From NCBI GenBank assembly GCA_018823885.1, contig JAHJHG010000001.1, positions 108,645 through 172,644 on the forward strand: a stretch of 64,000 nucleotides of DNA, written 5' to 3'. How positions within the stretch are numbered: position 1 is the first letter of the stretch; every line of letters begins with the position of its first letter. The stretch comes from Patescibacteria group bacterium (GTDB lineage: Bacteria; Patescibacteriota; Microgenomatia; UBA8517). Under the pieces are notes generated by a model. It searched no databases, was not told the origin of the DNA, and worked only from the letters and a program-made list of their open reading frames with translations. Positions 1 to 64,000 of this stretch are shown here, piece by piece. The position numbers were made by a program, and so were the translations under genes.

Positions 1-1078
1 GTTCTTGTATCGTTCCTTTGCCAAAAGAGGTTTCCCCTATTAATTGTATATTTCTATCATCTCTTAGGGCGCCTGCTAAAATTTCGGAAGCCGAGGCTGA
101 ACCTTCGTTAACAAGGACTACGGTCGGCATGTTTAACATTCTTCCTATTCTTTCAACTACAAAGTCATACTTTTCTCCATTGGCTCCTGCCTCGGTAACG
201 ACCACGCTACCACTACTCAAGAATTCCGATGCAATGTCTACTGAGGACTGAAGATAACCCCCCGGATTGTTTCTCAAATCAAGAATAACTCCTTTTACTT
301 GCGGCTTTTTAATGATTTCAATAACCGCTTCTTCCCACTCGCTCTCGGTCTCTGCGACAAATTTAAGAATCTTAATATGGGCTATGTTTTCATCTGCCCC
401 CTCGAAAGACAAAATAATACTTGGAATGTCTATGTTTCTTCTAATAACGTCTACCACTATTGGCTCTTCGCTGCCATTTCTTATGAGCGTTAGTGTAACA
501 ATGGTACCGGCCGGGCCCCTAATCGCCCTTACTGCTTCAGGGAGCGTTATTCCTACGGTTCCCCTATCAATGTCCTTAAGTTCATCTTTTATTCCCACTA
601 TAAAATCGCCGGCTTGAATCCCTTTTTCTTCTGCCGGTGAGCTTGGAAGTGGCGCAATAACCGCTAGCTGGCCATCTTTATAACCAATCTGAATACCAAC
701 ACCTTCAAAGCTTCCTGAAAGATCTTCTTGGACGACTTTATTTTCGCTTGGCGGTAGGAAAATGGTGTAAGGATCGCCCAATGCAGAAACCATTCCCTTA
801 ATTGCTCCGTATACCATTTCGCTGTCGACAATTTTTGTCTTGTCATAATAGTTTTCATCCAAAGAATCCCACACTCTCCAAAACAAAGAAAAATCAACGC
901 TTTTTTCGGGTGGGGTTTGTCTTGAAATTGTGACTATCGGAAAACGCGAGAATGAAGCCAAAAATCCTTTTCTTCCAAAAAAGTACCCTGTTGATAAGCT
1001 TGTGCCAATAATTACAATAATTAAAATTACTGTTCTTAGTTTTTTTAAGCTGATTTTAGGAAACGGCAGAAATTTCAT
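1..1078 (-). CDS. C-terminal processing peptidase (S41 family, Ctp/Prc-like), partial; C-terminus lies beyond the window start
   Basis: Manual reverse-strand translation from the ATG at 1078 gives an N-terminal signal anchor followed by PDZ-like and S41 segments (e.g. GVGIQIGY, ...DLRNNPGGYL..., ...NEGSASASEILAG...). No stop codon before position 1. Absent from the ORF track because it is incomplete. Confidence 0.7.
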   Translation of the reverse strand, partial: MKFLPFPKISLKKLRTVILIIVIIGTSLSTGYFFGRKGFLASFSRFPIVTISRQTPPEKSVDFSLFWRVWDSLDENYYDKTKIVDSEMVYGAIKGMVSALGDPYTIFLPPSENKVVQEDLSGSFEGVGIQIGYKDGQLAVIAPLPSSPAEEKGIQAGDFIVGIKDELKDIDRGTVGITLPEAVRAIRGPAGTIVTLTLIRNGSEEPIVVDVIRRNIDIPSIILSFEGADENIAHIKILKFVAETESEWEEAVIEIIKKPQVKGVILDLRNNPGGYLQSSVDIASEFLSSGSVVVTEAGANGEKYDFVVERIGRMLNMPTVVLVNEGSASASEILAGALRDDRNIQLIGETSFGKGTIQE

Positions 1079-1098
1079 ACGAAATAAATTGTAACACC

Positions 1099-1332
1099 TT
1101 ACACTCTTGAGACAAACGGAAGAAGTCCGAGGTGCCGTGCTCTTTTAATTGCGATTGATAAACGCCTTTGATGTTTGGCGCAAAGTCCCGTACGGCTCTC
1201 TCCAATAATTTTGGACCTGTCTGTCACAAACTTCTCGAGAGTCTTGTAATCTTTGTAATCAGGGTCTCTCTCACTTTTACAGAATGGGCAATGAAAAGCT
1301 TTTTTCTTTCTCCTTATAATTTTCTTTTTCAT
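1099..1332 (-). CDS. rpsR: 30S ribosomal protein S18
   Basis: 77 aa. CPFC...DYKD...GKI..R..TG.C.KHQR.L..AIKRAR..GLLP pattern. Lies in the conserved rpsF-ssb-rpsR arrangement. Confidence 0.9.
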   Translation of the reverse strand: MKKKIIRRKKKAFHCPFCKSERDPDYKDYKTLEKFVTDRSKIIGESRTGLCAKHQRRLSIAIKRARHLGLLPFVSRV

Positions 1333-1341
1333 AGTGGGTTT

Positions 1342-1857
1342 TTAAAAAGGAATATCCTCTTCGTTTTCTATTTCCGCCTTATCTCCGGAGCCTTTACTTT
1401 TTTTGTCTTTAGGAGTCTTTTTTGTTTTAGTTTTCTTAACACTCTCTTCTTCTGTTATAAGAGCCGTATCATCCTCTGGCATTCCCTTGTCTGGATAATC
1501 AAACCCTTCTTCTGAAGACCCTCTTTTTGAATCTAAAATTATCATACTAGAAATTACAATTTCCGTAGTTGTCCTTTTTGCACCATCTTGAGCATCCCAG
1601 CTTCTGGTTTGAAGCCTTCCTTCTACATAGGCTTTTCGGCCTTTCGTTAAAAGTTGTGCACATAATTCAGCCAGCTTGGTCCAAGCAACAATTTTATGAA
1701 ATTCAACATCTTCTTTCTTTTCTCCAGATTCCGTTGTCCACTGTCGATTTGTAGCAAGACCAAACGTACAAACAGCCGTACCTTGCGGAGTAAAACGAAG
1801 TTCTGGATCCCTGGTTAAATTGCCTATTAGTGATACTTTATTTAAACTCCGTGACAT
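1342..1857 (-). CDS. ssb: single-stranded DNA-binding protein
   Basis: OB-fold N-terminus (VSLIGNLTRDPELRFTPQG...), acidic tail ending DIPF. Sits between rpsF and rpsR. Confidence 0.9.
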   Translation of the reverse strand: MSRSLNKVSLIGNLTRDPELRFTPQGTAVCTFGLATNRQWTTESGEKKEDVEFHKIVAWTKLAELCAQLLTKGRKAYVEGRLQTRSWDAQDGAKRTTTEIVISSMIILDSKRGSSEEGFDYPDKGMPEDDTALITEEESVKKTKTKKTPKDKKSKGSGDKAEIENEEDIPF

Positions 1858-1860
1858 TTC

Positions 1861-2154
1861 TTATTTTTCCTCTTCCTTTCTTACCAAAAGATATCTAATA
1901 ATATTCTCTTCCAGATTTAACTTTTGCGGAAGCATTTTAACTGCTTCTTCCTCCAATTTTAAATGATAATGTAGGAATATGCCAGAGTCGTTTTTTGCAA
2001 TTTCATAGGCTAATTCTTTCTTTCCCCACTCCTCTATCTTGCCAACTTTTCCACCAATAATTTTGACTATTTTTTCAATAGCTTCTTGTGTATTTTTTTT
2101 CTTAGCAGCAGTAGCACTTCCTGGCAAAACTAATGTTAATTCGTAATCTTTCAT
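1861..2154 (-). CDS. rpsF: 30S ribosomal protein S6
   Basis: 97 aa, MKDYELTLVL... consistent with S6. Operon context with ssb and rpsR. Confidence 0.85.
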   Translation of the reverse strand: MKDYELTLVLPGSATAAKKKNTQEAIEKIVKIIGGKVGKIEEWGKKELAYEIAKNDSGIFLHYHLKLEEEAVKMLPQKLNLEENIIRYLLVRKEEEK

Positions 2155-2220
2155 ATTAATAATAAATTAGCACGTTCAACGTGCGAGGGAAAGTATATCA
2201 ACTCCCAACTTTAAACTCAA

Positions 2221-2967
2221 TTATATCTTTATCTTAGTGTAAGACTTCCTGGGTCTTTTGCGCTTATCGATAATTTCTCCCCGCGCTCTCCATATCGGTT
2301 TCATCCTAAACCGAGGCGACCGACCCAAGACAATGTGTGAGTGATAAGCAGCAAATCCTGGATCACTCACTACGTTATAACCCCTAGCAAGCATTTCTAG
2401 CGCCCAATCTCGATCCTCCGAGCCTGATAATTTTTCATCAAAAGGGTAAAGCCTCCACATATTTTTTCTTATTAATGCATGCGTGTTGTTCATATTTGAA
2501 GTATGTTCGACTCTTTTGGAAGAATCGAATATAGAAAATCCTAGAGGTCGCCATAAATATGCCAAAGGATTTGAACTTAAAGGACCTGTTACACCCGCTA
2601 TTGTCTTGTCCTTGAAGTTTTTATAACCATTTGCAAGCCATTTATTAGAACGTGGTATTGAGTGGCCGGATATTATTCCAATTATTTCCCCCCTCGTTTT
2701 CAAAATCCCAAGATTTAACGAATAACTCATACCGAACTCTTCTGGCTTGATTTGTATAATTCTAACTGGAAATTTACGAACAATTTCTAAAGTTTTATCT
2801 GTTGAACCAGAATCAACAATAATAACCTCGAACTCCTTAAAAGTCTGCTTATACAAATACCTGAGAACTTTTCCTATAAATCGACCCTCATCTTTTGTTC
2901 TGATAACGAAAGATACTTTTGGTTTCTTGTTTGTACTTTTCCTACTAGGCATTTGTCTTAAACTCAA
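2221..2967 (-). CDS. glycosyltransferase family 2
   Basis: N-terminal VSFVIRTKDEGRFIGKVLRYL...VIIVDSGSTD motif typical of GT2 (GT-A fold). Confidence 0.7.
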   Translation of the reverse strand: MSLRQMPSRKSTNKKPKVSFVIRTKDEGRFIGKVLRYLYKQTFKEFEVIIVDSGSTDKTLEIVRKFPVRIIQIKPEEFGMSYSLNLGILKTRGEIIGIISGHSIPRSNKWLANGYKNFKDKTIAGVTGPLSSNPLAYLWRPLGFSIFDSSKRVEHTSNMNNTHALIRKNMWRLYPFDEKLSGSEDRDWALEMLARGYNVVSDPGFAAYHSHIVLGRSPRFRMKPIWRARGEIIDKRKRPRKSYTKIKI

Positions 2968-3880
2968 TCACATCCTCGTCATTAACAATATAGTCTTTTC
3001 CTTCCAAGCGAATTTTTCCTTTCTCTTTAGCTTGTTTCCAATCTCCCACTGAAAATAAATCACCTATCTCAATAACTTCTGCTTTAATAAAGTTTTTTGC
3101 AAAGTCAGTATGGACCTCCTCAGCTGCTTCAATGGCGGTTGACCCGCTAACAATGCTCCACGCATGAATTTCTTTACCTCCTTTGATTGTATAAAAAGTT
3201 ATCAAATTGAGAAGTTTGTACGCAGCGTTGATTAACTGATTCAATCCGCTTTCTTTGACTGCAAGAGATTTCAAGTATTCTTCTCTTTCTTCTGTACTTA
3301 AGTCTATAAATTCTTCTTCCAGTTTTGCGGAAAGAGTGATTGCTTCGCTTTTGAATTTATCCTTAATCTTTTTGGTTATTACAACAGTTTCTTTGTTTCC
3401 TATTTGACTCTCTCCAATATTTATCACATAAATTGTTGGCTTTTTCTTAATCTCTCCCAACTCAAGCTCTAGGTTAACAATTTCTATATCTTCAATGATT
3501 TGCTCTAATGAACCGGGTGTGTGAATTGGATGTTGATGGGCAACATTAGAATCTTCAAAAGCACGAACAACATGAACAATGACGTCAACTTCTCGTATTT
3601 TCGCCAAAAATTGATTTCCCAAGCCTTCTCCTTTGTGAGCATCCTTTACCAATCCTGCAATATCTATAAATGTCACACTTGCTGGCACTGTCTCCTTAGG
3701 TTTAATTAATTTTGAAAGCTTTTCTAAATTCCTATCAGGCAGAGCCGCCACCGCTTCATGAGGATCAATCGTTGTAAACAGCCTTGGCGCGGTTTCGGCC
3801 AAACGCCTGCTTACCAACGCATTAAACAGCGTTGATTTTCCAGCGTTCGGTAATCCTACAATTCCAACTTGTAAGCTCAT
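2945..3880 (-). CDS. ychF: ribosome-binding ATPase YchF (Obg-like GTPase family), short form
   Basis: IVGLPNAGKSTLFNAL G1 motif, TTIDP, and a C-terminal TGS-like region (EVIEIGDL...). 311 aa, shorter than the canonical 363 aa. Confidence 0.8.
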   Translation of the reverse strand: MSLQVGIVGLPNAGKSTLFNALVSRRLAETAPRLFTTIDPHEAVAALPDRNLEKLSKLIKPKETVPASVTFIDIAGLVKDAHKGEGLGNQFLAKIREVDVIVHVVRAFEDSNVAHQHPIHTPGSLEQIIEDIEIVNLELELGEIKKKPTIYVINIGESQIGNKETVVITKKIKDKFKSEAITLSAKLEEEFIDLSTEEREEYLKSLAVKESGLNQLINAAYKLLNLITFYTIKGGKEIHAWSIVSGSTAIEAAEEVHTDFAKNFIKAEVIEIGDLFSVGDWKQAKEKGKIRLEGKDYIVNDEDVIEFKTNA

Positions 3881-4226
3881 GTCTGGATTATATAATTTAG
3901 CAATGACTAAATATAGAGAGTACTACCAAAAAATGGTTGACAATAATAAAGAGGTGTTTGAAAACTTTCAAAGGCTTCATGACAGATATGTCTTAGACGA
4001 AGAAAAGTGGCAAGAAGAGTTCAACAAGGAAGGAGAGAAAATACTTCTTGTTATACAAGAGTATGAAAACAAACTATGTTCCCAATCAGAAAAGGGAGGT
4101 TATTCGCACTTTACTCCAAAATTGGCTGAGAAGTTTCGAGAGGAAGTCAGAAAGCATTTTTCCATGATTGACCACATAGGAATAAGGGTGGATGTTTTTG
4201 CACTAAAAAAAATCAAACTCTCTTAG
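3879..4226 (+). CDS. hypothetical protein
   Basis: 115-aa ORF that fills an otherwise empty gap. No recognisable motif. Confidence 0.35.
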   Translation: MSGLYNLAMTKYREYYQKMVDNNKEVFENFQRLHDRYVLDEEKWQEEFNKEGEKILLVIQEYENKLCSQSEKGGYSHFTPKLAEKFREEVRKHFSMIDHIGIRVDVFALKKIKLS

Positions 4227-4719
4227 GAAAAGCCTTTGATAAACTAGTATTGAATGCCTGAAATTTCTCGTATGCTTCATTTATTTCTGGATTGGTGTCA
4301 CGAAAATTTTGTGTCCAGTCCCTAACTGTTTCTTTCCAGATTCCAAATACTTCATTAAAGCCTTTTTCGCCTATCCAGTCGTGCTCTTGAAGCTTGTTTC
4401 GGGTCAATTCAAGTTGTTTCCTTAGTTCTTCTGGAGTCTCTTTAAATTCTATTTCCAAGGATAACCTTCCCAACATTACAGTTCGCGAGTACTCCATATA
4501 GTGCGGTGAATATCCACTTAATTTAACCATGTTAAAAGCATTTGCATCATCATCAAGGATAAGAGTTATAATATGGCCCAAAAGGATAGTGTCTGTATCT
4601 TCTCCGGTTTTCTTTGTTTCTTTTCTTATAATCTCAGCTTTCTCAATAGGATACTTTATCCAATCCTGTTGTTTTTTGGCCTCGTCTTCGTTCTTTATAC
4701 TTTCAGTTAGTTCTGTCAT
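4213..4719 (-). CDS. hypothetical protein
   Basis: 168-aa ORF in a coding-dense context. No motif recognised. Confidence 0.4.
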   Translation of the reverse strand: MTELTESIKNEDEAKKQQDWIKYPIEKAEIIRKETKKTGEDTDTILLGHIITLILDDDANAFNMVKLSGYSPHYMEYSRTVMLGRLSLEIEFKETPEELRKQLELTRNKLQEHDWIGEKGFNEVFGIWKETVRDWTQNFRDTNPEINEAYEKFQAFNTSLSKAFPKRV

Positions 4720-4724
4720 AATGC

Positions 4725-5375
4725 CTATATATTAGTCAACATGTCGGGCGACAATTCCCCATAATCATAAATCACCTTTTTCGCTTTTTGAAGCAATTTG
4801 GCGTGCTTACTGTCTCTTGCAATCGCCACAACCTTCATCCCTGCATTTTGGGCCGCCTTTATACCCGCCACTGTATCTTCAATTACCAAACAATTTTCTG
4901 GGTCAATTCCTAATTTTTGTGCTGTTAAAAGAAATATTTCCGAATCCGGTTTTTTAAGCTTAACCTCTTCACCAGTTGTGATTGTTTCAAATATTCCCTC
5001 CAAATTGAAAGCATCAAAAACTTTCTCAACCGTTGGCCAAGTATTCGATGTTGCAAGAGCTACAAAAACTCCTGAATCTTTGAGATCTTTTACAAAATCT
5101 TTTACACCATTTTTAAAAGTAACTTTCGATAGCATTTTCAGATATGCCTCTTGGGTTTCTTTGGAAAGCTCTTCTGTGCTTTTTTTTGTTTTTATTTTAT
5201 GCTTAGGAATTAATCTTTGCCAATTTTCTTCCACACCTATTCCCTGTGTATGTGGAAATTCTGAATTAGTTTCTACTCCGAGCTTAGATAAGACTTCTTT
5301 AAAGGCAATTCCATATTCGTCTTCGTTATCCAATACTGTTCCGTCTAAATCAAATATCACCGCCAACAACTTCAT
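4725..5375 (-). CDS. HAD-superfamily hydrolase (beta-phosphoglucomutase-like subfamily IA)
   Basis: Motif I VIFDLDGTVLDNE at the N-terminus. Overall HAD-IA architecture. Confidence 0.75.
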   Translation of the reverse strand: MKLLAVIFDLDGTVLDNEDEYGIAFKEVLSKLGVETNSEFPHTQGIGVEENWQRLIPKHKIKTKKSTEELSKETQEAYLKMLSKVTFKNGVKDFVKDLKDSGVFVALATSNTWPTVEKVFDAFNLEGIFETITTGEEVKLKKPDSEIFLLTAQKLGIDPENCLVIEDTVAGIKAAQNAGMKVVAIARDSKHAKLLQKAKKVIYDYGELSPDMLTNI

Positions 5376-6796
5376 TTTTGTATTTTATTTACTTTGGGGC
5401 CTTCAGGAGTGTCTTCGACTAAATATCCCTCCTCTAGCATCGATTTTCTTATCTTGTCTGCATCCTCAAACTTTTCAGCTTTTCTTAAAGCCTCTCTTTC
5501 TTCCGCCAGTTTTTGAACCTCTATTGGTATTTCAACTTTCTGTGTCTGAAATCCTTGTAAGCCCAATCCCAATACTTCGTCGAAAGACATCGCCAAATCA
5601 TACTTATCTCCTGAGGGAATATTACTCTTTAACATCTCCCAAAAAGCAGCCAATGCTCTGGGAGTATTTATGTCATCGCAAACTGCCAGAGTGAACCTGT
5701 TTCTGAAATCATCAATTTTCTTTTGTTTCTCTGGAGAGAGAGTTGTTCTGGAAGACTTTTCTCGGTAACCAACCACTTGACTTCTAAGCTTATCAAAAGC
5801 AGTTTGCGCCGCCTTCAAGCTCTCCCATGTAAAGTTCAGTGAATCTCTGTAGTGAGCCGTTAAATAGAGATAGCGCAGAGCTAATGGATCAAAACCTTTT
5901 TTTTGTAAATCCGAAATTGTATAAAAGTTATTTAAGCTTTTGCTCATCCTTTTTCCGTCCACCTTGAGAAAAGTGACATGAATCCAGTAACGAACGAATG
6001 GCTTGTCCGTTGCCGCTTCGGACTGAGCAATTTCATTCGGATGATGAGTCGACCTAAGGTCTTCTCCGCCTATATGAATATCGAAACTTTCTCCTAAATA
6101 TTTCATGCTCATAGCAGAACACTCGATATGCCAACCTGGAAAACCGATTCCCCAGGGACTCTCCCATTCCATATGTCTTTCTCCCGGTTTTTTAGAAAAC
6201 TTCCATAAAGCAAAATCCCTTGCGTTTTTCTTTTCAGGGTTTTCCCTTACTCTTGCCCCTTCTAATACCTCATCCAACGTTGACAATTCCCCATACTTTC
6301 TGCCTGTCTTTTCTTCAAATTCCTTTGTATCAAAATATATTCCGTCCGATGTTTTATATGTAAAACCCTTTTCTTCAAGAACTTTAATAAGATCGATTTG
6401 TTCTTCTATGTGATCGGTGGCTTTTGGAAATATCCACGGTTTTCGCAAATTAAGCGCTTCGAAATCTTTCAAAAATATTTTTGTGTAATATTCTGCAATA
6501 TCCCATGCGGTTTTCCCTTTTTTCTTTGCTGACTCTTCAACTTTGTCATCACCAGTGTCTGCATCCCCGACAAGATGACCTACGTCTGTTAAATTCATAA
6601 CATATTTTGTATAAAAACTGTTGTACCCAAGTAGTCGAAAAAGAATATCGGCAACTGTATATGTGCGAAAATTACCGATCGTTGCAAAATTATGAACGGT
6701 AGGGCCACAAGCATACATCCCCACCTCTTTTGAATTATGGAGTTCAAATTTTTCTTTTTTCCCAGTAAGACTATTTGTTAGATAAATGTCGGCCAT
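5372..6796 (-). CDS. cysS: cysteinyl-tRNA synthetase
   Basis: Class I signatures: CGPTVHNFATIGN (HIGH region) and KMSKSLNN. Length 474 aa. Confidence 0.9.
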   Translation of the reverse strand: MADIYLTNSLTGKKEKFELHNSKEVGMYACGPTVHNFATIGNFRTYTVADILFRLLGYNSFYTKYVMNLTDVGHLVGDADTGDDKVEESAKKKGKTAWDIAEYYTKIFLKDFEALNLRKPWIFPKATDHIEEQIDLIKVLEEKGFTYKTSDGIYFDTKEFEEKTGRKYGELSTLDEVLEGARVRENPEKKNARDFALWKFSKKPGERHMEWESPWGIGFPGWHIECSAMSMKYLGESFDIHIGGEDLRSTHHPNEIAQSEAATDKPFVRYWIHVTFLKVDGKRMSKSLNNFYTISDLQKKGFDPLALRYLYLTAHYRDSLNFTWESLKAAQTAFDKLRSQVVGYREKSSRTTLSPEKQKKIDDFRNRFTLAVCDDINTPRALAAFWEMLKSNIPSGDKYDLAMSFDEVLGLGLQGFQTQKVEIPIEVQKLAEEREALRKAEKFEDADKIRKSMLEEGYLVEDTPEGPKVNKIQK

Positions 6797-6821
6797 AAGA
6801 ACATTTTACCCTAAATTGACC

Positions 6822-7289
6822 TCAGCCAGAAGGGGGCATGCGTATTTCTGCTTTTGCTTTCAATTTCTTAAGCTTACCCTTCATTCCTTTTATCGCTCCC
6901 ATGGCAGGCTTAGATGAAATCACTGGAATAGAATTGTCTTTTCCCTCTTCTTCCTGTATTTGCTCTTGGATTTCTTCTTCTTTTAATTTCTCTTCTTCGT
7001 CAAACTCTTTTTGCTTCCTAATGTCTTCAATTTCTTTTTCTAGAGCTTCTAATAATCTCTTACTTTTAACTTTAATCTTCTGTTCATCTAAGGGAAGTTT
7101 TTCTTCTTTCGACTCAGTATCTCTTTGTGTCACTTCATGAATAGGTCCAGAAACAGACTCTGCCCCAGAAACCTGCTTTCCTGCGGTTTTTAATATCTCA
7201 AAGGGCTCACCAACCACTTGCTTCGCGGCTTGTTTGGCAATCCTTTTAGTAGAATCGGATACACCTGATTTAATACCCTTTACCTTCAT
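6822..7289 (-). CDS. hypothetical charged protein
   Basis: 155-aa ORF, Lys/Glu-rich. No motif recognised. Confidence 0.35.
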   Translation of the reverse strand: MKVKGIKSGVSDSTKRIAKQAAKQVVGEPFEILKTAGKQVSGAESVSGPIHEVTQRDTESKEEKLPLDEQKIKVKSKRLLEALEKEIEDIRKQKEFDEEEKLKEEEIQEQIQEEEGKDNSIPVISSKPAMGAIKGMKGKLKKLKAKAEIRMPPSG

Positions 7290-7293
7290 TATT

Positions 7294-7911
7294 TTATATA
7301 TTTCTTCTTCCTTCTATTGCTTGCTCTAGGGTTGTTTCGTCTGCATACTCCAAGTCAGCCCCTGTGGGAATTCCCATGCCCAGTCTGGTAATCTTAAATT
7401 TCTTCCGTCCGTCAGCAATTTGTGCCTTTAGTTTTTTGGAAATATACATCGCTGTCGCCTCTCCTTCCATCGTGGGATTTGTGGCAATAATTATTTCCTT
7501 GATACTCTCATCCTCTCTCGTTCGCTTCAGCAAGTCATCAATATAAAGCTCATCGGGACCAATGTTTTCCAAAGGACTTATGCTTCCATGTAAGACATGA
7601 TATCGACCCGTAAATTTTCTTGTTCTTTCGAATGCCAGAATATCTAATGGCTGTTCAACAACCAATATTGTTTGTTCATCTCGTCCATCCTCAACACAGA
7701 TTGGACATGGATCCGTTTCTGCTACATTTCTGCATATCGAGCACAGGATTGTGCTTTTCTTTAGTTGACTCAATGCTTCGGCAAATGAATCTAATTCTCC
7801 TTGTGGAACATGAAGTAAATAGTAAGTTAACCGCTGAGCCGTCTTTGGCCCAATTCCAGGAAGTTTTTGAAAAGATTCAATTAACTTAAGAAGTGGCTTT
7901 GGTATTTTCAC
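7294..7911 (-). CDS. recR: recombination protein RecR
   Basis: HhH (LPGIGPKTAQRL), C4 zinc finger (CSIC...CPIC) and Toprim region. Classic dnaX-ybaB-recR order. Confidence 0.9.
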   Translation of the reverse strand: MKIPKPLLKLIESFQKLPGIGPKTAQRLTYYLLHVPQGELDSFAEALSQLKKSTILCSICRNVAETDPCPICVEDGRDEQTILVVEQPLDILAFERTRKFTGRYHVLHGSISPLENIGPDELYIDDLLKRTREDESIKEIIIATNPTMEGEATAMYISKKLKAQIADGRKKFKITRLGMGIPTGADLEYADETTLEQAIEGRRNI

Positions 7912-7943
7912 TATATAAAATTATACTATTTGCTGAATAGGGG

Positions 7944-8228
7944 CTACATTTTTCCCAGAAGTCCGGAGAGTCCTCCACCCATTTCAAGCATCTTTTTGGC
8001 AGCCTTCTTCTGAACTTTTTTCATCGCCTTGTTAATCGCATCGACAATATCCTGCCTCTCTTCTCCATCAACTTTCATATACGCCAGTTTTTGATCACCA
8101 GTGACTTTCACTTCAATATCCCCAGCGCTTAACGTTTCCGTAATCTGCTCCAACTCTTTCTGAAGTTCTTTCGCCTGTTGGCGCATTTTGTTTAATTCAC
8201 CTAATTGTTTAACTTTGTCAAATGCCAT
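7944..8228 (-). CDS. ybaB: nucleoid-associated protein YbaB/EbfC
   Basis: 94 aa with a coiled-coil N-terminus (MRQQAKELQKELEQ) and a ...VKVTGDQKL... core. Positioned between dnaX and recR. Confidence 0.85.
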   Translation of the reverse strand: MAFDKVKQLGELNKMRQQAKELQKELEQITETLSAGDIEVKVTGDQKLAYMKVDGEERQDIVDAINKAMKKVQKKAAKKMLEMGGGLSGLLGKM

Positions 8229-8238
8229 AATTTATTTA

Positions 8239-9756
8239 TTAGTTCCCAAAGATTTCTTTGGCGACTTTGATTATATCTTCGTCTGTTTCGTCAGTCAAAA
8301 CAACCTCTTCCTTGGGCTCCACTTTTAGTACCTGTTTGGCTTGCGGTTCAGCCAGCAAACACTGAATTCTTGTGGGGCACCCAAGCACTTCTGCAACTAC
8401 CCCCTCCAATACTCTCAAATGATGAGTATCTTCTAACCTTTCTTTGTGGAAACGATAAAAAACACTCAATGTAAGCACTTTTCCGTCAAATCCCAGGGGC
8501 TTAGCAGCTCTCAGAAGAGCCTCTATCGAAGTGTTGATTGGTTTGATCGCTAATAATATCTTTGTCCACACCTCTTCTGTTACTTCTTTTACTTTTTTCT
8601 TACTATGAAAAACTACCTTTTTTACCGGAGTTGTTTCTTTAGAATCGCCCGTATCTACATTCTCACCATTACCATTATCTCCACCTTTTGATACCTTTTT
8701 CTCCCCTTCATCTTCAGGCTGCACACTTTGTTCGTCACACCACTCGATAACGGCCACCTCTAGAGGCAATTGTTCAATTACCGCTCCCCTTAACTCAATT
8801 GCAGCGCTGACAAAAAGCCTAATAAGAGCAATGATTTCTTTTTTATTAAGCTCTGCATACTCTTCCCCTTCCAAACCGACCTTGTTTAGAAGAGCGTCTC
8901 TCAACCTTCTTAAAATTGCCGAAGTGTAAATTTCAAGCGACACTCCCGCATTAACCGCACCTTCAATTTCCTTTAAAGCTTTTTTTGTATTCTTTTCGGA
9001 TAAGTGAGAAAGTAACTCTTCGATATTGAAAGTTTTCTTTTTGAAAAGAAATTCCTCGGCATCCTTCGTATTAAGTTTTATTTTTTGTGTGACTAGCTCT
9101 TCTAAAATCTTCGCTCCATCTCGGAATGATCCATCTGACTTTTTTGCAATTAAAGATAGTGCACCTTTGTCTTTTAGTTTTTCTCCCCTGGCTATTTTCG
9201 CAAGAGATCTTTCAACCTCCTTTTCTGTCGCTTTCTTAAATACAATGTTTGTTACTCTTGATCTTATCGTTTCAATTAATTTCTCAGGGTTAGTTGTTGC
9301 CAATATAAACATGACGTGATCTGGAGGTTCTTCTAAGGTTTTAAGAAGAGCATTCGCAGCTTCAGTGGTTAACATGTGCGCTTCATCAATTATATAAACT
9401 TTTTTTCTGGAGCTTGCGGGCGCCAACTTCACGGCATCTCTCAAGGCTCTTACATCGTCGATTCCGCGATGGCTTGCCGCGTCTAACTCAATAACGTCTA
9501 TATTTGACCCTCTTGTTATCGATTTACACTGACTACATTTATTGCAGGGTTCTCCAAATTTTTTTTCATTCGCCTGACAATTTACAACTTTGGCCAAAAT
9601 TCTTGCTGCTGAAGTTTTCCCCGTTCCTTTTGGACCCGAGAATAGAAATGCGTGAGGAATTTTTCCAGATGCCACAATTTTTCCTAACGACTCTCTAACA
9701 TTATGAATATCTAGGTCCTCTATTTTTTGGGGGCGATATTTAAGATAATAAGTCAT
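8239..9756 (-). CDS. dnaX: DNA polymerase III subunit gamma/tau
   Basis: YRPQKIEDL..., Walker A GPKGTGKTS, zinc module CQANEKKFGEPCNKCSQC, DEAH-like IIDEAHML. Confidence 0.9.
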   Translation of the reverse strand: MTYYLKYRPQKIEDLDIHNVRESLGKIVASGKIPHAFLFSGPKGTGKTSAARILAKVVNCQANEKKFGEPCNKCSQCKSITRGSNIDVIELDAASHRGIDDVRALRDAVKLAPASSRKKVYIIDEAHMLTTEAANALLKTLEEPPDHVMFILATTNPEKLIETIRSRVTNIVFKKATEKEVERSLAKIARGEKLKDKGALSLIAKKSDGSFRDGAKILEELVTQKIKLNTKDAEEFLFKKKTFNIEELLSHLSEKNTKKALKEIEGAVNAGVSLEIYTSAILRRLRDALLNKVGLEGEEYAELNKKEIIALIRLFVSAAIELRGAVIEQLPLEVAVIEWCDEQSVQPEDEGEKKVSKGGDNGNGENVDTGDSKETTPVKKVVFHSKKKVKEVTEEVWTKILLAIKPINTSIEALLRAAKPLGFDGKVLTLSVFYRFHKERLEDTHHLRVLEGVVAEVLGCPTRIQCLLAEPQAKQVLKVEPKEEVVLTDETDEDIIKVAKEIFGN

Positions 9757-9764
9757 ATTAGATA

Positions 9765-10151
9765 TTAATCATGATGGATACCAATCAAGTGTAAGGCTCC
9801 GTGTTTCACCAATTCCTTTATTTTTTCTTCTGTATCAACTTTCTCTGCTTTGGCCTCGTCATTAGCTTTAGGGTAGCAAACTATTATCTCTCCTAAATGT
9901 ACCGAGTTGTCGGGAGGAAAAATAAACTTATCTGAAACCTCACTGTATGTAAAAGAAAGAACATTATGCACCTTATCATCTTTAAGATACTTTCTTGATA
10001 TGTCAAGCATCTGCTTTTTTCCAACTAAAGCAACAGATACTTTGGTGTTAGAAACTATGCCTCTTTGTTCTAATAAAGTAGACAAACACCGTTCAATTTC
10101 GTCCACGTTTACGGGATATTTTGACTGATTTTTTACAGAAACCGATATCAT
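9765..10151 (-). CDS. ybeY: rRNA maturation endoribonuclease YbeY
   Basis: C-terminal HGALHLIGIHHD metal-binding motif (H..H.....H). Confidence 0.8.
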   Translation of the reverse strand: MISVSVKNQSKYPVNVDEIERCLSTLLEQRGIVSNTKVSVALVGKKQMLDISRKYLKDDKVHNVLSFTYSEVSDKFIFPPDNSVHLGEIIVCYPKANDEAKAEKVDTEEKIKELVKHGALHLIGIHHD

Positions 10152-10190
10152 ATATTTATTCTTTCTCTTACTTCAAACCTCGGACAGTTA

Positions 10191-10631
10191 TTAAGAGAGC
10201 TTTGAGCGCACCATCTCGGAGACTTTTTTCCCATCAGCTTTTCCTTTACATTTCCCCATCACAACGCCAATTGCTTTTCCCATATCTTTCATATCTGCAG
10301 CGCCTGTTGAGGTGATTACCTCATCAACAATTTTTTCTATTTCTTTCTCAGATAATTCTTCAGGTAAATATTCTTGTAGAATTATTAATTCTTTTTTCTC
10401 TTTTTCAGCTCTATCGGTCGCTCCAGCCTTCTCATAAGCTTCGATTGCATCTTTTCTCATTTTGGCCTCTCGTTTTACAACCTCCAGCTCTTCCTCTTCC
10501 GATAATTCTTCCCTTTTCTTAATTTGTGCATTGTGGAGAGCGGAAGATAAAAGCTTCAATGTAGACATTTTTAATTTATCTCCCGATTTCAGTGCTTCTA
10601 TAATTTGTATCTTAATTTTCTCCGTTATCAT
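10191..10631 (-). CDS. GatB/YqeY domain protein
   Basis: 146 aa. The ...LKLL.SAL...KR.ELSEEE... and ...DMGKAIGVVMGK... pattern is typical of YqeY. Confidence 0.7.
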   Translation of the reverse strand: MITEKIKIQIIEALKSGDKLKMSTLKLLSSALHNAQIKKREELSEEEELEVVKREAKMRKDAIEAYEKAGATDRAEKEKKELIILQEYLPEELSEKEIEKIVDEVITSTGAADMKDMGKAIGVVMGKCKGKADGKKVSEMVRSKLS

Positions 10632-10633
10632 AT

Positions 10634-11005
10634 TTATTCGCTTTCCTGCTCATCCTTGCCAGCTTCCATTTCAGGAGCTTTGTCTTTCCATCCCCCGATT
10701 AAATGGTAGTGAAGGTGAAAAACTGTCTGACCGGCTCCTTTGCCACTCGCCGTTAGTACTCGAAAAGCATCTTTTATACCTTTTTTGCCCGCAAGTTCGC
10801 TAGCTATTTTCTGAATTTTCCCAAGTAATTCGACATCTTCCTTCTTAACTTCCTTTAGTGACTCTATGTGTCTTTTAGGGATTATCACAATATGAACAGG
10901 TGCAATCGGGTTAATATCATCAAAGGCTACTACTTCGTTATCATTCCACTCAAATTTCGTTGGAATTTCTTCATTTACAATTTTACAAAAAATACAGTCG
11001 TCCAT
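10634..11005 (-). CDS. HIT-family (histidine triad) nucleotide hydrolase
   Basis: CIFCKI N-terminus and an HLHYHL histidine triad. Confidence 0.8.
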   Translation of the reverse strand: MDDCIFCKIVNEEIPTKFEWNDNEVVAFDDINPIAPVHIVIIPKRHIESLKEVKKEDVELLGKIQKIASELAGKKGIKDAFRVLTASGKGAGQTVFHLHYHLIGGWKDKAPEMEAGKDEQESE

Positions 11006-11140
11006 TCCGTTTCAGTATATATACTTGTGAAAACTGCAACAAGAGGAAATTTTAGGCGTTTTTGACAAAAAATATGAGACTCCATCTCCAGGTTTTTACA
11101 CCCAAACGCGAAGTCCCAATGACCAAGATCTGTTACGGTA

Positions 11141-11341
11141 TTATTCACTGTTTTGTTGACGCCTAGGACACGAAGATAGCCCTAAAATCAAACAATAGAA
11201 TAATATCGCAAATGTTCCGAACACATCAGGAGGTAGATATGTTTCTCCAACCCAAACTGAAACTGCAATGAGAAGGACAACCCCTAACCATTTCCCTACC
11301 ATCCTTAAACCTTCACTAGGCGATTCTGGATAATACTGCAT
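11141..11341 (-). CDS. small membrane protein (two predicted TM helices)
   Basis: 66 aa. SD-like AGGAGGG 8 nt upstream of the ATG. Hydrophobic segments. Confidence 0.4.
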   Translation of the reverse strand: MQYYPESPSEGLRMVGKWLGVVLLIAVSVWVGETYLPPDVFGTFAILFYCLILGLSSCPRRQQNSE

Positions 11342-11359
11342 ATTATACTCCCTCCTTCA

Positions 11360-11494
11360 TTCGGGGTCCGAGTCCCATGTCTCTAATTTTGACAACCTAT
11401 CCTTCTTTAGATTGTCCCACGCAGCAACGATCACCAATAGAATATAAGCTAAGATAATCAGTGTCGATAAAACAAAGTCATTCGAAACAGGCAT
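11360..11494 (-). CDS. small membrane protein (45 aa, one TM helix)
   Basis: Manual translation gives MPVSNDFVLSTLIILAYILLVIVAAWDNLKKDRLSKLETWDSDPE. AAGGAGG Shine-Dalgarno 9 nt upstream. Its stop abuts the SD of the next small ORF. Confidence 0.4.
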
Positions 11495-11563
11495 GTTTAC
11501 ACTCCTCCTTTTATTATTAAAGAACGGCTTGGTGACCAGATTATACTTTTTTACTGGGAAATA

Positions 11564-12559
11564 TCAAAGAAGAGACACTATTGTTCTTGCAAGTTTACTC
11601 GAATCGTGCCTATAAAAAGTAGTCGTATCCATAAAATCTCCCGTAATTATTTTGACGTTTTGTTTTTTCTTACTTAAATCATCTATTACTGGTTTTGATC
11701 CGTACCTTTTATACCAATCGGCTATTCTGCTTTTAGTTTTGATTTTATTCCTATGGACTATCACATGGCTAATTTTCTCGGAGGCATCACCTAAATAATC
11801 CCTAATCACAGCCAAAAAATCACTTGCAGAAAAATCATCCGTTTCTCCTCTTTTCGTTAAGAGATTAACTACATAAACTAATTTTGCCTTTGACTTATAT
11901 AGAGCTTCGTTCATTCCTTGAACAAGAAGTGTTGGAACAATGCTTGTATATAGATCGCCGGGACCTAAAACAACTAAATCTGCTTTCTCAATAGCCTTGG
12001 CCGCTTTTTCAAAAATTTTGGCCTTTGGAGTTAAATATACCTTTTTTATCGGATATTTAAGCTTAAAATTTCGCATATCAATCTTGCTTTCGCCATAAAT
12101 ACGTGTACCGTCCGTTAATGTGGCCGCCAAATTCGATTTATCCAATGTTACGGGATAAACCGAACCGGAAAGATTAAATATTCTAGCTGCCTCATCGATA
12201 GCCCTATCCATACTACCTGTTATCTGCACCAAGGCGGCCAGTAAAATATTGCCCACTGAATGCCCCGCCAAACTTTTCCCATTCGTAAAGCGGAAATCAA
12301 ATACATCCTCAAGTGTTTTTCTCGCAAATGGAAGGTCTGAAAGGGCTAAAATTGCACGCCTAACATCGCCGGGGGGCAATATGTCTAGCTCTTTACGAAG
12401 TTTACCTGTTGAACCCCCCGAGTCGCACATGGAAATAACAGCAGATAACTCAAGTGGATACGTTTTAAGACCCGTAAGAACAGCATATGTTCCTGTACCT
12501 CCTCCTATCGCAACAACTTTTTTCTCCCTTCTTTCTTTCATTTTCTGTTTTTTGACCAT
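11564..12559 (-). CDS. YvcK/CofD-like family protein (gluconeogenesis factor / UPF0052)
   Basis: VVAIGGGTG...MCDSGGSTGKLR...PPGDVRRAILALS motifs. Confidence 0.75.
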   Translation of the reverse strand: MVKKQKMKERREKKVVAIGGGTGTYAVLTGLKTYPLELSAVISMCDSGGSTGKLRKELDILPPGDVRRAILALSDLPFARKTLEDVFDFRFTNGKSLAGHSVGNILLAALVQITGSMDRAIDEAARIFNLSGSVYPVTLDKSNLAATLTDGTRIYGESKIDMRNFKLKYPIKKVYLTPKAKIFEKAAKAIEKADLVVLGPGDLYTSIVPTLLVQGMNEALYKSKAKLVYVVNLLTKRGETDDFSASDFLAVIRDYLGDASEKISHVIVHRNKIKTKSRIADWYKRYGSKPVIDDLSKKKQNVKIITGDFMDTTTFYRHDSSKLARTIVSLL

Positions 12560-12927
12560 ACTGCCAACATAGCTTGAACAAGAATCTTTTTGAGATTTGA
12601 ATTTGGATTACCGGTCACTTTTTTCATCACTTCTTTTTGATTTAACCATCTTTTCCCACGATTTTGGGGAAACAAGTACAGTTCAACTATTTTTCCCTGT
12701 TGTCCTGTAAGTAGCTTTTTATAATTAGATTCTTTTTGAATACTTATAAGCCACTTATTCAGCTGTCCTTTGAAATTTAAATCAAGAGGTCTATAAATAA
12801 GCTCAAATTTCTTGGGGGCACGATATCGTGTAATTCTCGGTTGAGGGTATTTCGGTTTTTGCTCAACAACGTCAATTCCTTCGAAGCCCGGCAGTCTTCT
12901 TTGTTTGCCTTTTCTTTGTCGAAGCAC
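12538..12927 (-). CDS. hypothetical basic protein
   Basis: 129-aa ORF. Overlaps the yvcK start by 22 bp. No motif recognised. Confidence 0.3.
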   Translation of the reverse strand: MLRQRKGKQRRLPGFEGIDVVEQKPKYPQPRITRYRAPKKFELIYRPLDLNFKGQLNKWLISIQKESNYKKLLTGQQGKIVELYLFPQNRGKRWLNQKEVMKKVTGNPNSNLKKILVQAMLAVWSKNRK

Positions 12928-14154
12928 TTATTTTAATCTTTTAATTGTTTGGTCTAGTGTTATTATTTCAACCTTATCGCCTGCTCTTTCTTTCCACTCA
13001 ACCTTATCACCCGTATCAGCCGATATTATCATTCTAACTGGAATTCCAATTAAATCCGCATCCGCAAACTTTTCACCCGCCGCAACATCTCTATCGTCCC
13101 AAAGCACATCTACTTTTTCCTTAAGTAATTTTTCATAGATTTCTTTGGCTTTTCCTTTTTGATTAATATCAATTAGGTGAACATCAAAAGGTGCAACTTG
13201 CGGGTACCAAATGATTCCCTTGTCATCATGGCTCACTTCTACTAAGGCGCCCATCACTCTTGTTGAGCCAATACCATAACTGGCAAACCATACAGGCTTC
13301 TTCTTGCCTTTGTCATCGGTGTAGTAAACCTTCATTCTCTCCGCATACCAAGTGCCAAGCGGGAAGATATTGCCAACTTCAATCGCCCTTGATTCAACAA
13401 TCTTCCCCTTTTTGCATTTGGGACACTCTTTCCCCACTTTGTCCCCCAATAGTTCTTTGTTGACCCCCCAGCTACACTTATCACAAAAGTAAATTGTATC
13501 TTCTCCACCTTCCGCTAAGACTTGAAACTCATGAGTGTTTCCATCAGTAAACACCCCACCCGGCGCATCTGTTACTCTAAAATCAAAACCCAATCTTTTA
13601 AAAATTTTGGAGTATGCGATTTTTACTTTTTCATAATAATCCCACATATCTTTCTCAGTCGTATGAGCACTATACAAATCCTTCATCATGAATTCTCTTC
13701 CTCTTAGAATTCCGCTTCTGGGCCTGGCCTCGTTTCTGAATTTCGTAGAAAAGTGATAGACATAAATAGGTAAATCTTTATGGCTGGTTACATTTTTTCT
13801 GAGAAGATCCATGACAATCTCTTCGTGAGTAAAAGAAAGAGCAAATTCTTTGCCCCTTGTATCTTTAAATTGATACATCACTTCTTTCGCTTTTTCCCAC
13901 CTGCCTGTTTGATCCCAAATCTTTCTGGGATGAAGAAGAGGCATTAACATCTCCTGTCCTCCAACGGCATTCATCTCTTCCCTGATAATTTGATTTATTT
14001 TTGTAACAACTCGCCATCCAAGAGGAAGCAATGTCCAACTTCCCGCCATTAATTGATCCATGAAACCACCTCGAACAAGGAGTTGATGATTTGCGCTTTC
14101 GGCTTCTTTTGGCGCTTCTTTTCTGGTTTTTGGAAATAATTTTGATTGCAACAT
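12928..14154 (-). CDS. proS: prolyl-tRNA synthetase (short form lacking the editing insertion)
   Basis: Class II motifs: ...HQLLVRGGF..., ...FRNEARPRSGILRGREFMMKD..., ...SYGIGSTR... Zinc-ribbon-like CDKC...CPKC insert. 408 aa. Confidence 0.8.
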   Translation of the reverse strand: MLQSKLFPKTRKEAPKEAESANHQLLVRGGFMDQLMAGSWTLLPLGWRVVTKINQIIREEMNAVGGQEMLMPLLHPRKIWDQTGRWEKAKEVMYQFKDTRGKEFALSFTHEEIVMDLLRKNVTSHKDLPIYVYHFSTKFRNEARPRSGILRGREFMMKDLYSAHTTEKDMWDYYEKVKIAYSKIFKRLGFDFRVTDAPGGVFTDGNTHEFQVLAEGGEDTIYFCDKCSWGVNKELLGDKVGKECPKCKKGKIVESRAIEVGNIFPLGTWYAERMKVYYTDDKGKKKPVWFASYGIGSTRVMGALVEVSHDDKGIIWYPQVAPFDVHLIDINQKGKAKEIYEKLLKEKVDVLWDDRDVAAGEKFADADLIGIPVRMIISADTGDKVEWKERAGDKVEIITLDQTIKRLK

Positions 14155-14162
14155 TGGGGTTA

Positions 14163-15275
14163 TTATCTCAGAATGGAATTTAGAAATCCAGAAATTCCGC
14201 CGGCAGACACAAGCCTTCGAACATCATGAATAGTAATCGCCACAAGAAGTGAAATCAAAATTATCATACCGATGGCGTTTATAGTTGCTTCAATTTTTGG
14301 CAAAACCTTTCTGCCTATTACCGACTCTATCCCTATAAACAATAACCTCCCCCCATCGAGGGCTGGAAAAGGAAGAATGTTAAGTATTACTAGGTTTATT
14401 GACAGTATCCCAACAAAATTAATAAGTGCAAGTATTCCGTATTCCGCAGCTTTGGAGGTCAAAGCAAATATTCCCACCGGCCCAGCAATATCCTTTGGTA
14501 CCTGTCCATTAAATAGATTGGCAAAGAGAGTTATAAATCCAGTAACCATCGTTGCTGTCCAAAAAAGAGCCTCTTTAACACCATAGTATATTCCGACAAA
14601 AGGTCTTTGCCATACTGGCGGATAGTATATTTCCGTTGAAGAAATTACTACGCCCAAGGGGCCCTCTTCTTCAGGTGGGGCCTCTCTTGGAGTAATGCTA
14701 ACTTTCTCTAGTGTTTTTTCGTCGCCCTTAACCCTTTCGAGCTCAAAGGCCAATCTGCTCCCCTTATTTTTTTCAACTATTTCAATAAATCCAGAAACAG
14801 TTGTAACTTCTTCATCGCCAACCTTTCTAACAACATCACCGACTAGTATTTTTGCGGTTTGTGCAGGAGAGCCAGGAACAACGTCAACCACGCGAACATT
14901 TTCGGTATCCTTTGGTATCCCGGAAAATGAATATACCGTTGCAAAGGCGACAACGGCTAGTAAAAGATTCATGGTAACTCCCGCCAAAAGTATTGTAATC
15001 CGCGCTTTTTTGCTTTTATTCACAAAAGACCTTCGTGGTTTAGTCACTCCTTCTTCACTCATCTCCCCATGAAGCCTAACGAACCCACCAAAAGGCAATA
15101 AGTTAATCGAATAGATTGTCTCACCAATTTTCTTACTGTAAATTCTCGGAGGGTAACCAATCCCAAATTCTTCAACTAAAACTCCTGCACGCTTTGCCGC
15201 CCAGTAATGTCCAAGCTCATGTACCAGTATTAAAACTGATAAAACTACTAAAAATGTCAATATTGAAATTGCCAT
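14163..15275 (-). CDS. rseP: RIP metalloprotease RseP (site-2 protease, M50) with PDZ domain
   Basis: HELGHY zinc motif at the N-terminus, multiple TM segments, internal PDZ (VVDVVPGSPAQ...). Confidence 0.85.
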   Translation of the reverse strand: MAISILTFLVVLSVLILVHELGHYWAAKRAGVLVEEFGIGYPPRIYSKKIGETIYSINLLPFGGFVRLHGEMSEEGVTKPRRSFVNKSKKARITILLAGVTMNLLLAVVAFATVYSFSGIPKDTENVRVVDVVPGSPAQTAKILVGDVVRKVGDEEVTTVSGFIEIVEKNKGSRLAFELERVKGDEKTLEKVSITPREAPPEEEGPLGVVISSTEIYYPPVWQRPFVGIYYGVKEALFWTATMVTGFITLFANLFNGQVPKDIAGPVGIFALTSKAAEYGILALINFVGILSINLVILNILPFPALDGGRLLFIGIESVIGRKVLPKIEATINAIGMIILISLLVAITIHDVRRLVSAGGISGFLNSILR

Positions 15276-15294
15276 AATATAATATTAGCAGAAG

Positions 15295-15849
15295 TCAGAC
15301 TTGAAGAAGCTCAACTTCTTTCTTTTTGCCGCTTTCGTCAATTTTCCCAACAAATTCATCTGTTATTCCTTGCAAGTTTTTTTCCTGGTTAAATTTCTCA
15401 TCTTCGCTTAATTCCTTGTTTTCGAAATTCTTTTTTATGTCCCTCATTGCGTCTGAGCGAACCTGCCTAACCATAACTCGCCCGCTTTCGAGTTTCGTTG
15501 ACAAAAGTTTTACATATTTTTCTCTGTCTTCCGTTGTCAAAGGGGGCAGGCTTATTCTTATAATCTCACCGTCCACCGATGGATTGAAACCTATATTAGC
15601 TGTCAATATCCCCTGCTTTATATCGCCAATTATTGATTTGTCCCAAGGGTCAATGATTAACGTTTGTGAGTCAGGGGACGAAATGGTTGCCAATTCGTTT
15701 ACCTTTAATCTCTGTTGACCACCATAAACGGCAACCTCTAGCTCCTCAATTAACCCTGGTGTTGCTCTACCTGTTCTTATGGTACCAATGTCAGTCACAA
15801 CCATATCGAGAACTTCTTGCATCTTGGAGCGAACTGTGCCTTCATCCAT
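15295..15849 (-). CDS. frr: ribosome recycling factor
   Basis: 184 aa. RTGRATPGLIE...LATISSPD... pattern is typical of RRF. Confidence 0.9.
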   Translation of the reverse strand: MDEGTVRSKMQEVLDMVVTDIGTIRTGRATPGLIEELEVAVYGGQQRLKVNELATISSPDSQTLIIDPWDKSIIGDIKQGILTANIGFNPSVDGEIIRISLPPLTTEDREKYVKLLSTKLESGRVMVRQVRSDAMRDIKKNFENKELSEDEKFNQEKNLQGITDEFVGKIDESGKKKEVELLQV

Positions 15850-16310
15850 TACTTGCCTAATTCTATCCTAATCACGCGGCCAATGCGAATGTTTTCACCT
15901 GTCTTAGCAATTACTTCTTTAACAAGTTCTGAAACTTTTTTGCTGGGGTCTTTTATATAATCTTGCTTTTCAAGCTCCTTCGCATCTTCTGCCTTCATCG
16001 ATGCCGCTTGCATGGCTAGATTGTGGGCAAGTTTTTCAAAAAGATCATTTCTTGCAACAAAATCTGTTTCACAAAAAAGCTCAACTGCTCCCATCACTTT
16101 TTGATTATGGTGATTATAGGTGGCAATGATGCCCTGTTCTGTAGCCCGACCGCTTCTTTTTGCCGCTTTTTCAAATCCTTCTTCTTTCAATATCTCTTCA
16201 GCCTTTTTTTCATCTCCCCCAACCTCTTCTAGTACCTTTTTCGCCCTGACAACAGGTGCCCCTGTTTTTCCTCTAAGTTTTCTAATCTGATCAATTTTTA
16301 TTTTTACCAT
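15849..16310 (-). CDS. tsf: elongation factor Ts (compact form)
   Basis: N-terminal UBA-like IRKLRGKTGAPVVRAKKVLEE and core ...ELFCETDFVARN... 153 aa. Stop shares a nucleotide with the frr start. Confidence 0.85.
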   Translation of the reverse strand: MVKIKIDQIRKLRGKTGAPVVRAKKVLEEVGGDEKKAEEILKEEGFEKAAKRSGRATEQGIIATYNHHNQKVMGAVELFCETDFVARNDLFEKLAHNLAMQAASMKAEDAKELEKQDYIKDPSKKVSELVKEVIAKTGENIRIGRVIRIELGK

Positions 16311-16315
16311 AATAT

Positions 16316-17017
16316 TTATTTCTTTTTACTCGTTTTTTTCTTCCCTTCCATAATTGCTTGCTGCATTAATTCTAATACGTACTCTAAAGCTTTTGAAGCA
16401 TCATCGTTCATTGGAATTGGGTAATCAATTAAAGTAGGATCTGTGTTTGAATCTACAATCCCAATTGTTTCTATCCCCATTTTCCTAGCTTCCTTCACGG
16501 CTCCTATTTCTCTTCTAATATCAACAATTATCATTAAACTTGGAGGACGTTCCAAACCGCTTAAGCCTCCAAAAAAACGTTCAAGTCTTGTAATTTCTTT
16601 TTCAAGAAGAAGTCTTTCCTTTTTCGTAAAATGACTATATTCCTTCGCGGCCATTTTTTCCTTCATCTCCTTTAATTTCCTTAAAGACTTGTCTATTTGC
16701 TCAAAATTCGTCAATGTTCCTCCAAGCCAACGCTCAGTCACGTAATAAATTCCTGTTGTTGCGGCCACTTCCTTTGCTTTTGCCTTTGCTTGCTTTTTTG
16801 TGCAAACAAGCAAAATCGCTTTACCTTCTTTGGTTGTCTGAGTAAGCAAGGAAAGTGCTTCATCAAGTTTTTCCTTTGTGATTGTTAGGTCAAAAACATG
16901 AACCCCTTCTTGAGAGCCATAGAGATACTCCTGCATTTTAGGATTCCAACGCTTAGTCTGATGTCCAAAATGAGCACCAGATTCAAGTAATTCTTTTAGT
17001 GATATTTTTACTGCCAT
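16316..17017 (-). CDS. rpsB: 30S ribosomal protein S2
   Basis: MAVKISLKELLESGAHFGHQTKRWNPKM... canonical S2 N-terminus. Confidence 0.9.
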   Translation of the reverse strand: MAVKISLKELLESGAHFGHQTKRWNPKMQEYLYGSQEGVHVFDLTITKEKLDEALSLLTQTTKEGKAILLVCTKKQAKAKAKEVAATTGIYYVTERWLGGTLTNFEQIDKSLRKLKEMKEKMAAKEYSHFTKKERLLLEKEITRLERFFGGLSGLERPPSLMIIVDIRREIGAVKEARKMGIETIGIVDSNTDPTLIDYPIPMNDDASKALEYVLELMQQAIMEGKKKTSKKK

Positions 17018-17134
17018 TTAGATTGATTCCTTATTCCACCAACTGGTGGACCGCTACCTAAGGGAGAAGTATACGGAGCTTCTCAGGAACCTTGCCTTAA
17101 GTATGTGTATTTTGCTCTAAGAGCAAGCTGTATT

Positions 17135-17965
17135 TTAGCAAGACTTATCTTTTTTTTCAACGGCCACAGCCGCATTCACTATATTCTCCATTAAATGGAA
17201 TATTGTCATGGGGCCAATTCCACCAGGCACAGGAGTTATGTATGCTGCTTTTTTGACAACACCGTCAAAATCCATATCCCCTTTTGACGCTCCAATATCG
17301 ATTGCCACCACGCCCTCTTTTACCATCGCGGCTTTTATCAAATTAGGCTTTCCTGTCGCACTAATTAATATCTTTGCATCTTTTGTTATTTCCATATTTC
17401 CAACACCTAAGTCTACGCCCTCCACCTCATAGTCTGTTGTTTCTAGAGCTTTGATAATCCTTCTACCGACAAAACCTTTTGCTCCAACGACAACAATTTT
17501 TTCTCGCTGGGTTAGCGAAAGACATTTCCCTGCATCCGCTATCACCGACATCACTGCTTTAACCACTGGCGCCAAATAGAGACTATCTTCGCGCATTCCA
17601 TCAACGTCTTTTTCGGAAACAATCGTCTCAAGAATTTCTTTTTGCTTACTAGCAAGTTGCTCAGGAATTGGTAGTTGAACCATTATTCCGTGTATCTCGG
17701 TATTAATGTTCATTTTTTTGATAAATTCGATAACTTCTTTTTCAGAAATATTTTCTGAAAACCTCTTTATTTCAATGGTGACACCTGTTCTTTCCCCAGC
17801 TTTTTGTTTTAAAGAAAGATACCGCTCACTATCGCTATCTTGACCTATTAAAATCGAAACAAGCTTGGGACTAGTTTTTTTGCTTCTTAAGCATTCTGTT
17901 TTTTCTCTTAATGCTCCTTCTCTCTGCAAAGCATGTTTTTTCCCGTCAAATATAATTGTATTCAT
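17135..17965 (-). CDS. folD: bifunctional methylene-THF dehydrogenase / methenyl-THF cyclohydrolase
   Basis: IIDGKK...LAVILVG...YL..K.KA-type N-terminus, GIMVQLPIP, Rossmann VVVGAKGFVGRRI. Confidence 0.85.
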   Translation of the reverse strand: MNTIIFDGKKHALQREGALREKTECLRSKKTSPKLVSILIGQDSDSERYLSLKQKAGERTGVTIEIKRFSENISEKEVIEFIKKMNINTEIHGIMVQLPIPEQLASKQKEILETIVSEKDVDGMREDSLYLAPVVKAVMSVIADAGKCLSLTQREKIVVVGAKGFVGRRIIKALETTDYEVEGVDLGVGNMEITKDAKILISATGKPNLIKAAMVKEGVVAIDIGASKGDMDFDGVVKKAAYITPVPGGIGPMTIFHLMENIVNAAVAVEKKDKSC

Positions 17966-17966
17966 G

Positions 17967-18659
17967 CTATCTCTGTTTTAACATTTTTGAAGAAACTATT
18001 TTCCATATATCTTTGTGAATAGATTTTGTAAAATCTTTTCGATAATCTTTAACCCCTGACACTTCAACCCACCATCTATTCATCTTAACTGTTCGCTTAT
18101 ACTCTCGATACGCCGATTCCTGATGATGCCAATCTTTCTCGGCAATATCCTTCTTTCGTTTTTTTAAATATGCTCTTTTCTTTTTGTAATTAATTAATTC
18201 TTTTGCTACATGGGGTGGTGTAGCAACAAAAATAACAAGATCTGGTTTTAATATTCCTAAATCTTTATACCCTGCTGTCCACAACCAATCGCGATATTTT
18301 TTCTGAGAAGATGTTTTTAGCTTCGCAATTTGATGAACATTAGAGGTAAAATATCGATTCGAAATTATCAATCCCCCCTTTTCAATCCAAGGTATGCCTA
18401 TATCCCTTGTCCAAGTATACTCATCCAACATATATGGAAGGGCGGCAAGGTACGGACTTACACCCTTGAGAGACCCAAATTCTCCTGCAAGAAAGTGCCC
18501 AACTAACTCTCCCCATCTTGAGTCATAATATCTTGGAAAATCCGCCAACAGGAAACGATATCCTTCCTTTTTAAATCTTTTTTGCAATAATCGAAACTGG
18601 GTGTCTTTTCCACTACCGTCAATTCCCTCTAAAACAATAAATTTTCCTCTTTTTTTCAT
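17967..18659 (-). CDS. thymidylate kinase-like P-loop kinase
   Basis: FIVLEGIDGSGKDTQ P-loop and ISNRYFTS (DRY-like) segment. Divergent elsewhere, so the assignment is tentative. Confidence 0.55.
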   Translation of the reverse strand: MKKRGKFIVLEGIDGSGKDTQFRLLQKRFKKEGYRFLLADFPRYYDSRWGELVGHFLAGEFGSLKGVSPYLAALPYMLDEYTWTRDIGIPWIEKGGLIISNRYFTSNVHQIAKLKTSSQKKYRDWLWTAGYKDLGILKPDLVIFVATPPHVAKELINYKKKRAYLKKRKKDIAEKDWHHQESAYREYKRTVKMNRWWVEVSGVKDYRKDFTKSIHKDIWKIVSSKMLKQR

Positions 18660-18661
18660 TG

Positions 18662-19417
18662 TTAAATAAGCGCCTCAGGTAAGATAATATTTTCATTACC
18701 TCCCAACCGCTTCTTCATCTCTCCAGTTAGCTCTTCTAGCAATTTCTTTTTAGCATCTTCCTCATTTTCATAATTTGAAAAATCATATTTATCTCCATCA
18801 ATAATGATTATGTTTAAATTTAATGGATTTTCTGTTATCCATGTTTCAAATAAGTGTCTCAATCTCATCCAATATTCTGGTTTTTCTTCCAATTCAACTG
18901 CTCTTTCTGGATTAGTTTTTGCTCTATTAATTAGTCTTTTTATAAACGTTGGATATGTTAATCGAATATATACAAGCAAATCTGGATTGTGGTCTTCTTC
19001 ATCAACCATACCTTCAAAAAACAAATTATATTCGTCCATTTTTTTGGGAGAGTTTTCAAGTCTTGCTTGAGCATATATGCGGTCCTGATATATCGATTCT
19101 GATATTACTGATCCTCTTTCCAACATATCTTTCACTCCTTCTTTTTCACCAAAACCAAGTACCTTACATCTTCTATCAAACAAAAAAGTCAATTGTGTTA
19201 CAAAAGCTATTACTGAGGGATCTTTTGAGGAAGGTTTATAATAGTCCTCAAATGTTGAAACATCCTCAACCGAAATTTCGCCAACAAAATCCATACCCAA
19301 TCTGTCACTAATATATTTTCCTAAAGTTGTTTTGCCACTGGCAGGAAGTCCCATTAATTGAATCCAGAAGTGTCTTTTGGATTCTATTTCCTTCTCTCTA
19401 TTTATCTCGTTACTCAT
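18662..19417 (-). CDS. deoxynucleoside kinase family protein (dCK/dGK-like)
   Basis: P-loop GLPASGKTT, ERS/DR-type segments (ESIYQDRIYA), LID-like RLINRAK. Confidence 0.65.
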   Translation of the reverse strand: MSNEINREKEIESKRHFWIQLMGLPASGKTTLGKYISDRLGMDFVGEISVEDVSTFEDYYKPSSKDPSVIAFVTQLTFLFDRRCKVLGFGEKEGVKDMLERGSVISESIYQDRIYAQARLENSPKKMDEYNLFFEGMVDEEDHNPDLLVYIRLTYPTFIKRLINRAKTNPERAVELEEKPEYWMRLRHLFETWITENPLNLNIIIIDGDKYDFSNYENEEDAKKKLLEELTGEMKKRLGGNENIILPEALI

Positions 19418-20081
19418 TTTTATCTTTTATATTTGTTTGAGGTTTTCCAGGAACTTCATGGTGATCACGGCAGCGAGCCTCATAAAGCTCACTTGCTCCA
19501 ACAACCACAATAGGATCTTCATATCTTGCTGGGCGGCCATTAATCAATCGTTGTGTGAATGATGCTGATTCTCCACAAACCATACATATCGCATAAAACT
19601 TTTTTAATTTATCTGCTTGAGCCATAAGAATAGGTACTGCACCAAAGGGCTCACCGCGAAAGTCGGCATCCAAACCAGCGACGATAACACGGTATTTATT
19701 GTCAGCCAATTCTTGAACAAACGGGATTATTTCGTTACCAAAAAACTGAGCTTCATCTATAGCAACGACAGAAGTATGTGGTCTTAACAGTTTTTTTATC
19801 TGCTGGACTTCTTTAACCGGAGTTGCCTCAAATTCTTTCCCCGAATGGGAGGCAAGTTTGTCTTTGTTATATCTTACGTCTAAGTCGGACTTGAACACTT
19901 GGATTTGATGCTTGGCAATTTTGGCCCGACGAAGGCGCCTCATCAATTCTTCAGTCTTTCCACTAAACATACACCCAGCAATAACCTCCACGGAACCGAT
20001 CTTTACAAATCTAATTTCAGACCCTTTGTCTATTTCTAGCATTTCCTTTCGTTTTGTATCAACACTAAGTAGTTCTGTCAA
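19410..20081 (-). CDS. tdk: thymidine kinase
   Basis: P-loop GCMFSGKTEEL, VAIDEAQFF, C-terminal zinc ribbon C..C...C..H. Confidence 0.85.
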   Translation of the reverse strand: MTELLSVDTKRKEMLEIDKGSEIRFVKIGSVEVIAGCMFSGKTEELMRRLRRAKIAKHQIQVFKSDLDVRYNKDKLASHSGKEFEATPVKEVQQIKKLLRPHTSVVAIDEAQFFGNEIIPFVQELADNKYRVIVAGLDADFRGEPFGAVPILMAQADKLKKFYAICMVCGESASFTQRLINGRPARYEDPIVVVGASELYEARCRDHHEVPGKPQTNIKDKNE

Positions 20082-22078
20082 CTACTAGTTGGAGGTTTTT
20101 CTGGAGTCGGCTTTCGCCATGAAGCCCATTTACAATCTGGATATTGAGAGCATCCAAAAAACCTTCTCTTCTTTTTAGTTTGCCTAATAATGACGTCTCC
20201 CTTACCACAATCAGGGCATTTCATGCCCACCTTTTCAATATATTTGTCCGTAAAATCACAGTCGGGAAATCTTGAACAAGAAATAAATTTCCCAAATCTC
20301 CCAATTCTTATAACCAGTTCTCCCTTTTTGCATTTCGTACATTTTTTGCCAAGTTTCTCGGTTTCAATTTTGACTCTTTTGGCTTCTTTCTCAACTTTCT
20401 TTAATTTTTTACCTAGAGGATTCCAAAATCCGCTTATTAGTTTTTCCCACTCTTTCTTTCCCTCAGCAACATCGTCTAAATCAGCTTCCATTTGAGCCGT
20501 AAAAGAATATTCAAAAACGTCAGGAAAGTTTGCCAATAAAAAGTCATTTACAGCAACACCTACTGGCGTTGAATAGAATTTCCTCTCTTTCTTTTCAACA
20601 TAGTTTCTTACTTGAATTGTGGAAATTGTCGGTGCATATGTAGAAGGTCTACCTATTCCAAGTTTTTCGAGTGTTCGAATGATAGAAGCTTCATTATACC
20701 TAGCTGGAGGTTCCGTAAATTTTTGATTTGGAATAACCTTAATTAATTTAAGTTGTTCATCAACTGTCAACGCAGGCAACTCCTGTTCTTCATTGTTTCC
20801 CGTTTTCTTTATAACTTTTCTCCAACCGTCAAATTTCGTCATTCTCCCTGATGTTCTCAGAAGATATTTCTTGCCATCAACCCCTTCGACTTCGATAGTT
20901 GTTTCATCATAAATCGCTTCTTTCATTTGACATGCAATAAATCTGTTCCAAATAAGGCCATATAGTTTCTCTGCATCGTTACCATATCTCCCTGGCACAC
21001 TGACTTCTTCCTTCATTTTTGTTGGCCTAATCGCCTCATGAGCTTCTTGGGCAACTTTAGCTTTTGTTTTATATAGTCTGGGTTGTTCCGGAAGATAATT
21101 TTCCCCATATTTCTTTTCGATAAATCCTCTAGCTTTATTTATGGCGGAAATTGCAATGTTGGTTGAATCAGTTCGGTGGTAAGTAATTAGTCCTTCTTCA
21201 TATAATCTTTGCGCAACTGACATTGTCTTCTTGGCAGACCAGTGAAAAAGATTTGCAGCCGCTTGTGTCATTGTAGAAGTTGTAAACGGAGCATTGGGAT
21301 TTTTCTTAACTTCTCTTTTATTAATTGCTAGGACCTTATACTTTGCTTTATTAAGCCCTGTAACAACCTCATCCGCATCTTTTTTATTCGTAATATCGGC
21401 TTTCTCATCGTCTATCCTTGCAAGATTAACTGTTAGTTTTATTTTTTTACCTTTTGTTTGGGCAACCTCGCAAAATATCTCCCAATACTCATCGGGTTTG
21501 AATTTTTTAATTTCTCGCTCGCGTTCAACGATTAATCTTACTGTAATCGTTTGTACTCGACCCGCTGAAAGACCACGCCTTACTTTTTTCCAAAGAAGCG
21601 GAGAAAGCTCATAACCAACAAGCCTGTCTAAAACTCTTCTTGCAATTTGGGCATCAATAAGTTTTTTATCAATGCTTCGCGGTGACTCTATTGCTTTATT
21701 AACAGCTTTTTTCGTAATTTCATGAAACACTATCCTTTTAATCTTGTCTTCCGAAATTTTTCCTTTCGCATTTTCGTGAAATATTTCATAAGCGTGATAA
21801 GCAATTGCTTCTCCTTCACGATCAGGGTCTGTTGCCAAATATATTTTTTCTGCCTTCTTGGCCGACTTTACCATCTCTTCTATGTCTTTTTCTCTTCCTG
21901 GAACAACCACGTAATCTGGCTTAAAGTTATTCTCTATATCAACCCCTAGTTTTGATTTTGGAAGATCTTTTAGGTGGCCCGTCGTTGCTACTACATTAAC
22001 ATCTCCACTCAAAAATTTAGTTATAGTTCTCGCCTTTGTCGGGCTTTCAACAATTATTAAGTCCATCTGCTTAGTCAA
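20078..22078 (-). CDS. topA: DNA topoisomerase I
   Basis: Toprim N-terminus (LIIVESPTKARTI), active-site region, three C-terminal C4 zinc ribbons (CTKCKKG, CPDCGKG, CSQYPDC). Confidence 0.9.
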   Translation of the reverse strand: MTKQMDLIIVESPTKARTITKFLSGDVNVVATTGHLKDLPKSKLGVDIENNFKPDYVVVPGREKDIEEMVKSAKKAEKIYLATDPDREGEAIAYHAYEIFHENAKGKISEDKIKRIVFHEITKKAVNKAIESPRSIDKKLIDAQIARRVLDRLVGYELSPLLWKKVRRGLSAGRVQTITVRLIVEREREIKKFKPDEYWEIFCEVAQTKGKKIKLTVNLARIDDEKADITNKKDADEVVTGLNKAKYKVLAINKREVKKNPNAPFTTSTMTQAAANLFHWSAKKTMSVAQRLYEEGLITYHRTDSTNIAISAINKARGFIEKKYGENYLPEQPRLYKTKAKVAQEAHEAIRPTKMKEEVSVPGRYGNDAEKLYGLIWNRFIACQMKEAIYDETTIEVEGVDGKKYLLRTSGRMTKFDGWRKVIKKTGNNEEQELPALTVDEQLKLIKVIPNQKFTEPPARYNEASIIRTLEKLGIGRPSTYAPTISTIQVRNYVEKKERKFYSTPVGVAVNDFLLANFPDVFEYSFTAQMEADLDDVAEGKKEWEKLISGFWNPLGKKLKKVEKEAKRVKIETEKLGKKCTKCKKGELVIRIGRFGKFISCSRFPDCDFTDKYIEKVGMKCPDCGKGDVIIRQTKKKRRFFGCSQYPDCKWASWRKPTPEKPPTSS

Positions 22079-22090
22079 TAAAACATTATT

Positions 22091-22798
22091 CTAGATGATC
22101 ACGTCAAGTATGTCTTTTGGATTTTGAGCAATTTGCGCTCCATTCTCTATCAAAAATAGAGGTGCCGCAGAGAGGGGTGAGTCGATTGGCCCAGGAATCG
22201 CAAACACTTCTCTTCCCTGGTTCGCCGCCCAAGACGCAGTTGATAATGTTCCACTTCTTCTGGCTCCCTCCACAACCAATACGGCTAGTGATAATCCTGA
22301 AATTATTCTGTTTCTGGTTAAGAAATTCCTACCTAAAGGTTTTGTTCCAAGAGGGAACTCCGAAACTAATGCACCGTTTTTTCTGACTCTTTCTGCAAGG
22401 GCTTTGTTCTCCGGTGGATATATTATGTCCAGACCACACCCTAATACCGCTATTGTTCTCCCACCCGCACTCAAAGCAGCCTTGTGGGCGATAGTATCAA
22501 TACCACGAGCGAGCCCTGAAATGATTGTTACTTTGTTTTTAGCCAACTCTCTGGCAAATTTTGCCGCCATTCTTTTACCATAATCTGTCATCTTTCTTGA
22601 CCCAACTATGGCAACTGCTTTTCTATCTCTCTTTCTGATCTTTCCTGAAATATATAAAAGTTCTGGTCTCTCATTGTCAGGCAAGGCTAAAAGGTTTTCA
22701 GGATATCGCTTGTCTTGCCAATCTGCCGTATATATTTCCTTATTCATTTCGATCGTTAAACCAATAGTCAAATATTTCTCTGGCAATCGGGCCTGCAA
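22091..22798 (-). CDS. dprA: DNA processing protein DprA (Smf)
   Basis: Rossmann-like core ...AIVGSR..T.YG...A..A..LA..G..IISGLARGID..AH. Confidence 0.85.
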   Translation of the reverse strand: MQARLPEKYLTIGLTIEMNKEIYTADWQDKRYPENLLALPDNERPELLYISGKIRKRDRKAVAIVGSRKMTDYGKRMAAKFARELAKNKVTIISGLARGIDTIAHKAALSAGGRTIAVLGCGLDIIYPPENKALAERVRKNGALVSEFPLGTKPLGRNFLTRNRIISGLSLAVLVVEGARRSGTLSTASWAANQGREVFAIPGPIDSPLSAAPLFLIENGAQIAQNPKDILDVII

Positions 22799-24404
22799 CT
22801 TGCGAGCCCTCTCCTCCTTTTTCTACCAAAACAGTAGCGACTATTTCTGGAAAATCTGATGGAGCAAATACCGTAAACCAGGCGTGTGTTTCATCTTCTA
22901 TATTTGTTTCTGCCGTACCAGTTTTGCAAGCAACCTGTGGACTAAAATCAAAAAACGTGAAGCCTGTTCCATCTTCACTGCAAACCCCGACCATGCCCTC
23001 CTTAACAAGTTCTAAATTACTTGTATCAATATCCAAGTCTTTGCATTTTTCATCTCCTACTATTTTTGGTTCACACAAAAACCCATTGGATGCAATGGTA
23101 GAAATAGAGGTGTTTATGCCAATCGGCGTTAAAGAAAGATCTCCCTGTCCAATGGAAACATGGTAAGTGTTTCCCAAAAACCAACGTTCTCCTTTGACTT
23201 CCTCTTTCCACTCTGGAGTCGGAACCAATCCGGAAATCTCACCAGGCAAATCAATTCCCGTCTTTTCTCCAAGACCTAACTTATGTGACCAATCTACCAA
23301 TTTCTCTATGCCCACAAGTTCGCCTATTGTATAAAAGAAAGTGTCGGTCGAACGAGCGATAGCCCGTACAAGACCTATCTCTCCCTCAGTTCTTCCATAT
23401 TGGGTAAAATACCAGTTTGCATAGGAGTATTCGCCATATAATGTTTTCATCGTAATTTGGCCCTTATCTTCATAAATATATTCTTCGTCAATTTCTTCTT
23501 CTTCCAGTGCGGCAATGGCAACAACTGGTTTATAAACTGATCCAGGAGCAAAGCTGCCACCGATAACACGATTGAATAATGGCAAATTTTTGTCATTTAG
23601 TACTTCTCCTATTTTGTTTTGGTCATCACCACCTACAAAAATATTGGGGTCATAAGATGGCGAGGAATAAAGTGCCAATACCTCGCCCCTGGGGTCTGTG
23701 ATAATTACGGCACCTTGTCTCTCTAAAGGCATGTCCTCGTTTTTCACAATGATATCGGCAACCTTTTCTTGCAAAAAGTAGTTGATTGTTGTTTGGATAT
23801 TTTCCCCAGGAATTGGATCCTTTTTCCCAAGAACACGGATTTTCTTACCAGAAGAATCTACTTCCACTAGCTCCTCACCGTCAACCCCCGAAAGAATACA
23901 TTCATATTGCTGTTCCAAACCACTCCTGCCAACTAACTGACCTATCTTCCTCGGCCCTTTTTCTGGACATTGAGGGTTAATGGTCTCTAGCTCTTCTTCG
24001 TTCACCTCACCCACATAACCACTAATATGAGCAGCGGCTGCTCCAAGTTTGTAATCTCTTTCCCATTCTGTAATTATTTCTTCCTCGGTTGCATCACGAA
24101 TATTTGCTGTTTTTTTATAACCAGATCCTGGATCAAAAATCACTCTATTTTTTATTTCTTTATTCCCCACCAGCAATTCTCCACCGCGCGCTAAAATTGT
24201 TCCTCTAGGGGCGGAGATCGGGACTCGCCTAATTCTGTTTCCTTCTGCTAAATCTCTGTAGTAATCTCCCTTGATTATTTGAAGTTCAATAAGTCTCCCT
24301 ATTACTATCACAAAACCTAGGATAAGAGCCCCTCTTAAAAACCAACCAAGCCAACTTTGTGTTTTTGAATTAGAAAGTTTCTCCATAATCATATAATACC
24401 GCAA
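22740..24404 (-). CDS. mrdA: penicillin-binding protein 2 (class B transpeptidase)
   Basis: N-terminal TM anchor plus dimerisation domain. Transpeptidase motifs (...SxxK..., SxN, KTGT: ACKTGTAE). Adjacent to mreB. Confidence 0.85.
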   Translation of the reverse strand: MRYYMIMEKLSNSKTQSWLGWFLRGALILGFVIVIGRLIELQIIKGDYYRDLAEGNRIRRVPISAPRGTILARGGELLVGNKEIKNRVIFDPGSGYKKTANIRDATEEEIITEWERDYKLGAAAAHISGYVGEVNEEELETINPQCPEKGPRKIGQLVGRSGLEQQYECILSGVDGEELVEVDSSGKKIRVLGKKDPIPGENIQTTINYFLQEKVADIIVKNEDMPLERQGAVIITDPRGEVLALYSSPSYDPNIFVGGDDQNKIGEVLNDKNLPLFNRVIGGSFAPGSVYKPVVAIAALEEEEIDEEYIYEDKGQITMKTLYGEYSYANWYFTQYGRTEGEIGLVRAIARSTDTFFYTIGELVGIEKLVDWSHKLGLGEKTGIDLPGEISGLVPTPEWKEEVKGERWFLGNTYHVSIGQGDLSLTPIGINTSISTIASNGFLCEPKIVGDEKCKDLDIDTSNLELVKEGMVGVCSEDGTGFTFFDFSPQVACKTGTAETNIEDETHAWFTVFAPSDFPEIVATVLVEKGGEGSQVAGPIAREIFDYWFNDRNE

Positions 24405-24469
24405 ATCTTTGCTTAACTCAGTTGTTTTTTGTTATTATTGCCCCAGCCGAACATTAACAGGAGGGAAAA

Positions 24470-24745
24470 ATGAATATCTGGGTTTCTTTAATAGTAAGTG
24501 TTTTTTTAATAGGCGTCGGATGGTATTTCGTCTGGACTAGAAACGCTCACCAACCAATAGGAATCAACTTCGTTGTAGCCGCAATTGCTTTGATTTACGT
24601 TATTGCCGCACAAAAGCCAGTTGTGTGGATATCTCTGCCAGCTCTTTGGTTTGCAGGATGTGCCATACCCCTTTTGTATGATTCATGGGCCTGGGCTAAG
24701 TTAGCAAGGGAACAGGAAAAAATGGGGTCAGAAGACTACTATTAA
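24470..24745 (+). CDS. small membrane protein
   Basis: 91 aa, three hydrophobic helices. Occupies the gap between PBP2 and mreB. Confidence 0.35.
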   Translation: MNIWVSLIVSVFLIGVGWYFVWTRNAHQPIGINFVVAAIALIYVIAAQKPVVWISLPALWFAGCAIPLLYDSWAWAKLAREQEKMGSEDYY

Positions 24746-24813
24746 AACTCGAGAAGGTGAAATAAGGAGCTTACAATGTTAAGCAACAACAAACATTGTA
24801 AGCTCCACATATC

Positions 24814-25854
24814 TTATAACCCCTTAGTAACTCTGATTTTCTTAAGAAGCCCTGGATCCTCCAAAACCTTGCCGCACCCTCTTACAACACACGTTATCGG
24901 ATCATCGGCAATCCAAACTGGCATTTTTGTTTCCTCAGAAACCACTTTGTCAATCCCAGGCAAAAGGGAACTCCCTCCCGCCATAACAATTCCCTTTTCC
25001 ATAATATCTGATATGAGCTCTGGCGGTGTTTCCTCAAGAGCCTCTACTATATTTCCAATTATTTCTCTTAAGGTGGGTGCCAACGACTCTCTCACTTCCG
25101 TACTTGAAAGTTTCACAGACTTCGGAAGTCCAGATTCTAAATCTCTACCTCTAATTACGTGGAATTTTTCTTTTTTTGAAGCAGCTGATCCAATATTTAT
25201 TTTTACTTCTTCTGCCGTCGATTCACCCAAAAGAAGTGAATATTTAAGCCTTGCATATTTGATAATCGCCTCATCCATCTCATCACCAGCAATTCTTATC
25301 GAACGGCCAATCACAATTCCTCCTAAGGAAATTACGGCAATTTCCGTAGTGCCTCCTCCAATATCGACCACAAATTTCCCTTTCGGATCCTCGATTGATA
25401 ACCCTGCTCCAATAGCTGCCGCCATTGGCTCTTCTATAAGATGTGCTTGTCTTGCTCCAGCCGCAACTGCGGCGTCGGCAACCGCTCTTCTTTCTACCTC
25501 CGTTACTCCTGATGGTATTCCAATAACAACTTTTGGTCTTGGGATTTTTGGTATAACCGTACCAGATTCATGAACTTTTTTAACATAATAATCCAACATC
25601 GCTGCCGTTGCATCAAAGTCTGCTATAACTCCGTCCCTTAAGGGCCTTATCGTCTCGATTGTCGCTGGAACACGCCCCAACATTCTTTTTGCTGATGAAC
25701 CAATGGCCAAAATTTCTTTTGTTTTTTTATGCCTGGCAACTACAGAAGGTTCCCTAATAACAACTCCTTTCCCCCGCACCCAAACTAATGTGTTGGCAGT
25801 ACCTAAATCTATACCGACGTCATGACTGAAGAAACCAAAAATGCGATTAATCAT
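24814..25854 (-). CDS. mreB: rod shape-determining protein MreB
   Basis: Actin-fold motifs: DLGTANTLV, ...IRPLRDGVIADF..., DIGGGTTE. Confidence 0.9.
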   Translation of the reverse strand: MINRIFGFFSHDVGIDLGTANTLVWVRGKGVVIREPSVVARHKKTKEILAIGSSAKRMLGRVPATIETIRPLRDGVIADFDATAAMLDYYVKKVHESGTVIPKIPRPKVVIGIPSGVTEVERRAVADAAVAAGARQAHLIEEPMAAAIGAGLSIEDPKGKFVVDIGGGTTEIAVISLGGIVIGRSIRIAGDEMDEAIIKYARLKYSLLLGESTAEEVKINIGSAASKKEKFHVIRGRDLESGLPKSVKLSSTEVRESLAPTLREIIGNIVEALEETPPELISDIMEKGIVMAGGSSLLPGIDKVVSEETKMPVWIADDPITCVVRGCGKVLEDPGLLKKIRVTKGL

Positions 25855-25972
25855 ATCTTTATTGTCTTTAACAGGCTCTTTTGCTGCGGGTCAAGTATAA
25901 CCTCCGAGAAACACCTTTGCAAAGCGAAAAACTCTTTCTTTTGACACATAATTGCTGTAAATTTAGGGAGTT

Positions 25973-28039
25973 GTGATTACTTGGTTTGCAAATTTAATTC
26001 CATTTTTATTTAACGTACTTTTTTTCTTTGTACCTTTGGTTCTATTTCCAAAAACCTCTGAGCTTTTTGAATTTAACAAGGTAGTTATAATTTATGCAGT
26101 CACAATTGCAATTGTAGCCTCTTGGTTGATAAAGATGGTTGCAGAAAGAAAAGTAATATTTCGTCGCACAATATTAGACTACCCCCTTTTAATTTTCTTG
26201 GGGGTGCAATTGATCTCCACGGTTTTTTCAATTGATACACATACTTCCTTTTTTGGTTATTATTCTCGCTTCCACGGCGGATTCCTCTCTTCTCTCTCCT
26301 ACTCTCTCCTTTATTGGGCATATGTTTCAAACATGAATTTTTCTAAAACAAAGAAAGCAATCTATATAACACTTGTTTCTGCCATCTTCGTTTCTATATA
26401 CGGTGTGCTTGAACGCCTTGGTATTGATAAAAATATCTGGGTGCAGGATGTTCAAAACAGAATCTTTTCTACTTTGGGGCAACCAAACTGGCTTGCTGCA
26501 TGGATTACTGCCCTCATACCCATTACTTGGGCGCTTATAATTTCCAAGGGGCAGAAGTATAAACATTATCATGGATTATTAGGAATATTTTCACTATTTT
26601 TCCTTGTTTTACTTTATACCAAGTCGCGCTCCGGAATATTGGGCTTTGCGGCTTCTTATTTTACCTTTTGGGTCGGTTTTTATCTTCTAAATAAAAATAT
26701 TAAAACAATATTTCGGTCATTTCTGCAAATTACTTTTCTTGCTCTAATTATCACTTCGGTCATTGGGACTCCTTGGACCCCAAACTTAGGTGATCTTTTC
26801 AAAAAGTCCGATATCACTGAGTCCCAACCAGCAAGCGCACCTGTTGGACCAGCCCTTGAGGTTGGCGGAACAGAATCGGGAGAAATTAGAAAAATAGTTT
26901 GGAAGGGTGCTATAAATATCTGGAAGAATTACCCTATTTTTGGCTCCGGTGTTGAAACGTTTGCGTACTCTTATTACAACTTTCGACCCGTCGAACACAA
27001 TCTTGTTTCTGAATGGGATTTTCTTTACAACAAAGCCCACAACGAATACTTAAATTTTTTGGCCACTACCGGTACCGTAGGATTCTTATCCTATCTCGGA
27101 GTCCTCTTGTTTATGATTTATGTCTTTGTTGGCCCTTGGCTTGATAAACATAAGGAAAAATTAATTAAAGTAACCGAAAAACAAGTTTTACCTCTTGCCT
27201 TTTTGTCAGGGTTTTCTAGCATATTGGTAACCAATTTTTTTGGCTTTTCTGTTGCCCCCGTTGCTCTTCTCTTTTTCTTATACCCAGCAATGATGGTGAC
27301 TGTTTCTATAAAAGATAGTGCACGAGCCACAACTCCAAGAAAAGAAATTTTTGACACTTCACAAACAATAAGTGGTGGAATGGTTTTGGCTGTCACGTTT
27401 TACTTATTATTTCTTCTCTCCCGATATTGGTATACCGATACGCTTTTCGCAGAAGGGAAAATGCAAAATGACGTGGATAATTTTACTCATGCAAGAGAGA
27501 TATTGTTAAAAGCTACGAAATACTCTCCCAAGGAAGCCGTCTATTATGATGAGCTTTCGGAGGCAACAAGCGGAATTGCTTTAAGTTTAAGTGAATCAGC
27601 AAACGAAGAAGCAGCTGAACAATTCGCATTAACCTCAATTAATGAATCCGCAAAAGCAGTTGAACTTTCACCCTCCAATTTAAATATAAGAAGGAATAGG
27701 GCAAGATTATTTATTAAACTTTCCATTATTGACCCTACTTATTTGGTCGGCGCTAGAGAAACGCTTATCGAGGCAGTCAAACTTGCTCCGACAGATGCTA
27801 AACTTTTTTATAATTTAGGGCTGACTCTTGCTAGGTTAGGAGAATCTAATGAAGCAATAGAGGTTATGGAGCAAACGATAGAGATGAAAGCCAATTATAG
27901 AGACGCTAGGTTTGCCCGCGCTCTTCTCCTAGTAGATGCGGGTCGAAATGAAGAAGCAATAAGCGAACTTTCATACATTTTAGAGAAAATAAGCCCCGAA
28001 GATGAACTAGTGAGACTTCAGCTGGAAGAATTAAAATAA
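25973..28039 (+). CDS. polytopic membrane protein with an O-antigen ligase/polymerase-like (Wzy_C-type) core and a C-terminal TPR repeat domain
   Basis: At least 10 hydrophobic helices. Wzy_C-like loop (...YTKSRSGILGFAASY...). The C-terminal 200 aa show TPR periodicity (...YYNLGLTLARLGESNEAIEVMEQTIEMKANYRDARFARALLL...). Confidence 0.55.
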   Translation: MITWFANLIPFLFNVLFFFVPLVLFPKTSELFEFNKVVIIYAVTIAIVASWLIKMVAERKVIFRRTILDYPLLIFLGVQLISTVFSIDTHTSFFGYYSRFHGGFLSSLSYSLLYWAYVSNMNFSKTKKAIYITLVSAIFVSIYGVLERLGIDKNIWVQDVQNRIFSTLGQPNWLAAWITALIPITWALIISKGQKYKHYHGLLGIFSLFFLVLLYTKSRSGILGFAASYFTFWVGFYLLNKNIKTIFRSFLQITFLALIITSVIGTPWTPNLGDLFKKSDITESQPASAPVGPALEVGGTESGEIRKIVWKGAINIWKNYPIFGSGVETFAYSYYNFRPVEHNLVSEWDFLYNKAHNEYLNFLATTGTVGFLSYLGVLLFMIYVFVGPWLDKHKEKLIKVTEKQVLPLAFLSGFSSILVTNFFGFSVAPVALLFFLYPAMMVTVSIKDSARATTPRKEIFDTSQTISGGMVLAVTFYLLFLLSRYWYTDTLFAEGKMQNDVDNFTHAREILLKATKYSPKEAVYYDELSEATSGIALSLSESANEEAAEQFALTSINESAKAVELSPSNLNIRRNRARLFIKLSIIDPTYLVGARETLIEAVKLAPTDAKLFYNLGLTLARLGESNEAIEVMEQTIEMKANYRDARFARALLLVDAGRNEEAISELSYILEKISPEDELVRLQLEELK

Positions 28040-28078
28040 TCAGAGGTAACTTAAGATTCTCTTTTAATTAAGCTATAA

Positions 28079-28624
28079 TTGCACTTAATGATTAAGAAAG
28101 TTGTCCAAGCGGGAGATTCCAGGTTAAGAAAGTTGTCCAAACCTGTTGAAAAAATAGACAGGAAAATCCTTCTTTTAATATCTGATTTAAAAGAAACATT
28201 GCTGGCTCACAAAGACCCGGAAGGTGTTGGCCTGGCCGCTCCACAGATAGGAAAAAATCTGAGAGTCTTTGTAATGCGCGATGGGGAAGAAATAAAAACC
28301 GTTATTAACCCCGAAATTATCTCTACTACAAAAGCAAAAACAGCCAAAACAAAAAAAGACAACAAAGACGAGGCACTAGAGGGATGCCTGTCAATTCCTC
28401 ATTATTACGGGTCTCTTACGCGAGGAGGAGAAATAACAATAAAATACTTGAACGAAGACGGACAAAAAGTCGTTGAAACATTTAAAGATTTCCCAGCCCA
28501 AATTGTTCAACACGAAATCGATCATCTCGAGGGTCATCTTTTTGTAGACAGACTATTAAAGCAAAAGCGCCCCCTCTATCAAATTAAGGGTGATGAAGTT
28601 GAGGAAGTTGATTTTACTCAATAG
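28079..28624 (+). CDS. def: peptide deformylase
   Basis: Motifs GVGLAAPQIG, EGCLSIP, HEIDHLEG. Confidence 0.85.
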   Translation: MHLMIKKVVQAGDSRLRKLSKPVEKIDRKILLLISDLKETLLAHKDPEGVGLAAPQIGKNLRVFVMRDGEEIKTVINPEIISTTKAKTAKTKKDNKDEALEGCLSIPHYYGSLTRGGEITIKYLNEDGQKVVETFKDFPAQIVQHEIDHLEGHLFVDRLLKQKRPLYQIKGDEVEEVDFTQ

Positions 28625-28627
28625 ATT

Positions 28628-29593
28628 ATGAAAATCGTATTTTTCGGAACACCTGAATATGTCCAGCCTGTTGTTGAAATGCTTCACAAAACTTTCAAGC
28701 CTTCAGGTGATAATAAATCAAGCATTGTCGCTGTCGTTACCCAAAGCCCAAAGCCTGTCGGCAGAAAAAAAATATTATCTCATTCACCAATTGATAAATG
28801 GGCACACAACAAAAATATACAAATCATTAACAAGAGCGATAAGCTTCTTGAATCTGAATTAAAACCCGATATTGGCATTCTTGCCTCTTTCGGCGAAATC
28901 ATTCCAAAAGAAATTTTAAACTATTTTCCTCACGGAATTCTCAATATCCATCCTTCCCTTCTTCCTAAATACAGAGGTGCATCACCAGTCCGGGCAGCAA
29001 TTGCCACGGGTGAAACTGAAACCGGTGTCACCATAATAAAATTGGATGAAAAACTTGATCATGGAAAAATCATTTCTCAATTTAAGGCCGAAATAGAAAA
29101 AGGCGACACGACAAAAACGCTTCGAGAAAGACTTTTCATCCAAGCAGCAGAGGTTCTTGGAACTCTCATTGGTCCTTATTTGGAAGGTAAAGTGAAACCC
29201 AAAATGCAGGACGAGAAAAAAGCAACTTTCACTACCTTAGTGACGAGGAAAGAAGGTTTTATAAAGCCGAAATATATACAAGACGCACTAAATGGAAAAA
29301 GTTTTACGGATAAATGGGATATTCCCTTTATCAAGGTTGGGCCCAAAAAAGATAACTTTAAAGTAACTCCTTCTCCTAAAAGCATTGATTGTTTTATTAG
29401 AGCCATGCATCCCTGGCCGATTGCTTGGACAACAGTGAAAACTAGTTCTAATAAAGAGTCAAGAAGACTAAAGATATCAGAGGCACATTTGTCTGGAAAA
29501 AAGTTGATCCTCGATGAAGTTCAACTTGAAGGCAAAAATCCTGTTTCTTGGAAACAATTTGAAGAAGGTTATCCTACCGTGATATTTTTATAA
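28628..29593 (+). CDS. fmt: methionyl-tRNA formyltransferase
   Basis: MKIVFFGTPE..., NIHPSLLPKYRGASPV. Directly follows def, as in the conserved def-fmt pair. Confidence 0.85.
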   Translation: MKIVFFGTPEYVQPVVEMLHKTFKPSGDNKSSIVAVVTQSPKPVGRKKILSHSPIDKWAHNKNIQIINKSDKLLESELKPDIGILASFGEIIPKEILNYFPHGILNIHPSLLPKYRGASPVRAAIATGETETGVTIIKLDEKLDHGKIISQFKAEIEKGDTTKTLRERLFIQAAEVLGTLIGPYLEGKVKPKMQDEKKATFTTLVTRKEGFIKPKYIQDALNGKSFTDKWDIPFIKVGPKKDNFKVTPSPKSIDCFIRAMHPWPIAWTTVKTSSNKESRRLKISEAHLSGKKLILDEVQLEGKNPVSWKQFEEGYPTVIFL

Positions 29594-29820
29594 TCACCAA
29601 TTGCACCCGACTTTTTAATTCTCTTTAGGCACTTTGTACAAATCTTCATTTTAGTTTTTTTGCCAGAAATGCTAAGCGTGACTTTTTGAAGGTTGGGTTT
29701 AAAAACTCTCCTTGTTGCTGGAGCTTTCTTTTTCCAACGTTTACCAGCAACACCTCTTTTGTGTCGCTGAGACCTACCCACTACTGAACTTTTTTCACAA
29801 ATTTCGCAAATGTATGCCAT
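29569..29820 (-). CDS. rpmB: 50S ribosomal protein L28
   Basis: 83 aa. C..C.K......RSQRH...A.KRW...PNLQKV.. pattern. Confidence 0.75.
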   Translation of the reverse strand: MAYICEICEKSSVVGRSQRHKRGVAGKRWKKKAPATRRVFKPNLQKVTLSISGKKTKMKICTKCLKRIKKSGAIGDYKNITVG

Positions 29821-29840
29821 GATTGTAATCCTTTCAACGC

Positions 29841-30533
29841 TTGATTATACTACAAAGACAAAGCTTCACAAAGAGTATGTTAACAATAATTATCTGGATA
29901 CTAGCTTTTATAGTTGCCATAACCATCCACGAAACGGCCCACGCTTGGATGGCGGATAGACTTGGTGACCCAACGCCAAGGCTTATGGGAAGATTATCAC
30001 TAAACCCAATGGTTCACTATGACCCCATTGGAACAACCCTTCTTTTGGTTTTGGTTATCATGAGGTCTATTGGAATTCCAGTAATCCCTTTTGGTTGGGC
30101 AAAGCCTGTTAGGTTCGATCCTTACAATCTTAAAAACCCAAGAAGAGATGCAGCCTTAATTTCGTTGGCAGGACCTTTGTCAAATTTGATCTTGGCAATA
30201 ATATTAGGAATGGTTGTCCGCATAGCATCAACTCCCTTTTCCCCAATTCCTTTTATTGCTGAGTTTCTGTATCCCTTTATCATCCTTAACGTTGTCTTGG
30301 CTATTTTCAACCTTATTCCAATTCACCCCCTTGATGGGGGGAAGATTCTTATAGGTCTTCTTCCTGCAAAGGACGCTTATGAAGCAGATAGGTTTATGAA
30401 TCGTTATGGAATCATTATTTTATTTCTTCTGATATTTCCAACCTTTGGCGGGACTTCTCCTATTTTTATGTTTCTTTCCCCAATCCTGAACTTTATTTTG
30501 GGTATCCTTATCCCCGGAAATCCCGTTATCTAG
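29841..30533 (+). CDS. M50-family membrane metalloprotease (site-2 protease-like)
   Basis: HETAHAWMA HExxH motif in the first TM helix. Multiple TM helices and a downstream ...LDGG... motif. Confidence 0.7.
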   Translation: MIILQRQSFTKSMLTIIIWILAFIVAITIHETAHAWMADRLGDPTPRLMGRLSLNPMVHYDPIGTTLLLVLVIMRSIGIPVIPFGWAKPVRFDPYNLKNPRRDAALISLAGPLSNLILAIILGMVVRIASTPFSPIPFIAEFLYPFIILNVVLAIFNLIPIHPLDGGKILIGLLPAKDAYEADRFMNRYGIIILFLLIFPTFGGTSPIFMFLSPILNFILGILIPGNPVI

Positions 30534-30708
30534 TAATCTTCCGCCAATTGACAAAATCTGGTAGAATATATACGACCCTGCTAAAGGGTGTTTTCGGAAG
30601 AGTTTTTTCCTCATCGAAAAGCACTAAGGGAGGGCATATAGCCTTAGCCCGTGGGCTAGAGCTGAGTCCACCCACCTGGATTTATCCGGGGAAAAATTAA
30701 CTTCCGCT

Positions 30709-30731
30709 GGACCCTCGGCAGGGTCCTTTGG
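30709..30731 (+). terminator. intrinsic terminator-like hairpin (GGACCCT-CGGC-AGGGTCC followed by TTTGG)
   Basis: Perfect 7-bp GC-rich stem with a 4-nt loop and a short T tract. Closes the GC-rich segment downstream of the M50 protease gene. Confidence 0.4.
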
Positions 30732-30756
30732 TTAACTTCAAAATATTCGGATTTTT

Positions 30757-30766
30757 TGGTATAATT
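30757..30766 (+). promoter_or_regulatory. extended -10 promoter (TGGTATAAT) upstream of the tRNA-Thr/tRNA-Tyr pair
   Basis: TGnTATAAT consensus lies about 19 nt upstream of the tRNA-Thr 5' end. Confidence 0.45.
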
Positions 30767-30784
30767 ACGCTCGCAGATATAACA

Positions 30785-30856
30785 CGCCGGCGTAGCTCAG
30801 TGGTAGAGCAACGGTTTTGTAAACCGTAGGTCAGTGGTTCGACCCCACTCGTCGGC
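30785..30856 (+). tRNA. tRNA-Thr (anticodon TGT)
   Basis: Cloverleaf folded by hand: acceptor GCCGGCG/CGTCGGC (one G-U pair), D-arm GCTCAGTGGTAGAGC, anticodon stem ACGGT/ACCGT with loop TTTGTAA, T-arm AGTGG-TTCGACC-CCACT. No encoded CCA. Confidence 0.85.
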
Positions 30857-30881
30857 TCATATTTAATAGATTTGATTTAAT

Positions 30882-30970
30882 TGCTGGGATGGCGGAGTGG
30901 TCAATCGCAACAGTCTGTAAAACTGTCGCCCGAACGGGCTACGTAGGTTCGAATCCTGCTCCCAGCACCA
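30882..30970 (+). tRNA. tRNA-Tyr (anticodon GTA), long variable arm, CCA encoded
   Basis: Acceptor GCTGGGA/TCCCAGC, anticodon stem ACAGT/ACTGT with loop CTGTAAA, variable-arm hairpin GCCCGAACGGGC, T-loop GGTTCGAATCC, 3' ACCA. Confidence 0.85.
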
Positions 30971-30973
30971 CTT

Positions 30974-31864
30974 TTATCTAATAAACTCTGGCTGGGCCCA
31001 TGAAGACATGTAGGTCGAGAGTTCTTCCTCTTTAACCAGCTTTCCGTCTCTATAAGTAAGTTTTATAACTAGACTCTTTCTTGTTTCTTCACTCCACATC
31101 TGATCAAAAACAAAATTACCTAACGAATAATAAACAGGTTTTTCATTTATATACTCCATTCCTTGCACCCAATGCGGTCCGTGGCCAACAACAACATCAG
31201 CCCCTGCCTCAACTAATTTTTTGGCCCATTGTTTTTGAATTTCTGCCGGTTCTTTTCTATATTCTGCTCCCCAGTGAACACTAACTACTAATACATCTGC
31301 CTTACCTACCGACTCCGCAACTAATTTATAATCGTTTTCTTTTGGTATCTTGGATATGAAATCAAATCCAAGAAAGCCATATTTAATACCCTTGCTCTCT
31401 TTTACAACCAATTCTCCCAAGCCTGTTGTTAAAATTTCTTTTTCATCAAGAATCTCAATAGTTTCGGCAAGTCCGCTTTCTCCATAATTTCTTGAGTGGT
31501 TGTTGGCAAGATTAACAATATCAATTCCTGCTGTAACTAATCCTTCCACCATGGCGGGGTCTGCACAAAAAATAAGACTCTCATAACTTCTATGACAATT
31601 TGAAACCATTGGATTCTCTAAATTAACAAAAACAATATCGGCTTCATTTAGTTCATCCGAGACTTTTTCAAAAGGATAGCTGGGATTGCTTAAATCAAGA
31701 CTTTTTGTCATCACCGTTCTTCCCAGCATTACATCTCCCGTTAACATTATTGTTGTTTCAGATCCCTGATTAATTCTGGGGCTGAATTTCAAGGTATAAA
31801 TAAGAAGCATAAAAAATGAGGCTGTTAAGATAAGAAGAAACGTCTGAGATTTATTGCCATTCAC
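30974..31864 (-). CDS. CapA/PgsA-like metallophosphatase (poly-gamma-glutamate capsule synthesis family)
   Basis: N-terminal signal anchor. Calcineurin-like motifs (...LENP...ANNH..., ...GHGPH...). Overall CapA architecture. Confidence 0.75.
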   Translation of the reverse strand: MNGNKSQTFLLILTASFFMLLIYTLKFSPRINQGSETTIMLTGDVMLGRTVMTKSLDLSNPSYPFEKVSDELNEADIVFVNLENPMVSNCHRSYESLIFCADPAMVEGLVTAGIDIVNLANNHSRNYGESGLAETIEILDEKEILTTGLGELVVKESKGIKYGFLGFDFISKIPKENDYKLVAESVGKADVLVVSVHWGAEYRKEPAEIQKQWAKKLVEAGADVVVGHGPHWVQGMEYINEKPVYYSLGNFVFDQMWSEETRKSLVIKLTYRDGKLVKEEELSTYMSSWAQPEFIR

Positions 31865-31910
31865 TTTTTTAGTATATCAGTCTCTGGTATAATCTCACTA
31901 GGCTAGACAT

Positions 31911-31982
31911 GCCTGGGTAGTTTAGTGGCAAAACAAATCCTTGGTAAGGATTAGAGCGGGGGTTCGATTCCCCCCCCAGGCT
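31911..31982 (+). tRNA. tRNA-Thr (anticodon GGT)
   Basis: Acceptor GCCTGGG/CCCAGGC, anticodon stem AATCC/GGATT with loop TTGGTAA, T-arm GGGGG-TTCGATT-CCCCC. Discriminator T, no encoded CCA. Confidence 0.8.
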
Positions 31983-32022
31983 CAAGGTTGTTTATAAGTT
32001 AAAAAAGTGTAAAATATCACGT

Positions 32023-32196
32023 ATGGCAAAAAAAGGAGCTAGGGAAATTGTCGCTTTAGTTTGTTCCGAGTGTAAAGCGCATAATTATGCCACCACCAGG
32101 AACAAAGTTAATATTGAGAAAAAATTAGAAATTAAGAAATATTGCAAGAACTGCAAAAAAAACACTCTTCATAAGGAAACTACCAAATTAAAATAA
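32023..32196 (+). CDS. rpmG: 50S ribosomal protein L33
   Basis: 57-aa ORF, below the track cutoff and translated by hand: MAKKGAREIVALVCSECKAHNYATTRNKVNIEKKLEIKKYCKNCKKNTLHKETTKLK. C..C...C..C zinc ribbon typical of L33. A leaderless-type promoter TTGTTT-16-TAAAAT lies just upstream. Confidence 0.8.
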   Translation: MAKKGAREIVALVCSECKAHNYATTRNKVNIEKKLEIKKYCKNCKKNTLHKETTKLK

Positions 32197-32239
32197 TTTA
32201 CCGCTTGACTCCCAAATAATACCCGAATATCATTGGATT

Positions 32240-32899
32240 ATGCCCTATTCTCTGGAGTTTAAACAAAAAGCCATTAATCTCCGTAAAAAAGGCTACTCCA
32301 TTAAAGAAGTTTCCGAAATATTAGGAATTGCCAAAAGTACCTCCTCTTTGTGGTTGAGAAATGTCAAACTTTCAAAAAAAGCCCAAGGTCGGCTGGCGAA
32401 AAGGGGCATTTTAGGCCAACACAAGTCAAGAAGAACAAACAGGAAGAAAAGAGAGTTGCGAAAACAAGAATATAAACTTTGGGCAAAGAGCAAACTCAAA
32501 TCTCTCCCCACATCAAAAACAGCTCTTCAAATCTATTGTTCTATCCTCTATTGGGCAGAGGGGGGTAAATTTACCGACAATCATCTTGAATTTACAAACT
32601 CTGACCCGCTAATGATAGGGTTATTCTTGAGACTTTTGCGAAAGGGGTTTGATATTGATAAAAGCAAACTAAGAGCCAATGTTCATATTCATGAATATCA
32701 CGAAGACGCCAAACAAAAAGATTACTGGTCTAAAGCTAGCAACATTCCTCTCAAGCAGTTTAACAAAAGCTATCGTAAACCACACACAAGAAAAAGAATT
32801 AGAAATAATTACCCAGGCTGTGTTAGAATATGCTACTATTCTGCGGATACTGCGAGAAAGATCCAGGCTCTTTATCAAAATTTGACAGATTATATTTAA
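32240..32899 (+). CDS. basic protein with an N-terminal transposase-type HTH (IS3/IS911 OrfA-like HTH_Tnp_1). The remainder is unassigned.
   Basis: N-terminus YSLEFKQKAINLRKKGYSIKEVSEILGIAKSTSSLWLRNVK matches the ys.EfK..av.l....g.sv.eva..lGis..tl..W pattern. Wedged between rpmG and tRNA-Trp. Confidence 0.45.
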   Translation: MPYSLEFKQKAINLRKKGYSIKEVSEILGIAKSTSSLWLRNVKLSKKAQGRLAKRGILGQHKSRRTNRKKRELRKQEYKLWAKSKLKSLPTSKTALQIYCSILYWAEGGKFTDNHLEFTNSDPLMIGLFLRLLRKGFDIDKSKLRANVHIHEYHEDAKQKDYWSKASNIPLKQFNKSYRKPHTRKRIRNNYPGCVRICYYSADTARKIQALYQNLTDYI

Positions 32900-32905
32900 T
32901 TTTTT

Positions 32906-32979
32906 AGGCCCGTGGTGAAATGGCATCATCGCGATCTCCAAAATCGCTGTTCCAGGTTCGAGTCCTGGCGGGCCTGCCA
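32906..32979 (+). tRNA. tRNA-Trp (anticodon CCA), CCA encoded
   Basis: Acceptor AGGCCCG/CGGGCCT, anticodon stem GCGAT/ATCGC with loop CTCCAAA, T-arm CCAGG-TTCGAGT-CCTGG, 3' GCCA. Confidence 0.85.
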
Positions 32980-33005
32980 ACCCGAGGGGAAGATGAAAGG
33001 TTTGA

Positions 33006-33278
33006 TTATAAATTTTTTGGATTTAGTGTATTCCTTGTCTCTTCGTAAATCTCCTTTACTTCTGCAAAAGCGTCCTGTGCTATCTCGATAGCTTTTTTTT
33101 GATCAATGCCTCTAGACTTTACTCTTATAGTTGTCTTCGCTCTTCGAAGAACTTCCTCTATTGCGTTTAATTTAACCTCTATTAGGGCTTCTAGCCAGTT
33201 GGTGTGAAATTGCTCACCACATTTTTTGCAATGGACTACCGCCAGAAATTCGTGTTCACAATCTTTGTTTTTCTTCAT
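33006..33278 (-). CDS. hypothetical small protein with a CxxC...CxxC-like N-terminus
   Basis: 90 aa (CEHEF...CKKCGEQFH). Promoter-like AAACTTTGTCAG...TATAAT element upstream. Confidence 0.35.
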   Translation of the reverse strand: MKKNKDCEHEFLAVVHCKKCGEQFHTNWLEALIEVKLNAIEEVLRRAKTTIRVKSRGIDQKKAIEIAQDAFAEVKEIYEETRNTLNPKNL

Positions 33279-33377
33279 TTTCGATTTCTAATCCTGGCTT
33301 GGTATGTAATTATACAATAGTGGTCCCTGACAAAGTTTACTAGCCTCTGCCACCCACCCAAGGTTAGAACGAGCTTT

Positions 33378-33863
33378 TCAAATCAGCTCGTTTTTCAGAA
33401 GCTTCAAAGCTTTTCTTAATAATATCTTGTTTCCTTTTTTATAACTCCAAGTACTAGCTCCAGATGGATGTGGAAACGGAATAACTATTAATTCATTTTT
33501 CATAGCCAGATAAGGGTCAGTAATATAGATTTGTCCGATATTCTCTACTAAAGGTTTTATTTTTTCATTTAAGCAGTAAGAAATTGACAATCTCCCTATT
33601 GGAACAACTATCTCGGGATTAAAGCTGGTAATTGTGTTAATTAATCTATCTCTTTCTTTATCAATATCATCCTTCGTTGGAACAATATGAGACCCATTCA
33701 TTGTCCCAGGGAAATAATCAATCAATGCTGAATAAAGAAAATTCTTACTAATTAGCTCATCGGTAAGTCCAATTGAATAAAGCCACTGATTTAATGAGAG
33801 CCAGTCGTGAGGATGTCTTTTAACTTTCGGCATAGCTTGACCAATGAAAATCGTTTTCTTCAT
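33378..33863 (-). CDS. uracil-DNA glycosylase superfamily protein (family 4/5-like)
   Basis: C-terminal ...IVIPFPHPSGASTW... resembles UDG-superfamily motif B. The start was moved to the internal Met (MKKTIFIG...) that sits 7 nt after a TATAAT box, a leaderless arrangement. Confidence 0.5.
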   Translation of the reverse strand: MKKTIFIGQAMPKVKRHPHDWLSLNQWLYSIGLTDELISKNFLYSALIDYFPGTMNGSHIVPTKDDIDKERDRLINTITSFNPEIVVPIGRLSISYCLNEKIKPLVENIGQIYITDPYLAMKNELIVIPFPHPSGASTWSYKKGNKILLRKALKLLKNELI

Positions 33864-33965
33864 TAAAATCATTATACCTAAAGTAGTTACTGACAAAGTT
33901 TATCCGTCTCTGTATAGAAAGAATTTGTTGACTTTAGCACTACCTTAATTTATTATTCCAGCTAG

Positions 33966-34790
33966 ATGGAGGAAGAACATATAATCCCTGCTGAAGACAA
34001 GGAGCCTACTTCAAAAGAGCCCTCGAAATATCTGTCCTCTCAAAAGAAACTATTTATTATTGCTGCAATCATCTTGGTTTTTGCCATAATTGGCGGAGCT
34101 TTCTGGCTTGGATCAAGTAGGAAAAAACAAGAGGGTGAACCATCACCTTCACCTACCCCTGAAGCAAATCCAGCTGCTGTTATAGAAGGGGCAACTGAAA
34201 GCTCTAGTCCCTCATCTGAAGTAACTAGTAGCCCATCTCCCACTCCCACCCCAACCCCCGAAACAATAGAAAAAGTAATTACGTCAACAGCTTCTCTGGA
34301 TGGTTATTGGGGTAGTAATGGCTTTGGCTATGATAATTTATATATTTTGGTCGGAAGAAATATTGGCGTTATTCAACGTGGTTTTGTCAGTTTTAATTTA
34401 AGCAGTTTACCTTCGGGTGCAGTTATAGAAAGTGCTACCTTAAGACTTTACCAAGAAAAAATAGTTGGTCATCCATACGGGATAGGCACAAGAGACTTGA
34501 AAGTAGATCATCTTAATTACGGAGATAGTTTAGGCAATGAAGATTACGGTGCTTCGGCAATTTCAGCCAGTTTTGCCACATTAACCAATAATGCAACTAT
34601 TGAATGGAAAGATGCTAATGTTACTGATTCTCTAAAAAATGATTTATCAAACGGGAGAAACAAGTCTCAGTATCGAATTCTTTTCCCAACTGATGTGGCA
34701 GGAGCAACAAGCGATCTTGTCTATTTTGAATCAGCCGATAATTCTCAAGGAACAGGAAATCTTCCCCAGCTTGTAATCAAATACCACTAA
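33966..34790 (+). CDS. secreted/membrane-anchored hypothetical protein with a Pro/Ser/Thr-rich linker
   Basis: Signal anchor (LFIIAAIILVFAIIGGAFWL), PSPSPTPE...SPSPTPTPTPE linker, then a globular C-terminal domain. Confidence 0.45.
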   Translation: MEEEHIIPAEDKEPTSKEPSKYLSSQKKLFIIAAIILVFAIIGGAFWLGSSRKKQEGEPSPSPTPEANPAAVIEGATESSSPSSEVTSSPSPTPTPTPETIEKVITSTASLDGYWGSNGFGYDNLYILVGRNIGVIQRGFVSFNLSSLPSGAVIESATLRLYQEKIVGHPYGIGTRDLKVDHLNYGDSLGNEDYGASAISASFATLTNNATIEWKDANVTDSLKNDLSNGRNKSQYRILFPTDVAGATSDLVYFESADNSQGTGNLPQLVIKYH

Positions 34791-34911
34791 TCATTGTTTG
34801 GAAATTTAGTTTGAGGATACTTTGTTGAAGTCTTAATTTGAAAAAATCTGGTGGGGAAAACTAAAAAAAGAACTTTCAGTTCTCCCCACCCATTAAGCCA
34901 ATTAATCAAGA

Positions 34912-35546
34912 TTACTCTTCCCGTATGTGCGTTTGTGTGACAAAACGCGTACGTTCAACGAGCTCTTGATAAGTTTCCATGCTAACGCCAGAGATAAGCC
35001 TGGGCGTTTGCGGTAACTGAGCACTCGATTTGCTCTTTGGCTTGAACGCAGGAACCTCAGTTCCCTTATCTGGTTTTCCAGACACTTCGTACCTCCTGGC
35101 GCTAATTTGATCAGGATACCCGATCATGCGCTGGTCGTGGTATACATTATAGGTGCAATCTTTTGTAAAGTCAAATTTCTGAAGATTGGGCTTTGAAACA
35201 ACTATTAGTGGTATGACTCTAGGCAAAACAAATGCGATTAAATGCATTTTTGCTTCACCTAGAGCCAACTTCGTGCTTAACACAGAGATTAGATTTCTTG
35301 GCAAGCTCCTTGCTTAATAGTCCTTAGTTCCTCGGGATCTATTGGACTTACCTTCTGTGCTTCATTAAAACCGAACGAACGTCGTTGTCCGGTTTCTTGT
35401 CGAAACCACGCACACGTTGGTATATTAAAAGGGCGACCCGGAAAGTGACCGTCTATCTGTTCACTTGTATACGGAATCTCTGGGCTTACCCACTCTTTGG
35501 GGTTGGAATGTGGTTCCAAACCCTCAACTATGTTACGGTGCGACAC
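34912..35546 (-). pseudogene. two overlapping ORFs (35289..35546 and 34912..35304) in different frames, possibly one frameshifted gene. Lies in a GC-rich patch.
   Basis: 16-bp overlap with a frame change. Local GC (~50%) is well above the window background (~38%). No motif recognised. Confidence 0.3.
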
Positions 35547-35645
35547 TTTTAACCTCCTTCGCGAGTATTTAGTCGCTTTTGACTATTTTGCGATGGCTCA
35601 GTATATTATAGGAGTTCTAATGTTAAATTACAAATAGGAGGAATA

Positions 35646-36014
35646 TTATCGTGAATTGCGTCCCTGCTCCCCATATCTTCTCCATTGTTCGCTGTAAGGT
35701 AGTCTCTTGTTTAAAAACCCACATTCTTTTGCAACAAGCGCGATTGTGGGAGATTCGAGGTCATTTTCGTTTACACGCTCCGTTGGAGCATGATATGTAT
35801 TTAACCAATAACTCCATTTGTCTTTTTCTTCATCAAAGAACCGCCAAGTAAACATCCTACCCTCTCGAGTTATTTCTAACTTCACACCTTCTTCGTCCTC
35901 ACCTGCAAGCTTCTCGCCAAGATACAGCACTACTCTTTCTAGTTCTCCTTCGACAACTATGTTCAAGACCCTACCGCCGACACGAATCTCTGGTTGTTCT
36001 GATTCTTTATTCAT
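35646..36014 (-). CDS. hypothetical protein (GC-rich patch)
   Basis: 122-aa ORF in the same compositionally atypical segment. Confidence 0.35.
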   Translation of the reverse strand: MNKESEQPEIRVGGRVLNIVVEGELERVVLYLGEKLAGEDEEGVKLEITREGRMFTWRFFDEEKDKWSYWLNTYHAPTERVNENDLESPTIALVAKECGFLNKRLPYSEQWRRYGEQGRNSR

Positions 36015-36211
36015 ATTGAATTTCGTCTGGTATGTTACTACAAATTAACCTCTCTTTTCAAATTTGTAAGACCAATAGCACAGATTTTATGAGCCAAATA
36101 TCCAATATTTATGAGCGTAGGACTTCACATATTTCTTAATTCTGTTAAAATAACATCAGGTGGTGGTTTATGTGATTTTATTAAACATTCAAGGAAAGGG
36201 GGCGATAACTA

Positions 36212-36403
36212 GTGGTTTTCGTCAAAAAGAAAAAAGGCGAATCAGAAGACAGGCTTATAGCCCGCTTCAGGAAAAAAGTGGTTAACGAAGGAATTTTGTT
36301 TGAAATTAGGGAAAAAGAGCGCTATAAAAAGCCCTCGGAAAGAAGGCAAGAAAAAATAAAAAGAGTTAAGCACCAGATAAAACTGGAGAAAAAAAGAGAC
36401 TAA
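36212..36403 (+). CDS. rpsU: 30S ribosomal protein S21
   Basis: 63 aa. The ...RLIARFRKKVVNEGILFEIREKERYKKPSERRQEK... region aligns with the S21 core ALRRFKR...GVL.E.RRRE.YEKP..ERK. Confidence 0.7.
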   Translation: MVFVKKKKGESEDRLIARFRKKVVNEGILFEIREKERYKKPSERRQEKIKRVKHQIKLEKKRD

Positions 36404-37098
36404 ATGCTTTTAGAGAGAAAGGTCTCTACAAATTTTTTTCTGTGATATCTTGATATTCCAAATTTTTTTATTGCCTTGCCGTGTTCTTTTGTACCGTATC
36501 CTTTGTTTCTGTCCCACCCATATCGTTTATATCTTGGTCTTTCGCTTAAAGCTTTCATAATATTATCTCTGTATACTTTGGCAATAATTGATGCCGCTGC
36601 GATAGAAATCGACTTTTGATCGCCTTTCACAATGGCTTCTTGTCGGCCTCTCCCATCCTTTAGATTATGATTCTTTCGAGCGGCTTTTCGTTTCATGGGT
36701 AAACCACGTACACATGGTATAAAAAGGGCATCTATGAGTAGATAATCTGTTCTTCTTTGCATCCTCTTGTTCGCATTTTCGATAGCTCTCCGAAAAGCCA
36801 CTTGAGTCGCTTTGGACATCCCTATTCTATTAATAACTCCTGCACTCACTTCCCCCGTTCCCCAAGCAAGAGCGTTTTTAACTATCCATTCGTTTGCAAT
36901 CTTTCGTCTTTTGGGTGTCACTTTTTTAGAATCATTAATGTATATGTTTTTAGGAATTTTCGTTTCCAGTTTAAATACCACGCAACCAGCAACAACTGGC
37001 CCTGCAAACGAACCCCTACCCACTTCATCCAATCCGGCAACAAATTTAAAACCTTTTTTCCAAAGCCTTTTTTCGAAGGAAAAATTCGGGAGATTCAT
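36400..37098 (-). CDS. rnhB: ribonuclease HII
   Basis: GLDEVGRGSFAGPVVAGCVVF N-terminal DE motif, internal ...LIDA... Length 232 aa. Confidence 0.85.
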   Translation of the reverse strand: MNLPNFSFEKRLWKKGFKFVAGLDEVGRGSFAGPVVAGCVVFKLETKIPKNIYINDSKKVTPKRRKIANEWIVKNALAWGTGEVSAGVINRIGMSKATQVAFRRAIENANKRMQRRTDYLLIDALFIPCVRGLPMKRKAARKNHNLKDGRGRQEAIVKGDQKSISIAAASIIAKVYRDNIMKALSERPRYKRYGWDRNKGYGTKEHGKAIKKFGISRYHRKKFVETFLSKSI

Positions 37099-38385
37099 TT
37101 AGTCAAATACCGTATAAACTAAATTGTCCGGATCTTCTAATACTTCACCTATCAAGGTATGTACTTGACGCAATTTTCTAATTGCGCCTTCAGGGTCTCT
37201 TTTCATAATAAATTCCTCTGCCGATATTCTCTCTAATTCGCCTTCCATACCAGCGGCTTTTAGCACTGTTCTTAAAACAAACCAGTTTTTACTTTTCATA
37301 TTATACGGTGACAGCAACATAGCCTCGCTTAAACGGGAAATAAGGAGGTAAGGAGCAACACGAACCGGTCTTAAATTTATTTTTACGATTGCTTTTAGGT
37401 CTCGCCTTAATCCACTTATCTCTTTATCACTAATGTTTTTTGTGGGGTCGTCTTCTGTTAAAACTTTATGTCCGGATTCTTTTCCTAAACCAGCCAACCT
37501 TTCAATGGCATCTCTTGCATTTTCAAGTAGAGCCCTTGTTGTAAATCTTTCAACATAAAGTAAATTGAAAACATTGTTCGCTTTTTCTCTTGACAATCTG
37601 GCAAGCACCTCTCGTTTAACAACGTCTAGATAGGCTGATCGTAAAAGCGTTCTTGAAATTAATGGATTTACTCTTCCAAGTCGATCTTCCTTCCCTGCCC
37701 GTAGCAATGAGTCAATCATGCGCTGATAAACACCACCCTTTGTTTCCGATATCCCAAGCTCTTCAATCATCGCGCTTGTTTTTTCCGCAACTTCAAATAG
37801 TTCGTCCCTGCTAATTCCCCCTTTAAGAAACGGTTCCGTGAGTTTGTGAATCTCCACAAACAAACCGGCTATCTTATCCTGTTCTATTCCCCCAAAAACA
37901 CCATAATCCCTCCGTACCTCGTCTTGCTGTCTCATTGCCGCCTCAATTCCATCTTCAATTTTTTGAGGAATAAGTCGTGCAACGAACCAGCTTTTAGGAA
38001 ACGATACTAGATCAACATTCTTTGCATGCTTCGGTTTACCAATAACAACAAATCGCTCTGGCTCCTTTAATGCTTGCTTTCCTTTGTCAGTTATCTCCGT
38101 AGCAGCTGATCTCCATTTTGTAATAATAACAACCCCAGTATCTCTCTCATACCTGGGAACCCAACTCGAAGGATATTGAAGATTGGAGGGCCCTATTATT
38201 GGCAAATTCAAAAAGTCTTTTTTTGAGTTTTCGATTATTAGAAGCCCAATCTTTCCGCCTGGCATTTCTGCTCTAGCCCTGACAGCTATTCTCTCACGAC
38301 CAATCTCTATTGACTCTCCTTTCTGAAAGCCTCGCTTAACACCTGGAATTCTATCTAACCTTTCTCTATCCCTCTCCTTACTCAT
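37099..38385 (-). CDS. hypothetical protein, apparently co-transcribed with rnhB
   Basis: 428-aa ORF ending 1 nt before the rnhB start. No motif recognised. Confidence 0.4.
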   Translation of the reverse strand: MSKERDRERLDRIPGVKRGFQKGESIEIGRERIAVRARAEMPGGKIGLLIIENSKKDFLNLPIIGPSNLQYPSSWVPRYERDTGVVIITKWRSAATEITDKGKQALKEPERFVVIGKPKHAKNVDLVSFPKSWFVARLIPQKIEDGIEAAMRQQDEVRRDYGVFGGIEQDKIAGLFVEIHKLTEPFLKGGISRDELFEVAEKTSAMIEELGISETKGGVYQRMIDSLLRAGKEDRLGRVNPLISRTLLRSAYLDVVKREVLARLSREKANNVFNLLYVERFTTRALLENARDAIERLAGLGKESGHKVLTEDDPTKNISDKEISGLRRDLKAIVKINLRPVRVAPYLLISRLSEAMLLSPYNMKSKNWFVLRTVLKAAGMEGELERISAEEFIMKRDPEGAIRKLRQVHTLIGEVLEDPDNLVYTVFD

Positions 38386-38423
38386 ATTGACAGGATTATA
38401 GCATTTCCTATCTACAGGCTTGT

Positions 38424-38645
38424 TTGTTTCCTTCTTTTCTGATAAAATTTCAAACCGTGAAGGGTGTAATAAAGTACCTTAAAGAGGTAAGAACCGAATT
38501 AAGCAAGGTTATCTGGCCAAAAAAAGAGCAGGTAATTAAACTTACTTTGATTGTTTTTATCATCTCAGGAGCGATTGGTCTTTATGTGGGCGTATTAGAC
38601 TTTTCCTTCACAAAACTACTTGAATTATTATTAGTCAGACAATAA
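38424..38645 (+). CDS. secE: preprotein translocase subunit SecE (start uncertain: TTG at 38424 or GTG at about 38457)
   Basis: ...KYLKEVRTELSKVIWPKKEQV... followed by a single TM helix. Immediately precedes nusG. Confidence 0.7.
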   Translation: MFPSFLIKFQTVKGVIKYLKEVRTELSKVIWPKKEQVIKLTLIVFIISGAIGLYVGVLDFSFTKLLELLLVRQ

Positions 38646-38665
38646 GCTGGCTATATATCACCAAC

Positions 38666-39286
38666 ATGAATAAAACCAAAGACACTAAAGATGCCGTTAG
38701 TGAGCGTGGCGTAGGGACAAAAAAAATCCCAGGTCACATCGTTATTAATGATAAGAAAAACTCTAAAGCAAAATGGTACGTCGTCCACACAACGTCCGGT
38801 CATGAAGTACGAGTGGCAGAAACATTAAGGCAAAGGGTTGAAACAATGAATCTAAAAGATAGTATTTTTGAAATTCTCGTGCCCACCCAGGATAGAGTGG
38901 TCATAAGAGGAGGCAAAAAAGCAACCGTAAAGGAAAAAATCTTCCCAGGATATATGTTAGTAAAAATGATTCTTGATGATCCAACCTGGCTTGCCGTTAG
39001 GACCACACCTGGTATTACGGGATTCGTGGGTGCAGGAAGTAAACCAACACCCCTCTCTGAAAAAGAAGTTGACAATATTCAAAAATTCGTTTCAGCGCCT
39101 GCAAAAAGATTCAAAACGAAGTTTTCTGTTGGTGAAGCTGTAAAAATCACAGACGGCCCATTTTCAGATTTCTTAGGAACAATTGATGACATTGACGAAG
39201 AAAAAGGAAAAGTAAAAGTATTAGTCTCAATCTTTGGTCGAGAAACCCCGGTTGAACTAGATTTCCTTCAGATTGCCAAAGCCTAA
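38666..39286 (+). CDS. nusG: transcription termination/antitermination factor NusG
   Basis: NGN domain (KWYVVHTTSGHE...) and C-terminal KOW (FSVGEAVKITDGPFSDFLGTIDDID...). Confidence 0.85.
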   Translation: MNKTKDTKDAVSERGVGTKKIPGHIVINDKKNSKAKWYVVHTTSGHEVRVAETLRQRVETMNLKDSIFEILVPTQDRVVIRGGKKATVKEKIFPGYMLVKMILDDPTWLAVRTTPGITGFVGAGSKPTPLSEKEVDNIQKFVSAPAKRFKTKFSVGEAVKITDGPFSDFLGTIDDIDEEKGKVKVLVSIFGRETPVELDFLQIAKA

Positions 39287-39307
39287 TCTCCCAAAACCCG
39301 CATTGTA

Positions 39308-39946
39308 CTATTTCCCTAGGTTGTGTCTTTCCTTGAAAACAATACTTGAAGTATCAAATACGAATCGCATTGTTTCTTCTCCTTCTTTTTGAAAAGTAAT
39401 GTCTCCTGCTCCTATCCTAATGCATCCAAGTCCGTAGAGTGTTCCATTGATGCTTGATCTCACTTTTTCGGGCATTTCTGGCGTTGCCGGAAAAACAAGC
39501 CAGTTTGCATCAGGATTAATCATCTTTTTCTCACCATTGGGCCCAACTATTTCTGCCTTTGATGTACTCTGCTCGTCAGCTTCTCTTAACACAATGTATG
39601 GATTCTCGATGAAAAATTCTTCTCCTTCATTAATCCCTTCAATCTCTGTTTCTTCCCTCATATTAGTTGTCACTAGGCCTTTCTCAGGCTGATTCTTCCA
39701 AACAGTGGGTGCACTATGTATAGAAGCCCCTTCTCTAACAAACACTTTGCCTACAAAATATGAGTGGTAACCCGGAAACAGCTCCTTTCCTCCAATAAAC
39801 TCCTCCAACCTTTTCGGATTATTTAAATCCCACTTCTTCTCCGATAGAAAATCTACAACCTCTATGGCCGCAGCTACACCTATACCTAGCGCCGCTACTT
39901 TTAAAGCACCTCTTCTAGATAGCTCTTTCCCTTCTCCTCCACTCAT
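39308..39946 (-). CDS. membrane-anchored hypothetical protein inserted between nusG and rplK
   Basis: 212 aa with a signal anchor (ALKVAALGIGVAAAIEVV). No motif recognised. Opposite strand to the flanking operon. Confidence 0.4.
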   Translation of the reverse strand: MSGGEGKELSRRGALKVAALGIGVAAAIEVVDFLSEKKWDLNNPKRLEEFIGGKELFPGYHSYFVGKVFVREGASIHSAPTVWKNQPEKGLVTTNMREETEIEGINEGEEFFIENPYIVLREADEQSTSKAEIVGPNGEKKMINPDANWLVFPATPEMPEKVRSSINGTLYGLGCIRIGAGDITFQKEGEETMRFVFDTSSIVFKERHNLGK

Positions 39947-40118
39947 GATTTCACCTTAGCATAAAATATGCTTCTATTAAATCCTGCGCTTTACTTTTAA
40001 AGGATATTTAGCTAAAATTCTTTCTACCTCGTTAAGGTTTTGCTTTCTCGAGGAAGATATACAAATATCGAAAGCTTCTTAAGTAAACTAGCTTCCCGAT
40101 ATTTATTGTTTCACTAAT

Positions 40119-40550
40119 ATGGCTGCAAAAAAGATATTAACGACCCTAAAAGTTAACTTACCTGCAGGAGAAGCCTCTCCAGCTCCCCCTCTTGGTCCTG
40201 CATTGGGACAACATGGGGTAGCCATCATGGATTTCGTTAAAGCATACAACGAAAAAACAGCCGATATGAAAGGCAACATTGTACCTGCCATTATCACAAT
40301 TTACGAAAACAGAAGTTTTGAGTTTGAAATTAAAAAAGCTCCAGTTTCAGACATGATAAAGAAAAAGCTTGGTCTTGAAAAAGGTTCCAGCACTGCGCCA
40401 AGAGATATTGTCGGAAAACTAACACAAAAGGATCTTGAAGAAATCGCCAAAGAAAAAATGGACGATTTAAACACTGAAGATATTGACGCTGCCAAGAAAA
40501 TCGTAGCGGGCTCGGCAAGAAGTATGGGCATAGAAGTTGAGGAAAAATAA
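40119..40550 (+). CDS. rplK: 50S ribosomal protein L11
   Basis: ...PAGEASPAPPLGPALGQHGVAIMDFVKAYN... canonical L11. Confidence 0.9.
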   Translation: MAAKKILTTLKVNLPAGEASPAPPLGPALGQHGVAIMDFVKAYNEKTADMKGNIVPAIITIYENRSFEFEIKKAPVSDMIKKKLGLEKGSSTAPRDIVGKLTQKDLEEIAKEKMDDLNTEDIDAAKKIVAGSARSMGIEVEEK

Positions 40551-40554
40551 TATC

Positions 40555-41358
40555 ATGGGCAAAACAAAAACAGCAATTATCAGCGGTGAACTTGAGCCAG
40601 AAGTCTCAAAAGGCAAAGGTAAAAAAAAGGGAAAGAAACAAAAATCTTCTAAAGAAAAAAAGGGCGTAAAGGTTCCTGGACTTAAGGGGGGCGAAAGAGT
40701 GGTTGCTGTGGAAGCTGAGCCAATTGCTGAAACAGAAGAAAAAGGAAAAACAACAAAGGAAATAGAAAGAAAAGTTAAGGTTCGGGGTAAAAAATACATA
40801 GAAGCTCAGACTAAAGTTAACAAAACCAAACTGTATCCGCTTACCGAGGCCATCAAACTTGTTAAAGAAACATCATATTCCACCTTTGATGGTACTATTA
40901 ATCTCCACGTAGTTGTTAAAAAAGCAGGAATATCAGCTAATGCCTTGTTGCCTCATTCAACCGGCAAAGAGAAAAAAATTGAAGTGGCAAAAGAGAGCAC
41001 AATCAAGAAACTTGAAAAAGGCAATGTTGATTTTGATATTTTATTAGCAACAGCCGATATGATGCCCAAACTTGTTCCTTTTGCAAAAATACTAGGACCT
41101 AAGGGTCTTATGCCAAACCCCAAAACCGGAACATTAATTAAAGATATTAAAGAAGCCAACAAATTTTCTGCGAACAAAATTAACCTGAAAACAGAGAAAA
41201 AGGCCCCTCTCATCCACACACCTGTTGGCAAAGTCAGTTCAAAAGAAAAAGATTTGTCTGAAAATATCGAAGCTGTACTAAACGGAATAGGAAAGAGACA
41301 AATTATTAAAGCTTATCTTGCCCCCACGATGGGACCATCCGTTAAAGTCCAAATTTAA
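40555..41358 (+). CDS. rplA: 50S ribosomal protein L1 (with a Lys-rich N-terminal extension)
   Basis: The track start at 40537 is a TTG. The ATG at 40555 has a GAGGA SD. Core ...KLYPLTEAIKLVKE...FDGTINLHVVV... matches L1. Confidence 0.85.
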   Translation: MGKTKTAIISGELEPEVSKGKGKKKGKKQKSSKEKKGVKVPGLKGGERVVAVEAEPIAETEEKGKTTKEIERKVKVRGKKYIEAQTKVNKTKLYPLTEAIKLVKETSYSTFDGTINLHVVVKKAGISANALLPHSTGKEKKIEVAKESTIKKLEKGNVDFDILLATADMMPKLVPFAKILGPKGLMPNPKTGTLIKDIKEANKFSANKINLKTEKKAPLIHTPVGKVSSKEKDLSENIEAVLNGIGKRQIIKAYLAPTMGPSVKVQI

Positions 41359-41434
41359 CCGTCTACCTTTCTCAAATCCATTAATTATTTTTTGATATTT
41401 GTTTTTAAAGGGCTTTGCTTGTTAAAATGATATC

Positions 41435-42163
41435 GTGACGGAAAATACAACAAATGCTGAGGATAATTCTAAAATTATAAAACCTGTTGTTAAAGAGGTC
41501 TTAACAGGAGTCGATAGAGCTATGGATTCTATAAAGAAGGCGCAAAACGCAGGCTCTTGGCCAAAAAAGGAAATACCTCAGTCTCCAACAGTAACTAGCG
41601 ACGCCGTTGAGGAGATATACCCAACTGAGAAAGAGTATCCAAATCCAGAAGCGCGGGGAAAAATACTTAATTCTATACGCAATCAAGAACCAACAATTCC
41701 TCCTAAAATAAAAAAAGAGTTAACAGAAGAGGCCCACAAACTCGATACCGTAACGATGGGGACAGAAGGAGAAGAAGCTCAAAAAACAACAAAGTTGCCA
41801 AAAACACAACCATTTATAGAGGGAACAATCACTCCTCTTCCTACCCAAGCCCCAGAAACCATCAAAGCTCAAGGTGGCGCCGAACCACTAAAAAGAATCT
41901 TAAAAGCGCAAGAAAAAGTAGACAGTGAAAATGCGGCCTTGCAAGAAGATGCCGAGGCAAAAATGAAAGCAAGAATATTGAAAAAACAAGTAGAGGTTCC
42001 TTCTGAAGCAAAAAATTTTGTACCACCCTCACAGATTCCGTTCGAAAAACCAATTCCCCAGCCAACAATTGAGCCCACTCCTCAAGAAGCAACACAACCA
42101 TTGAAATCAGAGCGAAAACCTTTTCTCTCAAGAACATTTCGTAAAATTTTTGGCAAAGAATAG
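41435..42163 (+). CDS. low-complexity Pro/Lys/Glu-rich hypothetical protein inserted between rplA and rplJ
   Basis: 242-aa ORF. Compositionally biased and likely disordered. Confidence 0.35.
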   Translation: MTENTTNAEDNSKIIKPVVKEVLTGVDRAMDSIKKAQNAGSWPKKEIPQSPTVTSDAVEEIYPTEKEYPNPEARGKILNSIRNQEPTIPPKIKKELTEEAHKLDTVTMGTEGEEAQKTTKLPKTQPFIEGTITPLPTQAPETIKAQGGAEPLKRILKAQEKVDSENAALQEDAEAKMKARILKKQVEVPSEAKNFVPPSQIPFEKPIPQPTIEPTPQEATQPLKSERKPFLSRTFRKIFGKE

Positions 42164-42166
42164 CTA

Positions 42167-42289
42167 TTGATTTCTGCGCCAAGTTTTGGTATATTTTCTT
42201 TGTCCTAAGACAGCATGCATACAAATAAGACGTGTCGAGGCGAAAGCAGTTTGATGCGCCTCGTGCGCATTTTTTAATGGTATAAAACC
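42167..42289 (+). promoter_or_regulatory. sigma70-type promoter (TTGATT-17-TATATT) plus structured 5' leader of rplJ, a candidate L10 autoregulatory/attenuator leader
   Basis: -35/-10 boxes with 17-nt spacing. The leader contains a CGAGGCG...CGCCTCG hairpin overlapping a GCGC-CTCGT-GCGC stem followed by ATTTTTT (alternative structures). Confidence 0.4.
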
Positions 42290-42814
42290 ATGAAAAAAGG
42301 TCAAAAAACATTTTTTGTTGAGAACCTAGCCGAAGAGCTCAAATCGGCCAATTCTGCTGTGCTTATCAATTTCGCCGGAATGGGTGTAAAAACCCAGCAA
42401 GATCTTAAAAAAAGATTGAAAGAAGTCGATGCAAAGATGGTCGTGGTCAAGAACACTCTTTTTAAACTTGCAGGAGAAAAAGCCAAGCTCCCTAATAAAG
42501 CACTCAGCGACTCCGCTTTAACCGGACAAACAGCTCTGATTATTACTGAAAAAGACCCTATCTCTCCTCTTCAGGTCTTGGCAAAATTTACTAAAGAATT
42601 TGAGGTCCCCCACCTTAAAGTCGGCATTGTAGAAGGATTCTTTCAAAACGAAGAAGAGCTAACTAGACTATCAAAGCTCCCTGGGAAAGATGCTTTGGTT
42701 GCCCAAGTAATCGGTGCAATTGCATCACCCATGTATGGTCTAATCGGTACTCTACAAGGAAATTTACAAAAATTGGTTTTTGTTCTTAATGAAGCAAAGA
42801 ACCAAAAATCTTAA
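42290..42814 (+). CDS. rplJ: 50S ribosomal protein L10
   Basis: 174 aa. ...VLINFAGMGVKTQQDLKKRLKEVDAKMVVVKNTL... typical L10. Confidence 0.85.
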   Translation: MKKGQKTFFVENLAEELKSANSAVLINFAGMGVKTQQDLKKRLKEVDAKMVVVKNTLFKLAGEKAKLPNKALSDSALTGQTALIITEKDPISPLQVLAKFTKEFEVPHLKVGIVEGFFQNEEELTRLSKLPGKDALVAQVIGAIASPMYGLIGTLQGNLQKLVFVLNEAKNQKS

Positions 42815-42827
42815 GGAGGTGATAATA

Positions 42828-43253
42828 ATGGCAAATGATAAAAAAGAAACAAAAAAAGATCTTCCAAAAGCAGTTGAAAAATTAGTTGATGAGGTTTCAA
42901 AACTTACCGTTGTGGAATTAAGTCAATTAGTCGACGCCTTACAAGATAAGCTTGGTGTTTCAGCTATGCCAGTCGCAGCCGCTCCAGCAGGAGGTGCTAC
43001 AACAGAAGCAGAGGGTGCAACAGAAGACACCGCAGCCGGAGCCAACCAAACAGTGATTATCACTGGAGCTGGAGAAAACAAAATCGCCGTTATTAAGGCG
43101 ATTAGAGAAATAGATCAGAACTTGGGACTTAAGGAAGCAAAAGATATGACCGAAAATCTTCCCGCTGAAGTATTGAAAGATGCAAAGGCAGAGGATGCTA
43201 CCGCAGCTGCAGATAAACTTAAGGCAGCAGGAGCTACGGTTGAACTTAAATAA
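42828..43253 (+). CDS. rplL: 50S ribosomal protein L7/L12
   Basis: AAGGAGG SD 8 nt upstream of the ATG at 42828 (the track start at 42780 is upstream and in-frame). Ala-rich hinge, C-terminal ...KIAVIKAIREI...GLKEAKD..E..P..LKD.AKAEDA... domain. Confidence 0.9.
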   Translation: MANDKKETKKDLPKAVEKLVDEVSKLTVVELSQLVDALQDKLGVSAMPVAAAPAGGATTEAEGATEDTAAGANQTVIITGAGENKIAVIKAIREIDQNLGLKEAKDMTENLPAEVLKDAKAEDATAAADKLKAAGATVELK

Positions 43254-43282
43254 AGCTCTAATATCTTCCCAGCAAAGTAATT

Positions 43283-43321
43283 GGCGCGCAAGTTATCCTT
43301 TCGGAAGGTCGTTCTGCGCGC
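43283..43321. terminator. GC-rich hairpin (GGCGCGCA...TGCGCGCC) between the convergent rplL and a small membrane ORF
   Basis: 8-bp GC stem enclosing an inner CCTT-TCGG-AAGG hairpin. A U tract is absent, so it would be a bidirectional or weak terminator. Confidence 0.35.
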
Positions 43322-43346
43322 CATGTTGTTTCAAGTAATACGCTGA

Positions 43347-43625
43347 TCAAGGTACTGAACAGTAAAGCCCATATCCAAATGCTGTCAGCGCTAGGATTAT
43401 AAAAATGATACCTAGCCAGTAAAACCAACGACCTTTGTCATCCCACTTCGAACCTAGAGCTATAATAATCATGTAGAAACCTAATCCGACTAGGCTCAGG
43501 ATAAGGGTTTTTAACCACATTTCCAACACGATCGCCCAACCAGCAGCAATAAGTAATATCGTGGGCACAATACTCAGAAGATAAAGCCTTTTCTTCATCT
43601 TCTTTTCGTAAGTTTCCATATCCAT
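43347..43625 (-). CDS. small membrane protein (three TM helices)
   Basis: 92-aa hydrophobic ORF. Confidence 0.35.
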   Translation of the reverse strand: MDMETYEKKMKKRLYLLSIVPTILLIAAGWAIVLEMWLKTLILSLVGLGFYMIIIALGSKWDDKGRWFYWLGIIFIILALTAFGYGLYCSVP

Positions 43626-43708
43626 CTGAATCCTCCTTTGGAGTTAGATATCAGCGAATTATGCTAAAGAGCCTGATCATTGTAGCAAATTTGTGGTCTA
43701 GAAACAAA

Positions 43709-45760
43709 CTATGGGAGGTTCTCAAGTTCTTTTATTGCCTCATCTAAACTCATACCATCATCTAAAGATTTTTTAAGTTTTGGCCAGATTTTGTGTGCAA
43801 CAACCATTTCAGGCTCACGCACCTTGCTCAAATCGAACATTCCAAGTCGTTTCAAGTCTTGCACGGAACACAAGTCAATTCCTGCAATATATAGCAATTT
43901 TGAAAGACCAGATTTTCTTGCTTCCTCCGACATTAAAACTTCCGCAACTAATTCCTGCTCTATATAATTCAACTGGCTTGATGTGGGTAAAAAGCCACTC
44001 CTATCATTAAGCGCTGTATGCTTCCTAAAGATTCTTAGGGTCGAAGAGTATGCTTTTTGAAAAGTTTTGCCAAACAATTCCTCATTTACTAACAGTTCTT
44101 CCAATGTCATATTATGCTCTCTCCTCGCCCTTGCCTCCAAAGAAACTCTGAGACACTCCTTAAAACTACCTCCCCTGCTCTTTTCCCTTAGTATTGCGTA
44201 GTAGTATGGTTTGGCCTTGTTCTTAAACCCAACAATCGCATCCCTTGTATCATCCTCTACTTTCATCGATAGTGCTTCGGCAAGTATTGAACTTCTTCCT
44301 GTAGCTAACTCATCTAAGAGACCCAAATCACTGCCTAACCCCACCTCTTGATTTGCGTATCTCAACACATGCCCTTCAACCTCATGAGCTAAAACAGTGA
44401 CGGCATCAATCAAACCCCTATTAAAGCTTCTTGGAATTCTTACCTCTCTGACCTTTTTGTCTTTCTCTTTAAATATCACTATTAAAGTCCCCTTTCTATC
44501 CAAAACCACAGCGCTCCATTTTTTATCACCTTCGGTTAAGCCATATCGAGCCAAAATTACATCACATAATATTTTTGCTTGTTCTGCATTAACCTTGTGT
44601 CTGTTATATTCTTTATATTCTTCCGTTTTTTCCTGAAATGGCTCAGAAATTCTTGTCTTCGCATATTTGGCTAGATTATCTGGAATTGTCTCAAAAAATC
44701 CATTTTCTCCAATTTTCAGTCCAGTTCCTTTCAAGAAGTGGTCTATTCTTTCTAATGTCCTAGATGCTTTCTCGTACGCAAATCTATCTCCTTTTATCTC
44801 ACCTTTCACTCCCCTTAATATACTTAAGGCTTTCTCCTCTTTTCTACCTCTTTTTGATTGGGCAGCTAAAATTCTGCCATTGGCATACTGACCAGCGATA
44901 AGAACGTTTACATATCGTTGATAAAGCTCAAGAACAATCTGCTCGGCTTCGGCGAAACTGCCAGGCTCGGCCCTCAACTGTTGTCGTACTCTCTTTAGAT
45001 CGGATTTCAAACCACGATATCCTTGGAGTTTTTCAATCAAATTATCGATCTTGACTATCTGCGTTATTCTTTGAGGATTTTCAATTTTTGAAACATCACC
45101 ACCTGCTTTGATAACCTCATCTTTGAATTTATCTTTTTCCCAGTCAGAAGAATATCGGTTCATTCTCTCTCTTACTCTTTTGGGTGTTTTCTTTAAATCT
45201 GTCTCAAAAAATACCTTTTCAATAAACTCAGCATCAAAGGTTCCTTCATTCTCCTCGTCTGATGTCCTAGGAATATTTCCTTTAAAATTAAGTGGCGTTT
45301 CTGAAAAAAGGGCTTTTTGGAGCTTAGGAAATACGCTACCCTCCTTGCAATACTCTGCAAAACTACCCTCGTTTGAAACAACCTCCAATAAATCATCAAA
45401 AAAAGCTTCATATACTGATCGTTTCTTTTTTAAGTCTTTTAAATCAATATTGTTTTCTTTTGCTAGTCGTTTAATTCTCTGTTTTAAATCCTTATCGAAA
45501 TAGACTGCAGAAAAAAGCCGAGAGCCGGCATCAGTCGTAAAGGCTTCGGGATATATAACGTGATCCTCAACCGATGTTTCTTTCAACTTTTTTATTTCTG
45601 TAAAAAAGGGTTTCTCAAACATACGTAATTGACCTCTTTCTTTCTCAGTTAGTTGGAGCGGGGAAATTTCTTCTAAAAAATCTGGATGTCTAACTAATTC
45701 CGAAGGCCTTTGGGGATAAGGATAAACGGAAGGACCTCTTTTTTCTTTAGTCTCCAGCAT
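43709..45760 (-). CDS. large hypothetical protein, first gene of the ATP-grasp neighbourhood. Possibly related to the QEGLA-motif (DUF1704-like) partner proteins.
   Basis: 683 aa. Contains ...VLAHEVEGHVLRYANQEVGLGS..., which resembles the QEGLA-family region. Assignment is tentative, from memory of family descriptions. Confidence 0.4.
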   Translation of the reverse strand: MLETKEKRGPSVYPYPQRPSELVRHPDFLEEISPLQLTEKERGQLRMFEKPFFTEIKKLKETSVEDHVIYPEAFTTDAGSRLFSAVYFDKDLKQRIKRLAKENNIDLKDLKKKRSVYEAFFDDLLEVVSNEGSFAEYCKEGSVFPKLQKALFSETPLNFKGNIPRTSDEENEGTFDAEFIEKVFFETDLKKTPKRVRERMNRYSSDWEKDKFKDEVIKAGGDVSKIENPQRITQIVKIDNLIEKLQGYRGLKSDLKRVRQQLRAEPGSFAEAEQIVLELYQRYVNVLIAGQYANGRILAAQSKRGRKEEKALSILRGVKGEIKGDRFAYEKASRTLERIDHFLKGTGLKIGENGFFETIPDNLAKYAKTRISEPFQEKTEEYKEYNRHKVNAEQAKILCDVILARYGLTEGDKKWSAVVLDRKGTLIVIFKEKDKKVREVRIPRSFNRGLIDAVTVLAHEVEGHVLRYANQEVGLGSDLGLLDELATGRSSILAEALSMKVEDDTRDAIVGFKNKAKPYYYAILREKSRGGSFKECLRVSLEARARREHNMTLEELLVNEELFGKTFQKAYSSTLRIFRKHTALNDRSGFLPTSSQLNYIEQELVAEVLMSEEARKSGLSKLLYIAGIDLCSVQDLKRLGMFDLSKVREPEMVVAHKIWPKLKKSLDDGMSLDEAIKELENLP

Positions 45761-45771
45761 GTTTCATTTTT

Positions 45772-46677
45772 CTAAAGAGTGGACAAAAACTTAATAATTT
45801 CTCTTTCTACATTAAGTCCGGTGTCTTTTCTAACCGCTTCCCATCGAGGGGCAGAGTTCACTTCCAAAACAAAAAGTTCACCTGTTTTGTCAACCCTCAG
45901 CACGTCAACTCCTCCGATATCAATTTGCAAAGCCGATGCCGCTTTTATGGCCAGTTTTGCCTCATCTTCGGGAACTGGATTAAGTTGCTCACGTTTCCCC
46001 TCAGGAAATTCGCCATCTATTTTATCGATAAATCGCCTTCTCCAGCGGGTTGGGCGAGTAATTCCAGCTAACACCTTTCCCCCAACCACAAATATCCGAC
46101 TTCTTTGGGAAGATTCCGTAAATTCTTGAGCAATAAAATTCATTTTTTTCTTTTTTTGAAATTCCTGTAATTTCTCGTACAATTCATCTAATTCATTTTC
46201 ATTTCTCGGTGACCAAACCGCATGACCTTGCTTGCCAGTCGTTCCTTTTATTACGAAAGGGTATCCAAATATTTTTGGTGCCTTTTCTTTAATGTTGGCC
46301 AACTTACCAAAATAGGTTTTCGGTACTGGTATACCAGCTTCAATAAAGAGTTTCACTTCTACCGATTTGGGAATGGGGATGCGAATTAAATCTTCTCTTT
46401 CAAATACTCTGTCAACAACTCTCACTCCATGTTGTTTGCAGTGATTAACTAAAAGAGACACTTCTTCAAATCTCTTGCCAACAAGTCTTATATAAACAAC
46501 ACTAAAAGAAGCAATATCTTCACCCTTCACTTTTAAGATTGCTCTTCCCCCATCCGTTAAATATTCAAGATCAGAAAATGAAGCTGTTAGAAGTGGAACA
46601 TTAAGCTCTTTCGCTTCCTTAACAAATGGCTCTATGTGGCGAGTACCCCCGCCAACTATGACTAATATTTTGCTCAT
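45772..46677 (-). CDS. RimK-family ATP-grasp ligase (alpha-L-glutamate ligase-like)
   Basis: 301 aa, the same length class as RimK. ATP-grasp motifs (...FVIKGTTGKQGHAV..., ...GVDVLRVDKTGELFVLEVNSAP...). Confidence 0.7.
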   Translation of the reverse strand: MSKILVIVGGGTRHIEPFVKEAKELNVPLLTASFSDLEYLTDGGRAILKVKGEDIASFSVVYIRLVGKRFEEVSLLVNHCKQHGVRVVDRVFEREDLIRIPIPKSVEVKLFIEAGIPVPKTYFGKLANIKEKAPKIFGYPFVIKGTTGKQGHAVWSPRNENELDELYEKLQEFQKKKKMNFIAQEFTESSQRSRIFVVGGKVLAGITRPTRWRRRFIDKIDGEFPEGKREQLNPVPEDEAKLAIKAASALQIDIGGVDVLRVDKTGELFVLEVNSAPRWEAVRKDTGLNVEREIIKFLSTL

Positions 46678-47972
46678 TCTTCTTCCTTTACGGGATTCAC
46701 CAGAAACCCAGCCAGATCTCGCCTACCGACAATAAGTGGCCTCTTAAGCTTGCTTCTATCTGCTACACCAGCTGAGGTTTTAATTTTTTTACCCTTTAAC
46801 CAAAAAGTGACATTAATAATTGGTCTTCTCTGTTGACCAATAGAACTCCAAACTGTTTTTTGCCAAAGAATGTTGCTCTCTTCAAGCAATCCCATATCCT
46901 GAGCCAATGTTTTGTCTATCGAGCTTCGCCATGCACCAGTATCAATCTTTGACGGAACAGTCAGTCTTTTGCCATCTTTGCCTTTTATTTTTACTTCCTC
47001 AAAAATGTTAAGTGTTCTTATCCCTTCCTCAGCTCTTACTCTATCCGCAAAGGGTCCGGCAAAAAGAGATTTGGCGATAAGAACACCATGGTCGGCATCT
47101 TTTACTTTTAGATCTTCTACTCTTTCCAATCTCTTCCGCAAACCTGCTTGATTAGCAATTTGGATTTGCAAACCGGGTAGAAAATTAATCTCCAAAATCA
47201 TTGGTCCTTTTTCCGGATGAAGGACAATATCGACCCCCAAGTACCCCAACTCCGCTGTCTCTTGGCACATAACGGCCATCTTTAATATCTTTGTCCAATT
47301 GGGTATTTTTATTCCATGAAGCTTGCGTTTTGTCCCAGGTTTATAGGGAATATAATCCCCTTTCCACAAAGCTTTTGTTGTGATCCCTGTGGTGATGTCG
47401 ATACCAACAGCGATTGCTCCTTGATGCAAATTTGCTCTTCCACCCGATTCCTTAGTGGGAAGTCTTAACATGGCCATAACTGGAACTTTATTAAAAACAA
47501 TAATACGAACATCAGGAGTCCCTCTAAAAGCATACTTCTTAAAAGATTTATGCCGACCTACGTATTCTTCAAAAAATGCCATATCCGGCACATTTTGCAT
47601 ACTATACGCTCCTTCTAAAATATCAAATATATGAAGTTTTAAATCCTCAATGGTGACTTTCGTTCTACTTGTTGTGATCCAACCATCTCCATCTTTAGAT
47701 TTTTTCTTGACAACTATTATTCCCTCTCCACCTAAACCTTTGTTAGGCTTTAATGCAAACGAAGGCGGTAGACTATCCCAATCAAAATCGATAAGGTCTC
47801 GGGGATCTTTAAATCTGGCATAAGTATCGGGGACAGGAATATCTACCTTTCTTAACATCCTTTTTGTCCGAAGTTTTGAGTTGGCAATCTTTTTACCATG
47901 CACCGGGTTGTATGGGTACGAAAATAGTTGACTTCTGGCGTTAAGCCCTAAAATTGATGAAGTTTTAACCAT
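46674..47972 (-). CDS. ATP-grasp enzyme (alpha-L-glutamate ligase-related subfamily) fused to a C-terminal retropepsin-like (DTGA, RimB/Zn_protease-like) domain
   Basis: N-terminal KPNKGLGGEGIIVV and SGGRANLHQGA motifs. C-terminal ...KIDTGAWRSSID... and ...IVGRRDLAGFLVNP... are typical of the clan-AA aspartic-protease-like domain that accompanies RimK systems. Confidence 0.6.
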   Translation of the reverse strand: MVKTSSILGLNARSQLFSYPYNPVHGKKIANSKLRTKRMLRKVDIPVPDTYARFKDPRDLIDFDWDSLPPSFALKPNKGLGGEGIIVVKKKSKDGDGWITTSRTKVTIEDLKLHIFDILEGAYSMQNVPDMAFFEEYVGRHKSFKKYAFRGTPDVRIIVFNKVPVMAMLRLPTKESGGRANLHQGAIAVGIDITTGITTKALWKGDYIPYKPGTKRKLHGIKIPNWTKILKMAVMCQETAELGYLGVDIVLHPEKGPMILEINFLPGLQIQIANQAGLRKRLERVEDLKVKDADHGVLIAKSLFAGPFADRVRAEEGIRTLNIFEEVKIKGKDGKRLTVPSKIDTGAWRSSIDKTLAQDMGLLEESNILWQKTVWSSIGQQRRPIINVTFWLKGKKIKTSAGVADRSKLKRPLIVGRRDLAGFLVNPVKEEE

Positions 47973-47978
47973 AGCTTG

Positions 47979-48875
47979 TTAGTCACTGATAAGTCTCCTG
48001 AAACGCCAAAGTTCTATAAATCTTAGGCCAACATACTTACCTACCAGGTAATCTATAGCGATAACTATTAATAACAATATTTCCGGATTAAGTAAGGCGA
48101 ATTCTTGCATTGGTTTTAGAGTTAAAAGAACATAGGAGGCGAGAGATAATATTAACGTTTCTGTAGCTAAATTAATGGCTGTCTTTGCGCTTTTACCTGC
48201 CTGGACTCTACTAAAGTCTTCTGCCAAAAGAACCAAAACAAGAACCGGGAAAATGGAGACATTAGTTAAATCAGGGTGCTGAATAATTGGGGTTGTAAAA
48301 AGCACGCCCAATACCCCGATGGCAACAAACCAAAGTAATAGTGCCATTTTAGGAAGATATTGGAGCTTAATCTTAAGTTTTCTCAAAGCCATTCTCGCTG
48401 CAGTGGAGATTGCCACAATCACTAAGAACAGAACTATTCCTACAATCGGCCCCGTAGCCACAAACACAATTGACAAAGCAGCTGGAAGAAAAATTCCAAA
48501 ACCTCGAATTCCAAGTAAATGCCTCGCCGATGCTATGGCTGCAGCCACCATGGGAAGCAATAATAATAAAACAATCGTATTCGGCGGCACTCCAGCCCCT
48601 ACGGCTCCCCTTATGGCATATTTTATTGGATTTGTTGGCCAAACAGGACCAAGCTCTTGCTCCTCTAAAAGCTTCTCAAGAGGACCAATGGTTTCTTCGG
48701 TAGGTTGGGTCAAATCGGGCCTAGGAGACGGACTAGGTTCAGCCTCAAGCCCTGCTGAAGGACTTGCTGTACCGATGGGAGAAAGGCCTTGAGCAAATAT
48801 ATTGGTCACCACGGCAAAGCTTAAAGCTGCCGCGGCCATAAAACTGATAAGAATACTTGCCTTGCGCATTGTCAT
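47979..48875 (-). CDS. polytopic membrane protein, possibly the 7TM partner of ATP-grasp/transglutaminase-type systems
   Basis: 298 aa. N-terminal signal plus Pro-rich spacer, then about 6–7 hydrophobic helices judged by eye. No soluble domain. Confidence 0.45.
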   Translation of the reverse strand: MTMRKASILISFMAAAALSFAVVTNIFAQGLSPIGTASPSAGLEAEPSPSPRPDLTQPTEETIGPLEKLLEEQELGPVWPTNPIKYAIRGAVGAGVPPNTIVLLLLLPMVAAAIASARHLLGIRGFGIFLPAALSIVFVATGPIVGIVLFLVIVAISTAARMALRKLKIKLQYLPKMALLLWFVAIGVLGVLFTTPIIQHPDLTNVSIFPVLVLVLLAEDFSRVQAGKSAKTAINLATETLILSLASYVLLTLKPMQEFALLNPEILLLIVIAIDYLVGKYVGLRFIELWRFRRLISD

Positions 48876-49015
48876 ATTATACCAGTGTAGAAGGGTTTTT
48901 CCCCTATTTGCAAGGGGGGAAAGAGCCTTGCCGTCACCAGGTTGTTTTCCTTAAAAATTGACAGCTCTAAATATATTGATTACGATATTCAATAACTCCC
49001 TAATTTATCATTTAG

Positions 49016-50320
49016 ATGTCCAAAAAGCATCCTTATAAAGAAATTGTTCTTCCTAATAAACTTCGAGTTCTTCTCTATCCCATGGATTCCGTTATGTCTG
49101 TTTATGCTGTTGTATATGTTCGAGTCGGAGCTATTTATGAGAAACAAAAGGAAAGAGGGATCTCGCATTTTACTGAGCACATGCCCTTCTTGGGCACAAA
49201 AGCGTTGCCCACCCCCCTTTCTCTTTCTCAAGCAGCCGACGAGATCGGAGCAAAATACAATGGAATAACAGGAAGATTTAAAACCGAATACTTGATTAAA
49301 TTACCCTATACAAATATAGGTAAGGGGGTAGATTTTCTTTATAATTTTGTATTTGAACCCCTAAATATAGGCAAAGATATTGAAAAAGAAAAAAACGTTA
49401 TTCTCTCTGAATATAATGATTTTTGGCATAATCCTGATAAAAAATTTAATCATGAATTTTGGAGAAAAAGATTTAAACAAAAAGAGCATCCTTACAGCTA
49501 TCGTGCCCTCGGAATACCCAGAACAATTAAGGCTTTTGAAAAAAATGACATTCTTCACTGGAGAGAACAGTACTATAACCCTGCTAATATGATTCTCTCA
49601 ATTGCTGGAAATATAAACGAGAAACAGTTGATTGAAAAACTCAAAACCACTTTTGGCAAAGAAAAAGCAGGAACAAAGAGAAAAGAACCAAAGTTTGGTT
49701 CAAATGATTATTCTAACTTTTCTGTCTTTCTACAAAATGAGCCTAGGCCGCAAATTAGATTTTTCGTAACATTTCCCGCTTTCGGCTACAAACAAGTATC
49801 TCGACAAAAAGAATTGCAATTAGAATTATTAAAAGACATTCTTGGAGGAAGTCCCTCTTCCCGCTTATATCATCGACTAAGAAGAAAAGAAAGATTTGTA
49901 TATAGTGCTGGATGTAATATGAATATCTATCCTTGGATGGGTGCTTTTTATGTTTGGGGTTCCGTGCCAGCAGAAAAGCTCCTTCCTACTATGAAGTCTA
50001 CTAAGCAAGAAATAGACAAAGTATTAAAAACTGGTGTTACTGAAAAAGAGATAAATCTGTCTAGAAAATACATGGCGGCAGCAAGATTAATGCACTTCGA
50101 TAGCCCCGAATCTGTCGCTTACTATTTCGCTAATCAGGTTTTCGATGAAGACAAAATATGGTTTCCTGAAAGGTATATTAAAGAAGCAGAAAAGGTCACC
50201 AAGGAGGAATTGAATAATTTAGCAAAAAAGATTTTTGACTATTCAAAAGTAAATATCTCACTCCTCGGAAATGTTCCAGATAAAACTTTGAAAGCGGTTG
50301 AGGAAATTTTCAAAGTGTAA
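49016..50320 (+). CDS. M16-family (pitrilysin/insulinase-like) zinc peptidase
   Basis: Inverted zinc motif HFTEH (HxxEH) near the N-terminus, 434 aa. Promoter-like TTGACA-17-TACGAT upstream. Confidence 0.75.
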   Translation: MSKKHPYKEIVLPNKLRVLLYPMDSVMSVYAVVYVRVGAIYEKQKERGISHFTEHMPFLGTKALPTPLSLSQAADEIGAKYNGITGRFKTEYLIKLPYTNIGKGVDFLYNFVFEPLNIGKDIEKEKNVILSEYNDFWHNPDKKFNHEFWRKRFKQKEHPYSYRALGIPRTIKAFEKNDILHWREQYYNPANMILSIAGNINEKQLIEKLKTTFGKEKAGTKRKEPKFGSNDYSNFSVFLQNEPRPQIRFFVTFPAFGYKQVSRQKELQLELLKDILGGSPSSRLYHRLRRKERFVYSAGCNMNIYPWMGAFYVWGSVPAEKLLPTMKSTKQEIDKVLKTGVTEKEINLSRKYMAAARLMHFDSPESVAYYFANQVFDEDKIWFPERYIKEAEKVTKEELNNLAKKIFDYSKVNISLLGNVPDKTLKAVEEIFKV

Positions 50321-50378
50321 TTTTATGGAGCCACTTCTTTCCAATTTAGTCTTTTGAAGGTAAAGTCTCTTGGGAAGG
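50321..50378 (+). repeat. copy A of a ~55-nt direct repeat (TTTTATGGAGCCACTTCTTTCCAATTTAGTCTTTTGAAGGTAAAGTCTCTTGGGAAGG)
   Basis: Aligned by eye with the copies at 53163-53220 and 58609-58666, about 80-85% identity, same orientation. Starts right after the M16 peptidase stop codon. Confidence 0.7.
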
Positions 50379-50565
50379 TTAGCTTCTATGCTATAGATAT
50401 TTTCTCCAACCAGATTTACTTAAAATCTCTGGTATTGAACCTTTTCGGTTTTTTGGCCAATTATGAAGGGGTTGTTGAGCGGGATAACCTTTCTCTTCAG
50501 GGTTAGTAAAAACGGTTAGCGCTTCTTTAAAGGTCGAAAATTACCCCAACTGGTATACTTAGCCC

Positions 50566-51525
50566 ATGATAGGCAAAAACTACTTGGCGACAAAAAAGGA
50601 TTTGGAGGCGATAAACGAAGCTTTGCGCTTTGTGTGGCATCCAAAAATGAAGTTTGTCTTCCAAGAAAAATCAAAAATTGCTAATACGGCTGTAATCTCC
50701 TACGACAGCAAGTTTATATATATATGGACACAAAAAGAATTAAAGGGAATTGACAAAATGCAAAGTGGCCACCCCAAGTATTTGTTTTACAAAATACCTC
50801 ATGCCCTAGAACTCAAAGAGAGGTGGCAATATACATGGCATGCAGACTTGTGGAAAAACATGGAAAAATTCCTTCCTGATCAGATAAAAAGAGAGAATTT
50901 GTTTGATATACCAAGGATTGGTGGAGGATTACTCACACCCTTTGTTGAACTTCAGAAGAAGAGAGGGTTCAAATATAATCCATATGTTACTGGCGAATCG
51001 TATCTCGCCACCATCATACATGAGTTCGGACACAACTACTGGAACCAACACAAACTCTGGTGGTACTCAAACAAAGAAAAAAACATTGAGTATCTAACAG
51101 CTGCAAAAAACCTGTATCAAAAAGGGGGGGGAAATCCTAACATACCTTTGCATATACCAACAAAAAGCGAGGTCGGTGAACTATTCGCGTTTTGCACAGA
51201 ATACTATGCAAGCTCCATCTTTTGGCCAACCCATAGGCAAGCCCTTGACATTTTTGGTAAATATCGATTAAAGGAATTAATAAGGGAGGAAAAAGGGAAA
51301 AATCTAGATAAGCAAGATTCTGTCCTTGAGCCGTCAAAGAACTTACATGACTTTTCCCTTGTTTTCGGCAAAATCATATTCGAGTGCCACCCTAAAAAGT
51401 GGCCTAGTTTTCTAACAAGTCCTCCTTACTTAGGAAGTCATTATGGCCTTGGCGGTCCTGGAGGCGGTGATGGACGACTGGGATTACACGGCTGGGGAGG
51501 TTCCCCAGAAGGCAGGCATGACTGA
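50566..51525 (+). CDS. hypothetical HExxH zinc-metallopeptidase-like protein with a Gly-rich C-terminal tail
   Basis: IIHEFGHNYW motif. Extended -10 (TGGTATACT) 7 nt before the ATG suggests a leaderless start. The last 85 bp overlap a convergent small ORF. Confidence 0.5.
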   Translation: MIGKNYLATKKDLEAINEALRFVWHPKMKFVFQEKSKIANTAVISYDSKFIYIWTQKELKGIDKMQSGHPKYLFYKIPHALELKERWQYTWHADLWKNMEKFLPDQIKRENLFDIPRIGGGLLTPFVELQKKRGFKYNPYVTGESYLATIIHEFGHNYWNQHKLWWYSNKEKNIEYLTAAKNLYQKGGGNPNIPLHIPTKSEVGELFAFCTEYYASSIFWPTHRQALDIFGKYRLKELIREEKGKNLDKQDSVLEPSKNLHDFSLVFGKIIFECHPKKWPSFLTSPPYLGSHYGLGGPGGGDGRLGLHGWGGSPEGRHD

Positions 51526-51635
51526 GCAGCAACTTTATTAGTATCTAAAGTTACCAGTTCAATTGTAGGCTCCTTGGATATCTCGCCGTCAACTTCTCCC
51601 ACCTGCTTAGCAAACGATAGCATTTCTTTTTGCAT
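51441..51635 (-). CDS. small Pro/Cys-rich peptide (64 aa), a candidate RiPP precursor downstream of the radical-SAM/SPASM gene
   Basis: Strong SD (GAAAGGGGG) 8 nt upstream of an ATG. The track start is a GTG three codons earlier. The C-terminus CLPSGEPPQPCNPSRPSPPPGPPRP is core-like. It is antisense to the Gly-rich tail of the HExxH ORF, so the coding strand is ambiguous. Confidence 0.35.
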   Translation of the reverse strand: MQKEMLSFAKQVGEVDGEISKEPTIELVTLDTNKVAAQSCLPSGEPPQPCNPSRPSPPPGPPRP

Positions 51636-51674
51636 TGTTTTCACCCCCTTTCTTCAAATTTGTCTTATTACTTA

Positions 51675-53108
51675 TTAATATTCTATTGGATGTGCGACTT
51701 CAACTCCTTGAGTTGCCACTACTTTTTTTATAAACGGCTCTAAGGTTTCATCATAATAAGGCTTTCCCTCTCCGTTTAATCTCCAGGCCCCCTTTGCCCA
51801 CTCACCTCTATATGGATTGTATGTACATCTGGGATAAGGAGCAGAAAAATATTCACCCTGATTCTGATTAGCTCCTTCCGCAAGGGGTCGACAATCAAAA
51901 CAAGCATATCTATACTCACAGTCCTGACAAACCAATACATTATCTTTTGTATTTCTCCAAACAGTTTCGAGTTTTTGCCCTAAAACTATTTCTCTAAGAG
52001 CCACTTCCAAAGCATTACCGACTATTAAGTCTCTCGAAAAAATACATGGCAATACATTTCCATTATCAGTAATAGTTATTTTGCCTTGTAGACATGAATG
52101 TCCAGAAGTATTTCTAGAGAAAATATCTTTTGAGATTGTAAAATTTGGTGACATCATAAGGCTATATTTCACGATAGATTTCTTAGTTGGCATTATCGAT
52201 GGATTGTCTCCTCTTCCTTTTGGTCTCAAAACGTCTGGTTGCTTATGGGAAAACCCCATTTCTTCTACAAGTTCCTGAGTTTGCTTGATTGTCTGTTCAT
52301 TTGGACTCATTAATACCGTCTCAACTCTTACGGGCACACCAACTTCTTTTAGAAATTTTAAAGCTTCTATTGTTTTTCTGAAACTACCTGGGGTTTTTGT
52401 AATTGAATCATGTAGTTTTTCATCATTTGAATAAAGCGAAGTGGCAACATTTATACCAAGTGCTTTAATTCTTTGAATTTTTTTTGGCGTAAGCATTGTT
52501 GCATTCGTAAAAATTTCAATATATTCATATCCAACATTTTTAGAATATTCTGCAAGATCAAAAACTGTTTCTCCATTTTCTCCCTTATATAGAAGTGGCT
52601 CGCCACCAATAAACTGACATCTTCTACATCCCAAATAGTAAGATTCATCAATAAACTCTTTCCATTTCTCAAAGGAAACCCCCTTATTGTTTTCGAAACT
52701 CTGTTTGGAATGCAAGTTTCTTTCTTTTGAGATACCCATTGCTTTTTGGTACGTGGGTGGCATACATTCCGCATAGCAGTGAATACAACTTTCGTTGCAA
52801 TCATTTGAAACAATCTCGAACCACACAAATTGAAGAGAGGGGCTTCGCATAAGTTCTTGCAACATACTTCTTCGATTGCTTTTTTCCTGGGTTACTAAAT
52901 CCATGGTTTCAAGCTTTTTCCAAAACCCTAAATTTTTAGTTACACCAATCAAAATGTCGCAAGCCGAGTGGTTTATTGAATAAATTCTGGAGGAATTTAC
53001 ATCATAAATTGCTCCTCTTAGTACTCCAGGGACAAAGAAAACACCATCTTTAAATATATGCTCACCTGAGGATAAATGTTCTTTAATATCCAGGCCACGT
53101 TCTTTCAT
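51675..53108 (-). CDS. radical SAM enzyme with a C-terminal SPASM domain (peptide-maturase type)
   Basis: CNESCIHC (CxxxCxxC) cluster. The C-terminal Cys-rich region (...C.DCEYRYACFDC...C) is SPASM-like. The track start at 53186 is a TTG inside repeat B. The start was reassigned to the ATG at 53108, which is preceded by a perfect TTGACA-17-TATATT promoter at 53119-53147 on the minus strand. Confidence 0.8.
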   Translation of the reverse strand: MKERGLDIKEHLSSGEHIFKDGVFFVPGVLRGAIYDVNSSRIYSINHSACDILIGVTKNLGFWKKLETMDLVTQEKSNRRSMLQELMRSPSLQFVWFEIVSNDCNESCIHCYAECMPPTYQKAMGISKERNLHSKQSFENNKGVSFEKWKEFIDESYYLGCRRCQFIGGEPLLYKGENGETVFDLAEYSKNVGYEYIEIFTNATMLTPKKIQRIKALGINVATSLYSNDEKLHDSITKTPGSFRKTIEALKFLKEVGVPVRVETVLMSPNEQTIKQTQELVEEMGFSHKQPDVLRPKGRGDNPSIMPTKKSIVKYSLMMSPNFTISKDIFSRNTSGHSCLQGKITITDNGNVLPCIFSRDLIVGNALEVALREIVLGQKLETVWRNTKDNVLVCQDCEYRYACFDCRPLAEGANQNQGEYFSAPYPRCTYNPYRGEWAKGAWRLNGEGKPYYDETLEPFIKKVVATQGVEVAHPIEY

Positions 53109-53162
53109 GTTTGCACAGAATATAGGATAAAAACATAAAATTGTCAAATAATGAACACGCGC

Positions 53163-53220
53163 TTCTACGGAGCCACTTCTTTCCAATTTAGCCTCTTGAA
53201 GGTAAGATCTCTGGAGGAAG
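53163..53220 (+). repeat. copy B of the ~55-nt direct repeat
   Basis: CTACGGAGCCACTTCTTTCCAATTTAGCCTCTTGAAGGTAAGATCTCTGGAGGAAG. Lies between the rSAM promoter and the NUDIX gene stop. Confidence 0.7.
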
Positions 53221-53295
53221 AAAGGAAGGGGATATTGGATTTTTCCAGAAAGTGGTTATATACGAAGGTGTTCTTGATCCTTGTAAAAAATGCTT

Positions 53296-53757
53296 TTACT
53301 CTATCTCTTTAATGTATTCCCCCTCTTTAGGAAATCCGTTATTGAAATCTACCAATAACTTCGGAGACAATGTTTTTGGTAATAGATTGTCTGATAAATT
53401 ATCAATATCAAGCCAAGTCAACCAAACTGATCCGTCGGGGTGTTCCGGATCTTTTAAACCATCTAGTTTGTCAGTTTTGTTTATACTTCCCAAAATAAAT
53501 AATTCCACACTGTGTTCATTCTCATCAGGTCTAATAAAATCACGGATGTAGAGCATTTTCTGAAAATCAAACTTAACCTTATCTCCACATTCTTCCCTTA
53601 CTTCTCTTGCACAAGCATCCTCTACAGTTTCTCCATATTCCAAATGGCCTCCGATATAATGATAAAAATCACCCTTTTCTCTGTATTGAACAAGAACTTT
53701 CCTGTTATGGATTATTACCAACCTTACCCGAACGTTAATTATATTTTCAGTTTTCAT
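53296..53757 (-). CDS. NUDIX hydrolase
   Basis: Nudix box GGHLEYGETVEDACAREVREECG. Confidence 0.8.
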   Translation of the reverse strand: MKTENIINVRVRLVIIHNRKVLVQYREKGDFYHYIGGHLEYGETVEDACAREVREECGDKVKFDFQKMLYIRDFIRPDENEHSVELFILGSINKTDKLDGLKDPEHPDGSVWLTWLDIDNLSDNLLPKTLSPKLLVDFNNGFPKEGEYIKEIE

Positions 53758-53888
53758 TTATTTATAGTTATTATAAATCTTTTTGTGTTTGTTTTCATTC
53801 CTTTGAGTGCATCGTATTTTTTATAAACCTTTCTAATATCTTAAAGTTTTTTTATAATGTCTCTTTTGGAATGTTATAAATGTAAAAA

Positions 53889-55118
53889 TTAGTTAAATTC
53901 TAATCCCAACTCTCTCGCTTGTTTCAAATTAAAGTTTAATCTCTTAACCCATCTTTTAGAGGGACTAGAAAAAACACGTGTCGATTTAAAAATATTTGCC
54001 AACTTATATGAGTAGTTCTTATTCAAGAATTTCCCCTTTGCTGTATCAAAGCCGCATATTGCAATATTTTCTCTTAATTTTGAATTTGTCATAACCAACT
54101 CAATTTTACTAGCTAAATCTTCATAGTTTCCATGAGTATACAAAAAGCCATTTTTCTCATGTTTTATTATTTCCGAAACTCCGCCGCCATCGGCAGCAAT
54201 AACAGGTTTTTTGAATAACATCCCTTCTAAAATCGTTCTTCCAAAAGCTTCATTTTTTGAGCAAACAAGAACAGCGTCACATTGTTGAAACAACGGATAG
54301 GGATTTTCAATAAAATCTCTAACCTGAAAGCGCCATTTTTTCCCACTCTGATCAATCAAATTATGAATTTTTTTCATGAAAACGTCGTCAGTACACCTAC
54401 CAAGGATTAGCAATTCAACATCCAGTTTTCTGACTAGTAATAACGATGTTGCTCTAATAATATCCAGCTGTCCTTTTTTTTTAGAAATTGTTCCCGCTAT
54501 TAATAACTTAAAAGCGTTGGGGTAATTAAATGTGACCGGTAATTTTTTTATAAAAAGCTTTCTGTTAATTCTAATTGAGTTATAAACTACAGTAGATTTT
54601 GATCTTAAAATGTACTTACCAAATTCCTTCATTACAGCTTTAGAGTTAAATATAACCCTAGATGAAAAGTCATTAATAAATTTAGCAGTGAAAGCAAAGC
54701 CAAACTCGAATATAAAACCATGATCCTTCTCGCCTAATTCTCTAACATACCATATGTGAGGAACCCTTAACATATTGGCTACCAGTGCTCCTATGCAAAT
54801 CGTACTGGTGTTTGTTACCACCAAATCGGGGTGAAATTTCTCAATTTTGTTTTTCAGTCTCTTCGCACTATCTAAATGAGTATAAAAAAAGGTATTTACT
54901 GGTCTCCTGCTTTCTCCTCTGCGCACAGTCCACCACTTATATGGATGAATAATCCAATTTATTCTTGCTCTTGTAAGTTTGACGCCAAGTGCCCCATCAG
55001 ACGGAAGAACTACGCACAATCGCATCTTGGGAATTTTTTTTAGTGTTTCAAGCAAATAAAGCAAAGAACGCTCTGCACCTCCTAAATTGCTACTATGCGA
55101 AATAAAACAAATTTTCAT
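53889..55118 (-). CDS. glycosyltransferase family 4 (GT-B, GT1-type)
   Basis: MKICFISHSSNLGGAERSLL N-terminus. C-terminal E..G..ILE.M....PVIA motif region. Confidence 0.8.
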   Translation of the reverse strand: MKICFISHSSNLGGAERSLLYLLETLKKIPKMRLCVVLPSDGALGVKLTRARINWIIHPYKWWTVRRGESRRPVNTFFYTHLDSAKRLKNKIEKFHPDLVVTNTSTICIGALVANMLRVPHIWYVRELGEKDHGFIFEFGFAFTAKFINDFSSRVIFNSKAVMKEFGKYILRSKSTVVYNSIRINRKLFIKKLPVTFNYPNAFKLLIAGTISKKKGQLDIIRATSLLLVRKLDVELLILGRCTDDVFMKKIHNLIDQSGKKWRFQVRDFIENPYPLFQQCDAVLVCSKNEAFGRTILEGMLFKKPVIAADGGGVSEIIKHEKNGFLYTHGNYEDLASKIELVMTNSKLRENIAICGFDTAKGKFLNKNYSYKLANIFKSTRVFSSPSKRWVKRLNFNLKQARELGLEFN

Positions 55119-55123
55119 GTAAT

Positions 55124-56890
55124 TTAGAAAGTTTTTAGTTTTAAAAGTTTATTCATAGGTGTGTTTTTTTCGAAAAAATTAAACCATAAAACGATATCAA
55201 GGATGGTACTAATCCTATTTATTTTTAAATTCATTTTTGCATCGTTGATAATTTTTCTCTTCCTTAAAAAAGGTGGAAAATCTAAGCGATTTAATAAATC
55301 AAACAGATATCTCGCGTCATTTTTAGAGATTTCAGAATAGTCGCTTATTAACTCTCTTGGGTTTTCATTAAATTGCATAATTCTTTGGTCATAAGCTCTC
55401 AATTTCTCCAAATTTTCATCGCTTGTTGACCTAATTTGCTTAACTTCAGGAAATGCTGTGTCGATTATTCGTCTATAAATAAACTTAAATTTGTAATCAT
55501 GTTGAATGCTTAGGCCAAATGTAATTAGTTTGTCGTTGAAAAATGGCTGTATTACTGTTTTCAAACAACTTCCAATAATATTACTAGGTGTTATGCTGAT
55601 TCCATTTCTAATTCGGTTTTTCATTAGAAAAACTACCATTCGATTTTCAGTCGTAGGTATATTATTCAATTCATCAACGACCCAGTCTTCTTTGTATTTA
55701 ATACTCTTCCAAACCTCAGGGTTTAAATAATCTTCGAGCCAAGAATATTCAAATCCAAACTGCTTTCTAAAAAGTTTAGCTAGATAGCGTGAATTCGCTT
55801 TCATTTGAATATGTATTGGGCGCACTCGAGTAGAGCGCATTATTATGTCTCCTCCAATACCATCAATATAAGTATCATATTTTTTGATCGTTTCCAGCAT
55901 CGGCATCGTCCATAAATGTTCTTGCACTAAACAGTCGCTCAAGTAAGCTTTCATAACAAAAAAACGTTCGTAAATATCGGCAGGTCTATCAATATAAATA
56001 CTATTTATCCCCAAAGCATTAGATAGTTCGCATACAATGTCTTTCTCTGAACCGCAAGGATGGAGTGTGGTTATCGTGTCAAAATCAGATTGGTTAGAAA
56101 ACTTTTTGAGACCAGCCACAATACACCGGGAATCATACCCTCCAGAGAGAGCAGTTATCGATTTCGATCCTTCAATGGTTTTTCCCAAATCACTAAAAAC
56201 CTTTCTAAATATTTCTACACCCTCTGAGGTTTTTTGTTCGTAGCTGGAGTTATAATCAATATCAATTTGCGAAAAATCCCAATACTTTTCCTGTCTAACA
56301 CTAATAGCATCTCTGTAGGATATCTTAACTAAAGTTCCATTTGATATTAAGCGAATATCTTTGTAAAAAGTTTCTTCACCTAACGTAAATCTAAAAGTTA
56401 AATATTCCCCCCACGCTTTCCAGTTTATGGGTGGTTTCCTATCTAATAAAGGTATTAGCAACTTTACTTCAGATCCGAAGGCAAAACCATCAGCACATCT
56501 GCATACGAAAAGGGGTCGAGAACCATATTTGTCAGTTATTATAAAAATTAGTTGTTTTTTCTTATCTATTAATAAAAGATTAAAGGATCCATTAATCTTT
56601 TTGACAAAATTAATAGAATGTTTTTTGTTATACAAGCTTATTATGTGACTTGCAGTTTTTTCTGCTTTAGGCTTATCAAAAAGATTTCCTTGAAAAACAA
56701 CAATCAAATTTTCGTCTTCAGCTATACAATCATCAATTGGGGCCAAACCACAGACTGATATTTTATAATTATTATCTTTAAAATATCTAAGATTTTTGTA
56801 ATAACTTTCAACACCTGCTGGAAGTATTCCTGTAAAACTCAAGTTGTTTCGTGATAAGTTTTTGCCTATCCTTCCAAAGATTTTAAGCAT
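55124..56890 (-). CDS. asparagine synthetase-like amidotransferase (AsnB family) lacking the N-terminal Cys nucleophile
   Basis: PP-loop SGGYDSR and the AsnB synthetase domain are present. The N-terminus is MLKIFG rather than MCG. Confidence 0.75.
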   Translation of the reverse strand: MLKIFGRIGKNLSRNNLSFTGILPAGVESYYKNLRYFKDNNYKISVCGLAPIDDCIAEDENLIVVFQGNLFDKPKAEKTASHIISLYNKKHSINFVKKINGSFNLLLIDKKKQLIFIITDKYGSRPLFVCRCADGFAFGSEVKLLIPLLDRKPPINWKAWGEYLTFRFTLGEETFYKDIRLISNGTLVKISYRDAISVRQEKYWDFSQIDIDYNSSYEQKTSEGVEIFRKVFSDLGKTIEGSKSITALSGGYDSRCIVAGLKKFSNQSDFDTITTLHPCGSEKDIVCELSNALGINSIYIDRPADIYERFFVMKAYLSDCLVQEHLWTMPMLETIKKYDTYIDGIGGDIIMRSTRVRPIHIQMKANSRYLAKLFRKQFGFEYSWLEDYLNPEVWKSIKYKEDWVVDELNNIPTTENRMVVFLMKNRIRNGISITPSNIIGSCLKTVIQPFFNDKLITFGLSIQHDYKFKFIYRRIIDTAFPEVKQIRSTSDENLEKLRAYDQRIMQFNENPRELISDYSEISKNDARYLFDLLNRLDFPPFLRKRKIINDAKMNLKINRISTILDIVLWFNFFEKNTPMNKLLKLKTF

Positions 56891-56922
56891 AATGTATAAT
56901 ATTTTACCAGAGTTTATAATTT

Positions 56923-57825
56923 ATGACATCTTATTCATTTATAATCCCATCATTCAACTCGGCCAAGGATCTCATGACGTGTGTTAGGAGTCTAAACAGT
57001 TTAAAATACAATAAGCGTAAATATGAAATTATTATTGTAGATGATGGTTCAACAGACCAATCGACTTCGCAAATAAAAAGACTCAACATAGCCAACCTAA
57101 AGATTTATAAGAACCCAAAACAAGGTGCTGCTGCTGCCCGGAATTATGGCATAGAAAAAGCAAAGAAAAACATCCTTATATTTCTAGACCAGGATGTATC
57201 AGTTAAAGAAAATTTGCTTAACATATATGATAGTGCTTTAAAGATTACTGGTGCAGATGCGGTGCAAGGTAATATTTGGAAGCAACTAATAAATACTGAG
57301 CTAACGAAGACACATGCAACGTGGAGAAAGATAGTATTTATAAACAAAGTTAACGATCATGATGGATTTATAAAAACTATTGTTACCAGGAATGTAGCCA
57401 TAAAGAAGGAGGTTTTAAATAAAATACTACGAAAAGATGGTTATATTTTTGACGAGAAATTTAAAGGTACTGGTGGCGAAGACCGCGAACTAGGATATAG
57501 AATTAATAAGCTTGGATTTAATATTTATCTTGAGCCCCAAGCCATCGTAAAACACAAAGACCCTGACAAGTTATTGGGTATCCTTATCCAAAAATATAAA
57601 CACGCACGGGGCGATGTAAAATTGGGGATTGGAGAAAAGTTTTACGACATATCTAACTTTAAGAGGGTTGTCATAAATCCGTTGGGAAGTGGAGTTCCTC
57701 TATATTTTTCATTTCTTATCTGGTGCTTTCATATAGCTGGTTGCGAAATCGAAAGAGCTAAGCAAAAACTTATCATAATTTCAAACGGTATTTTTTCCAG
57801 AAATCATAGCCCAAGGGGTTTTTAA
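56923..57825 (+). CDS. glycosyltransferase family 2
   Basis: FIIPSFNSAKDL...EIIIVDDGSTD and a DxD-containing core. Confidence 0.75.
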   Translation: MTSYSFIIPSFNSAKDLMTCVRSLNSLKYNKRKYEIIIVDDGSTDQSTSQIKRLNIANLKIYKNPKQGAAAARNYGIEKAKKNILIFLDQDVSVKENLLNIYDSALKITGADAVQGNIWKQLINTELTKTHATWRKIVFINKVNDHDGFIKTIVTRNVAIKKEVLNKILRKDGYIFDEKFKGTGGEDRELGYRINKLGFNIYLEPQAIVKHKDPDKLLGILIQKYKHARGDVKLGIGEKFYDISNFKRVVINPLGSGVPLYFSFLIWCFHIAGCEIERAKQKLIIISNGIFSRNHSPRGF

Positions 57826-58419
57826 CAAAATTAGCAAGTCAAGAAACAGGGATTTTTTCCCCGCATAATATGCGTCCAATTCTATTCTTTTGTCGAAATC
57901 CACACTACTTCTTCCCGATACTTGCCAATATCCTGTAATACCTGGTTTGACGGATAAAACATTTTTCAGCAATTTCTTTTTCTCGGGAAACTTTCTAAAC
58001 TGTTGCCCAAGCTCTTCAGGATAATATGGTCTAGGTCCGACAATGCTCATTTCACCCTTCAAAACATTCAACAGCTGTGGAATTTCGTCGATTGAGTGTT
58101 TCCTTATAAACCTACCGACTGGAGTCACTCTTGGATCGTTATAGAGCTTGTAACCAGATTTTGTATATTCTTTATGGAGATTCTTGAAACGAGGGTCTGT
58201 TTTTAAAAGTTCATGAGCATTTACTATCATTGACCTAAATTTATATGGAAAAAAAGCTCTATTGCTCTTCCCTACTCGCTTTGGTGTATTGGCAAAAATT
58301 GGGCCATGGGTTGTTAGTTTAATTAATAATGCGGTGATTAGTATAACAGGGGAAAAAAATATCAGTAGAAAAATAGCCCCAACAATATCTATTGATCTTT
58401 TTAATATCTTATAAATCAT
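57781..58419 (-). CDS. small phosphoglycosyl transferase (bacterial sugar transferase family, PglC/WbaP C-terminal-domain type)
   Basis: Single N-terminal TM helix followed by ...YKFRSM..., DE.PQL.NVL.G.MS.VGPRP motifs. Confidence 0.8.
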   Translation of the reverse strand: MIYKILKRSIDIVGAIFLLIFFSPVILITALLIKLTTHGPIFANTPKRVGKSNRAFFPYKFRSMIVNAHELLKTDPRFKNLHKEYTKSGYKLYNDPRVTPVGRFIRKHSIDEIPQLLNVLKGEMSIVGPRPYYPEELGQQFRKFPEKKKLLKNVLSVKPGITGYWQVSGRSSVDFDKRIELDAYYAGKKSLFLDLLILLKTPWAMISGKNTV

Positions 58420-58461
58420 ATAATAAATTCTACATTAAGAAAGCAGGTCAAAGCTAGTATA

Positions 58462-58608
58462 ATGCAAATAATGAAAGCGGCAATATATAATCCGTATTTA
58501 GACACCTTGGGTGGTGGCGAGCGCTATACGGTGGCAGTTGCTACAACCTTGAAAAAGAACGGTTATTTAGTCGATACTGAATGGAAAGATTCTTCAATAA
58601 AAAGTCTA
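58462..58608 (+). pseudogene. 5' fragment (about 48 codons) of a GT-B glycosyltransferase gene, truncated at repeat copy C
   Basis: The N-terminus MQIMKAAIYNPYLDTLGGGERYTVAVATTLKKNGYLVD looks like a glycosyltransferase start. Recognisable sequence stops where the repeat begins, and the remaining ORF is repeat-derived or antisense sequence. Confidence 0.5.
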
Positions 58609-58666
58609 TTTTATGGAGCCACTTCTTTCCACCTTAACCTTTTGAAGGTGAGGTCTCTGGGGAAAG
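58609..58666 (+). repeat. copy C of the ~55-nt direct repeat
   Basis: TTTTATGGAGCCACTTCTTTCCACCTTAACCTTTTGAAGGTGAGGTCTCTGGGGAAAG. Coincides with the glycosyltransferase truncation point and with the stop of the 723-aa minus-strand gene. Confidence 0.7.
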
Positions 58667-60782
58667 TTAAAACAAAGTCTGGAGCAAATTCGAAAACTTC
58701 CGCCGGCTCATCAGCATTATCACCCAATAGATCTCTCTCTAAGACTACCCCGCCATATGCAGCCACCATTCCTCTAACATGTAATTGGTTACTTCCCGCT
58801 CCTGTTCTGAATTGGCCTTCTGACAAAAATACTCCCTCTATTTCTACCGCAACTGGGTGAGAAACATTTGCATCAATAGAGATATTTCCTTTGTTTCCAC
58901 TATCGTCCTTGCCCACAATAAACATTATGAATCCTGTGCCATCAACAACATTAATTCTGTCATTGATATATAAATCTGCATTTTCCACTAAAACAACCAC
59001 TTTTCTAGTTCCTGGCATATTTATACTATTACTTATTGTTAAATCGCCCCAAGTATTGCCGTCAAAGTGATACCAAACATAACCCCTTGAAGGTGCTCCT
59101 CCCGAAGTAAAGAATCCTCCATTGACAGAAGCTTGTTCAATCTCTGTTAAGCTTACTTCAACATCTGAACGTACCATTTTTCTAAAGAAATTGTAGTCAT
59201 ATATTTTACTAAACAAGCTCTGAGTATTAGCAAGCCAGCCAGTTGAAGAAACACCTCCTTCTCCAAAATTTGCAGTAGAGCCACCATAAATAGGAACACC
59301 AGGATAACCGCCAAGTCCCTCTAAACCAAAGAGTGGGTTGCACCCAGGCAAGGCACAACTTGAAGGAATTGAAGAAATTATATCCCCACTTGTAATAACA
59401 TCCGCGTCTATCACCTGCCACCATGGACCGGGGGCAGTAACATTAAGAATAGCCGTATCAGTACATCTCTGTGCACCACCCATTATTACATTTGAAGTAA
59501 TTGTTGAACTACCAACAGCAAGTGTTTCCCCAACTGTTTGGTATGGTTGGGTGGTATCTGATGCCGGATTTACGGTTGATACGGCGGTATTGCTCGAAGA
59601 AAAATTCACCTGACCTACAATACCAGCTCCAATTGTAACCGTAGCTATATAATTCGCGTTTGTACCTATAGCCACACTTACAGTAGAAGGGTCTAAGCTA
59701 GCTGTGCATGAAGGGGTGGGGGTAGGTGTTGCTGCACATGCAGCGTCATCAACACACCTTGACTCAGCAGCACACCCAGGAGGAGAACATGTGCGCGTTT
59801 GTAATCTTTCATTACTAGGACAAGAACCCCCTCCACATGCACCATTTACCCAACTACCACAACCACACGTCCAATAGCAGCTTCCATATCTGGTCTCACA
59901 AGTATCAATTCCACAACCGGGAGCATAGCAGGACGTGCCACTAACTCTGCATTCTCTATTAAAAGCCCAAACACAATCTTTTACATAAACACATGTTCCA
60001 AGACACTCCCACCTTTTTAGAAAGATATCATAATAACAATTACAATCTGCTCCATATGTGCTACAGCCCGATCCGTTTGAACTACACTCAAGCCACCATT
60101 CGTTAACAAAACACTGCGTTCCCGTTCCCGTACATGATTGAGCCATCACCGTTTTTATGGGCCTAAACTTCCCTATAAAAAGAGCGGTCTTTTTTTTACC
60201 TAATTCAATAAATTCAAATTTATTATTAACTACTTCCTGCTGAATCTTTATTAACTCCTCTGATAGCTTATCTGGTTCTAAATCTCCGTTCGAAATTATG
60301 AACAGCCCCTCAACAAAATAGGAACTCACTATCGTATTAACACTTGCACCTCCTCCGCTCAACTCAGAAAGTTTGGGATTTATATAAAGAAAAAGTTCAT
60401 ATGTCTCGCTATCCTCATCATACGCTCCCCAAAAACCTCTTAATACCGTCCTTTCACCGCCATCAGTAGGCGTAACTATTTTGAGGACGGGCTGCTCTTC
60501 ATTTGTTAAGATAATTTTTATCTTTTCAGTGAAGTTTATTTGTTTGTCTTCAAAATTCATTACCCCACTTGCCATAATTCTATCTAGTATCCCTTTTTCC
60601 AATAAATATGTTTCTAGGGCTTCTTTGTCTTTAATTCGAAGTTCTAAATTGTCCTGCTGTGATTGAGTTTTAATGTATATGTTGCCTATTTTCTGACTTT
60701 TGTTGGCTCTATAAAGAAGAGTAATTTCAACAACCACGACAGCAAGAAGAATAAATAATATAATATAGAGCAGTTTTCTCAC
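58611..60782 (-). CDS. large secreted/surface protein with an extremely Cys-rich module
   Basis: 723 aa. Signal anchor (LLYIILFILLAVVVV). About 35 Cys within roughly 150 residues (...CTGTGTQCFVNEWWLECSSNGSGCSTYGADCNCYY...CGCGSWVNGACGGGSCP...), then a PTPTPS linker and Gly/Ser/Thr-rich repeats. Confidence 0.55.
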   Translation of the reverse strand: MRKLLYIILFILLAVVVVEITLLYRANKSQKIGNIYIKTQSQQDNLELRIKDKEALETYLLEKGILDRIMASGVMNFEDKQINFTEKIKIILTNEEQPVLKIVTPTDGGERTVLRGFWGAYDEDSETYELFLYINPKLSELSGGGASVNTIVSSYFVEGLFIISNGDLEPDKLSEELIKIQQEVVNNKFEFIELGKKKTALFIGKFRPIKTVMAQSCTGTGTQCFVNEWWLECSSNGSGCSTYGADCNCYYDIFLKRWECLGTCVYVKDCVWAFNRECRVSGTSCYAPGCGIDTCETRYGSCYWTCGCGSWVNGACGGGSCPSNERLQTRTCSPPGCAAESRCVDDAACAATPTPTPSCTASLDPSTVSVAIGTNANYIATVTIGAGIVGQVNFSSSNTAVSTVNPASDTTQPYQTVGETLAVGSSTITSNVIMGGAQRCTDTAILNVTAPGPWWQVIDADVITSGDIISSIPSSCALPGCNPLFGLEGLGGYPGVPIYGGSTANFGEGGVSSTGWLANTQSLFSKIYDYNFFRKMVRSDVEVSLTEIEQASVNGGFFTSGGAPSRGYVWYHFDGNTWGDLTISNSINMPGTRKVVVLVENADLYINDRINVVDGTGFIMFIVGKDDSGNKGNISIDANVSHPVAVEIEGVFLSEGQFRTGAGSNQLHVRGMVAAYGGVVLERDLLGDNADEPAEVFEFAPDFVLTFPRDLTFKRLRWKEVAP

Positions 60783-60822
60783 TAAAGTCAGTTTATGTCG
60801 GAACCATAAAATCTGTCAATCT

Positions 60823-62718
60823 TCATCTAATATCCCCATACTTTATCAATTCATATTTGCCCGCCATCTCTTCTTCTGTGGGAAATTCATTTACATGTAT
60901 AAATATTTGCCACACGGTATAATGGCCGTCCTCGGCCATTGTATTAGTTGTTGAAATAATCGAACCTCTTTTAAGACCAAACTCCTCCTGCAGCTCTCTC
61001 ATTGTCCAAGTCGACAAATGCGGACTAGATGTACCACTCTTGAGAATATAGCGTTCTTCCGCTTTACCAAACTCATTAATATACCTTAAACCAAGAAGGC
61101 CTGATTCGGTTGGTGGCGATGCAGGTCTGGTAGAAATAAATGCCTCAGGGTTTTGTTCCGGTGTTAAATCACTTCCAGGCTTGATTTGTAATACTAAATA
61201 TCCCAATCCCGAATCCACGAAACCATAAAAAAAGCCCACATCTTGCTGGCTTGAAGGAAGAGGATAATTCCAAACCTCAGAGCCTAAGCCACGAATATCC
61301 ATGCCAGAGTCTTTGTGCCATGGGTTGATTGCCCACCAGGTATCAAAATATGCCCTGTAAAGCTCAATCAGATCTGGATAATCGGAAACACCCATAAGTG
61401 AAATCAATTCTTCTGCTTTCCCCTCATATGATGTTATTTCTGTTAATGGCGCCATACCTTGCGGTCCTGAATAAGGAGTAAATTTAGACACATCCACTAT
61501 ATTAAGTTTCTGCAACAGTTCACTGTTCATCCTAATCACCAAACTCTCTGGTTGAACTAGTGGGGGCATTTCGGGTAATTCTTCTGTTGGTGTTGCTTCA
61601 GGAGTAACAATCTCAAAAAAGGCTGTGGGGTCGGCAAAACCTTCATCTGTTAACAAACCCTTTAGTGGGCTTATATGTCTATCTGTGGGAGACATTATAA
61701 TTTTCCATTCTCCGCCAGATTTGATTTTAAACTCCCCTGTTTTTAGTCTCTGAACCAGAGATCCTTGGGTAATTAAGTTTCCGGTTTCAGGATCAAATCC
61801 ATATCCCAGAAACTCATATTTGAGAAGATTGTTTACTCCACTAGGGTTCTCATTTCTTACCAAGAGGATAACTGAATTGACAGAGCCATCTTTGTTTAAA
61901 CGTATTAGTAAAGGCAGATTCTTTTCTTCGCCTGTTTCTTTGTTTTTGAAAACTGAAGTGGCAAAATTAAATATCTCTCCGCCTTCTATGCTCACAACGT
62001 TGCCTACTTCTTTTACTTCAGAGATGCCTAATTCCGTATATTCTTTGTTTAAATAATCTTGTATTGCCGTACTCATTTCATCTTCTGCTCCCGCAATAGG
62101 CATAATTTCTGTAGGAATCTGAGTTACTTCTGTGGCCACAGGCCCTATTCCCTGGACAGCCTCAGGAGTTCTGGGAGTAACGGTTGTTCCACAGGCAGCA
62201 GCGGCCAGAGAAAGGGCAAGAATGCCCATTTTCTTTTCCACTGGGGTCTTACCGAAAACTCTTTCTCCTTTAATTAGTTTTTCTGATTGTTTATGGAGTT
62301 TTGAAATTGTTCTGTCCAGATTAAAACCGCCATATCTGACTTGGTCGGGAATATGCTCTGAGTTTCTTATAATTCTAAATCTGGCTTCGGCTTCAGCCAG
62401 GGAGGCCAGTTGAACACTGCGGGAAGCGGTTTTCAAAGCCTCTTTTCTTTCTGGAACTTTAATATCAGAACTGATGGAGAATCTTGTTTGGGAAGGGGTG
62501 GTTACTTTAAGTTCAATTCTTGTCTCTTCAGTCTTTTCAACCAAGGGCGCCAGCTGATCAGGTGAGGAAAGAATCCCCTTGAAGCCCTCTATCTTCCCTT
62601 TCGGTAAAATCATCCTCTGAGAAAGTTCTCTGACGTATTCCTCAAGGCTATTGGTAACAACAACCTTTGCTTTCCTCTCAGAAGCTGTTTTTACTTCAGA
62701 CATTCTTTCTACTCTCAT
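60823..62718 (-). CDS. large hypothetical protein with an internal signal/lipobox-like segment (start uncertain)
   Basis: 631-aa ORF. A ...MGILALSLAAAACG... segment at residues ~165-178 looks like a lipoprotein-type signal. The true start may be this internal Met. Confidence 0.45.
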   Translation of the reverse strand: MRVERMSEVKTASERKAKVVVTNSLEEYVRELSQRMILPKGKIEGFKGILSSPDQLAPLVEKTEETRIELKVTTPSQTRFSISSDIKVPERKEALKTASRSVQLASLAEAEARFRIIRNSEHIPDQVRYGGFNLDRTISKLHKQSEKLIKGERVFGKTPVEKKMGILALSLAAAACGTTVTPRTPEAVQGIGPVATEVTQIPTEIMPIAGAEDEMSTAIQDYLNKEYTELGISEVKEVGNVVSIEGGEIFNFATSVFKNKETGEEKNLPLLIRLNKDGSVNSVILLVRNENPSGVNNLLKYEFLGYGFDPETGNLITQGSLVQRLKTGEFKIKSGGEWKIIMSPTDRHISPLKGLLTDEGFADPTAFFEIVTPEATPTEELPEMPPLVQPESLVIRMNSELLQKLNIVDVSKFTPYSGPQGMAPLTEITSYEGKAEELISLMGVSDYPDLIELYRAYFDTWWAINPWHKDSGMDIRGLGSEVWNYPLPSSQQDVGFFYGFVDSGLGYLVLQIKPGSDLTPEQNPEAFISTRPASPPTESGLLGLRYINEFGKAEERYILKSGTSSPHLSTWTMRELQEEFGLKRGSIISTTNTMAEDGHYTVWQIFIHVNEFPTEEEMAGKYELIKYGDIR

Positions 62719-63202
62719 TGTATATTAAAAAATATTCTTTTGTCAGCAACCGTAATTCTTAACTTTATAACCTATAACCCAAGCAATTATACCACATACC
62801 TCTTTTTCTTTTGTTGCTGCGAGTTCTCAAAACGATCGCAACACTTTAAAAGATAGTTTTTAGGCATCATCTTCTCCATGGAAGTAAGAATGGAGATATG
62901 GTAATCGAAGCTACACCGGGGGGTTGCAATCGTTCTTAGAACTTATGCGCGTATTTTTTGTTTCATATTTACTTAATATTTGTGCTAAGAACATGGGCAC
63001 TACTTAACATTACCTTTTAATAACCAGCGGGTCGCTCACTTTAACATAAGCAATGCGGTCATTATCATTATACTTAAATCCTGAAACACTGTGTGATTGT
63101 CAACACAATCTAAACCCAACGCCGTCCATTCTTTTTTTTTGCTTAAAAACAAGCACAATAATCTGTCTTGACATCTATTATTTAGCCCACTAGGGTTAGG
63201 GT

Positions 63203-64000
63203 ATGAAACTTGATCAAGGCAAAAGCATGTCTCCTTTAATTTTACCAAACGATAAAATTATCGTCGCTAAAACCTCGTCTTTAAAAGTTAATGACATTGT
63301 CGTCTTTAAAAAAGAAAAGCGCTTAATCGCCCACAGATTAATCTATATTTCACCATCAAAAGATTTTCTTGTAACTAAAGGTGACAACAACCTCAAATCG
63401 GATGGAAAAATAAAGCCCAGTCAAATTCTGGGCAAGGTTAATTTCATCAAAAGAAATGGAGAGACTATTAAATTATCCCACATTTATCTGTCCCAATCTT
63501 CAGCCTATCTTCAAGAGCTAATAAAAATCAATAAAGCTCTTGACCAAAAACACATTCCATATATTTTTTTGAAAGGACTCCCCTTGCACCTGCATTTTGG
63601 TCAAACTTTCCCAAAAAGATTATATTTGGACGCAGACATTCTTACTAATAGAACATCTTCAACACAGGTCGACAAAGTCCTGGTTAGCTTTGGGTTTAAG
63701 AAACAAAAACGCACCCTCTTTGATAAAAAAAATACGGAGTCAACACAGATTTCTTATCTTAAAGAAACTAAACCCTTCCCGGTAATTATTGATTTACACC
63801 TCGAACCCGCCATTGGCTTTACTAAACTTAAAAGCATTAATAAACTGTTGCCGTCAACAAAGCAATTTGCCCAATATCTTTTCAAAAATATCCAGATAAT
63901 CAAACTAGACAAGAGAAGCTTCCCAATCCTTAACACCGAAACATTAATTCTCTACCTTTTCCTGCATCTTTATCATCACAACTTCCATGGCGCCCACAGA
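63203..64000 (+). CDS. protein with an N-terminal signal-peptidase-I/LexA-like (S26/S24) fold, partial (continues past the window end)
   Basis: ...GKSMSPLILPNDKIIV... (SMxPTL-like) and ...KGDNNLKSDGKIKPSQILGKV... (GDNRxxSxDSR-like) motifs. No stop before position 64000. Confidence 0.45.
   Translation, partial: MKLDQGKSMSPLILPNDKIIVAKTSSLKVNDIVVFKKEKRLIAHRLIYISPSKDFLVTKGDNNLKSDGKIKPSQILGKVNFIKRNGETIKLSHIYLSQSSAYLQELIKINKALDQKHIPYIFLKGLPLHLHFGQTFPKRLYLDADILTNRTSSTQVDKVLVSFGFKKQKRTLFDKKNTESTQISYLKETKPFPVIIDLHLEPAIGFTKLKSINKLLPSTKQFAQYLFKNIQIIKLDKRSFPILNTETLILYLFLHLYHHNFHGAHR

Follow-up and report, generated by a model that had tools for sequence, protein, structure and literature searches.

Homology-facilitated illegitimate recombination (HFIR) is known in the naturally transformable Acinetobacter and Streptococcus pneumoniae, and its normal outcome is a deletion of recipient DNA, not a duplication. 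Toxin-antitoxin (TA) cassettes are typical content of chromosomal integrons. To our knowledge, the CPR/Patescibacteria have tiny streamlined genomes with few recognisable mobile elements, and the way in which they acquire genes is poorly understood. A literature search for CPR cassette hot spots or integrons returned nothing relevant. In Escherichia coli, e14 and phage 21 integrate in the 3' end of icd and supply a replacement end, icdC being a C-terminal pseudogene, according to the account of the locus given in PMC13626634 (and Hill et al. 1989 as cited there); with e14, the displaced original end is the short C-terminal pseudogene at the far side, and the two ends differ mostly conservatively or synonymously (PMC13626634). 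In the streamlined genome of Prochlorococcus, tycheposons and islands at tRNA 3' ends insert repeatedly at one conserved gene end, newer elements pushing older ones outward, with partial copies of the target gene scattered among them and with adaptive or defence cargo (bioRxiv 10.1101/2020.12.28.424599). The locus described here lies in the window (the whole 64-kb stretch of DNA analysed) at the 3' end of a gene, here called fam, whose last codons recur further downstream as short "ghost" ends.

The repeated gene end

An earlier note on the window had described three direct repeats of the same orientation, and all three were recovered where it had placed them. The 17-mer GGAGCCACTTCTTTCCA is exact in 3 of 3 copies, as many matches were obtained in 0 of 100 shuffles, and the second half of the repeat likewise has three matches in the window. 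No direct-repeat family in the 64 kb ranks above these copies, which have spacings of 2842 and 5446 nt and are homologous to one another over ~46–62 nt at ~87% identity. The same three copies with identical spacing were found in three independent MAG assemblies of the species, so the repeats are not an assembly artefact.

Read on the minus strand, each copy is an in-frame coding sequence of the form ...RD(L/F)TFKRL(N/R)WKEVAP-stop. Copy C (58608..58669, minus strand) is the functional 3' end of fam, with its last ~19 codons and the stop at 58611–58613. Copy B (53165..53213, minus strand) is a ghost gene end, SRDLTFKRLNWKEVAP, with a TAG stop at 53165–53167, and forms the boundary between cassettes 1 and 2; copy A (50320..50381, minus strand), the ghost end LTFPRDFTFKRLNWKEVAP with a TAA stop at 50323–50325, is the distal boundary of cassette 2. 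The frames of copies B and A are open for 47 and 20 codons, respectively, and hold no ATG, GTG or TTG, so these minus-strand mini-ORFs were ruled out as genes for want of a start codon. Judged by sequence, the repeat is the last ~16–20 codons and stop codon of fam, and copies A and B appear to be displaced ends of this gene family. The free-standing intergenic element or MITE suggested in the earlier note thus gives way to protein-coding sequence, namely the 3' end of a gene of 723 codons' product length (723 aa) on the minus strand.

The gene itself (58611..60782, minus strand) encodes a predicted membrane-anchored surface protein with the C-terminus ...FPRDLTFKRLRWKEVAP-stop and a predicted layout of N-terminal TM helix, Cys-rich region, Ig-like domain of Big_2 type and conserved C-terminal domain. 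A Pfam scan of fam gave no match; in the AF2 model (pLDDT 70), the Ig-like part matches S-layer SbsC, Big_2 and intimin. All 46 homologues are from CPR/Microgenomates, the terminus W-x-E-(V/I/L)-x-P occurs in nearly all of those among the matches listed, and W718, E720 and P723 are invariant in an alignment of 30 sequences. On these models, fam is predicted to be a conserved surface-protein gene of Microgenomates/Woesebacteria.

The conservation of the three copies, together with a plus-strand ATG and TGA in copies A and C, would also fit a non-coding element with a function of its own (regulatory RNA, terminator or MITE), or else the 10-aa plus-strand peptide of the earlier note, an explanation that we hold to be extremely improbable. 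An Rfam search of 48800–59000 at E ≤ 1 gave no match and neither strand folds better than shuffled sequences (z-scores −0.8 to +1.6); this comparison, which the earlier note had recommended, indicates that the copies are not structured RNA. The ATG arises as the complement of a Pro-stop pair, CCA-TAA; copy B has CCG-TAG instead and lacks the ATG, making the peptide an antisense by-product. A RiPP precursor or other small ORF encoded by the repeat was rejected on the same loss of the ATG in copy B and on the missing starts of ghosts A and B. The copies have neither terminal inverted repeats nor a T-run, their substitutions follow the codons of the minus strand, and in 21 lineages they occur only downstream of fam. 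A MITE or transposon was discarded, as the repeat has no inverted partner and the 64 kb contain just three copies, each of them downstream of fam. Promoter and terminator roles, which the earlier note had also dismissed, were rejected: the promoter-like site of the region lies outside copy B, and the one terminator-like call over this copy (53161–53173) is a 5-bp stem with a tail of 6 T in 10 bases.

The empty site and its occupants

In a relative, L074, the gap between the fam stop and the 7TM_transglut gene measures only 42 nt. At the same position the window holds ~9.7 kb, made up of a sugar/NUDIX cassette, a radical-SAM (rSAM) RiPP cassette and an M16 peptidase. Synteny between L074 and the window extends to both sides (ATP-grasp, RimK, ribosomal L12/L10/L1/L11), and the promoter sequence of the L074 site is the same as that upstream of 48875 in the window. 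The locus shows both the unoccupied site with the same flanks and the flanking direct repeats (a working gene end plus a displaced partial copy) that mark an integrative island at a gene 3' end. The empty-site comparison proposed in the earlier note bears out its reading of the repeats as recombination or insertion boundaries that delimit inserted cassettes. Against the functional end of L074, ghosts A and B match at 45/51 and 46/51 nt, respectively, and are less close to copy C (44/51 and 42/51 nt).

Cassette 1 (53214..58610, 5.4 kb) is, by Pfam, a sugar-modification/NUDIX cassette with Bac_transf (57781–58419, minus), GT2 (56923–57825, plus), AsnB-like amidotransferase (55124–56890, minus), GT4 (53889–55118, minus) and NUDIX (53296–53757, minus) genes. 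Next to copy C it begins with a truncated GT4-like N-terminus (58462–58608, plus), a 49-codon ORF that has no Pfam match and weakly resembles GT4 N-termini (E ~0.02). Copy C does abut this fragment, as had been noted; the glycosyltransferase frame, said to lose its meaning there, does so because it meets the true terminus of the gene on the opposite strand.

Cassette 2 (50382..53164, 2.8 kb) is of RiPP type, in agreement with the earlier note, and comprises an rSAM/SPASM gene (51675–53108, minus; start at 53108), a Cys/Pro-rich precursor-like ORF (51441–51644, minus) that ends in ...CLPSGEPPQPCNPSRPSPPPGPPRP, and a protein with an HEFGH (HExxH) motif (50566–51525, plus). The best promoter-like site of the region (53147–53119, minus; TTGACA-17-TATATT) precedes the rSAM start, with copy B just outside it, as previously described. 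A homologous rSAM cassette, followed by a ghost, lies directly 3' of the fam stop in L120.

The M16 peptidase gene (49016..50320, plus) counts as a third insertion when the empty site is taken as reference. Its stop (50318–50320) directly precedes copy A, as had been observed, and lies 2 nt from the stop of ghost A; no clear distal ghost was found beyond this segment, and a decayed M16 3' remnant occupies the same place in L078. The conserved downstream neighbour region (47979..48930, minus) consists of the 7TM_transglut gene (47979–48875) and a conserved promoter region, CCTTGCAAATAGGGGAAAAACC...TATAAT, and bounds the variable region on the far side. A candidate fourth, decayed ghost between M16 and this promoter (TGGTGACGGCAAGGCTC near 48935) was rejected, its ~9/17 matches being at chance level.

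Ghost ends in other lineages

The survey found 99 distinct lineages, 87 of them with at least 1 kb of downstream sequence, and at a ghost threshold of E < 1e-5 yielded 26 ghosts in 21 of the 87. All 26 lie downstream of fam on the same strand, none being found upstream or on the other strand (704 kb of upstream vs 811 kb of downstream DNA). The repeats measure 20–133 nt, and in ~20 of 26 cases their end is no more than 7 nt from the stop codon. In L003 the repeat is 119 nt long, 100% identical and ends exactly at TAG, and in L156 it is 91 nt and 100% identical, with unrelated cargo between ghost and gene in both. Only the last 6 codons and the stop are common to all ghosts, the 5' extent being variable. 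Synonymous sites of this core vary freely between genomes, and thus no site is conserved at the DNA level beyond the coding constraint.

Across 19 pairs of ghost and working end (335 codons), 49 synonymous and 12 nonsynonymous codon differences were counted, the neutral expectation being 22% synonymous; the count carries some ascertainment bias, and two degenerate ghosts, of L001 (frameshift) and L004/L100, were left out. Stop-to-stop changes occurred in 8 of the pairs. The differences being mainly synonymous, the ghosts were once functional ends, and they are coding-derived. The differences are third-position transitions of all kinds; a diversity-generating retroelement (VR/TR pair) was rejected, as they are not adenine-specific and no reverse transcriptase lies nearby.

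The locus is polymorphic in its inserts, which are 0.5–7 kb long, often several in tandem, and carry cassettes with their own promoters in mixed orientation. Their cargo includes TA systems and Fic (defence), rSAM and YcaO cassettes (peptide natural products) and cell-surface glycan modification. L103 has an array of three TA cassettes (AbiEii-type, BrnT/BrnA and HicA/HicB) with a ghost after each, and L026 and L127 also have several ghosts. In L120 the rSAM cassette and its ghost lie between fam and a TA cassette; in L103 and L107 this same TA cassette comes immediately after fam. The related loci L003 and L110 hold different inserts at the same site and the same sequence past the ghost. In lineages whose alleles have diverged, cassettes of unrelated types begin 0–3 nt past the stop codon, and the same cassette types were found again in different lineages. 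In L001 and L004 the ghost lies ~60 nt before the downstream gene start, like the gene end at the empty site. The duplication of L011 continues ~90 nt beyond the stop, into the next gene. Ghost lengths were also compared for signs of cassette and ghost moving as one unit, an idea that was set aside: DUF5674 was suggestive (25–31 nt) and AbiEii/YcaO inconsistent (27 vs 94 nt). A mosaic test of fam in L120 vs L103 gave divergences of ~0.65–0.95 in 60-nt windows, too uniform to place a crossover.

The presence of tandem full-length fam paralogues in L051 and L121 raises the question of whether the ghosts are relics of such paralogues, i.e., whether three full gene copies once stood at the locus and two decayed to their last codons. 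This is very unlikely. No ghost exceeds 133 nt, each represents the extreme 3' end of the gene, and no fam pseudogene of intermediate length was found in the 21 ghost-bearing lineages. The fully identical ghosts of L003 and L156 beyond unrelated cargo, the position of the L001 and L004 ghosts and the sharing of cassette types between lineages also speak against it.

Mode of insertion and comparison with known systems

The data argue for repeated att-type or Campbell-type insertion of foreign DNA at the fam stop codon, with regeneration of the gene end, and we regard this as probable. With every insertion, an intact working end would stay by the gene body and the previous end would move downstream as a short, non-translated ghost. 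At least two events in the window would have produced the order end C, sugar/NUDIX cassette, ghost B, rSAM RiPP cassette and ghost A, with the M16 segment next and the native promoter and gene of the downstream side after it. The incoming DNA may bring its own fam 3' end and recombine with the resident one, in which case the working end would be donor-derived and the ghost the displaced resident end. The enzyme could be that of RecA-type homologous or homology-facilitated recombination anchored on the highly conserved gene, or a site-specific recombinase encoded elsewhere. A duplicated segment whose 5' boundary varies over 20–133 nt would be unusual for one site-specific recombinase with fixed arms, and the truncated gene at the start of cassette 1 is more readily understood as the product of an illegitimate join than as the clean end of an element. 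Some insertions have no ghost, as the 1.45-kb segment at the same point in L007 relative to L020 and the M16 segment of the window, suggesting more than one process at the site.

The ~75 insert ORFs yielded no integrase, transposase or reverse transcriptase family among the Pfam matches listed (two of the summaries each giving the best 25 most-matched families), and no recombinase gene lies within 10 kb on either side of the locus in this species. No integrase beside an att site was found in this range or among these ORFs, and neither a replication module nor a degraded integrase turned up in the inserts. The earlier proposal of a site-specific recombinase target gained no support, no such recombinase being found in or beside any insert. 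Neither a circular junction, nor an attP-bearing element, nor a viral contig with the gene end was found as a mobile intermediate; a phage or plasmid carrier was rejected, IMG/VR contigs having neither a fam relative nor the lineage-specific core.

A dedicated integron-like platform, in which a recombinase encoded elsewhere would recognise the last ~21 nt (TGG-AAR-GAR-GTN-GCN-CCN-stop) and insert or excise circular cassettes, the ghosts being attC-like cassette ends, is possible but doubtful. The small self-contained cassettes of L103 with their ghosts, the TA content, the joins 0–3 nt past the stop in diverged alleles and the restriction of the common segment to six codons and the stop would all be accommodated. 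It is opposed by the missing recombinase, the varying 5' boundaries of the ghosts, the free synonymous sites of the core, and the cassettes' own promoters and mixed orientation. Additionally, no intI integrase gene adjoining an attI was found, nor attC-type imperfect hairpins, the hairpin potential of ghosts not exceeding that of shuffled controls and the repeats following codon structure. More broadly, and as a tentative suggestion, Microgenomates CPR may have an undescribed cassette platform with the coding 3' end of fam as attachment site, at which either a recombinase supplied in trans or a competence/RecA pathway channelled by this single ultra-conserved gene end would build integron-like, ghost-capped arrays of promoter-bearing cassettes (toxin-antitoxin, RiPP, NUDIX/glycan).

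Foreign genes have a reproducible point of entry at the fam locus, used in about one quarter of the Microgenomates lineages sampled. Its ghost ends record past alleles and insertion order, and they offer a simple sequence signature by which metagenomes can be screened for such cassettes. Were a dedicated recombinase at work, repeated insertion at fam would represent a new cassette-capture system; otherwise it would be a clear example from nature of a conserved gene that acts as a portable homology arm. The locus also cautions annotators that what look like short "intergenic repeats" may be coding ends displaced from a gene on the other strand.

As in HFIR, one conserved anchor (fam) would admit foreign flanking DNA without an element-encoded enzyme, which would account for truncated genes at cassette edges; HFIR alone leaves unexplained the clustering of joins in the last 20–133 nt and the neat arrays. 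Chromosomal integrons share with the fam site the linear arrays of small cassettes, including TA pairs, with a repeat after each and a fixed insertion site. Unlike in integrons, intI is missing, the repeats are coding-derived and not hairpin-forming attC, the cassettes have their own promoters and mixed orientation, and the first site is the stop codon of a gene. Tycheposons resemble the fam site in repeated insertion, outward displacement of older elements, partial target copies and adaptive or defence cargo, whereas the target here is a protein-coding gene and not a tRNA or tmRNA, and no tyrosine recombinase, replication module or degraded integrase was observed in the inserts. In contrast to e14, a single prophage with its own integrase and excisionase, the inserts at fam are recombinase-less cassettes of 0.5–7 kb, often in tandem, across many lineages of a phylum-level group. 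Nevertheless, as with e14 and phage 21 at icd, they lie in the 3' end of a coding gene, appear to provide a replacement end and leave a displaced short pseudogene with mostly synonymous differences.

Gene ends as the source of the repeat

The three repeat copies described in the earlier note (A, 50321-50378; B, 53163-53220; C, 58609-58666) were confirmed at those places and constitute the top-ranking direct-repeat family of the whole window. The exact 17-mer GGAGCCACTTCTTTCCA occurred three times on the plus strand, a count equalled in 0 of 100 shuffles, and the second half of the repeat likewise gave three matches. Homology among the copies covers 46-62 nt (~87% identity) between unrelated flanks. 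An assembly artefact is excluded by three independent MAGs of this species, each with all three copies at identical spacing. On the minus strand, each copy is in-frame coding sequence with a stop codon at its end: LTFPRDFTFKRLNWKEVAP-TAA for A, SRDLTFKRLNWKEVAP-TAG for B and LTFPRDLTFKRLRWKEVAP-TAA for C. Copy C is the genuine end of a 723-aa ORF (58611-60782, minus strand), a predicted surface-protein gene designated fam; the open frames of A (20 codons) and B (47 codons) contain no ATG, GTG or TTG, and these copies are orphans, termed ghosts. The plus-strand peptide (MEPLLS...) proposed earlier proved to be an antisense by-product, its ATG being the complement of CCA-TAA and gone in B (CCG-TAG). 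An RNA element, a MITE, a DGR and a peptide were each rejected as identities of the repeat on membership tests.

The 46 fam homologues recovered by protein search all belonged to Patescibacteria/Microgenomates, and nearly all termini shown close with ...PAE-x-FE-(Y/F)-APD....FP......W-x-E-(V/I/L)-x-P, W718, E720 and P723 being invariant in an alignment of 30 sequences. The protein comprises an N-terminal TM helix, a Cys-rich region, an Ig-like domain, whose predicted model resembles S-layer SbsC, Big_2 and intimin domains, and a conserved C-terminal domain with no known relative; its last nine residues have low model confidence. Synonymous sites in the last six codons vary freely across genomes, which places the conservation at the protein level rather than in a DNA-level site. 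Full-length same-strand fam paralogue pairs were also observed, adjacent with an 82-nt gap in locus L051 (9014-13195) and ~1.8 kb apart in L121 (6076-11350).

Ghost gene ends across lineages

Loci of fam from species-representative genomes (68) and metagenomes (80) were each searched with the terminal 150 nt of their own fam copy and the adjoining 20 nt downstream; once near-identical loci were collapsed, 99 lineages remained, and in 87 the downstream sequence reached at least 1 kb. Among these 87, 21 carried a total of 26 ghosts (E<1e-5), all 26 downstream and on the same strand, and none was found upstream or on the opposite strand at this threshold (704 kb searched upstream, 811 kb downstream). 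The repeats measure 20-133 nt, and ~20 of the 26 terminate no more than 7 nt from the stop codon; in L003, a 119-nt repeat, 100% identical, terminates exactly at TAG, with unrelated sequence after both copies. In L001 and L004, the ghost lies ~60 nt ahead of the start of 7TM_transglut, the conserved downstream neighbour gene, which is where a resident gene end would stand at an unoccupied site. A sole upstream ghost (L109 7471-7518, …MRWKEVAP-stop), detected by peptide pattern only, lies 2.5 kb from fam on the same strand, with an allele type unlike its own fam end (FWQEVAP).

Across 19 pairs of ghost and working end (335 codons), 49 synonymous and 12 nonsynonymous codon differences were counted, random single-base changes being expected to give a synonymous share of ~22%; the stop codon was swapped for another stop in 8 of 19 pairs, and in L120 all 6 differences over 19 codons were synonymous. 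This pattern argues that the ghosts are once-working gene ends: mostly synonymous divergence implies that both copies diverged under selection as gene ends, i.e., in different genomes, and hence that one copy came by transfer. Ghosts A and B are both nearer to the functional end of L074 (45/51 and 46/51 nt identical) than to copy C (44/51 and 42/51), and the allele type of the second ghost in L120 (RRIFWQEVAP) is one characteristic of a different lineage. Decay of tandem paralogues was rejected, as intermediate-length fragments are absent and recent perfect repeats flank unrelated cargo.

Two cassette ORFs (L127 7659-8324, AbiEii toxin; L100 1342-1641, DUF5674 partner) run in frame into the next ghost and borrow its stop codon, acquiring the termini ...NWKEVAP or ...RMRWKETAP. 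The L011 duplication (11104-11215 and 11764-11875) has a boundary different from that of every other locus: the duplicated unit runs from the final 25 nt of fam through its stop and 76 nt of intergenic/promoter sequence into the first 14 nt (ATGATTGTTTATTT) of a downstream gene, which is a different gene at each copy.

Unoccupied site and cassettes

The empty-site comparison suggested in the earlier note was provided by L074, whose fam protein is 84% identical to that of the window over the aligned C-terminal half. Here only 42 nt separate the fam stop from 7TM_transglut, and the following genes match those of the window; a promoter, CCTTGCAAGTAGAGGAAAAACC...TACAAT, comes after 12 nt 3' of the stop and recurs in the window a short way upstream of 48875; the window therefore holds ~9.7 kb of extra DNA between fam stop and promoter. 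Along the minus strand, fam is followed by cassette 1 (truncated GT4-like N-terminus on the other strand, Bac_transf, GT2, AsnB-like amidotransferase, GT4, NUDIX), ghost B, cassette 2, ghost A, an M16 peptidase (other strand) and the conserved promoter with 7TM_transglut, ATP-grasp_ST, RimK, a 684-aa protein and ribosomal protein genes. The point at copy C where the glycosyltransferase frame was said to lose its meaning coincides exactly with the stop codon of fam, and the ORF at 58462-58608 is evidently a gene truncated at the cassette 1 edge. This plus-strand ORF (49 codons) weakly resembles GT4 N-termini (MK.AIY.P....GG.ER) and has a promoter-like site just 5' of it (58435-58463).

Cassette 2 (50566-53147) looks like a complete RiPP unit, with a strong promoter-like site, an rSAM/SPASM gene (51675-53108, minus strand), a 64-67-aa peptide ORF with a Cys/Pro-rich tail and the C-terminus CLPSGEPPQPCNPSRPSPPPGPPRP (51441-51644, minus strand) and a 319-aa protein with the metalloprotease motif HEFGH (50566-51525, plus strand), whose gene shares 85 nt at its 3' end with the peptide ORF. 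Homologues of the unit are present in L120 (77-aa Cys/Pro/Gly-rich peptide) and, in part, in L012, L054 and L156. Upstream of fam in the same species (L069 5343-7580), genes for a PqqD-domain protein, a faintly ScmC-like protein and an NTP_transf_5 protein sit among Wzy_C and Bac_transf genes, possibly another peptide-modification set within a glycan locus.

In L120, the cassette 2 homologue (rSAM, Cys/Pro-rich peptide, HExxH-like protein) lies directly 3' of fam and is followed by a ghost and then by the TA cassette that adjoins fam in L103 and L107, evidently a presence/absence polymorphism of a cassette plus one gene end. Sequence beyond the ghost is common to L003 and L110, which differ in insert (6.3 and 0.7 kb) and ghost length. 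Three cassettes are packed within 2.2 kb in L103 (AbiEii-type pair, BrnT/BrnA, HicA/HicB), each opening with a promoter-like motif directly 3' of a stop codon and capped by a ghost (56, 36 and 58 nt); L026 and L127 are also multi-ghost loci. Four lineages whose fam alleles have diverged share an AbiEii-type cassette that starts at +1 from the stop (ATTTGGTATAAT...).

A Pfam scan of ~75 insert ORFs (two of its summaries each covering the 25 families with the most matches) gave cargo that includes NUDIX (repeatedly), glycosyltransferases, deacetylases, PIG-L, WbqC, sugar epimerases and aminotransferases; MNT/HepT, AbiEii, BrnT/BrnA, HicA and Fic; YcaO together with nitroreductase, histidine phosphatase and APH-type kinase; and rSAM, C39 peptidase with an AMP-binding enzyme, adenylate kinases and GTP cyclohydrolase II. 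NUDIX hydrolase genes were the commonest cargo (window 53296-53757, L026, L032, L040, L064, L076, L083, L113), often adjoining a ghost and mostly alongside sugar-modifying enzymes. Among the matches listed for these ORFs, none was an integrase, resolvase, transposase or reverse transcriptase, although a weak single match could escape; none of these types was found within 10 kb of fam in the window's species, and neither the fam gene nor its lineage-specific core was found in viral contigs.

Probable serial integration and known systems

The best-supported reading is serial integration at the fam end, that end being regenerated each time. Incoming DNA would bring a fam 3' end beside its cargo, and recombination with the resident fam would yield a complete gene, the cargo and the displaced resident end, in that order. 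Either of two enzymatic routes may be responsible. Recombination of the homologous or homology-facilitated type, anchored in the conserved fam gene, would suit the absence of recombinases from the inserts, the variable 5' boundaries of the ghosts, the truncated gene at one cassette edge and the extension of the L011 duplication ~90 nt beyond the stop. A site-specific recombinase acting in trans, with crossover at the stop codon, would suit the neat arrays and the start of unrelated cassettes 0-3 nt past the stop. Ghost-less insertions at the same point (L007 compared with L020; M16 in the window) mean that more than one process serves the hot spot. In L078 (11900-12230), ~330 nt of decayed antisense sequence from the 3' end of M16 persist between fam and the 7TM_transglut promoter, which indicates that the region loses DNA as well as gaining it. 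At 48931-48960 (minus strand), directly before the conserved promoter, TGGTGACGGCAAGGCTC weakly resembles the repeat core; either this is chance, or the M16 segment may have had a gene end of its own, the fourth, now heavily decayed.

No account of such insertions at this gene end came up in literature searches. Target-gene remnants beside islands are of an already known kind, and fam, cargo and ghost are arranged with the geometry seen at icd with e14 or phage 21 (icd plus icdC), in islands at tRNA ends and in tycheposons. New features are the target (a surface-protein gene of CPR bacteria, at its coding end), its recurrence across a large uncultured group, inserts without a recombinase among the matches listed, and, at some loci, TA, RiPP and glycan cassettes that bear promoters and are lined up in integron-like arrays.

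Follow-up and report, generated by a model that had tools for sequence, protein, structure and literature searches.

A glycosyltransferase gene remnant and copies of a conserved gene end at the borders of accessory DNA in a Patescibacteria genome

A 64-kb stretch of Patescibacteria DNA (hereafter the window) carries a locus where the 3' end of a gene behaves as a hot spot for insertions, and which does not qualify as an integrase island, an integron or a polymorphic-toxin array. The gene concerned, here called geneX, runs convergently toward the 5' remnant of a glycosyltransferase gene (the GT stub), and copies of its last codons recur farther along the window. On balance, we interpret the stub as a dead gene start that marks where a laterally acquired block of sugar-modification genes borders on geneX, a conserved surface-protein gene, behind which the block may have come to lie by an anchored insertion. 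Taken alone, the stub is an ordinary dead pseudogene remnant that marks a join of foreign DNA, and the recurrent insertion site is of more interest. The features of the locus are as follows.

58611..60782, minus strand: geneX, encoding a 723-aa membrane-anchored Cys-rich protein (homologue search, AF2 model).
58611..58669, minus strand: copy C, the functional last 19 codons and stop of geneX (repeat comparison, geneX reading frame).
58471..58602, plus strand: GT stub, the surviving 5' part of a GT4/GT-B glycosyltransferase gene, encoding residues 1-44 (N-terminal homology; remainder not found).
58435..58483, both strands: divergent promoter-like sites (consensus matches only; 3 found versus 1.6 expected).
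53223..58610, unstranded: block 1, 5.4 kb with a GC content of 31-35%, absent at the site in relatives.
57781-58419, minus strand: Bac_transf gene of block 1, next after the GT stub (gene family match).
56923-57825, plus strand: GT2 gene of block 1 (gene family match).
55124-56890, minus strand: AsnB-like amidotransferase gene of block 1 (gene family match).
53889-55118, minus strand: GT4 gene of block 1, distinct from the GT stub (gene family match).
53296-53757, minus strand: Nudix gene of block 1 (gene family match).
53165..~53222, minus strand: copy B, an orphan geneX 3' end (SSRDLTFKRLNWKEVAP and stop), between the Nudix and radical SAM genes.
50382..53164, unstranded: block 2, 2.8 kb, between copies B and A.
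51675-53108, minus strand: radical SAM/SPASM gene of block 2, with TTGACA-17-TATATT just after copy B.
50566-51525, plus strand: gene of block 2 for a 319-aa HExxH protein (ORF, motif).
50323..50381, minus strand: copy A, an orphan geneX 3' end (KLTFPRDFTFKRLNWKEVAP and stop), 2 nt from the convergent M16 peptidase stop.
49016..50320, plus strand: M16 peptidase gene, an ancestral geneX neighbour (C-terminal remnant in L004).
45772..48875, minus strand: 7TM_transglut, ATPgrasp_ST and RimK genes, which lie directly behind geneX in relatives and define the empty site.

A truncated glycosyltransferase gene beside the end of geneX

The stub lies within a mechanical open reading frame at 58462-58860 of the plus strand that begins MQIMKAAIYNPYLDTLGGGERYTVAVATTLKKNGYLVDTEWKDSSIK; homologues start at the second ATG (58471), not at 58462. 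With the first 69 residues of this frame as the query, 26 database proteins were matched at E values from 4e-15 to 8e-8. Most are contig-end partials from Microgenomates and Nealsonbacteria, and all 26 start M[KR]AAIYNPYLDTLGGGERY...VD.EWKD.SIK and continue xKLExRFGIDL..INFV.DIKRGDGYD.CFWVSDGSIP. Searching species-representative genomes with a profile of the GT N-terminal family gave 283 tblastn-confirmed loci with 61-86% identity over residues 1-44. Among the best 80 of these 283 loci, mostly from Woesebacteria, intact genes encode 327-352 aa in 76 cases; the few shorter genes are cut by contig ends, and one gene encodes 381 aa. The closest locus (L012, 86% identity over residues 1-44) is an intact homologue with Pfam Glycos_transf_1 (PF00534) at residues 149-322. 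Many of the metagenome-assembled genomes (MAGs) with the Woesebacteria-type GT (L012-L091) are titled ‘uncultured Gammaproteobacteria bacterium’ (binchicken, SRP co-assemblies), and look mislabeled judging by their gene content.

The stub retains one GT4/GT-B feature, a Rossmann-type N-terminal start with the glycine-rich loop DTLGGGERY. Compared with the Woesebacteria/Microgenomates GT4 (Glycos_transf_1) enzymes that begin MKAAIYNPYLDTLGGGERY, it keeps 44 of ~340 residues (13% of the protein) and lacks ~290 residues, including the whole catalytic C-domain. The family match ends at K47 of the open reading frame (58600-58602), and a DNA alignment with four intact genes agrees with a truncated family N-terminus. 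After K47 the frame reads SLFYGATSFHLNLLKV..., which is the antisense of geneX, and this extension of the mechanical frame is spurious. Alignments that reach residue ~70 do so at ~20% identity, the level of chance.

The remainder of the gene was sought widely. No PF00534 catalytic domain occurs in the fragment or in any of the six frames of the window, and tblastn with 80 full-length GTs detected no trace of residues 45-340 in the window; their other matches there are of a generic kind and fall on the distinct GT4 gene (53889-55118). The remainder is likewise missing from a further 4.4 kb of the contig past the window, as searched by tblastn against L006 (GCA_018815075.1 contig JAHIYB010000005.1). 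Because the catalytic domain is absent, the stub is a pseudogene remnant rather than a functional family member. A preliminary description of this DNA had recognized a GT-B N-terminus of about 48 codons, ending at a repeat copy and with the rest of the gene missing, and the database matches, the genomic loci and the tblastn searches bear this out. The same description had allowed for a full-length gene recoverable by frameshift correction. No frameshift restores the gene, and such a rescue is impossible because the DNA downstream is the coding end of another gene. Its term ‘decapitated’ is a misnomer, since the head is the part that survives.

That other gene is geneX, whose stop codon occupies 58611-58613. 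Its conserved C-terminal domain of ~300 aa ends WKEVAP immediately before the stop, and relatives have an Ig-like region. GeneX has no Pfam, NCBIfam or PHROG match. Its last 296 residues, used as a query, retrieved 76 Patescibacteria homologues. Of these, 74 have a full end, and every one of the 74 closes with W[KRQ]E[VI]xP, nearly always WKEVAP; the conserved terminus follows the pattern ...FPRDLTFKRLxWKEVAP, stop codon included. An AF2 model of the C-terminal domain (pLDDT 80) is beta-solenoid-like; its matches (ice-binding DUF3494 proteins, adhesins and the competence pilin ComZ) are all weak, and no fold was assigned. Elsewhere, geneX sits among type IV pilus genes with PilM-like proteins and prepilin-type N-termini (L114 12048-14241; L129 2-1724 and 6649-7289; L116 267-1210). 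The protein has 723 aa here versus 484-494 aa in its closest relatives (for example L001 5068-6552); the ~230 additional residues are N-terminal, and only residues 359-723 align with these relatives. Sliding identity against six relatives gave no clear mosaic breakpoint.

Many Patescibacteria proteins that are otherwise unrelated to one another, often large and Cys-rich and of secreted appearance, also have WKEVAP at their extreme C-terminus (window 58611-58631; L098, L100, L104, L105, L125, L133, L137, L141, L149 and others). This tail contains no transmembrane segment and has no match among Pfam or NCBIfam models; a role as a tag for sorting or processing, so far undescribed, is possible. 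Neither the WKEVAP motif nor the insertion site is described in the literature searched.

Three direct repeat copies were aligned, at 50308-50378 (A), 53150-53220 (B) and 58596-58666 (C). By blastn, C and A are 87% identical over 62 nt, C and B 87% over 46 nt, and A and B 95% over 37 nt; 17 nt are identical in all three. One minus-strand frame runs through every copy and reads FPRDFTFKRLNWKEVAP in A, SSRDLTFKRLNWKEVAP in B and FPRDLTFKRLRWKEVAP in C, each followed by a stop. Since the 74 full-ended homologues all end in this way and copy C is the geneX C-terminus, the repeat consists of the final ~57-60 nt of geneX, stop codon included, and is not a mobile-element repeat. Copy C is the working geneX end; only A and B are orphans. 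Copy A has a stop 14 codons upstream, and copy B sits between the Nudix and radical SAM genes, which are 187 nt apart. Both identifications, of the fragment as a truncated GT and of the repeat as the end of geneX, are almost certain.

The differences among the copies are those of a coding sequence. Third codon positions account for 8 of the 13 sites that vary among the three (P = 0.035), TAA and TAG alternate, and an N/R difference is also polymorphic among functional orthologues; copy A has one orphan-specific amino-acid change (L>F) and copy B has two (F>S and P>S). Between any two copies, 7-9 of the last 51 nt are different, versus 3-6 between a copy and an orthologue from another species (C-L147 3, C-L004 5, B-L001 5, A-L001 6), and copy B matches the geneX end of L001 at 43 of 44 positions. 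From these comparisons, the copies look like different alleles of a functional gene end and not like sequences that were recently duplicated on the spot and then decayed neutrally. Copies A and C possibly remain similar for ~10 nt past the stop, to 58600. We considered an in situ duplication of a target spanning -60 to +12, and rejected it as a reading of this similarity, which in AT-rich DNA is indistinguishable from a chance match.

At the joint, about 0-8 nt separate the GT homology from the repeat, and there is a possible microhomology, AAAGT (58600-58604). The preliminary description had taken the repeat as the mark of a rearrangement or insertion breakpoint, with the stub as direct evidence. 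What holds of this is that copies of the repeat border inserted DNA; the repeat itself is a gene end, and the copy at the stub is functional. The stub reveals one illegitimate junction, not that the repeat caused the break.

The 8.2-kb region between the gene-end copies

Five related genomes (L001, L003, L004, L005 and L126) were compared with the window. GeneX is 76-84% identical at the protein level in the four relatives measured, L126 holding its last codons only, and the identity of the neighbouring ribosomal and ATP-grasp genes is 80-98%. In L001, L003, L005 and L126, geneX is directly followed by 7TM_transglut, ATPgrasp_ST and RimK and then by the L12/L10/L1/L11 genes, an order that corresponds to the window from 48875 down to 40119. 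L004 has in addition a convergent M16 C-terminal remnant (88% nucleotide identity) between geneX and 7TM_transglut, and M16 is an old neighbour of geneX because this remnant occupies the same place. The 8.2 kb that separate copy C from copy A here are missing in the relatives, and window positions 50382-58610 are therefore an insert relative to them. That this segment is an insert bounded by geneX-end copies is very likely. Repeated loss in the relatives, through recombination between direct copies, fits the data as well as gain in the present lineage. The preliminary description had also proposed that the sugar-modification locus was remodeled, and the sugar genes around the site do differ between relatives.

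In gene orientation the order is geneX (copy C), block 1, copy B, block 2, copy A, M16 and 7TM_transglut, such that each block is closed by a copy of the last ~57 nt of geneX. The stub is the first item past the geneX stop, and thus forms the geneX-side edge of block 1, whose low GC content compares with 38-43% around it. The genes of blocks 1 and 2 either belong to other families or have no family assignment, none being a recombinase, integrase or excisionase, and the only PHROG match in the blocks is a generic one to Nudix.

Orthologues of the block 1 Bac_transf (70-75% identity; L092-L094) reside elsewhere in a conserved ManC - Bac_transf - DUF4012 - RecO context, and therefore block 1 is itself a mosaic of glycan-locus pieces. 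A donor-like locus would have this Bac_transf or other block 1 genes near the GT, and no such neighbour occurs at any of the 80 GT loci. The 276-aa gene that faces Bac_transf in L003 and a 221-aa gene in L006 were considered and are not GTs. Two distant Bac_transf paralogues occur within 8 kb (window 57781-58419; L006 2390-3028).

Promoter-like sites flank the start of the stub. On the plus strand TTAAGA-17-TATAAT (58435-58463) precedes it, and on the minus strand TTGCCG-16-TATACT (58483-58456) lies inside its first codons and is directed at Bac_transf. Judging from these consensus matches, overlap with a candidate promoter of the adjacent sugar-transferase operon may be a reason for the persistence of the stub.

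Pieces of a peptide-maturation set surround geneX. Upstream are ScmC-like and PqqD genes (L006 2980-4084, just beyond window position 64000); downstream are the radical SAM/SPASM gene (51675-53108), which has weak ScmF and grasp-with-SPASM matches, and the HExxH protein and M16 peptidase genes (49016-51525). In one population (JGI 3300014656; L010 15275-16234) the 319-aa HExxH gene is split into ORFs of 125 and 158 aa, which suggests decay of this block 2 cassette gene. We also asked whether the HExxH protein and a cassette peptidase of L129 represent a shared cassette, and they have no detectable relationship. At the site in L004, a small cassette with ORFs of 36 and 56 aa (11477-11845) extends from the geneX stop to the M16 remnant and has no orphan copy. 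Its 56-aa ORF, the stop of which overlaps the M16 stop, resembles a 92-aa coiled-coil cassette gene of L116 and L139.

Gene-end arrays in other Patescibacteria

An exact-pattern scan of JGI metagenomes for TGGAAAGAAGTNGCTCCNTAR returned 61 stretches. Many are ordinary gene ends from several unrelated, often Cys-rich families that have only the WKEVAP terminus in common. At least about 15 of the 61 are orphans with extended similarity to geneX-type ends, and these form arrays. The succession of gene end, cassette and orphan end is seen in L114, L122, L138, L139, L129, L116, L095 and L136, of which the following are examples.

L138: gene end, Phd/RelE-like pair with a small zinc-ribbon ORF, orphan, RHH/RelE-like pair, orphan.
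L122: orphan, HicB/HicA-like pair, orphan, DUF6922 and AbiEii, orphan.
L114: geneX, DUF6922 and AbiEii, orphan, C39-like peptidase, orphan.
L139 and L116: BrnT/CopG and the 92-aa coiled-coil gene.
L129: MA-type peptidase, fused in frame to the orphan.

Cassettes in these genomes are often toxin-antitoxin systems (AbiEii, BrnT/CopG, HicAB-like, RelE/Phd-like) with promoter-like sites of their own. The orphans measure 21-66 nt, and their similarity always ends with the stop codon itself. Most of them are followed within ~10-40 nt by a promoter-like element (a TTGACA-type -35 and/or a TATAAT-type -10). The AbiE cassettes of L114 and L122 are 75% identical over 924 nt and occupy an equivalent position in two lineages, starting 0-14 nt past the preceding stop and ending at an orphan, and the geneX types of the two differ. 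None of the arrays examined contains a recombinase, and one orphan (L127) adjoins an IS3 transposase. A scan of IMG/VR for a phage-borne copy of the site gave one chance-like match and no attP-like copy on viral contigs.

Some cassette genes read in frame into an orphan and so acquire a WKEVAP ending (L114 5918-6553, L129 5981-6652, L139 ~130-246). The AbiEii toxin of L114 runs into its orphan, whereas the L122 homologue stops 12 nt before the orphan. These fusions look like accidents of small deletions.

Arrays of this kind invite comparison with known systems. Phage 21 and the e14 element insert in the icd gene of E. coli, and islands insert in tRNA and tmRNA genes, in each case carrying a replacement 3' end; the icd copies differ largely by synonymous changes. 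With such insertions the geneX locus shares an intact target, border direct repeats made of its 3' end, a displaced copy beside the old flank, copies that differ largely silently and inserts that accumulate in tandem. It differs from them in having no integrase, a variable repeat length, cassettes as small as 0.6 kb and no free element found. Integrons and CALINs (attC clusters without an integrase) likewise present arrays of small cassettes, often toxin-antitoxin systems, at a fixed position with a repeated site after each cassette. In contrast to these, the site here is the coding end of a gene and has no attC-like hairpin, the cassettes have promoters of their own, and no IntI was seen among the genes that flank the arrays.

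Rhs and CdiA polymorphic-toxin loci also consist of a main gene followed by orphan fragments that repeat a conserved piece and are able to recombine. Their repeated piece precedes an alternative C-terminal module in frame, whereas every copy here holds the extreme C-terminus and the stop; for this reason, recombination between geneX-end copies could only delete or move cassettes and would leave the protein unchanged. Finally, in homology-facilitated illegitimate recombination during natural transformation, incoming DNA is joined through one short conserved anchor and one illegitimate joint, and no dedicated recombinase takes part. The combination of a conserved-anchor border with an illegitimate, gene-truncating joint is common to that process and to the geneX locus. 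Its classical outcome involves no duplication of the anchor, and a circular intermediate or an array-bearing donor would be needed here.

Explanations and meaning of the locus

If the insertion was anchored by homology, incoming DNA would have recombined within the highly conserved WKEVAP-coding end, which is the most conserved nucleotide stretch of geneX. Two routes can be envisaged. A circular cassette with one gene-end copy could have entered by a Campbell-type single crossover, or a double crossover could have occurred with a donor that already had the arrangement of gene end, cassette and orphan end. Either route would duplicate the gene end, keep geneX intact and permit variable repeat lengths, and the other joint of block 1 would be illegitimate, cutting the GT after codon 44. 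Variable repeat length and allele-like divergence of the copies lend indirect support to cassette insertion of this homology-anchored (RecA-type) kind. We infer this mechanism, and regard it as about evenly poised between right and wrong. Points against this explanation are that both blocks and the other arrays lack a visible recombinase, that geneX has no clear mosaic breakpoint, that the L004 cassette has no orphan end, so that duplication is not obligatory, that low GC content is common in glycan loci whatever their origin, and that the 80 GT loci include no possible donor in which this Bac_transf adjoins an intact GT.

Blocks 1 and 2 could instead be decayed integrative elements that entered the geneX 3' end by means of an integrase, each with a replacement end, and that later lost the integrase and most of the GT. 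This would account for direct repeats made from the 3' end of the target, for tandem accretion, for the empty site in relatives, for the largely synonymous differences among copies and for a pattern that returns at this one gene across many lineages. We consider it unlikely nevertheless, as every block and array examined is devoid of integrase and excisionase, orphans of 21-66 nt define no single crossover point, viral contigs offer no attP-like copy, and cassettes of 600-1000 bp are too small for autonomy. An equally improbable history separates the truncation from the repeat: an ordinary deletion in a resident island would have removed the GT body and the DNA up to geneX, with selection for an intact geneX fixing the left end. 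There is only one observable junction, its possible AAAGT microhomology is typical of illegitimate deletion, and the cassette of L004 abuts neighbour genes without an orphan end, all of which suit a deletion. It would have had to end within ~0-10 nt of the geneX stop, however; orphan copies mark both remaining borders of the blocks, and cassettes in other genomes also begin 0-40 nt past the stop.

Much less credible is a functional non-coding role for the repeat, as a terminator, small RNA or attC-like folded site, with its overlap of the geneX end a matter of chance. The high nucleotide conservation, with 17 nt common to the three copies, and a short inverted match between the FP and WK codons (TTTCC...GGAAA) are the grounds for it. 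The folding energy is no better than that of shuffled sequences on either strand (z -0.66 to +1.47), there is no Rfam match or terminator-like site, short orphans lack the inverted match, and the sequence encodes a conserved protein C-terminus in 74 homologues with variation of the codon type. That the junction is an assembly chimera is scarcely conceivable, even though repeats stand at the junctions and the source genomes are metagenome-assembled. At least six assemblies of different sample origin share the gene order and the junction: three are NCBI MAGs, two are Logan assemblies and one is a JGI contig. L006, the one for which single bases were compared, has 0 mismatches to the window over the shared 16.2 kb, and the copies, at 82-87% identity, are too diverged to mislead an assembler. 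Because the junction recurs in at least six independent assemblies, it is real and not an assembly artefact.

Beyond the homology-anchored insertion that we prefer, a bolder interpretation is that the WKEVAP-coding end of geneX is a dedicated docking site, a cassette platform that operates without an integrase or with a recombinase supplied in trans; this we hold to be conceivable and somewhat doubtful. With similar reserve, self-promoted cassettes (toxin-antitoxin, peptidase, glycan and peptide-maturase) might be pictured as stacked behind a pilus-associated surface-protein gene. It is no less tentative to suppose that each cassette is closed by a gene-end copy and that lineages swap cassettes through these copies.

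Genomic islands are common in Patescibacteria, though these bacteria have few classical mobile elements (PMC12455944). The geneX locus is a clear, sequence-defined example of the gain and stacking of accessory genes in ultra-small, uncultivated members of this group. A recurrent site marked by gene-end copies makes a systematic search possible and would help to delimit islands in MAGs. It could also serve to test whether plain homologous recombination after DNA uptake suffices to move cassettes. Furthermore, knowledge of the site would help to correct mis-annotation, both of starts called inside orphan copies and of ORFs fused to WKEVAP. ORFs that begin at TTG inside orphans B and A, in another frame (MERSGS...), occur at 53108-53186 and 50258-50344 of the window. 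Because mechanical ORFs start at TTG inside the orphan copies, annotations of the radical SAM gene disagree, giving 477 aa in L006 versus 503 aa in L007.

Follow-up and report, generated by a model that had tools for sequence, protein, structure and literature searches.

A candidate cell-surface gene pair of Microgenomatia with a constant β-solenoid and exchangeable cysteine-rich heads

Introduction

The prevailing view of CPR bacteria is that they live attached to hosts, and type IV pilus machinery is abundant in them. To our knowledge, the surface molecules by which they attach are almost entirely unknown. Several described systems resemble parts of the two proteins analysed here. The IBP-1 fold, a β-solenoid, is that of the DUF3494 ice-binding proteins (e.g. 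Colwellia, 3WP9, and Shewanella SfIBP_1, 6BG8, which combines Big_2 with DUF3494). In ComZ of Thermus thermophilus and in the choice-of-anchor A (pAdhesive_15) domains the solenoid is used for binding or adhesion, with no ice context; ComZ is the pilus-tip DNA receptor of Thermus. Big_2 domains are found in intimin/invasin, LigB and SbsC. The thrombospondin type-1 repeat (TSR), of about 45–55 residues with six cysteines, is regarded as a eukaryotic domain and serves in host attachment in the adhesins of apicomplexan parasites. Lipoproteins of the Lgt/LspA pathway carry a signal that ends in a lipobox, [LVI][ASTVI][GAS]C.

Results and discussion

The window is the whole stretch of DNA that was analysed, 64,000 nt of contig JAHJHG010000001.1 from a Patescibacteria group bacterium. 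Two open reading frames, on the same strand and 40 nt apart, were followed up:

58611..60782, minus strand: gene for a 723-aa modular surface protein, KKH23_01775 (ORF with GTG start; stop codon 58611–58613)
60823..62718, minus strand: gene for its 631-aa partner, KKH23_01780 (ORF and homologues; the NCBI start is Met6)

Both are real genes, presumably co-transcribed. Their products are 100% identical to KKH23_01775 and KKH23_01780, each listed by NCBI as a hypothetical protein of a Patescibacteria group bacterium, and the source names of the matches bear out the CPR origin assumed in a preliminary description of this DNA. The larger protein has 46 homologues including the identical NCBI entry (45 others), and the partner has nine. 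That description allowed that the frames might be antisense artefacts, to be judged by codon periodicity. Chance or antisense frames are refuted by the NCBI identity, by conservation of residues and, domain by domain, of the 46 and 9 homologues, by the high-confidence folds of the models and by the synteny of related loci, and the antisense idea also by the codon-position base composition of both frames, which is coding-like and close to that of the other long ORFs of the window. Such an origin has negligible probability. Neither protein is "giant", as had been stated, the sizes being only 723 and 631 aa. Short antisense ORFs lie opposite the two genes on the plus strand, at 59338–59613 and 62132–62413.

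The pair is found repeatedly across Microgenomatia. The partner gene is immediately upstream of the β-solenoid gene in loci L001 and L003; a partner-like lipoprotein gene is directly upstream in L005, and in L006 and L007 the partner is upstream with one or two genes for small TM proteins intervening. Promoter and terminator scans around the pair were uninformative. Genes for glycopolymer functions (Bac_transf, Wzy_C, WecG, LytR_cpsA_psr) recur nearby, and next to the cassette, at 63212–64000, is a gene for an S24/S26-like peptidase.

The 723-aa protein is divided as follows, from N- to C-terminus:

60711..60773, minus strand: hydrophobic membrane anchor, residues 4–24, LLYIILFILLAVVVVEITLLY (Kyte–Doolittle and model)
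60171..60710, minus strand: juxtamembrane region, residues 25–204, about 180 aa (pLDDT < 50)
60135..60170, minus strand: signal-peptidase-like (AxA) junction, residues 205–216, KFRPIKTVMA/QS (slash, putative cut)
59868..60134, minus strand: cysteine-rich sub-module 1, residues 217–305, 14 Cys (Cys positions; pLDDT < 50)
59736..59867, minus strand: TSR-like module, residues 306–349, 44 aa, 8 Cys, CGCGSWVNGACGGGSCPSNERLQTRTCSPPGCAAESRCVDDAAC
59709..59735, minus strand: Pro/Thr linker, residues 350–358 (read from the sequence)
59436..59708, minus strand: bacterial Ig-like (Big_2-type) domain, residues 359–449, with the pair C359–C440
58641..59435, minus strand: family-defining β-solenoid, residues 450–714, IBP-1/ComZ-like fold, with the loop disulfide C476–C481
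58614..58640, minus strand: flexible C-terminal tail, residues 715–723, KRLRWKEVAP (pLDDT < 50)

Export or anchoring signals were found in both proteins, as had been proposed. In the larger one the Kyte–Doolittle 19-residue maximum, 2.98, is at residue 4, and residues 2–25 were modelled as a helix. The juxtamembrane region gave no match in a Pfam scan and is shared, by pairwise phmmer, only with homologues P0002, P0005, P0023, P0036, P0044 and P0142. It is followed by VMA/QSC, which looks like a relic signal-peptidase site and may be cleaved; the first five of these homologues have an equivalent A-x-A/(Q/R)-x-C junction, and in P0046 and P0040 AQSC comes straight after the signal peptide. Most of the family (40 of 46 members) has a signal peptide only, and at 16 or more of 24 genomic loci the gene directly upstream of such members encodes a small protein with a TM anchor. 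These small proteins, together with the fused N-terminus seen here, fit a membrane anchor at the N-terminal end that is either split or fused; no homology was detected between the fused region and these small proteins that stand alone.

The segment that follows is as strikingly cysteine-rich as the preliminary description claimed, although its count of about 35 in roughly 150 residues was too high: there are 23 in the 143 residues from 217 to 359 (16%, against 0.85% for the long ORFs of the window) and 26 in the whole protein. Cysteine spacings are 2, 4–9 and 11. Of the motifs reported earlier, CxC occurs twice and CGCG once (residues 306–309), and no pair has CxxC spacing. Structure prediction was only partly informative, the last 44 residues of the segment being modelled confidently and the 14-Cys sub-module not. 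Homologues of this sub-module at hand were limited to P0023 (E 4e-19) and P0030 (E 9e-7). The suggested likeness to EGF, granulin or knottin folds found no match for the segment.

The pattern of cysteines favours disulfides rather than metal binding, which had also been suggested. The cysteine count is even in 39 of the 46 family members (p about 9e-7) and cysteines are lost pairwise: C476/C481 and C359/C440 are present or absent together among relatives, as are C3/C27 and C16/C38 across 249 units of the 44-aa module. With even counts, pairwise loss and no histidine in the module, the cysteine-rich part behaves like an extracellular module held by disulfides. An MdbA-like thiol-disulfide oxidoreductase, with VKOR adjacent, is reportedly enriched in CPR genomes (bioRxiv 10.1101/335083). 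A metallothionein- or zinc-ribbon-like cluster, or a redox module, would account for the high cysteine density, and one 44-aa unit has a marginal Pfam match to yeast metallothionein (E 0.35). That match is far under the Pfam 25-bit cutoff, however, and the module lacks CxxC as well as histidine, sits downstream of an export signal and has, in its 44-aa part, a confident β-strand fold. Metal binding is thus unlikely, and a metal or redox module can scarcely be credited.

The 44-aa unit is found in at least 204 protein clusters, with 1–8 copies per protein, and is matched by no curated library; it co-occurs with the extracellular domains PKD, Ig, dockerin, CARDB, GH25, LamG-type and T4SS pilin. 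Its nearest solved fold, by a weak match, is the three-stranded TSR. As modelled, the unit is in the TSR size range and has three antiparallel strands. A conserved Trp (W6, kept in 244 of 249 units) immediately precedes strand I, and R-x-Q-x-R alternates along strand II with a spacing to the next Cys exactly that of R-x-R-x-C in TSRs; R25 is kept in 242 and Q23 in 200 of the 249 units. In TSRs, which are elongated, the Trp of strand I stacks with Arg of strand II between capping cysteine layers, and the bottom disulfides join strands I and III; W6 and the strand II arginines may stack likewise. Cysteine layers would cap both ends, with C16–C38 linking the I–II loop to strand III and C3–C27 tying the top of strand II to the N-terminus, and the N-terminal Cys would be bonded across the top as in the CCN/spondin subtype (C1–C4 top disulfide, few Trp layers).

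The unit differs from TSRs in having eight cysteines and four disulfides instead of six cysteines, in its single Trp, and in its distribution, which takes in CPR bacteria and proteins labelled as coming from DPANN archaea but no eukaryotes. The TSP1-clan Pfam families TSP_1, TSP1_spondin, TSP1_CCN and TSP1_ADAMTS gave no match at E up to 10 to the module or to a single or triple unit, hhalign of 128 units against seven PDB-verified TSRs returned a probability of 2%, and the unit profile had zero matches among PDB sequences. Homology to TSRs thus stands unproven, with convergence just as possible. A fuller proposal would make the unit a genuine prokaryotic TSR relative, shared between CPR and DPANN, two radiations of ultra-small episymbionts (probably by horizontal transfer), and forming in both the stalks or binding surfaces of host-attachment proteins; the cassette would be one of swappable heads, and its lipoprotein partner would either release or keep a conserved cytoplasmic domain. 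We consider it improbable, although worth stating.

The reported PT linker is present (ATPTPTPS at residues 350–357), and most family members have a PT-rich linker at the equivalent place. The Gly/Ser/Thr-rich repeats that had been claimed to follow it are not there; the region consists of a folded Ig-like domain and the β-solenoid, and Tandem Repeats Finder returned only trivial arrays. The Ig-like domain belongs with Big_2 (PF02368) by the family HMM, matched in 25 of the 46 members, and by its Ig-like β-sandwich, supported by fold matches; the best in Foldseek are to domains of SbsC, an S-layer protein. It is the only part of the protein matched by any curated family. Unlike Big_2 of intimin/invasin, LigB and SbsC, the window copy is below Pfam detection and has a conserved intradomain Cys pair.

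The family is defined by its C-terminal β-solenoid, not by the cysteine-rich head. Comparison with P0003 reveals a mosaic, 238 of 273 solenoid positions being identical and the heads unrelated; heads are swapped wholesale between close relatives. In the tail, W718, E720, A722 and P723 are each conserved in at least 90% of the 46 members.

The fold raises the possibility of a true DUF3494 ice-binding or antifreeze domain. With limits of E 0.01 for the 46 members and E 10 for the window domain alone, however, Pfam Ice_binding (PF11999) gave no match, and the family profile found no ice-binding protein among PDB sequences. Residues 450–723 lack the ice-binding motif T-A/G-x-T/N (as defined in published text), the long flanking helix appears to be missing (the longest helix in the domain has seven residues), and the domain ends in the conserved WxEVAP tail. 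The fold is also known from adhesive domains that do not bind ice. An ice-binding function is very remote.

One face of the solenoid is covered by loops and not by a long helix, as in ComZ and choice-of-anchor A. Scans of the whole 723-aa protein against Pfam and NCBIfam gave no pAdhesive_15 (PF20597) or choice-of-anchor match. A ComZ-like pilus-tip or competence receptor on type IV pili, for instance for DNA, would agree with the apparent lack of the flanking helix, a feature that separates ComZ from ice-binding proteins (PMC6561018), and a PilM_2 gene is found about 4 kb downstream in L005. Against this, the class III (prepilin) signal G/FTLxE (slash, cut; G/F/M-T-L-x-E sought) is missing throughout the family, a pilin-like domain is absent, unlike in ComZ, and pilin genes are not consistently adjacent in related loci. 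The closest structural relative of ComZ is itself an ice-binding protein (PMC6561018), so the match to ComZ reflects a shared fold. Such a receptor is very unlikely.

The 631-aa partner has three parts:

62236..62718, minus strand: conserved hydrophilic N-terminal extension, residues 1–161 (homologue identity, profile matches)
62191..62235, minus strand: internal lipoprotein-type signal, residues 162–176, KK-MGILALSLAAAA-C (sequence)
60826..62190, minus strand: P/T-rich linker and variable ectodomain, residues 177–631 (homologue comparison)

The extension, presumed to be cytoplasmic, has 82–88% identity to its counterparts in five close homologues and 33% to the one in the L006 homologue; its profile matches L006 (E 5e-18) and L007 (E 5e-6) and it has no match in Pfam or PDB. 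The internal lipobox-like signal noted earlier is present. As in lipoproteins of the Lgt/LspA pathway, a basic n-region (KK) and a 12-residue h-region lead to an invariant Cys, C176, the sole Cys of the protein, with a P/T-rich linker beyond. The lipobox fits the consensus except at position −3, which is Ala in place of Leu/Val/Ile, and the signal begins, unlike those of such lipoproteins, at residue 162, behind a translated and conserved extension. Of 16 proteins encoded upstream in related loci, 12 likewise have an internal hydrophobic segment that ends in Cys. From its sequence the partner is predicted to be lipidated and cleaved. Residues 177–631 are unrelated in seven homologues that have the extension in common, and the ectodomain is shared with P0048, whose extension differs.

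The explanation that we favour, tentatively and with slightly less than even confidence, is that the pair is a conserved cell-surface cassette of Microgenomatia, a fibril and a lipoprotein partner through which the bacterium attaches to a host cell or surface or recognises it. The surface or host-interaction role proposed earlier stands as the best reading, and one that we infer. The N-terminal helix of the 723-aa protein would insert in the membrane and an extracellular fibril project outward, running from the juxtamembrane region through the cysteine-rich head or stalk, the PT hinge and the Ig-like spacer to a distal triangular β-solenoid. About 11 disulfides, in the 14-Cys domain and the four-disulfide, three-stranded TSR-like module, would make the stalk rigid. 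The solenoid, with the fold of ice-binding proteins, choice-of-anchor-A adhesive domains and pilus-tip ComZ, and the invariant WxEVAP tail may carry a constant function (binding of a conserved ligand or partner), while exchange of heads between close relatives may tune specificity or evade recognition. The 631-aa partner would be exported by its internal signal and place a second exchangeable ectodomain beside the fibril, its extension remaining on the cytoplasmic side. Being cytoplasmic on this view, the conserved part of the partner cannot be what the solenoid binds, which counts against the explanation.

Usually it is the anchor, not the tip, that is most conserved. As 40 of the 46 members carry a cleavable signal peptide alone and need some other attachment, the solenoid could instead be a cell-proximal docking domain. 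The polarity would then be reversed: solenoid and tail would dock non-covalently to the wall or a glycopolymer, in the manner of S-layer and wall-associated proteins; the hypervariable head would face outward and diversify; and in the 723-aa protein cleavage at VMA/QSC would take off the N-terminal TM region as a pro-region. The C-terminal position of the constant part with exchanged heads, the AxA-type junction kept in all fused forms, the recurrent glycopolymer genes, the SbsC matches of the Ig domain and the adjoining peptidase gene all agree with this. No known wall-binding domain (SLH, LysM, CWB) was detected in the C-terminal domain, however, the hydrophobic stretch ahead of VMA/QSC is weak for a signal peptide, and the small TM proteins directly upstream, apparently fused to the head end, argue that this end is membrane-proximal. 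We regard the reversed arrangement as rather unlikely, though it merits serious weight, and keep to an outward-projecting solenoid.

Conclusions

The locus provides a defined, recurrent Microgenomatia cassette in which a constant β-solenoid is combined with exchangeable disulfide-rich heads. The partner stands for a class of lipoprotein-like proteins in which a long N-terminal extension is conserved. The 44-aa unit, a widespread extracellular domain, is confidently modelled, its disulfide connectivity is partly resolved, and it is a candidate for the domain databases; if its likeness to the TSR is true, it would bear on where that domain, regarded as eukaryotic, came from.

Results and discussion

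Two open reading frames on the minus strand, separated by 40 nt, had been picked out in the preliminary description as adjacent genes.

58611-60782, minus strand: gene for the 723-aa protein, GTG start
60823-62718, minus strand: gene for the 631-aa partner; the NCBI start is Met6

The first product has a 100% identical entry at NCBI, 'hypothetical protein KKH23_01775 [Patescibacteria group bacterium]' (214-kb contig), and 45 further homologues were found for it. The second is KKH23_01780, with 8 further homologues. The codon-position base composition and position-1 purine bias of both ORFs were similar to those of the other long ORFs in the window. Given this composition, the NCBI-identical proteins and the homologues, both genes are genuine and an artefact is unlikely. 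Promoter and terminator scans gave the same counts as shuffled sequence, and no tandem DNA repeats of note were seen at the locus. Neither protein had a significant match in Pfam, NCBIfam or PHROGs; marginal matches to Cas_VVA1548, Hemocyanin_C and yeast metallothionein were far under the cutoff and were dismissed. A phage origin was also rejected, as there was no PHROG match and the cassette formed by the two genes had no relatives among 2.9 million viral contigs.

The layout of the 723-aa protein was derived from an alignment of the 46 family members (A1) and an AlphaFold2 model.

Residues 4-24: strong hydrophobic helix
Residues 25-204: region common to just six relatives, pLDDT below 50
Residues 205-216: junction KFRPIKTVMA|QSC
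Residues 217-305: 14-Cys domain, no confident model
Residues 306-349: 8-Cys, 44-residue unit
Residues 350-358: PT linker
Residues 450-714: beta-rich domain, model mostly at pLDDT above 90
Residues 715-723 (window 58614-58640): flexible tail ending W-K-E-V-A-P

Of its 26 cysteines the protein has 23 within residues 217-359, where they make up 16% of 143 positions; for long ORFs across the window the Cys frequency is 0.85%. The original observation of a gene pair with a Cys-rich module is therefore real but overstated: the richness stands, while the figure of about 35 cysteines in roughly 150 residues has to be lowered to these counts. Of the spacings that had been listed, CxC occurs twice, CGCG once and CxxC not at all. 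A PT linker comes next (residues 350-357), and what had been taken for Gly/Ser/Thr-rich repeats proved to be folded domains, with no tandem DNA repeat of note.

The Cys count is even in 39 of 46 members (one-sided binomial p = 9e-7). The other seven comprise truncated proteins, proteins with a signal-peptide Cys, proteins with a Hint domain and proteins that differ in other ways. C359 and C440 of the Ig domain occur together in 45/46 members, and C476/C481 of the C-terminal domain occur as a pair in 34, are missing as a pair in 11 and are split in one. These even counts and paired presences and absences imply that the 26 cysteines of the window protein divide 14 + 8 + 2 + 2, and the cysteines are predicted to be disulfide partners. 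CPR genomes are reportedly enriched in an MdbA-like thiol-disulfide oxidoreductase, often adjoining VKOR (bioRxiv 10.1101/335083), which would be a plausible oxidising machinery for such disulfides. A Cys cluster of this density could instead bind metal, as had been suggested. The even and paired cysteines, the plausible oxidising machinery and the lack of any His in the Cys-rich segment make this unlikely. The comparison with EGF or granulin modules was not right either, but the general description of a disulfide-rich surface protein of a CPR cell was broadly correct, with its function a matter of inference.

For the 14-Cys domain, P0023 and P0030 are the sole homologues among the proteins collected. 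A further hit, P0084, is a Cys-poor repeat protein that matches the junction residues only, and was discarded as a false positive.

Residues 205-360 were used as the query in an exhaustive search of 1.84 billion cluster representatives (E up to 1e-3). At least 204 proteins were found, nearly all of which match query positions about 100-150 only, that is, the 44-residue unit. By HMM, 161 of 195 collected proteins contain the unit, with 292 copies in total (1 to 8 per protein) and the consensus C-[ST]-C-x-x-W-x-N-x-x-C-G-x-G-x-C-x(4)-R-x-Q-T-R-x-C-x-P-x-G-C-x(5)-C-V-x-D-x-x-C. It accompanies the C-terminal domain of the family in just 11 of 149 representatives. When 60 other unit proteins were scanned, the unit was joined to PKD, Ig, dockerin, CARDB, GH25, GH113, nuclease, VWD, PG_binding_1 and T4SS-pilin domains, and no Pfam family was common to more than four of them. 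No family for the unit came from scanning it directly against Pfam, or from scanning the whole protein against NCBIfam, so it is matched by no curated model.

Among 249 full-length units, Cys 3 and Cys 27 (profile positions) were jointly absent 27 times, against single losses of 2 and 6, and Cys 16 and Cys 38 were jointly absent 27 times, against single losses of 0 and 2. Because of this joint loss, C3-C27 and C16-C38 are taken as established disulfides. In the same set C11 and C44 never vary, and C1 and C32 hardly do; for these four a nested C1-C32 with C11-C44 pairing is proposed. The unit was modelled with three strands at a mean pLDDT of 91.2 (128-sequence alignment). One Trp is conserved, one of the strands has the pattern R-x-Q-x-R, and a Cys at the N-terminus is bonded to strand II at its top. 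From the model and these features the unit would work like a thrombospondin type-1 repeat (TSR), as a small, rigid, layered, disulfide-stapled three-stranded module; this likeness does not establish family membership, which was rejected by sequence (Pfam scans of the unit, profile against PDB, hhalign).

Twenty unit-bearing representatives were looked up, and four clusters had informative source names: Candidatus Paceibacterota (CPR), 'Pacearchaeota', Woesearchaeota and Nanoarchaeota. Both CPR bacteria and bins labelled as DPANN archaea thus seem to have the unit. It is seen in the large proteins P0145 (residues 1963-2006), P0163 (residues 252-340) and P0207, labelled Woesearchaeota, Nanoarchaeota and Pacearchaeota; as P0207 is at least 90% identical to a Paceibacterota-labelled protein, some of the labels may be wrong.

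The C-terminal domain is the family-defining part. It had no relative in Pfam, NCBIfam or the PDB sequences, even with the family profile, and membership of the ice-binding, choice-of-anchor or pilin families was rejected by sequence. Its predicted fold is a beta-solenoid like that of ice-binding proteins (IBPs). The closest structural relative of ComZ, a Thermus pilus-tip protein, is reported to be an ice-binding protein (PMC6561018). A ComZ-like role is unlikely here since no family member has a prepilin signal. Ice binding is likewise unlikely: in contrast to ice-binding proteins the domain has no T-A/G-x-T/N motif, its longest helix is 7 residues, and no family match was obtained. The choice-of-anchor-A/pAdhesive_15 adhesive domains have the same fold and do not bind ice (bioRxiv 10.1101/2023.03.06.531300). 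The domain is accordingly filed as a new sequence-orphan family with a predicted IBP-like adhesive solenoid fold, and not as a member of DUF3494.

W718, E720, A722 and P723 of the tail are each kept in at least 90% of members, and no TM segment follows. The tail, W-x-E-V-A-P-COOH, was modelled as disordered and resembles a short docking or recognition peptide; to our knowledge there is no sorting signal of this form.

N-terminal to the linker the pattern is different. The C-terminal domain is 73-87% identical to its closest relatives and the Ig domain 61-76% in most, whereas unrelated Cys-rich heads are substituted among these same relatives; against P0003, 238/273 residues of the C-terminal domain are identical and the head is unrelated. 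PA14, GBS Bsp-like, fn3 and Hint domains occur as heads elsewhere in the family. The Hint/PT-HINT autoprocessing domain of P0038 (744 aa) lies in the variable head, ahead of fn3, Ig and the beta-solenoid; in polymorphic toxins the order is usually the opposite. Judged by sequence, the family has a constant C-terminal body and exchangeable heads.

The partner has a single Cys, C176, which closes an internal lipoprotein-type signal, KK-MGILALSLAAAA-C, and is a putative lipidation site. Its first ~175 residues, which comprise an N-extension with no Pfam or PDB relative, are common to 7 of the 8 other homologues; in five aligned close homologues they are 82-88% identical and the Cys is invariant. 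Beyond the P/T linker, homologues sharing this N-extension have unrelated ectodomains. Since N-extension and ectodomain are shared separately, the partner is modular, its parts meeting at the lipobox and linker, and appears to combine a constant N-extension with exchangeable ectodomains. P0048 retains the ectodomain (46% identity) behind a different, shorter N-extension and its own ...SMVSAC signal. Set against window 60823-62718, it indicates separate evolutionary histories for the two parts and hence recombination at the lipobox and linker.

The large upstream protein in 12 of 16 related loci has a comparable short, hydrophobic internal segment; it ends in Cys, lies 45-275 residues from the start and precedes a P/T/S-rich stretch. 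The internal lipobox-like signal noted for the 631-aa protein is thus not only present but a family-wide trait. Pfam scans of ten partner-class proteins from other loci gave one LysM, one TAT signal and nothing else. The TAT signal (locus L020, 2485-4290; residues 45-65) ends in a lipobox (RRDFLKAAGVIAGSTALAAC), so at least one member of the class may use Tat export.

Gene order was then compared between loci. The partner gene directly precedes the beta-solenoid gene at L001 and L003, and a lipoprotein-like gene does so at L005. At L004 and L006 the beta-solenoid gene is preceded by a partner-like gene, whose product at L006 matches the partner N-extension profile (E 5e-18), and two small TM-anchored proteins. 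One genome per GTDB species was scanned with a profile from 6 sequences. This gave 28 loci, located in bins of Microgenomates, Woesebacteria, Microgenomatus and 'Patescibacteria group', with also two partial matches from Chloroflexi and the same cassette in several MAGs titled 'uncultured Gammaproteobacteria bacterium' (L008, L009, L016, L018, L021, L023, L024, L026 and L027). The cassette of these MAGs is of the Microgenomatia type (34-56% identity in the C-terminal domain), and their titles probably misstate the taxonomy.

Of the 24 loci with a complete gene, at least 16 encode a protein of 149-276 aa with an N-terminal TM helix immediately before a signal-peptide-only family member; this protein is usually preceded by the large partner-class protein. 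Sequence divergence prevents alignment of these small proteins, both among themselves and with the N-terminal region of the window protein. The first 200 residues of the window protein could be a fused copy of one of them, but no homology was found beyond the TM helix (hmmsearch, phmmer, hhalign). The junction form AxA|(Q/R)xC is retained in every relative with a long N-terminus, and in P0046 and P0040 it comes straight after an ordinary signal peptide. A putative fusion of a 'small anchor' to a 'secreted fibril' has its support in gene position and the retained AxA junction.

The cassette is tentatively read as a Microgenomatia surface attachment or recognition system, its function being inferred. 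The 723-aa protein would be a fibril held in the membrane, with a stalk and head stapled by disulfides, then an Ig spacer and, distally, an adhesive solenoid of IBP-like fold; a variable partner with a lipid anchor would go with it. The main rival reverses this polarity: the conserved solenoid and tail would dock to a glycopolymer or the cell wall, and the variable head would face outward. Most family members carry a signal peptide only, and glycopolymer genes (Bac_transf, Wzy_C, WecG, LytR_cpsA_psr) recur nearby, which favours the reversed arrangement; it is considered the less likely of the two.

Several other features of the window lie near the cassette.

58462-58860, plus strand: ORF whose start resembles that of a family-4 glycosyltransferase (MQIMKAAIYNPYLDTLGGGERYT...) and which, from about 50 codons on, is antisense to the 3' end of the 723-aa gene
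63212-64000, plus strand: divergent ORF running off the window, a peptidase-like N-terminus fused to an NTP_transf_5 nucleotidyltransferase domain
45772-48875, minus strand: three genes (7TM_transglut, ATPgrasp_ST, RimK-like ATP-grasp) at a distance of about 10 kb from the cassette
49016-56890: M16 peptidase, radical SAM/SPASM protein, NUDIX, a GT4 and a 588-aa ORF, asparagine synthase-like by eye

The first resembles what is left of a truncated glycosyltransferase gene, where the sugar-modification locus ends. The N-terminus of the second is of S24/S26 type (GKSMSPL...KGDNN; Pfam Peptidase_S24, E 2.7e-5; NTP_transf_5, E 2e-17), and any link between this peptidase and the AxA junction is pure speculation. 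An NTP_transf_5 gene is likewise divergent and upstream of the cassette at L004, where PqqD adjoins it. Genes for 7TM_transglut and ATPgrasp_ST lie just downstream of family members at L003 (3206-5401) and L004 (10181-13284), the latter with the RimK-like gene too. The 49016-56890 set and the PqqD/NTP_transf_5 pair of L004 are reminiscent of peptide-maturation (RiPP or lasso-like) clusters.

Conclusions

The analysis adds a widespread TSR-like module, unmatched in the curated libraries scanned and with its disulfide connectivity partly resolved. It also adds an orphan domain family of predicted IBP fold whose C-terminal tail is invariant, and an N-terminally extended lipoprotein-like class. 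They come together in a new, conserved and mosaic gene cassette, and this mosaic pattern is what is expected for surface molecules under diversifying selection.
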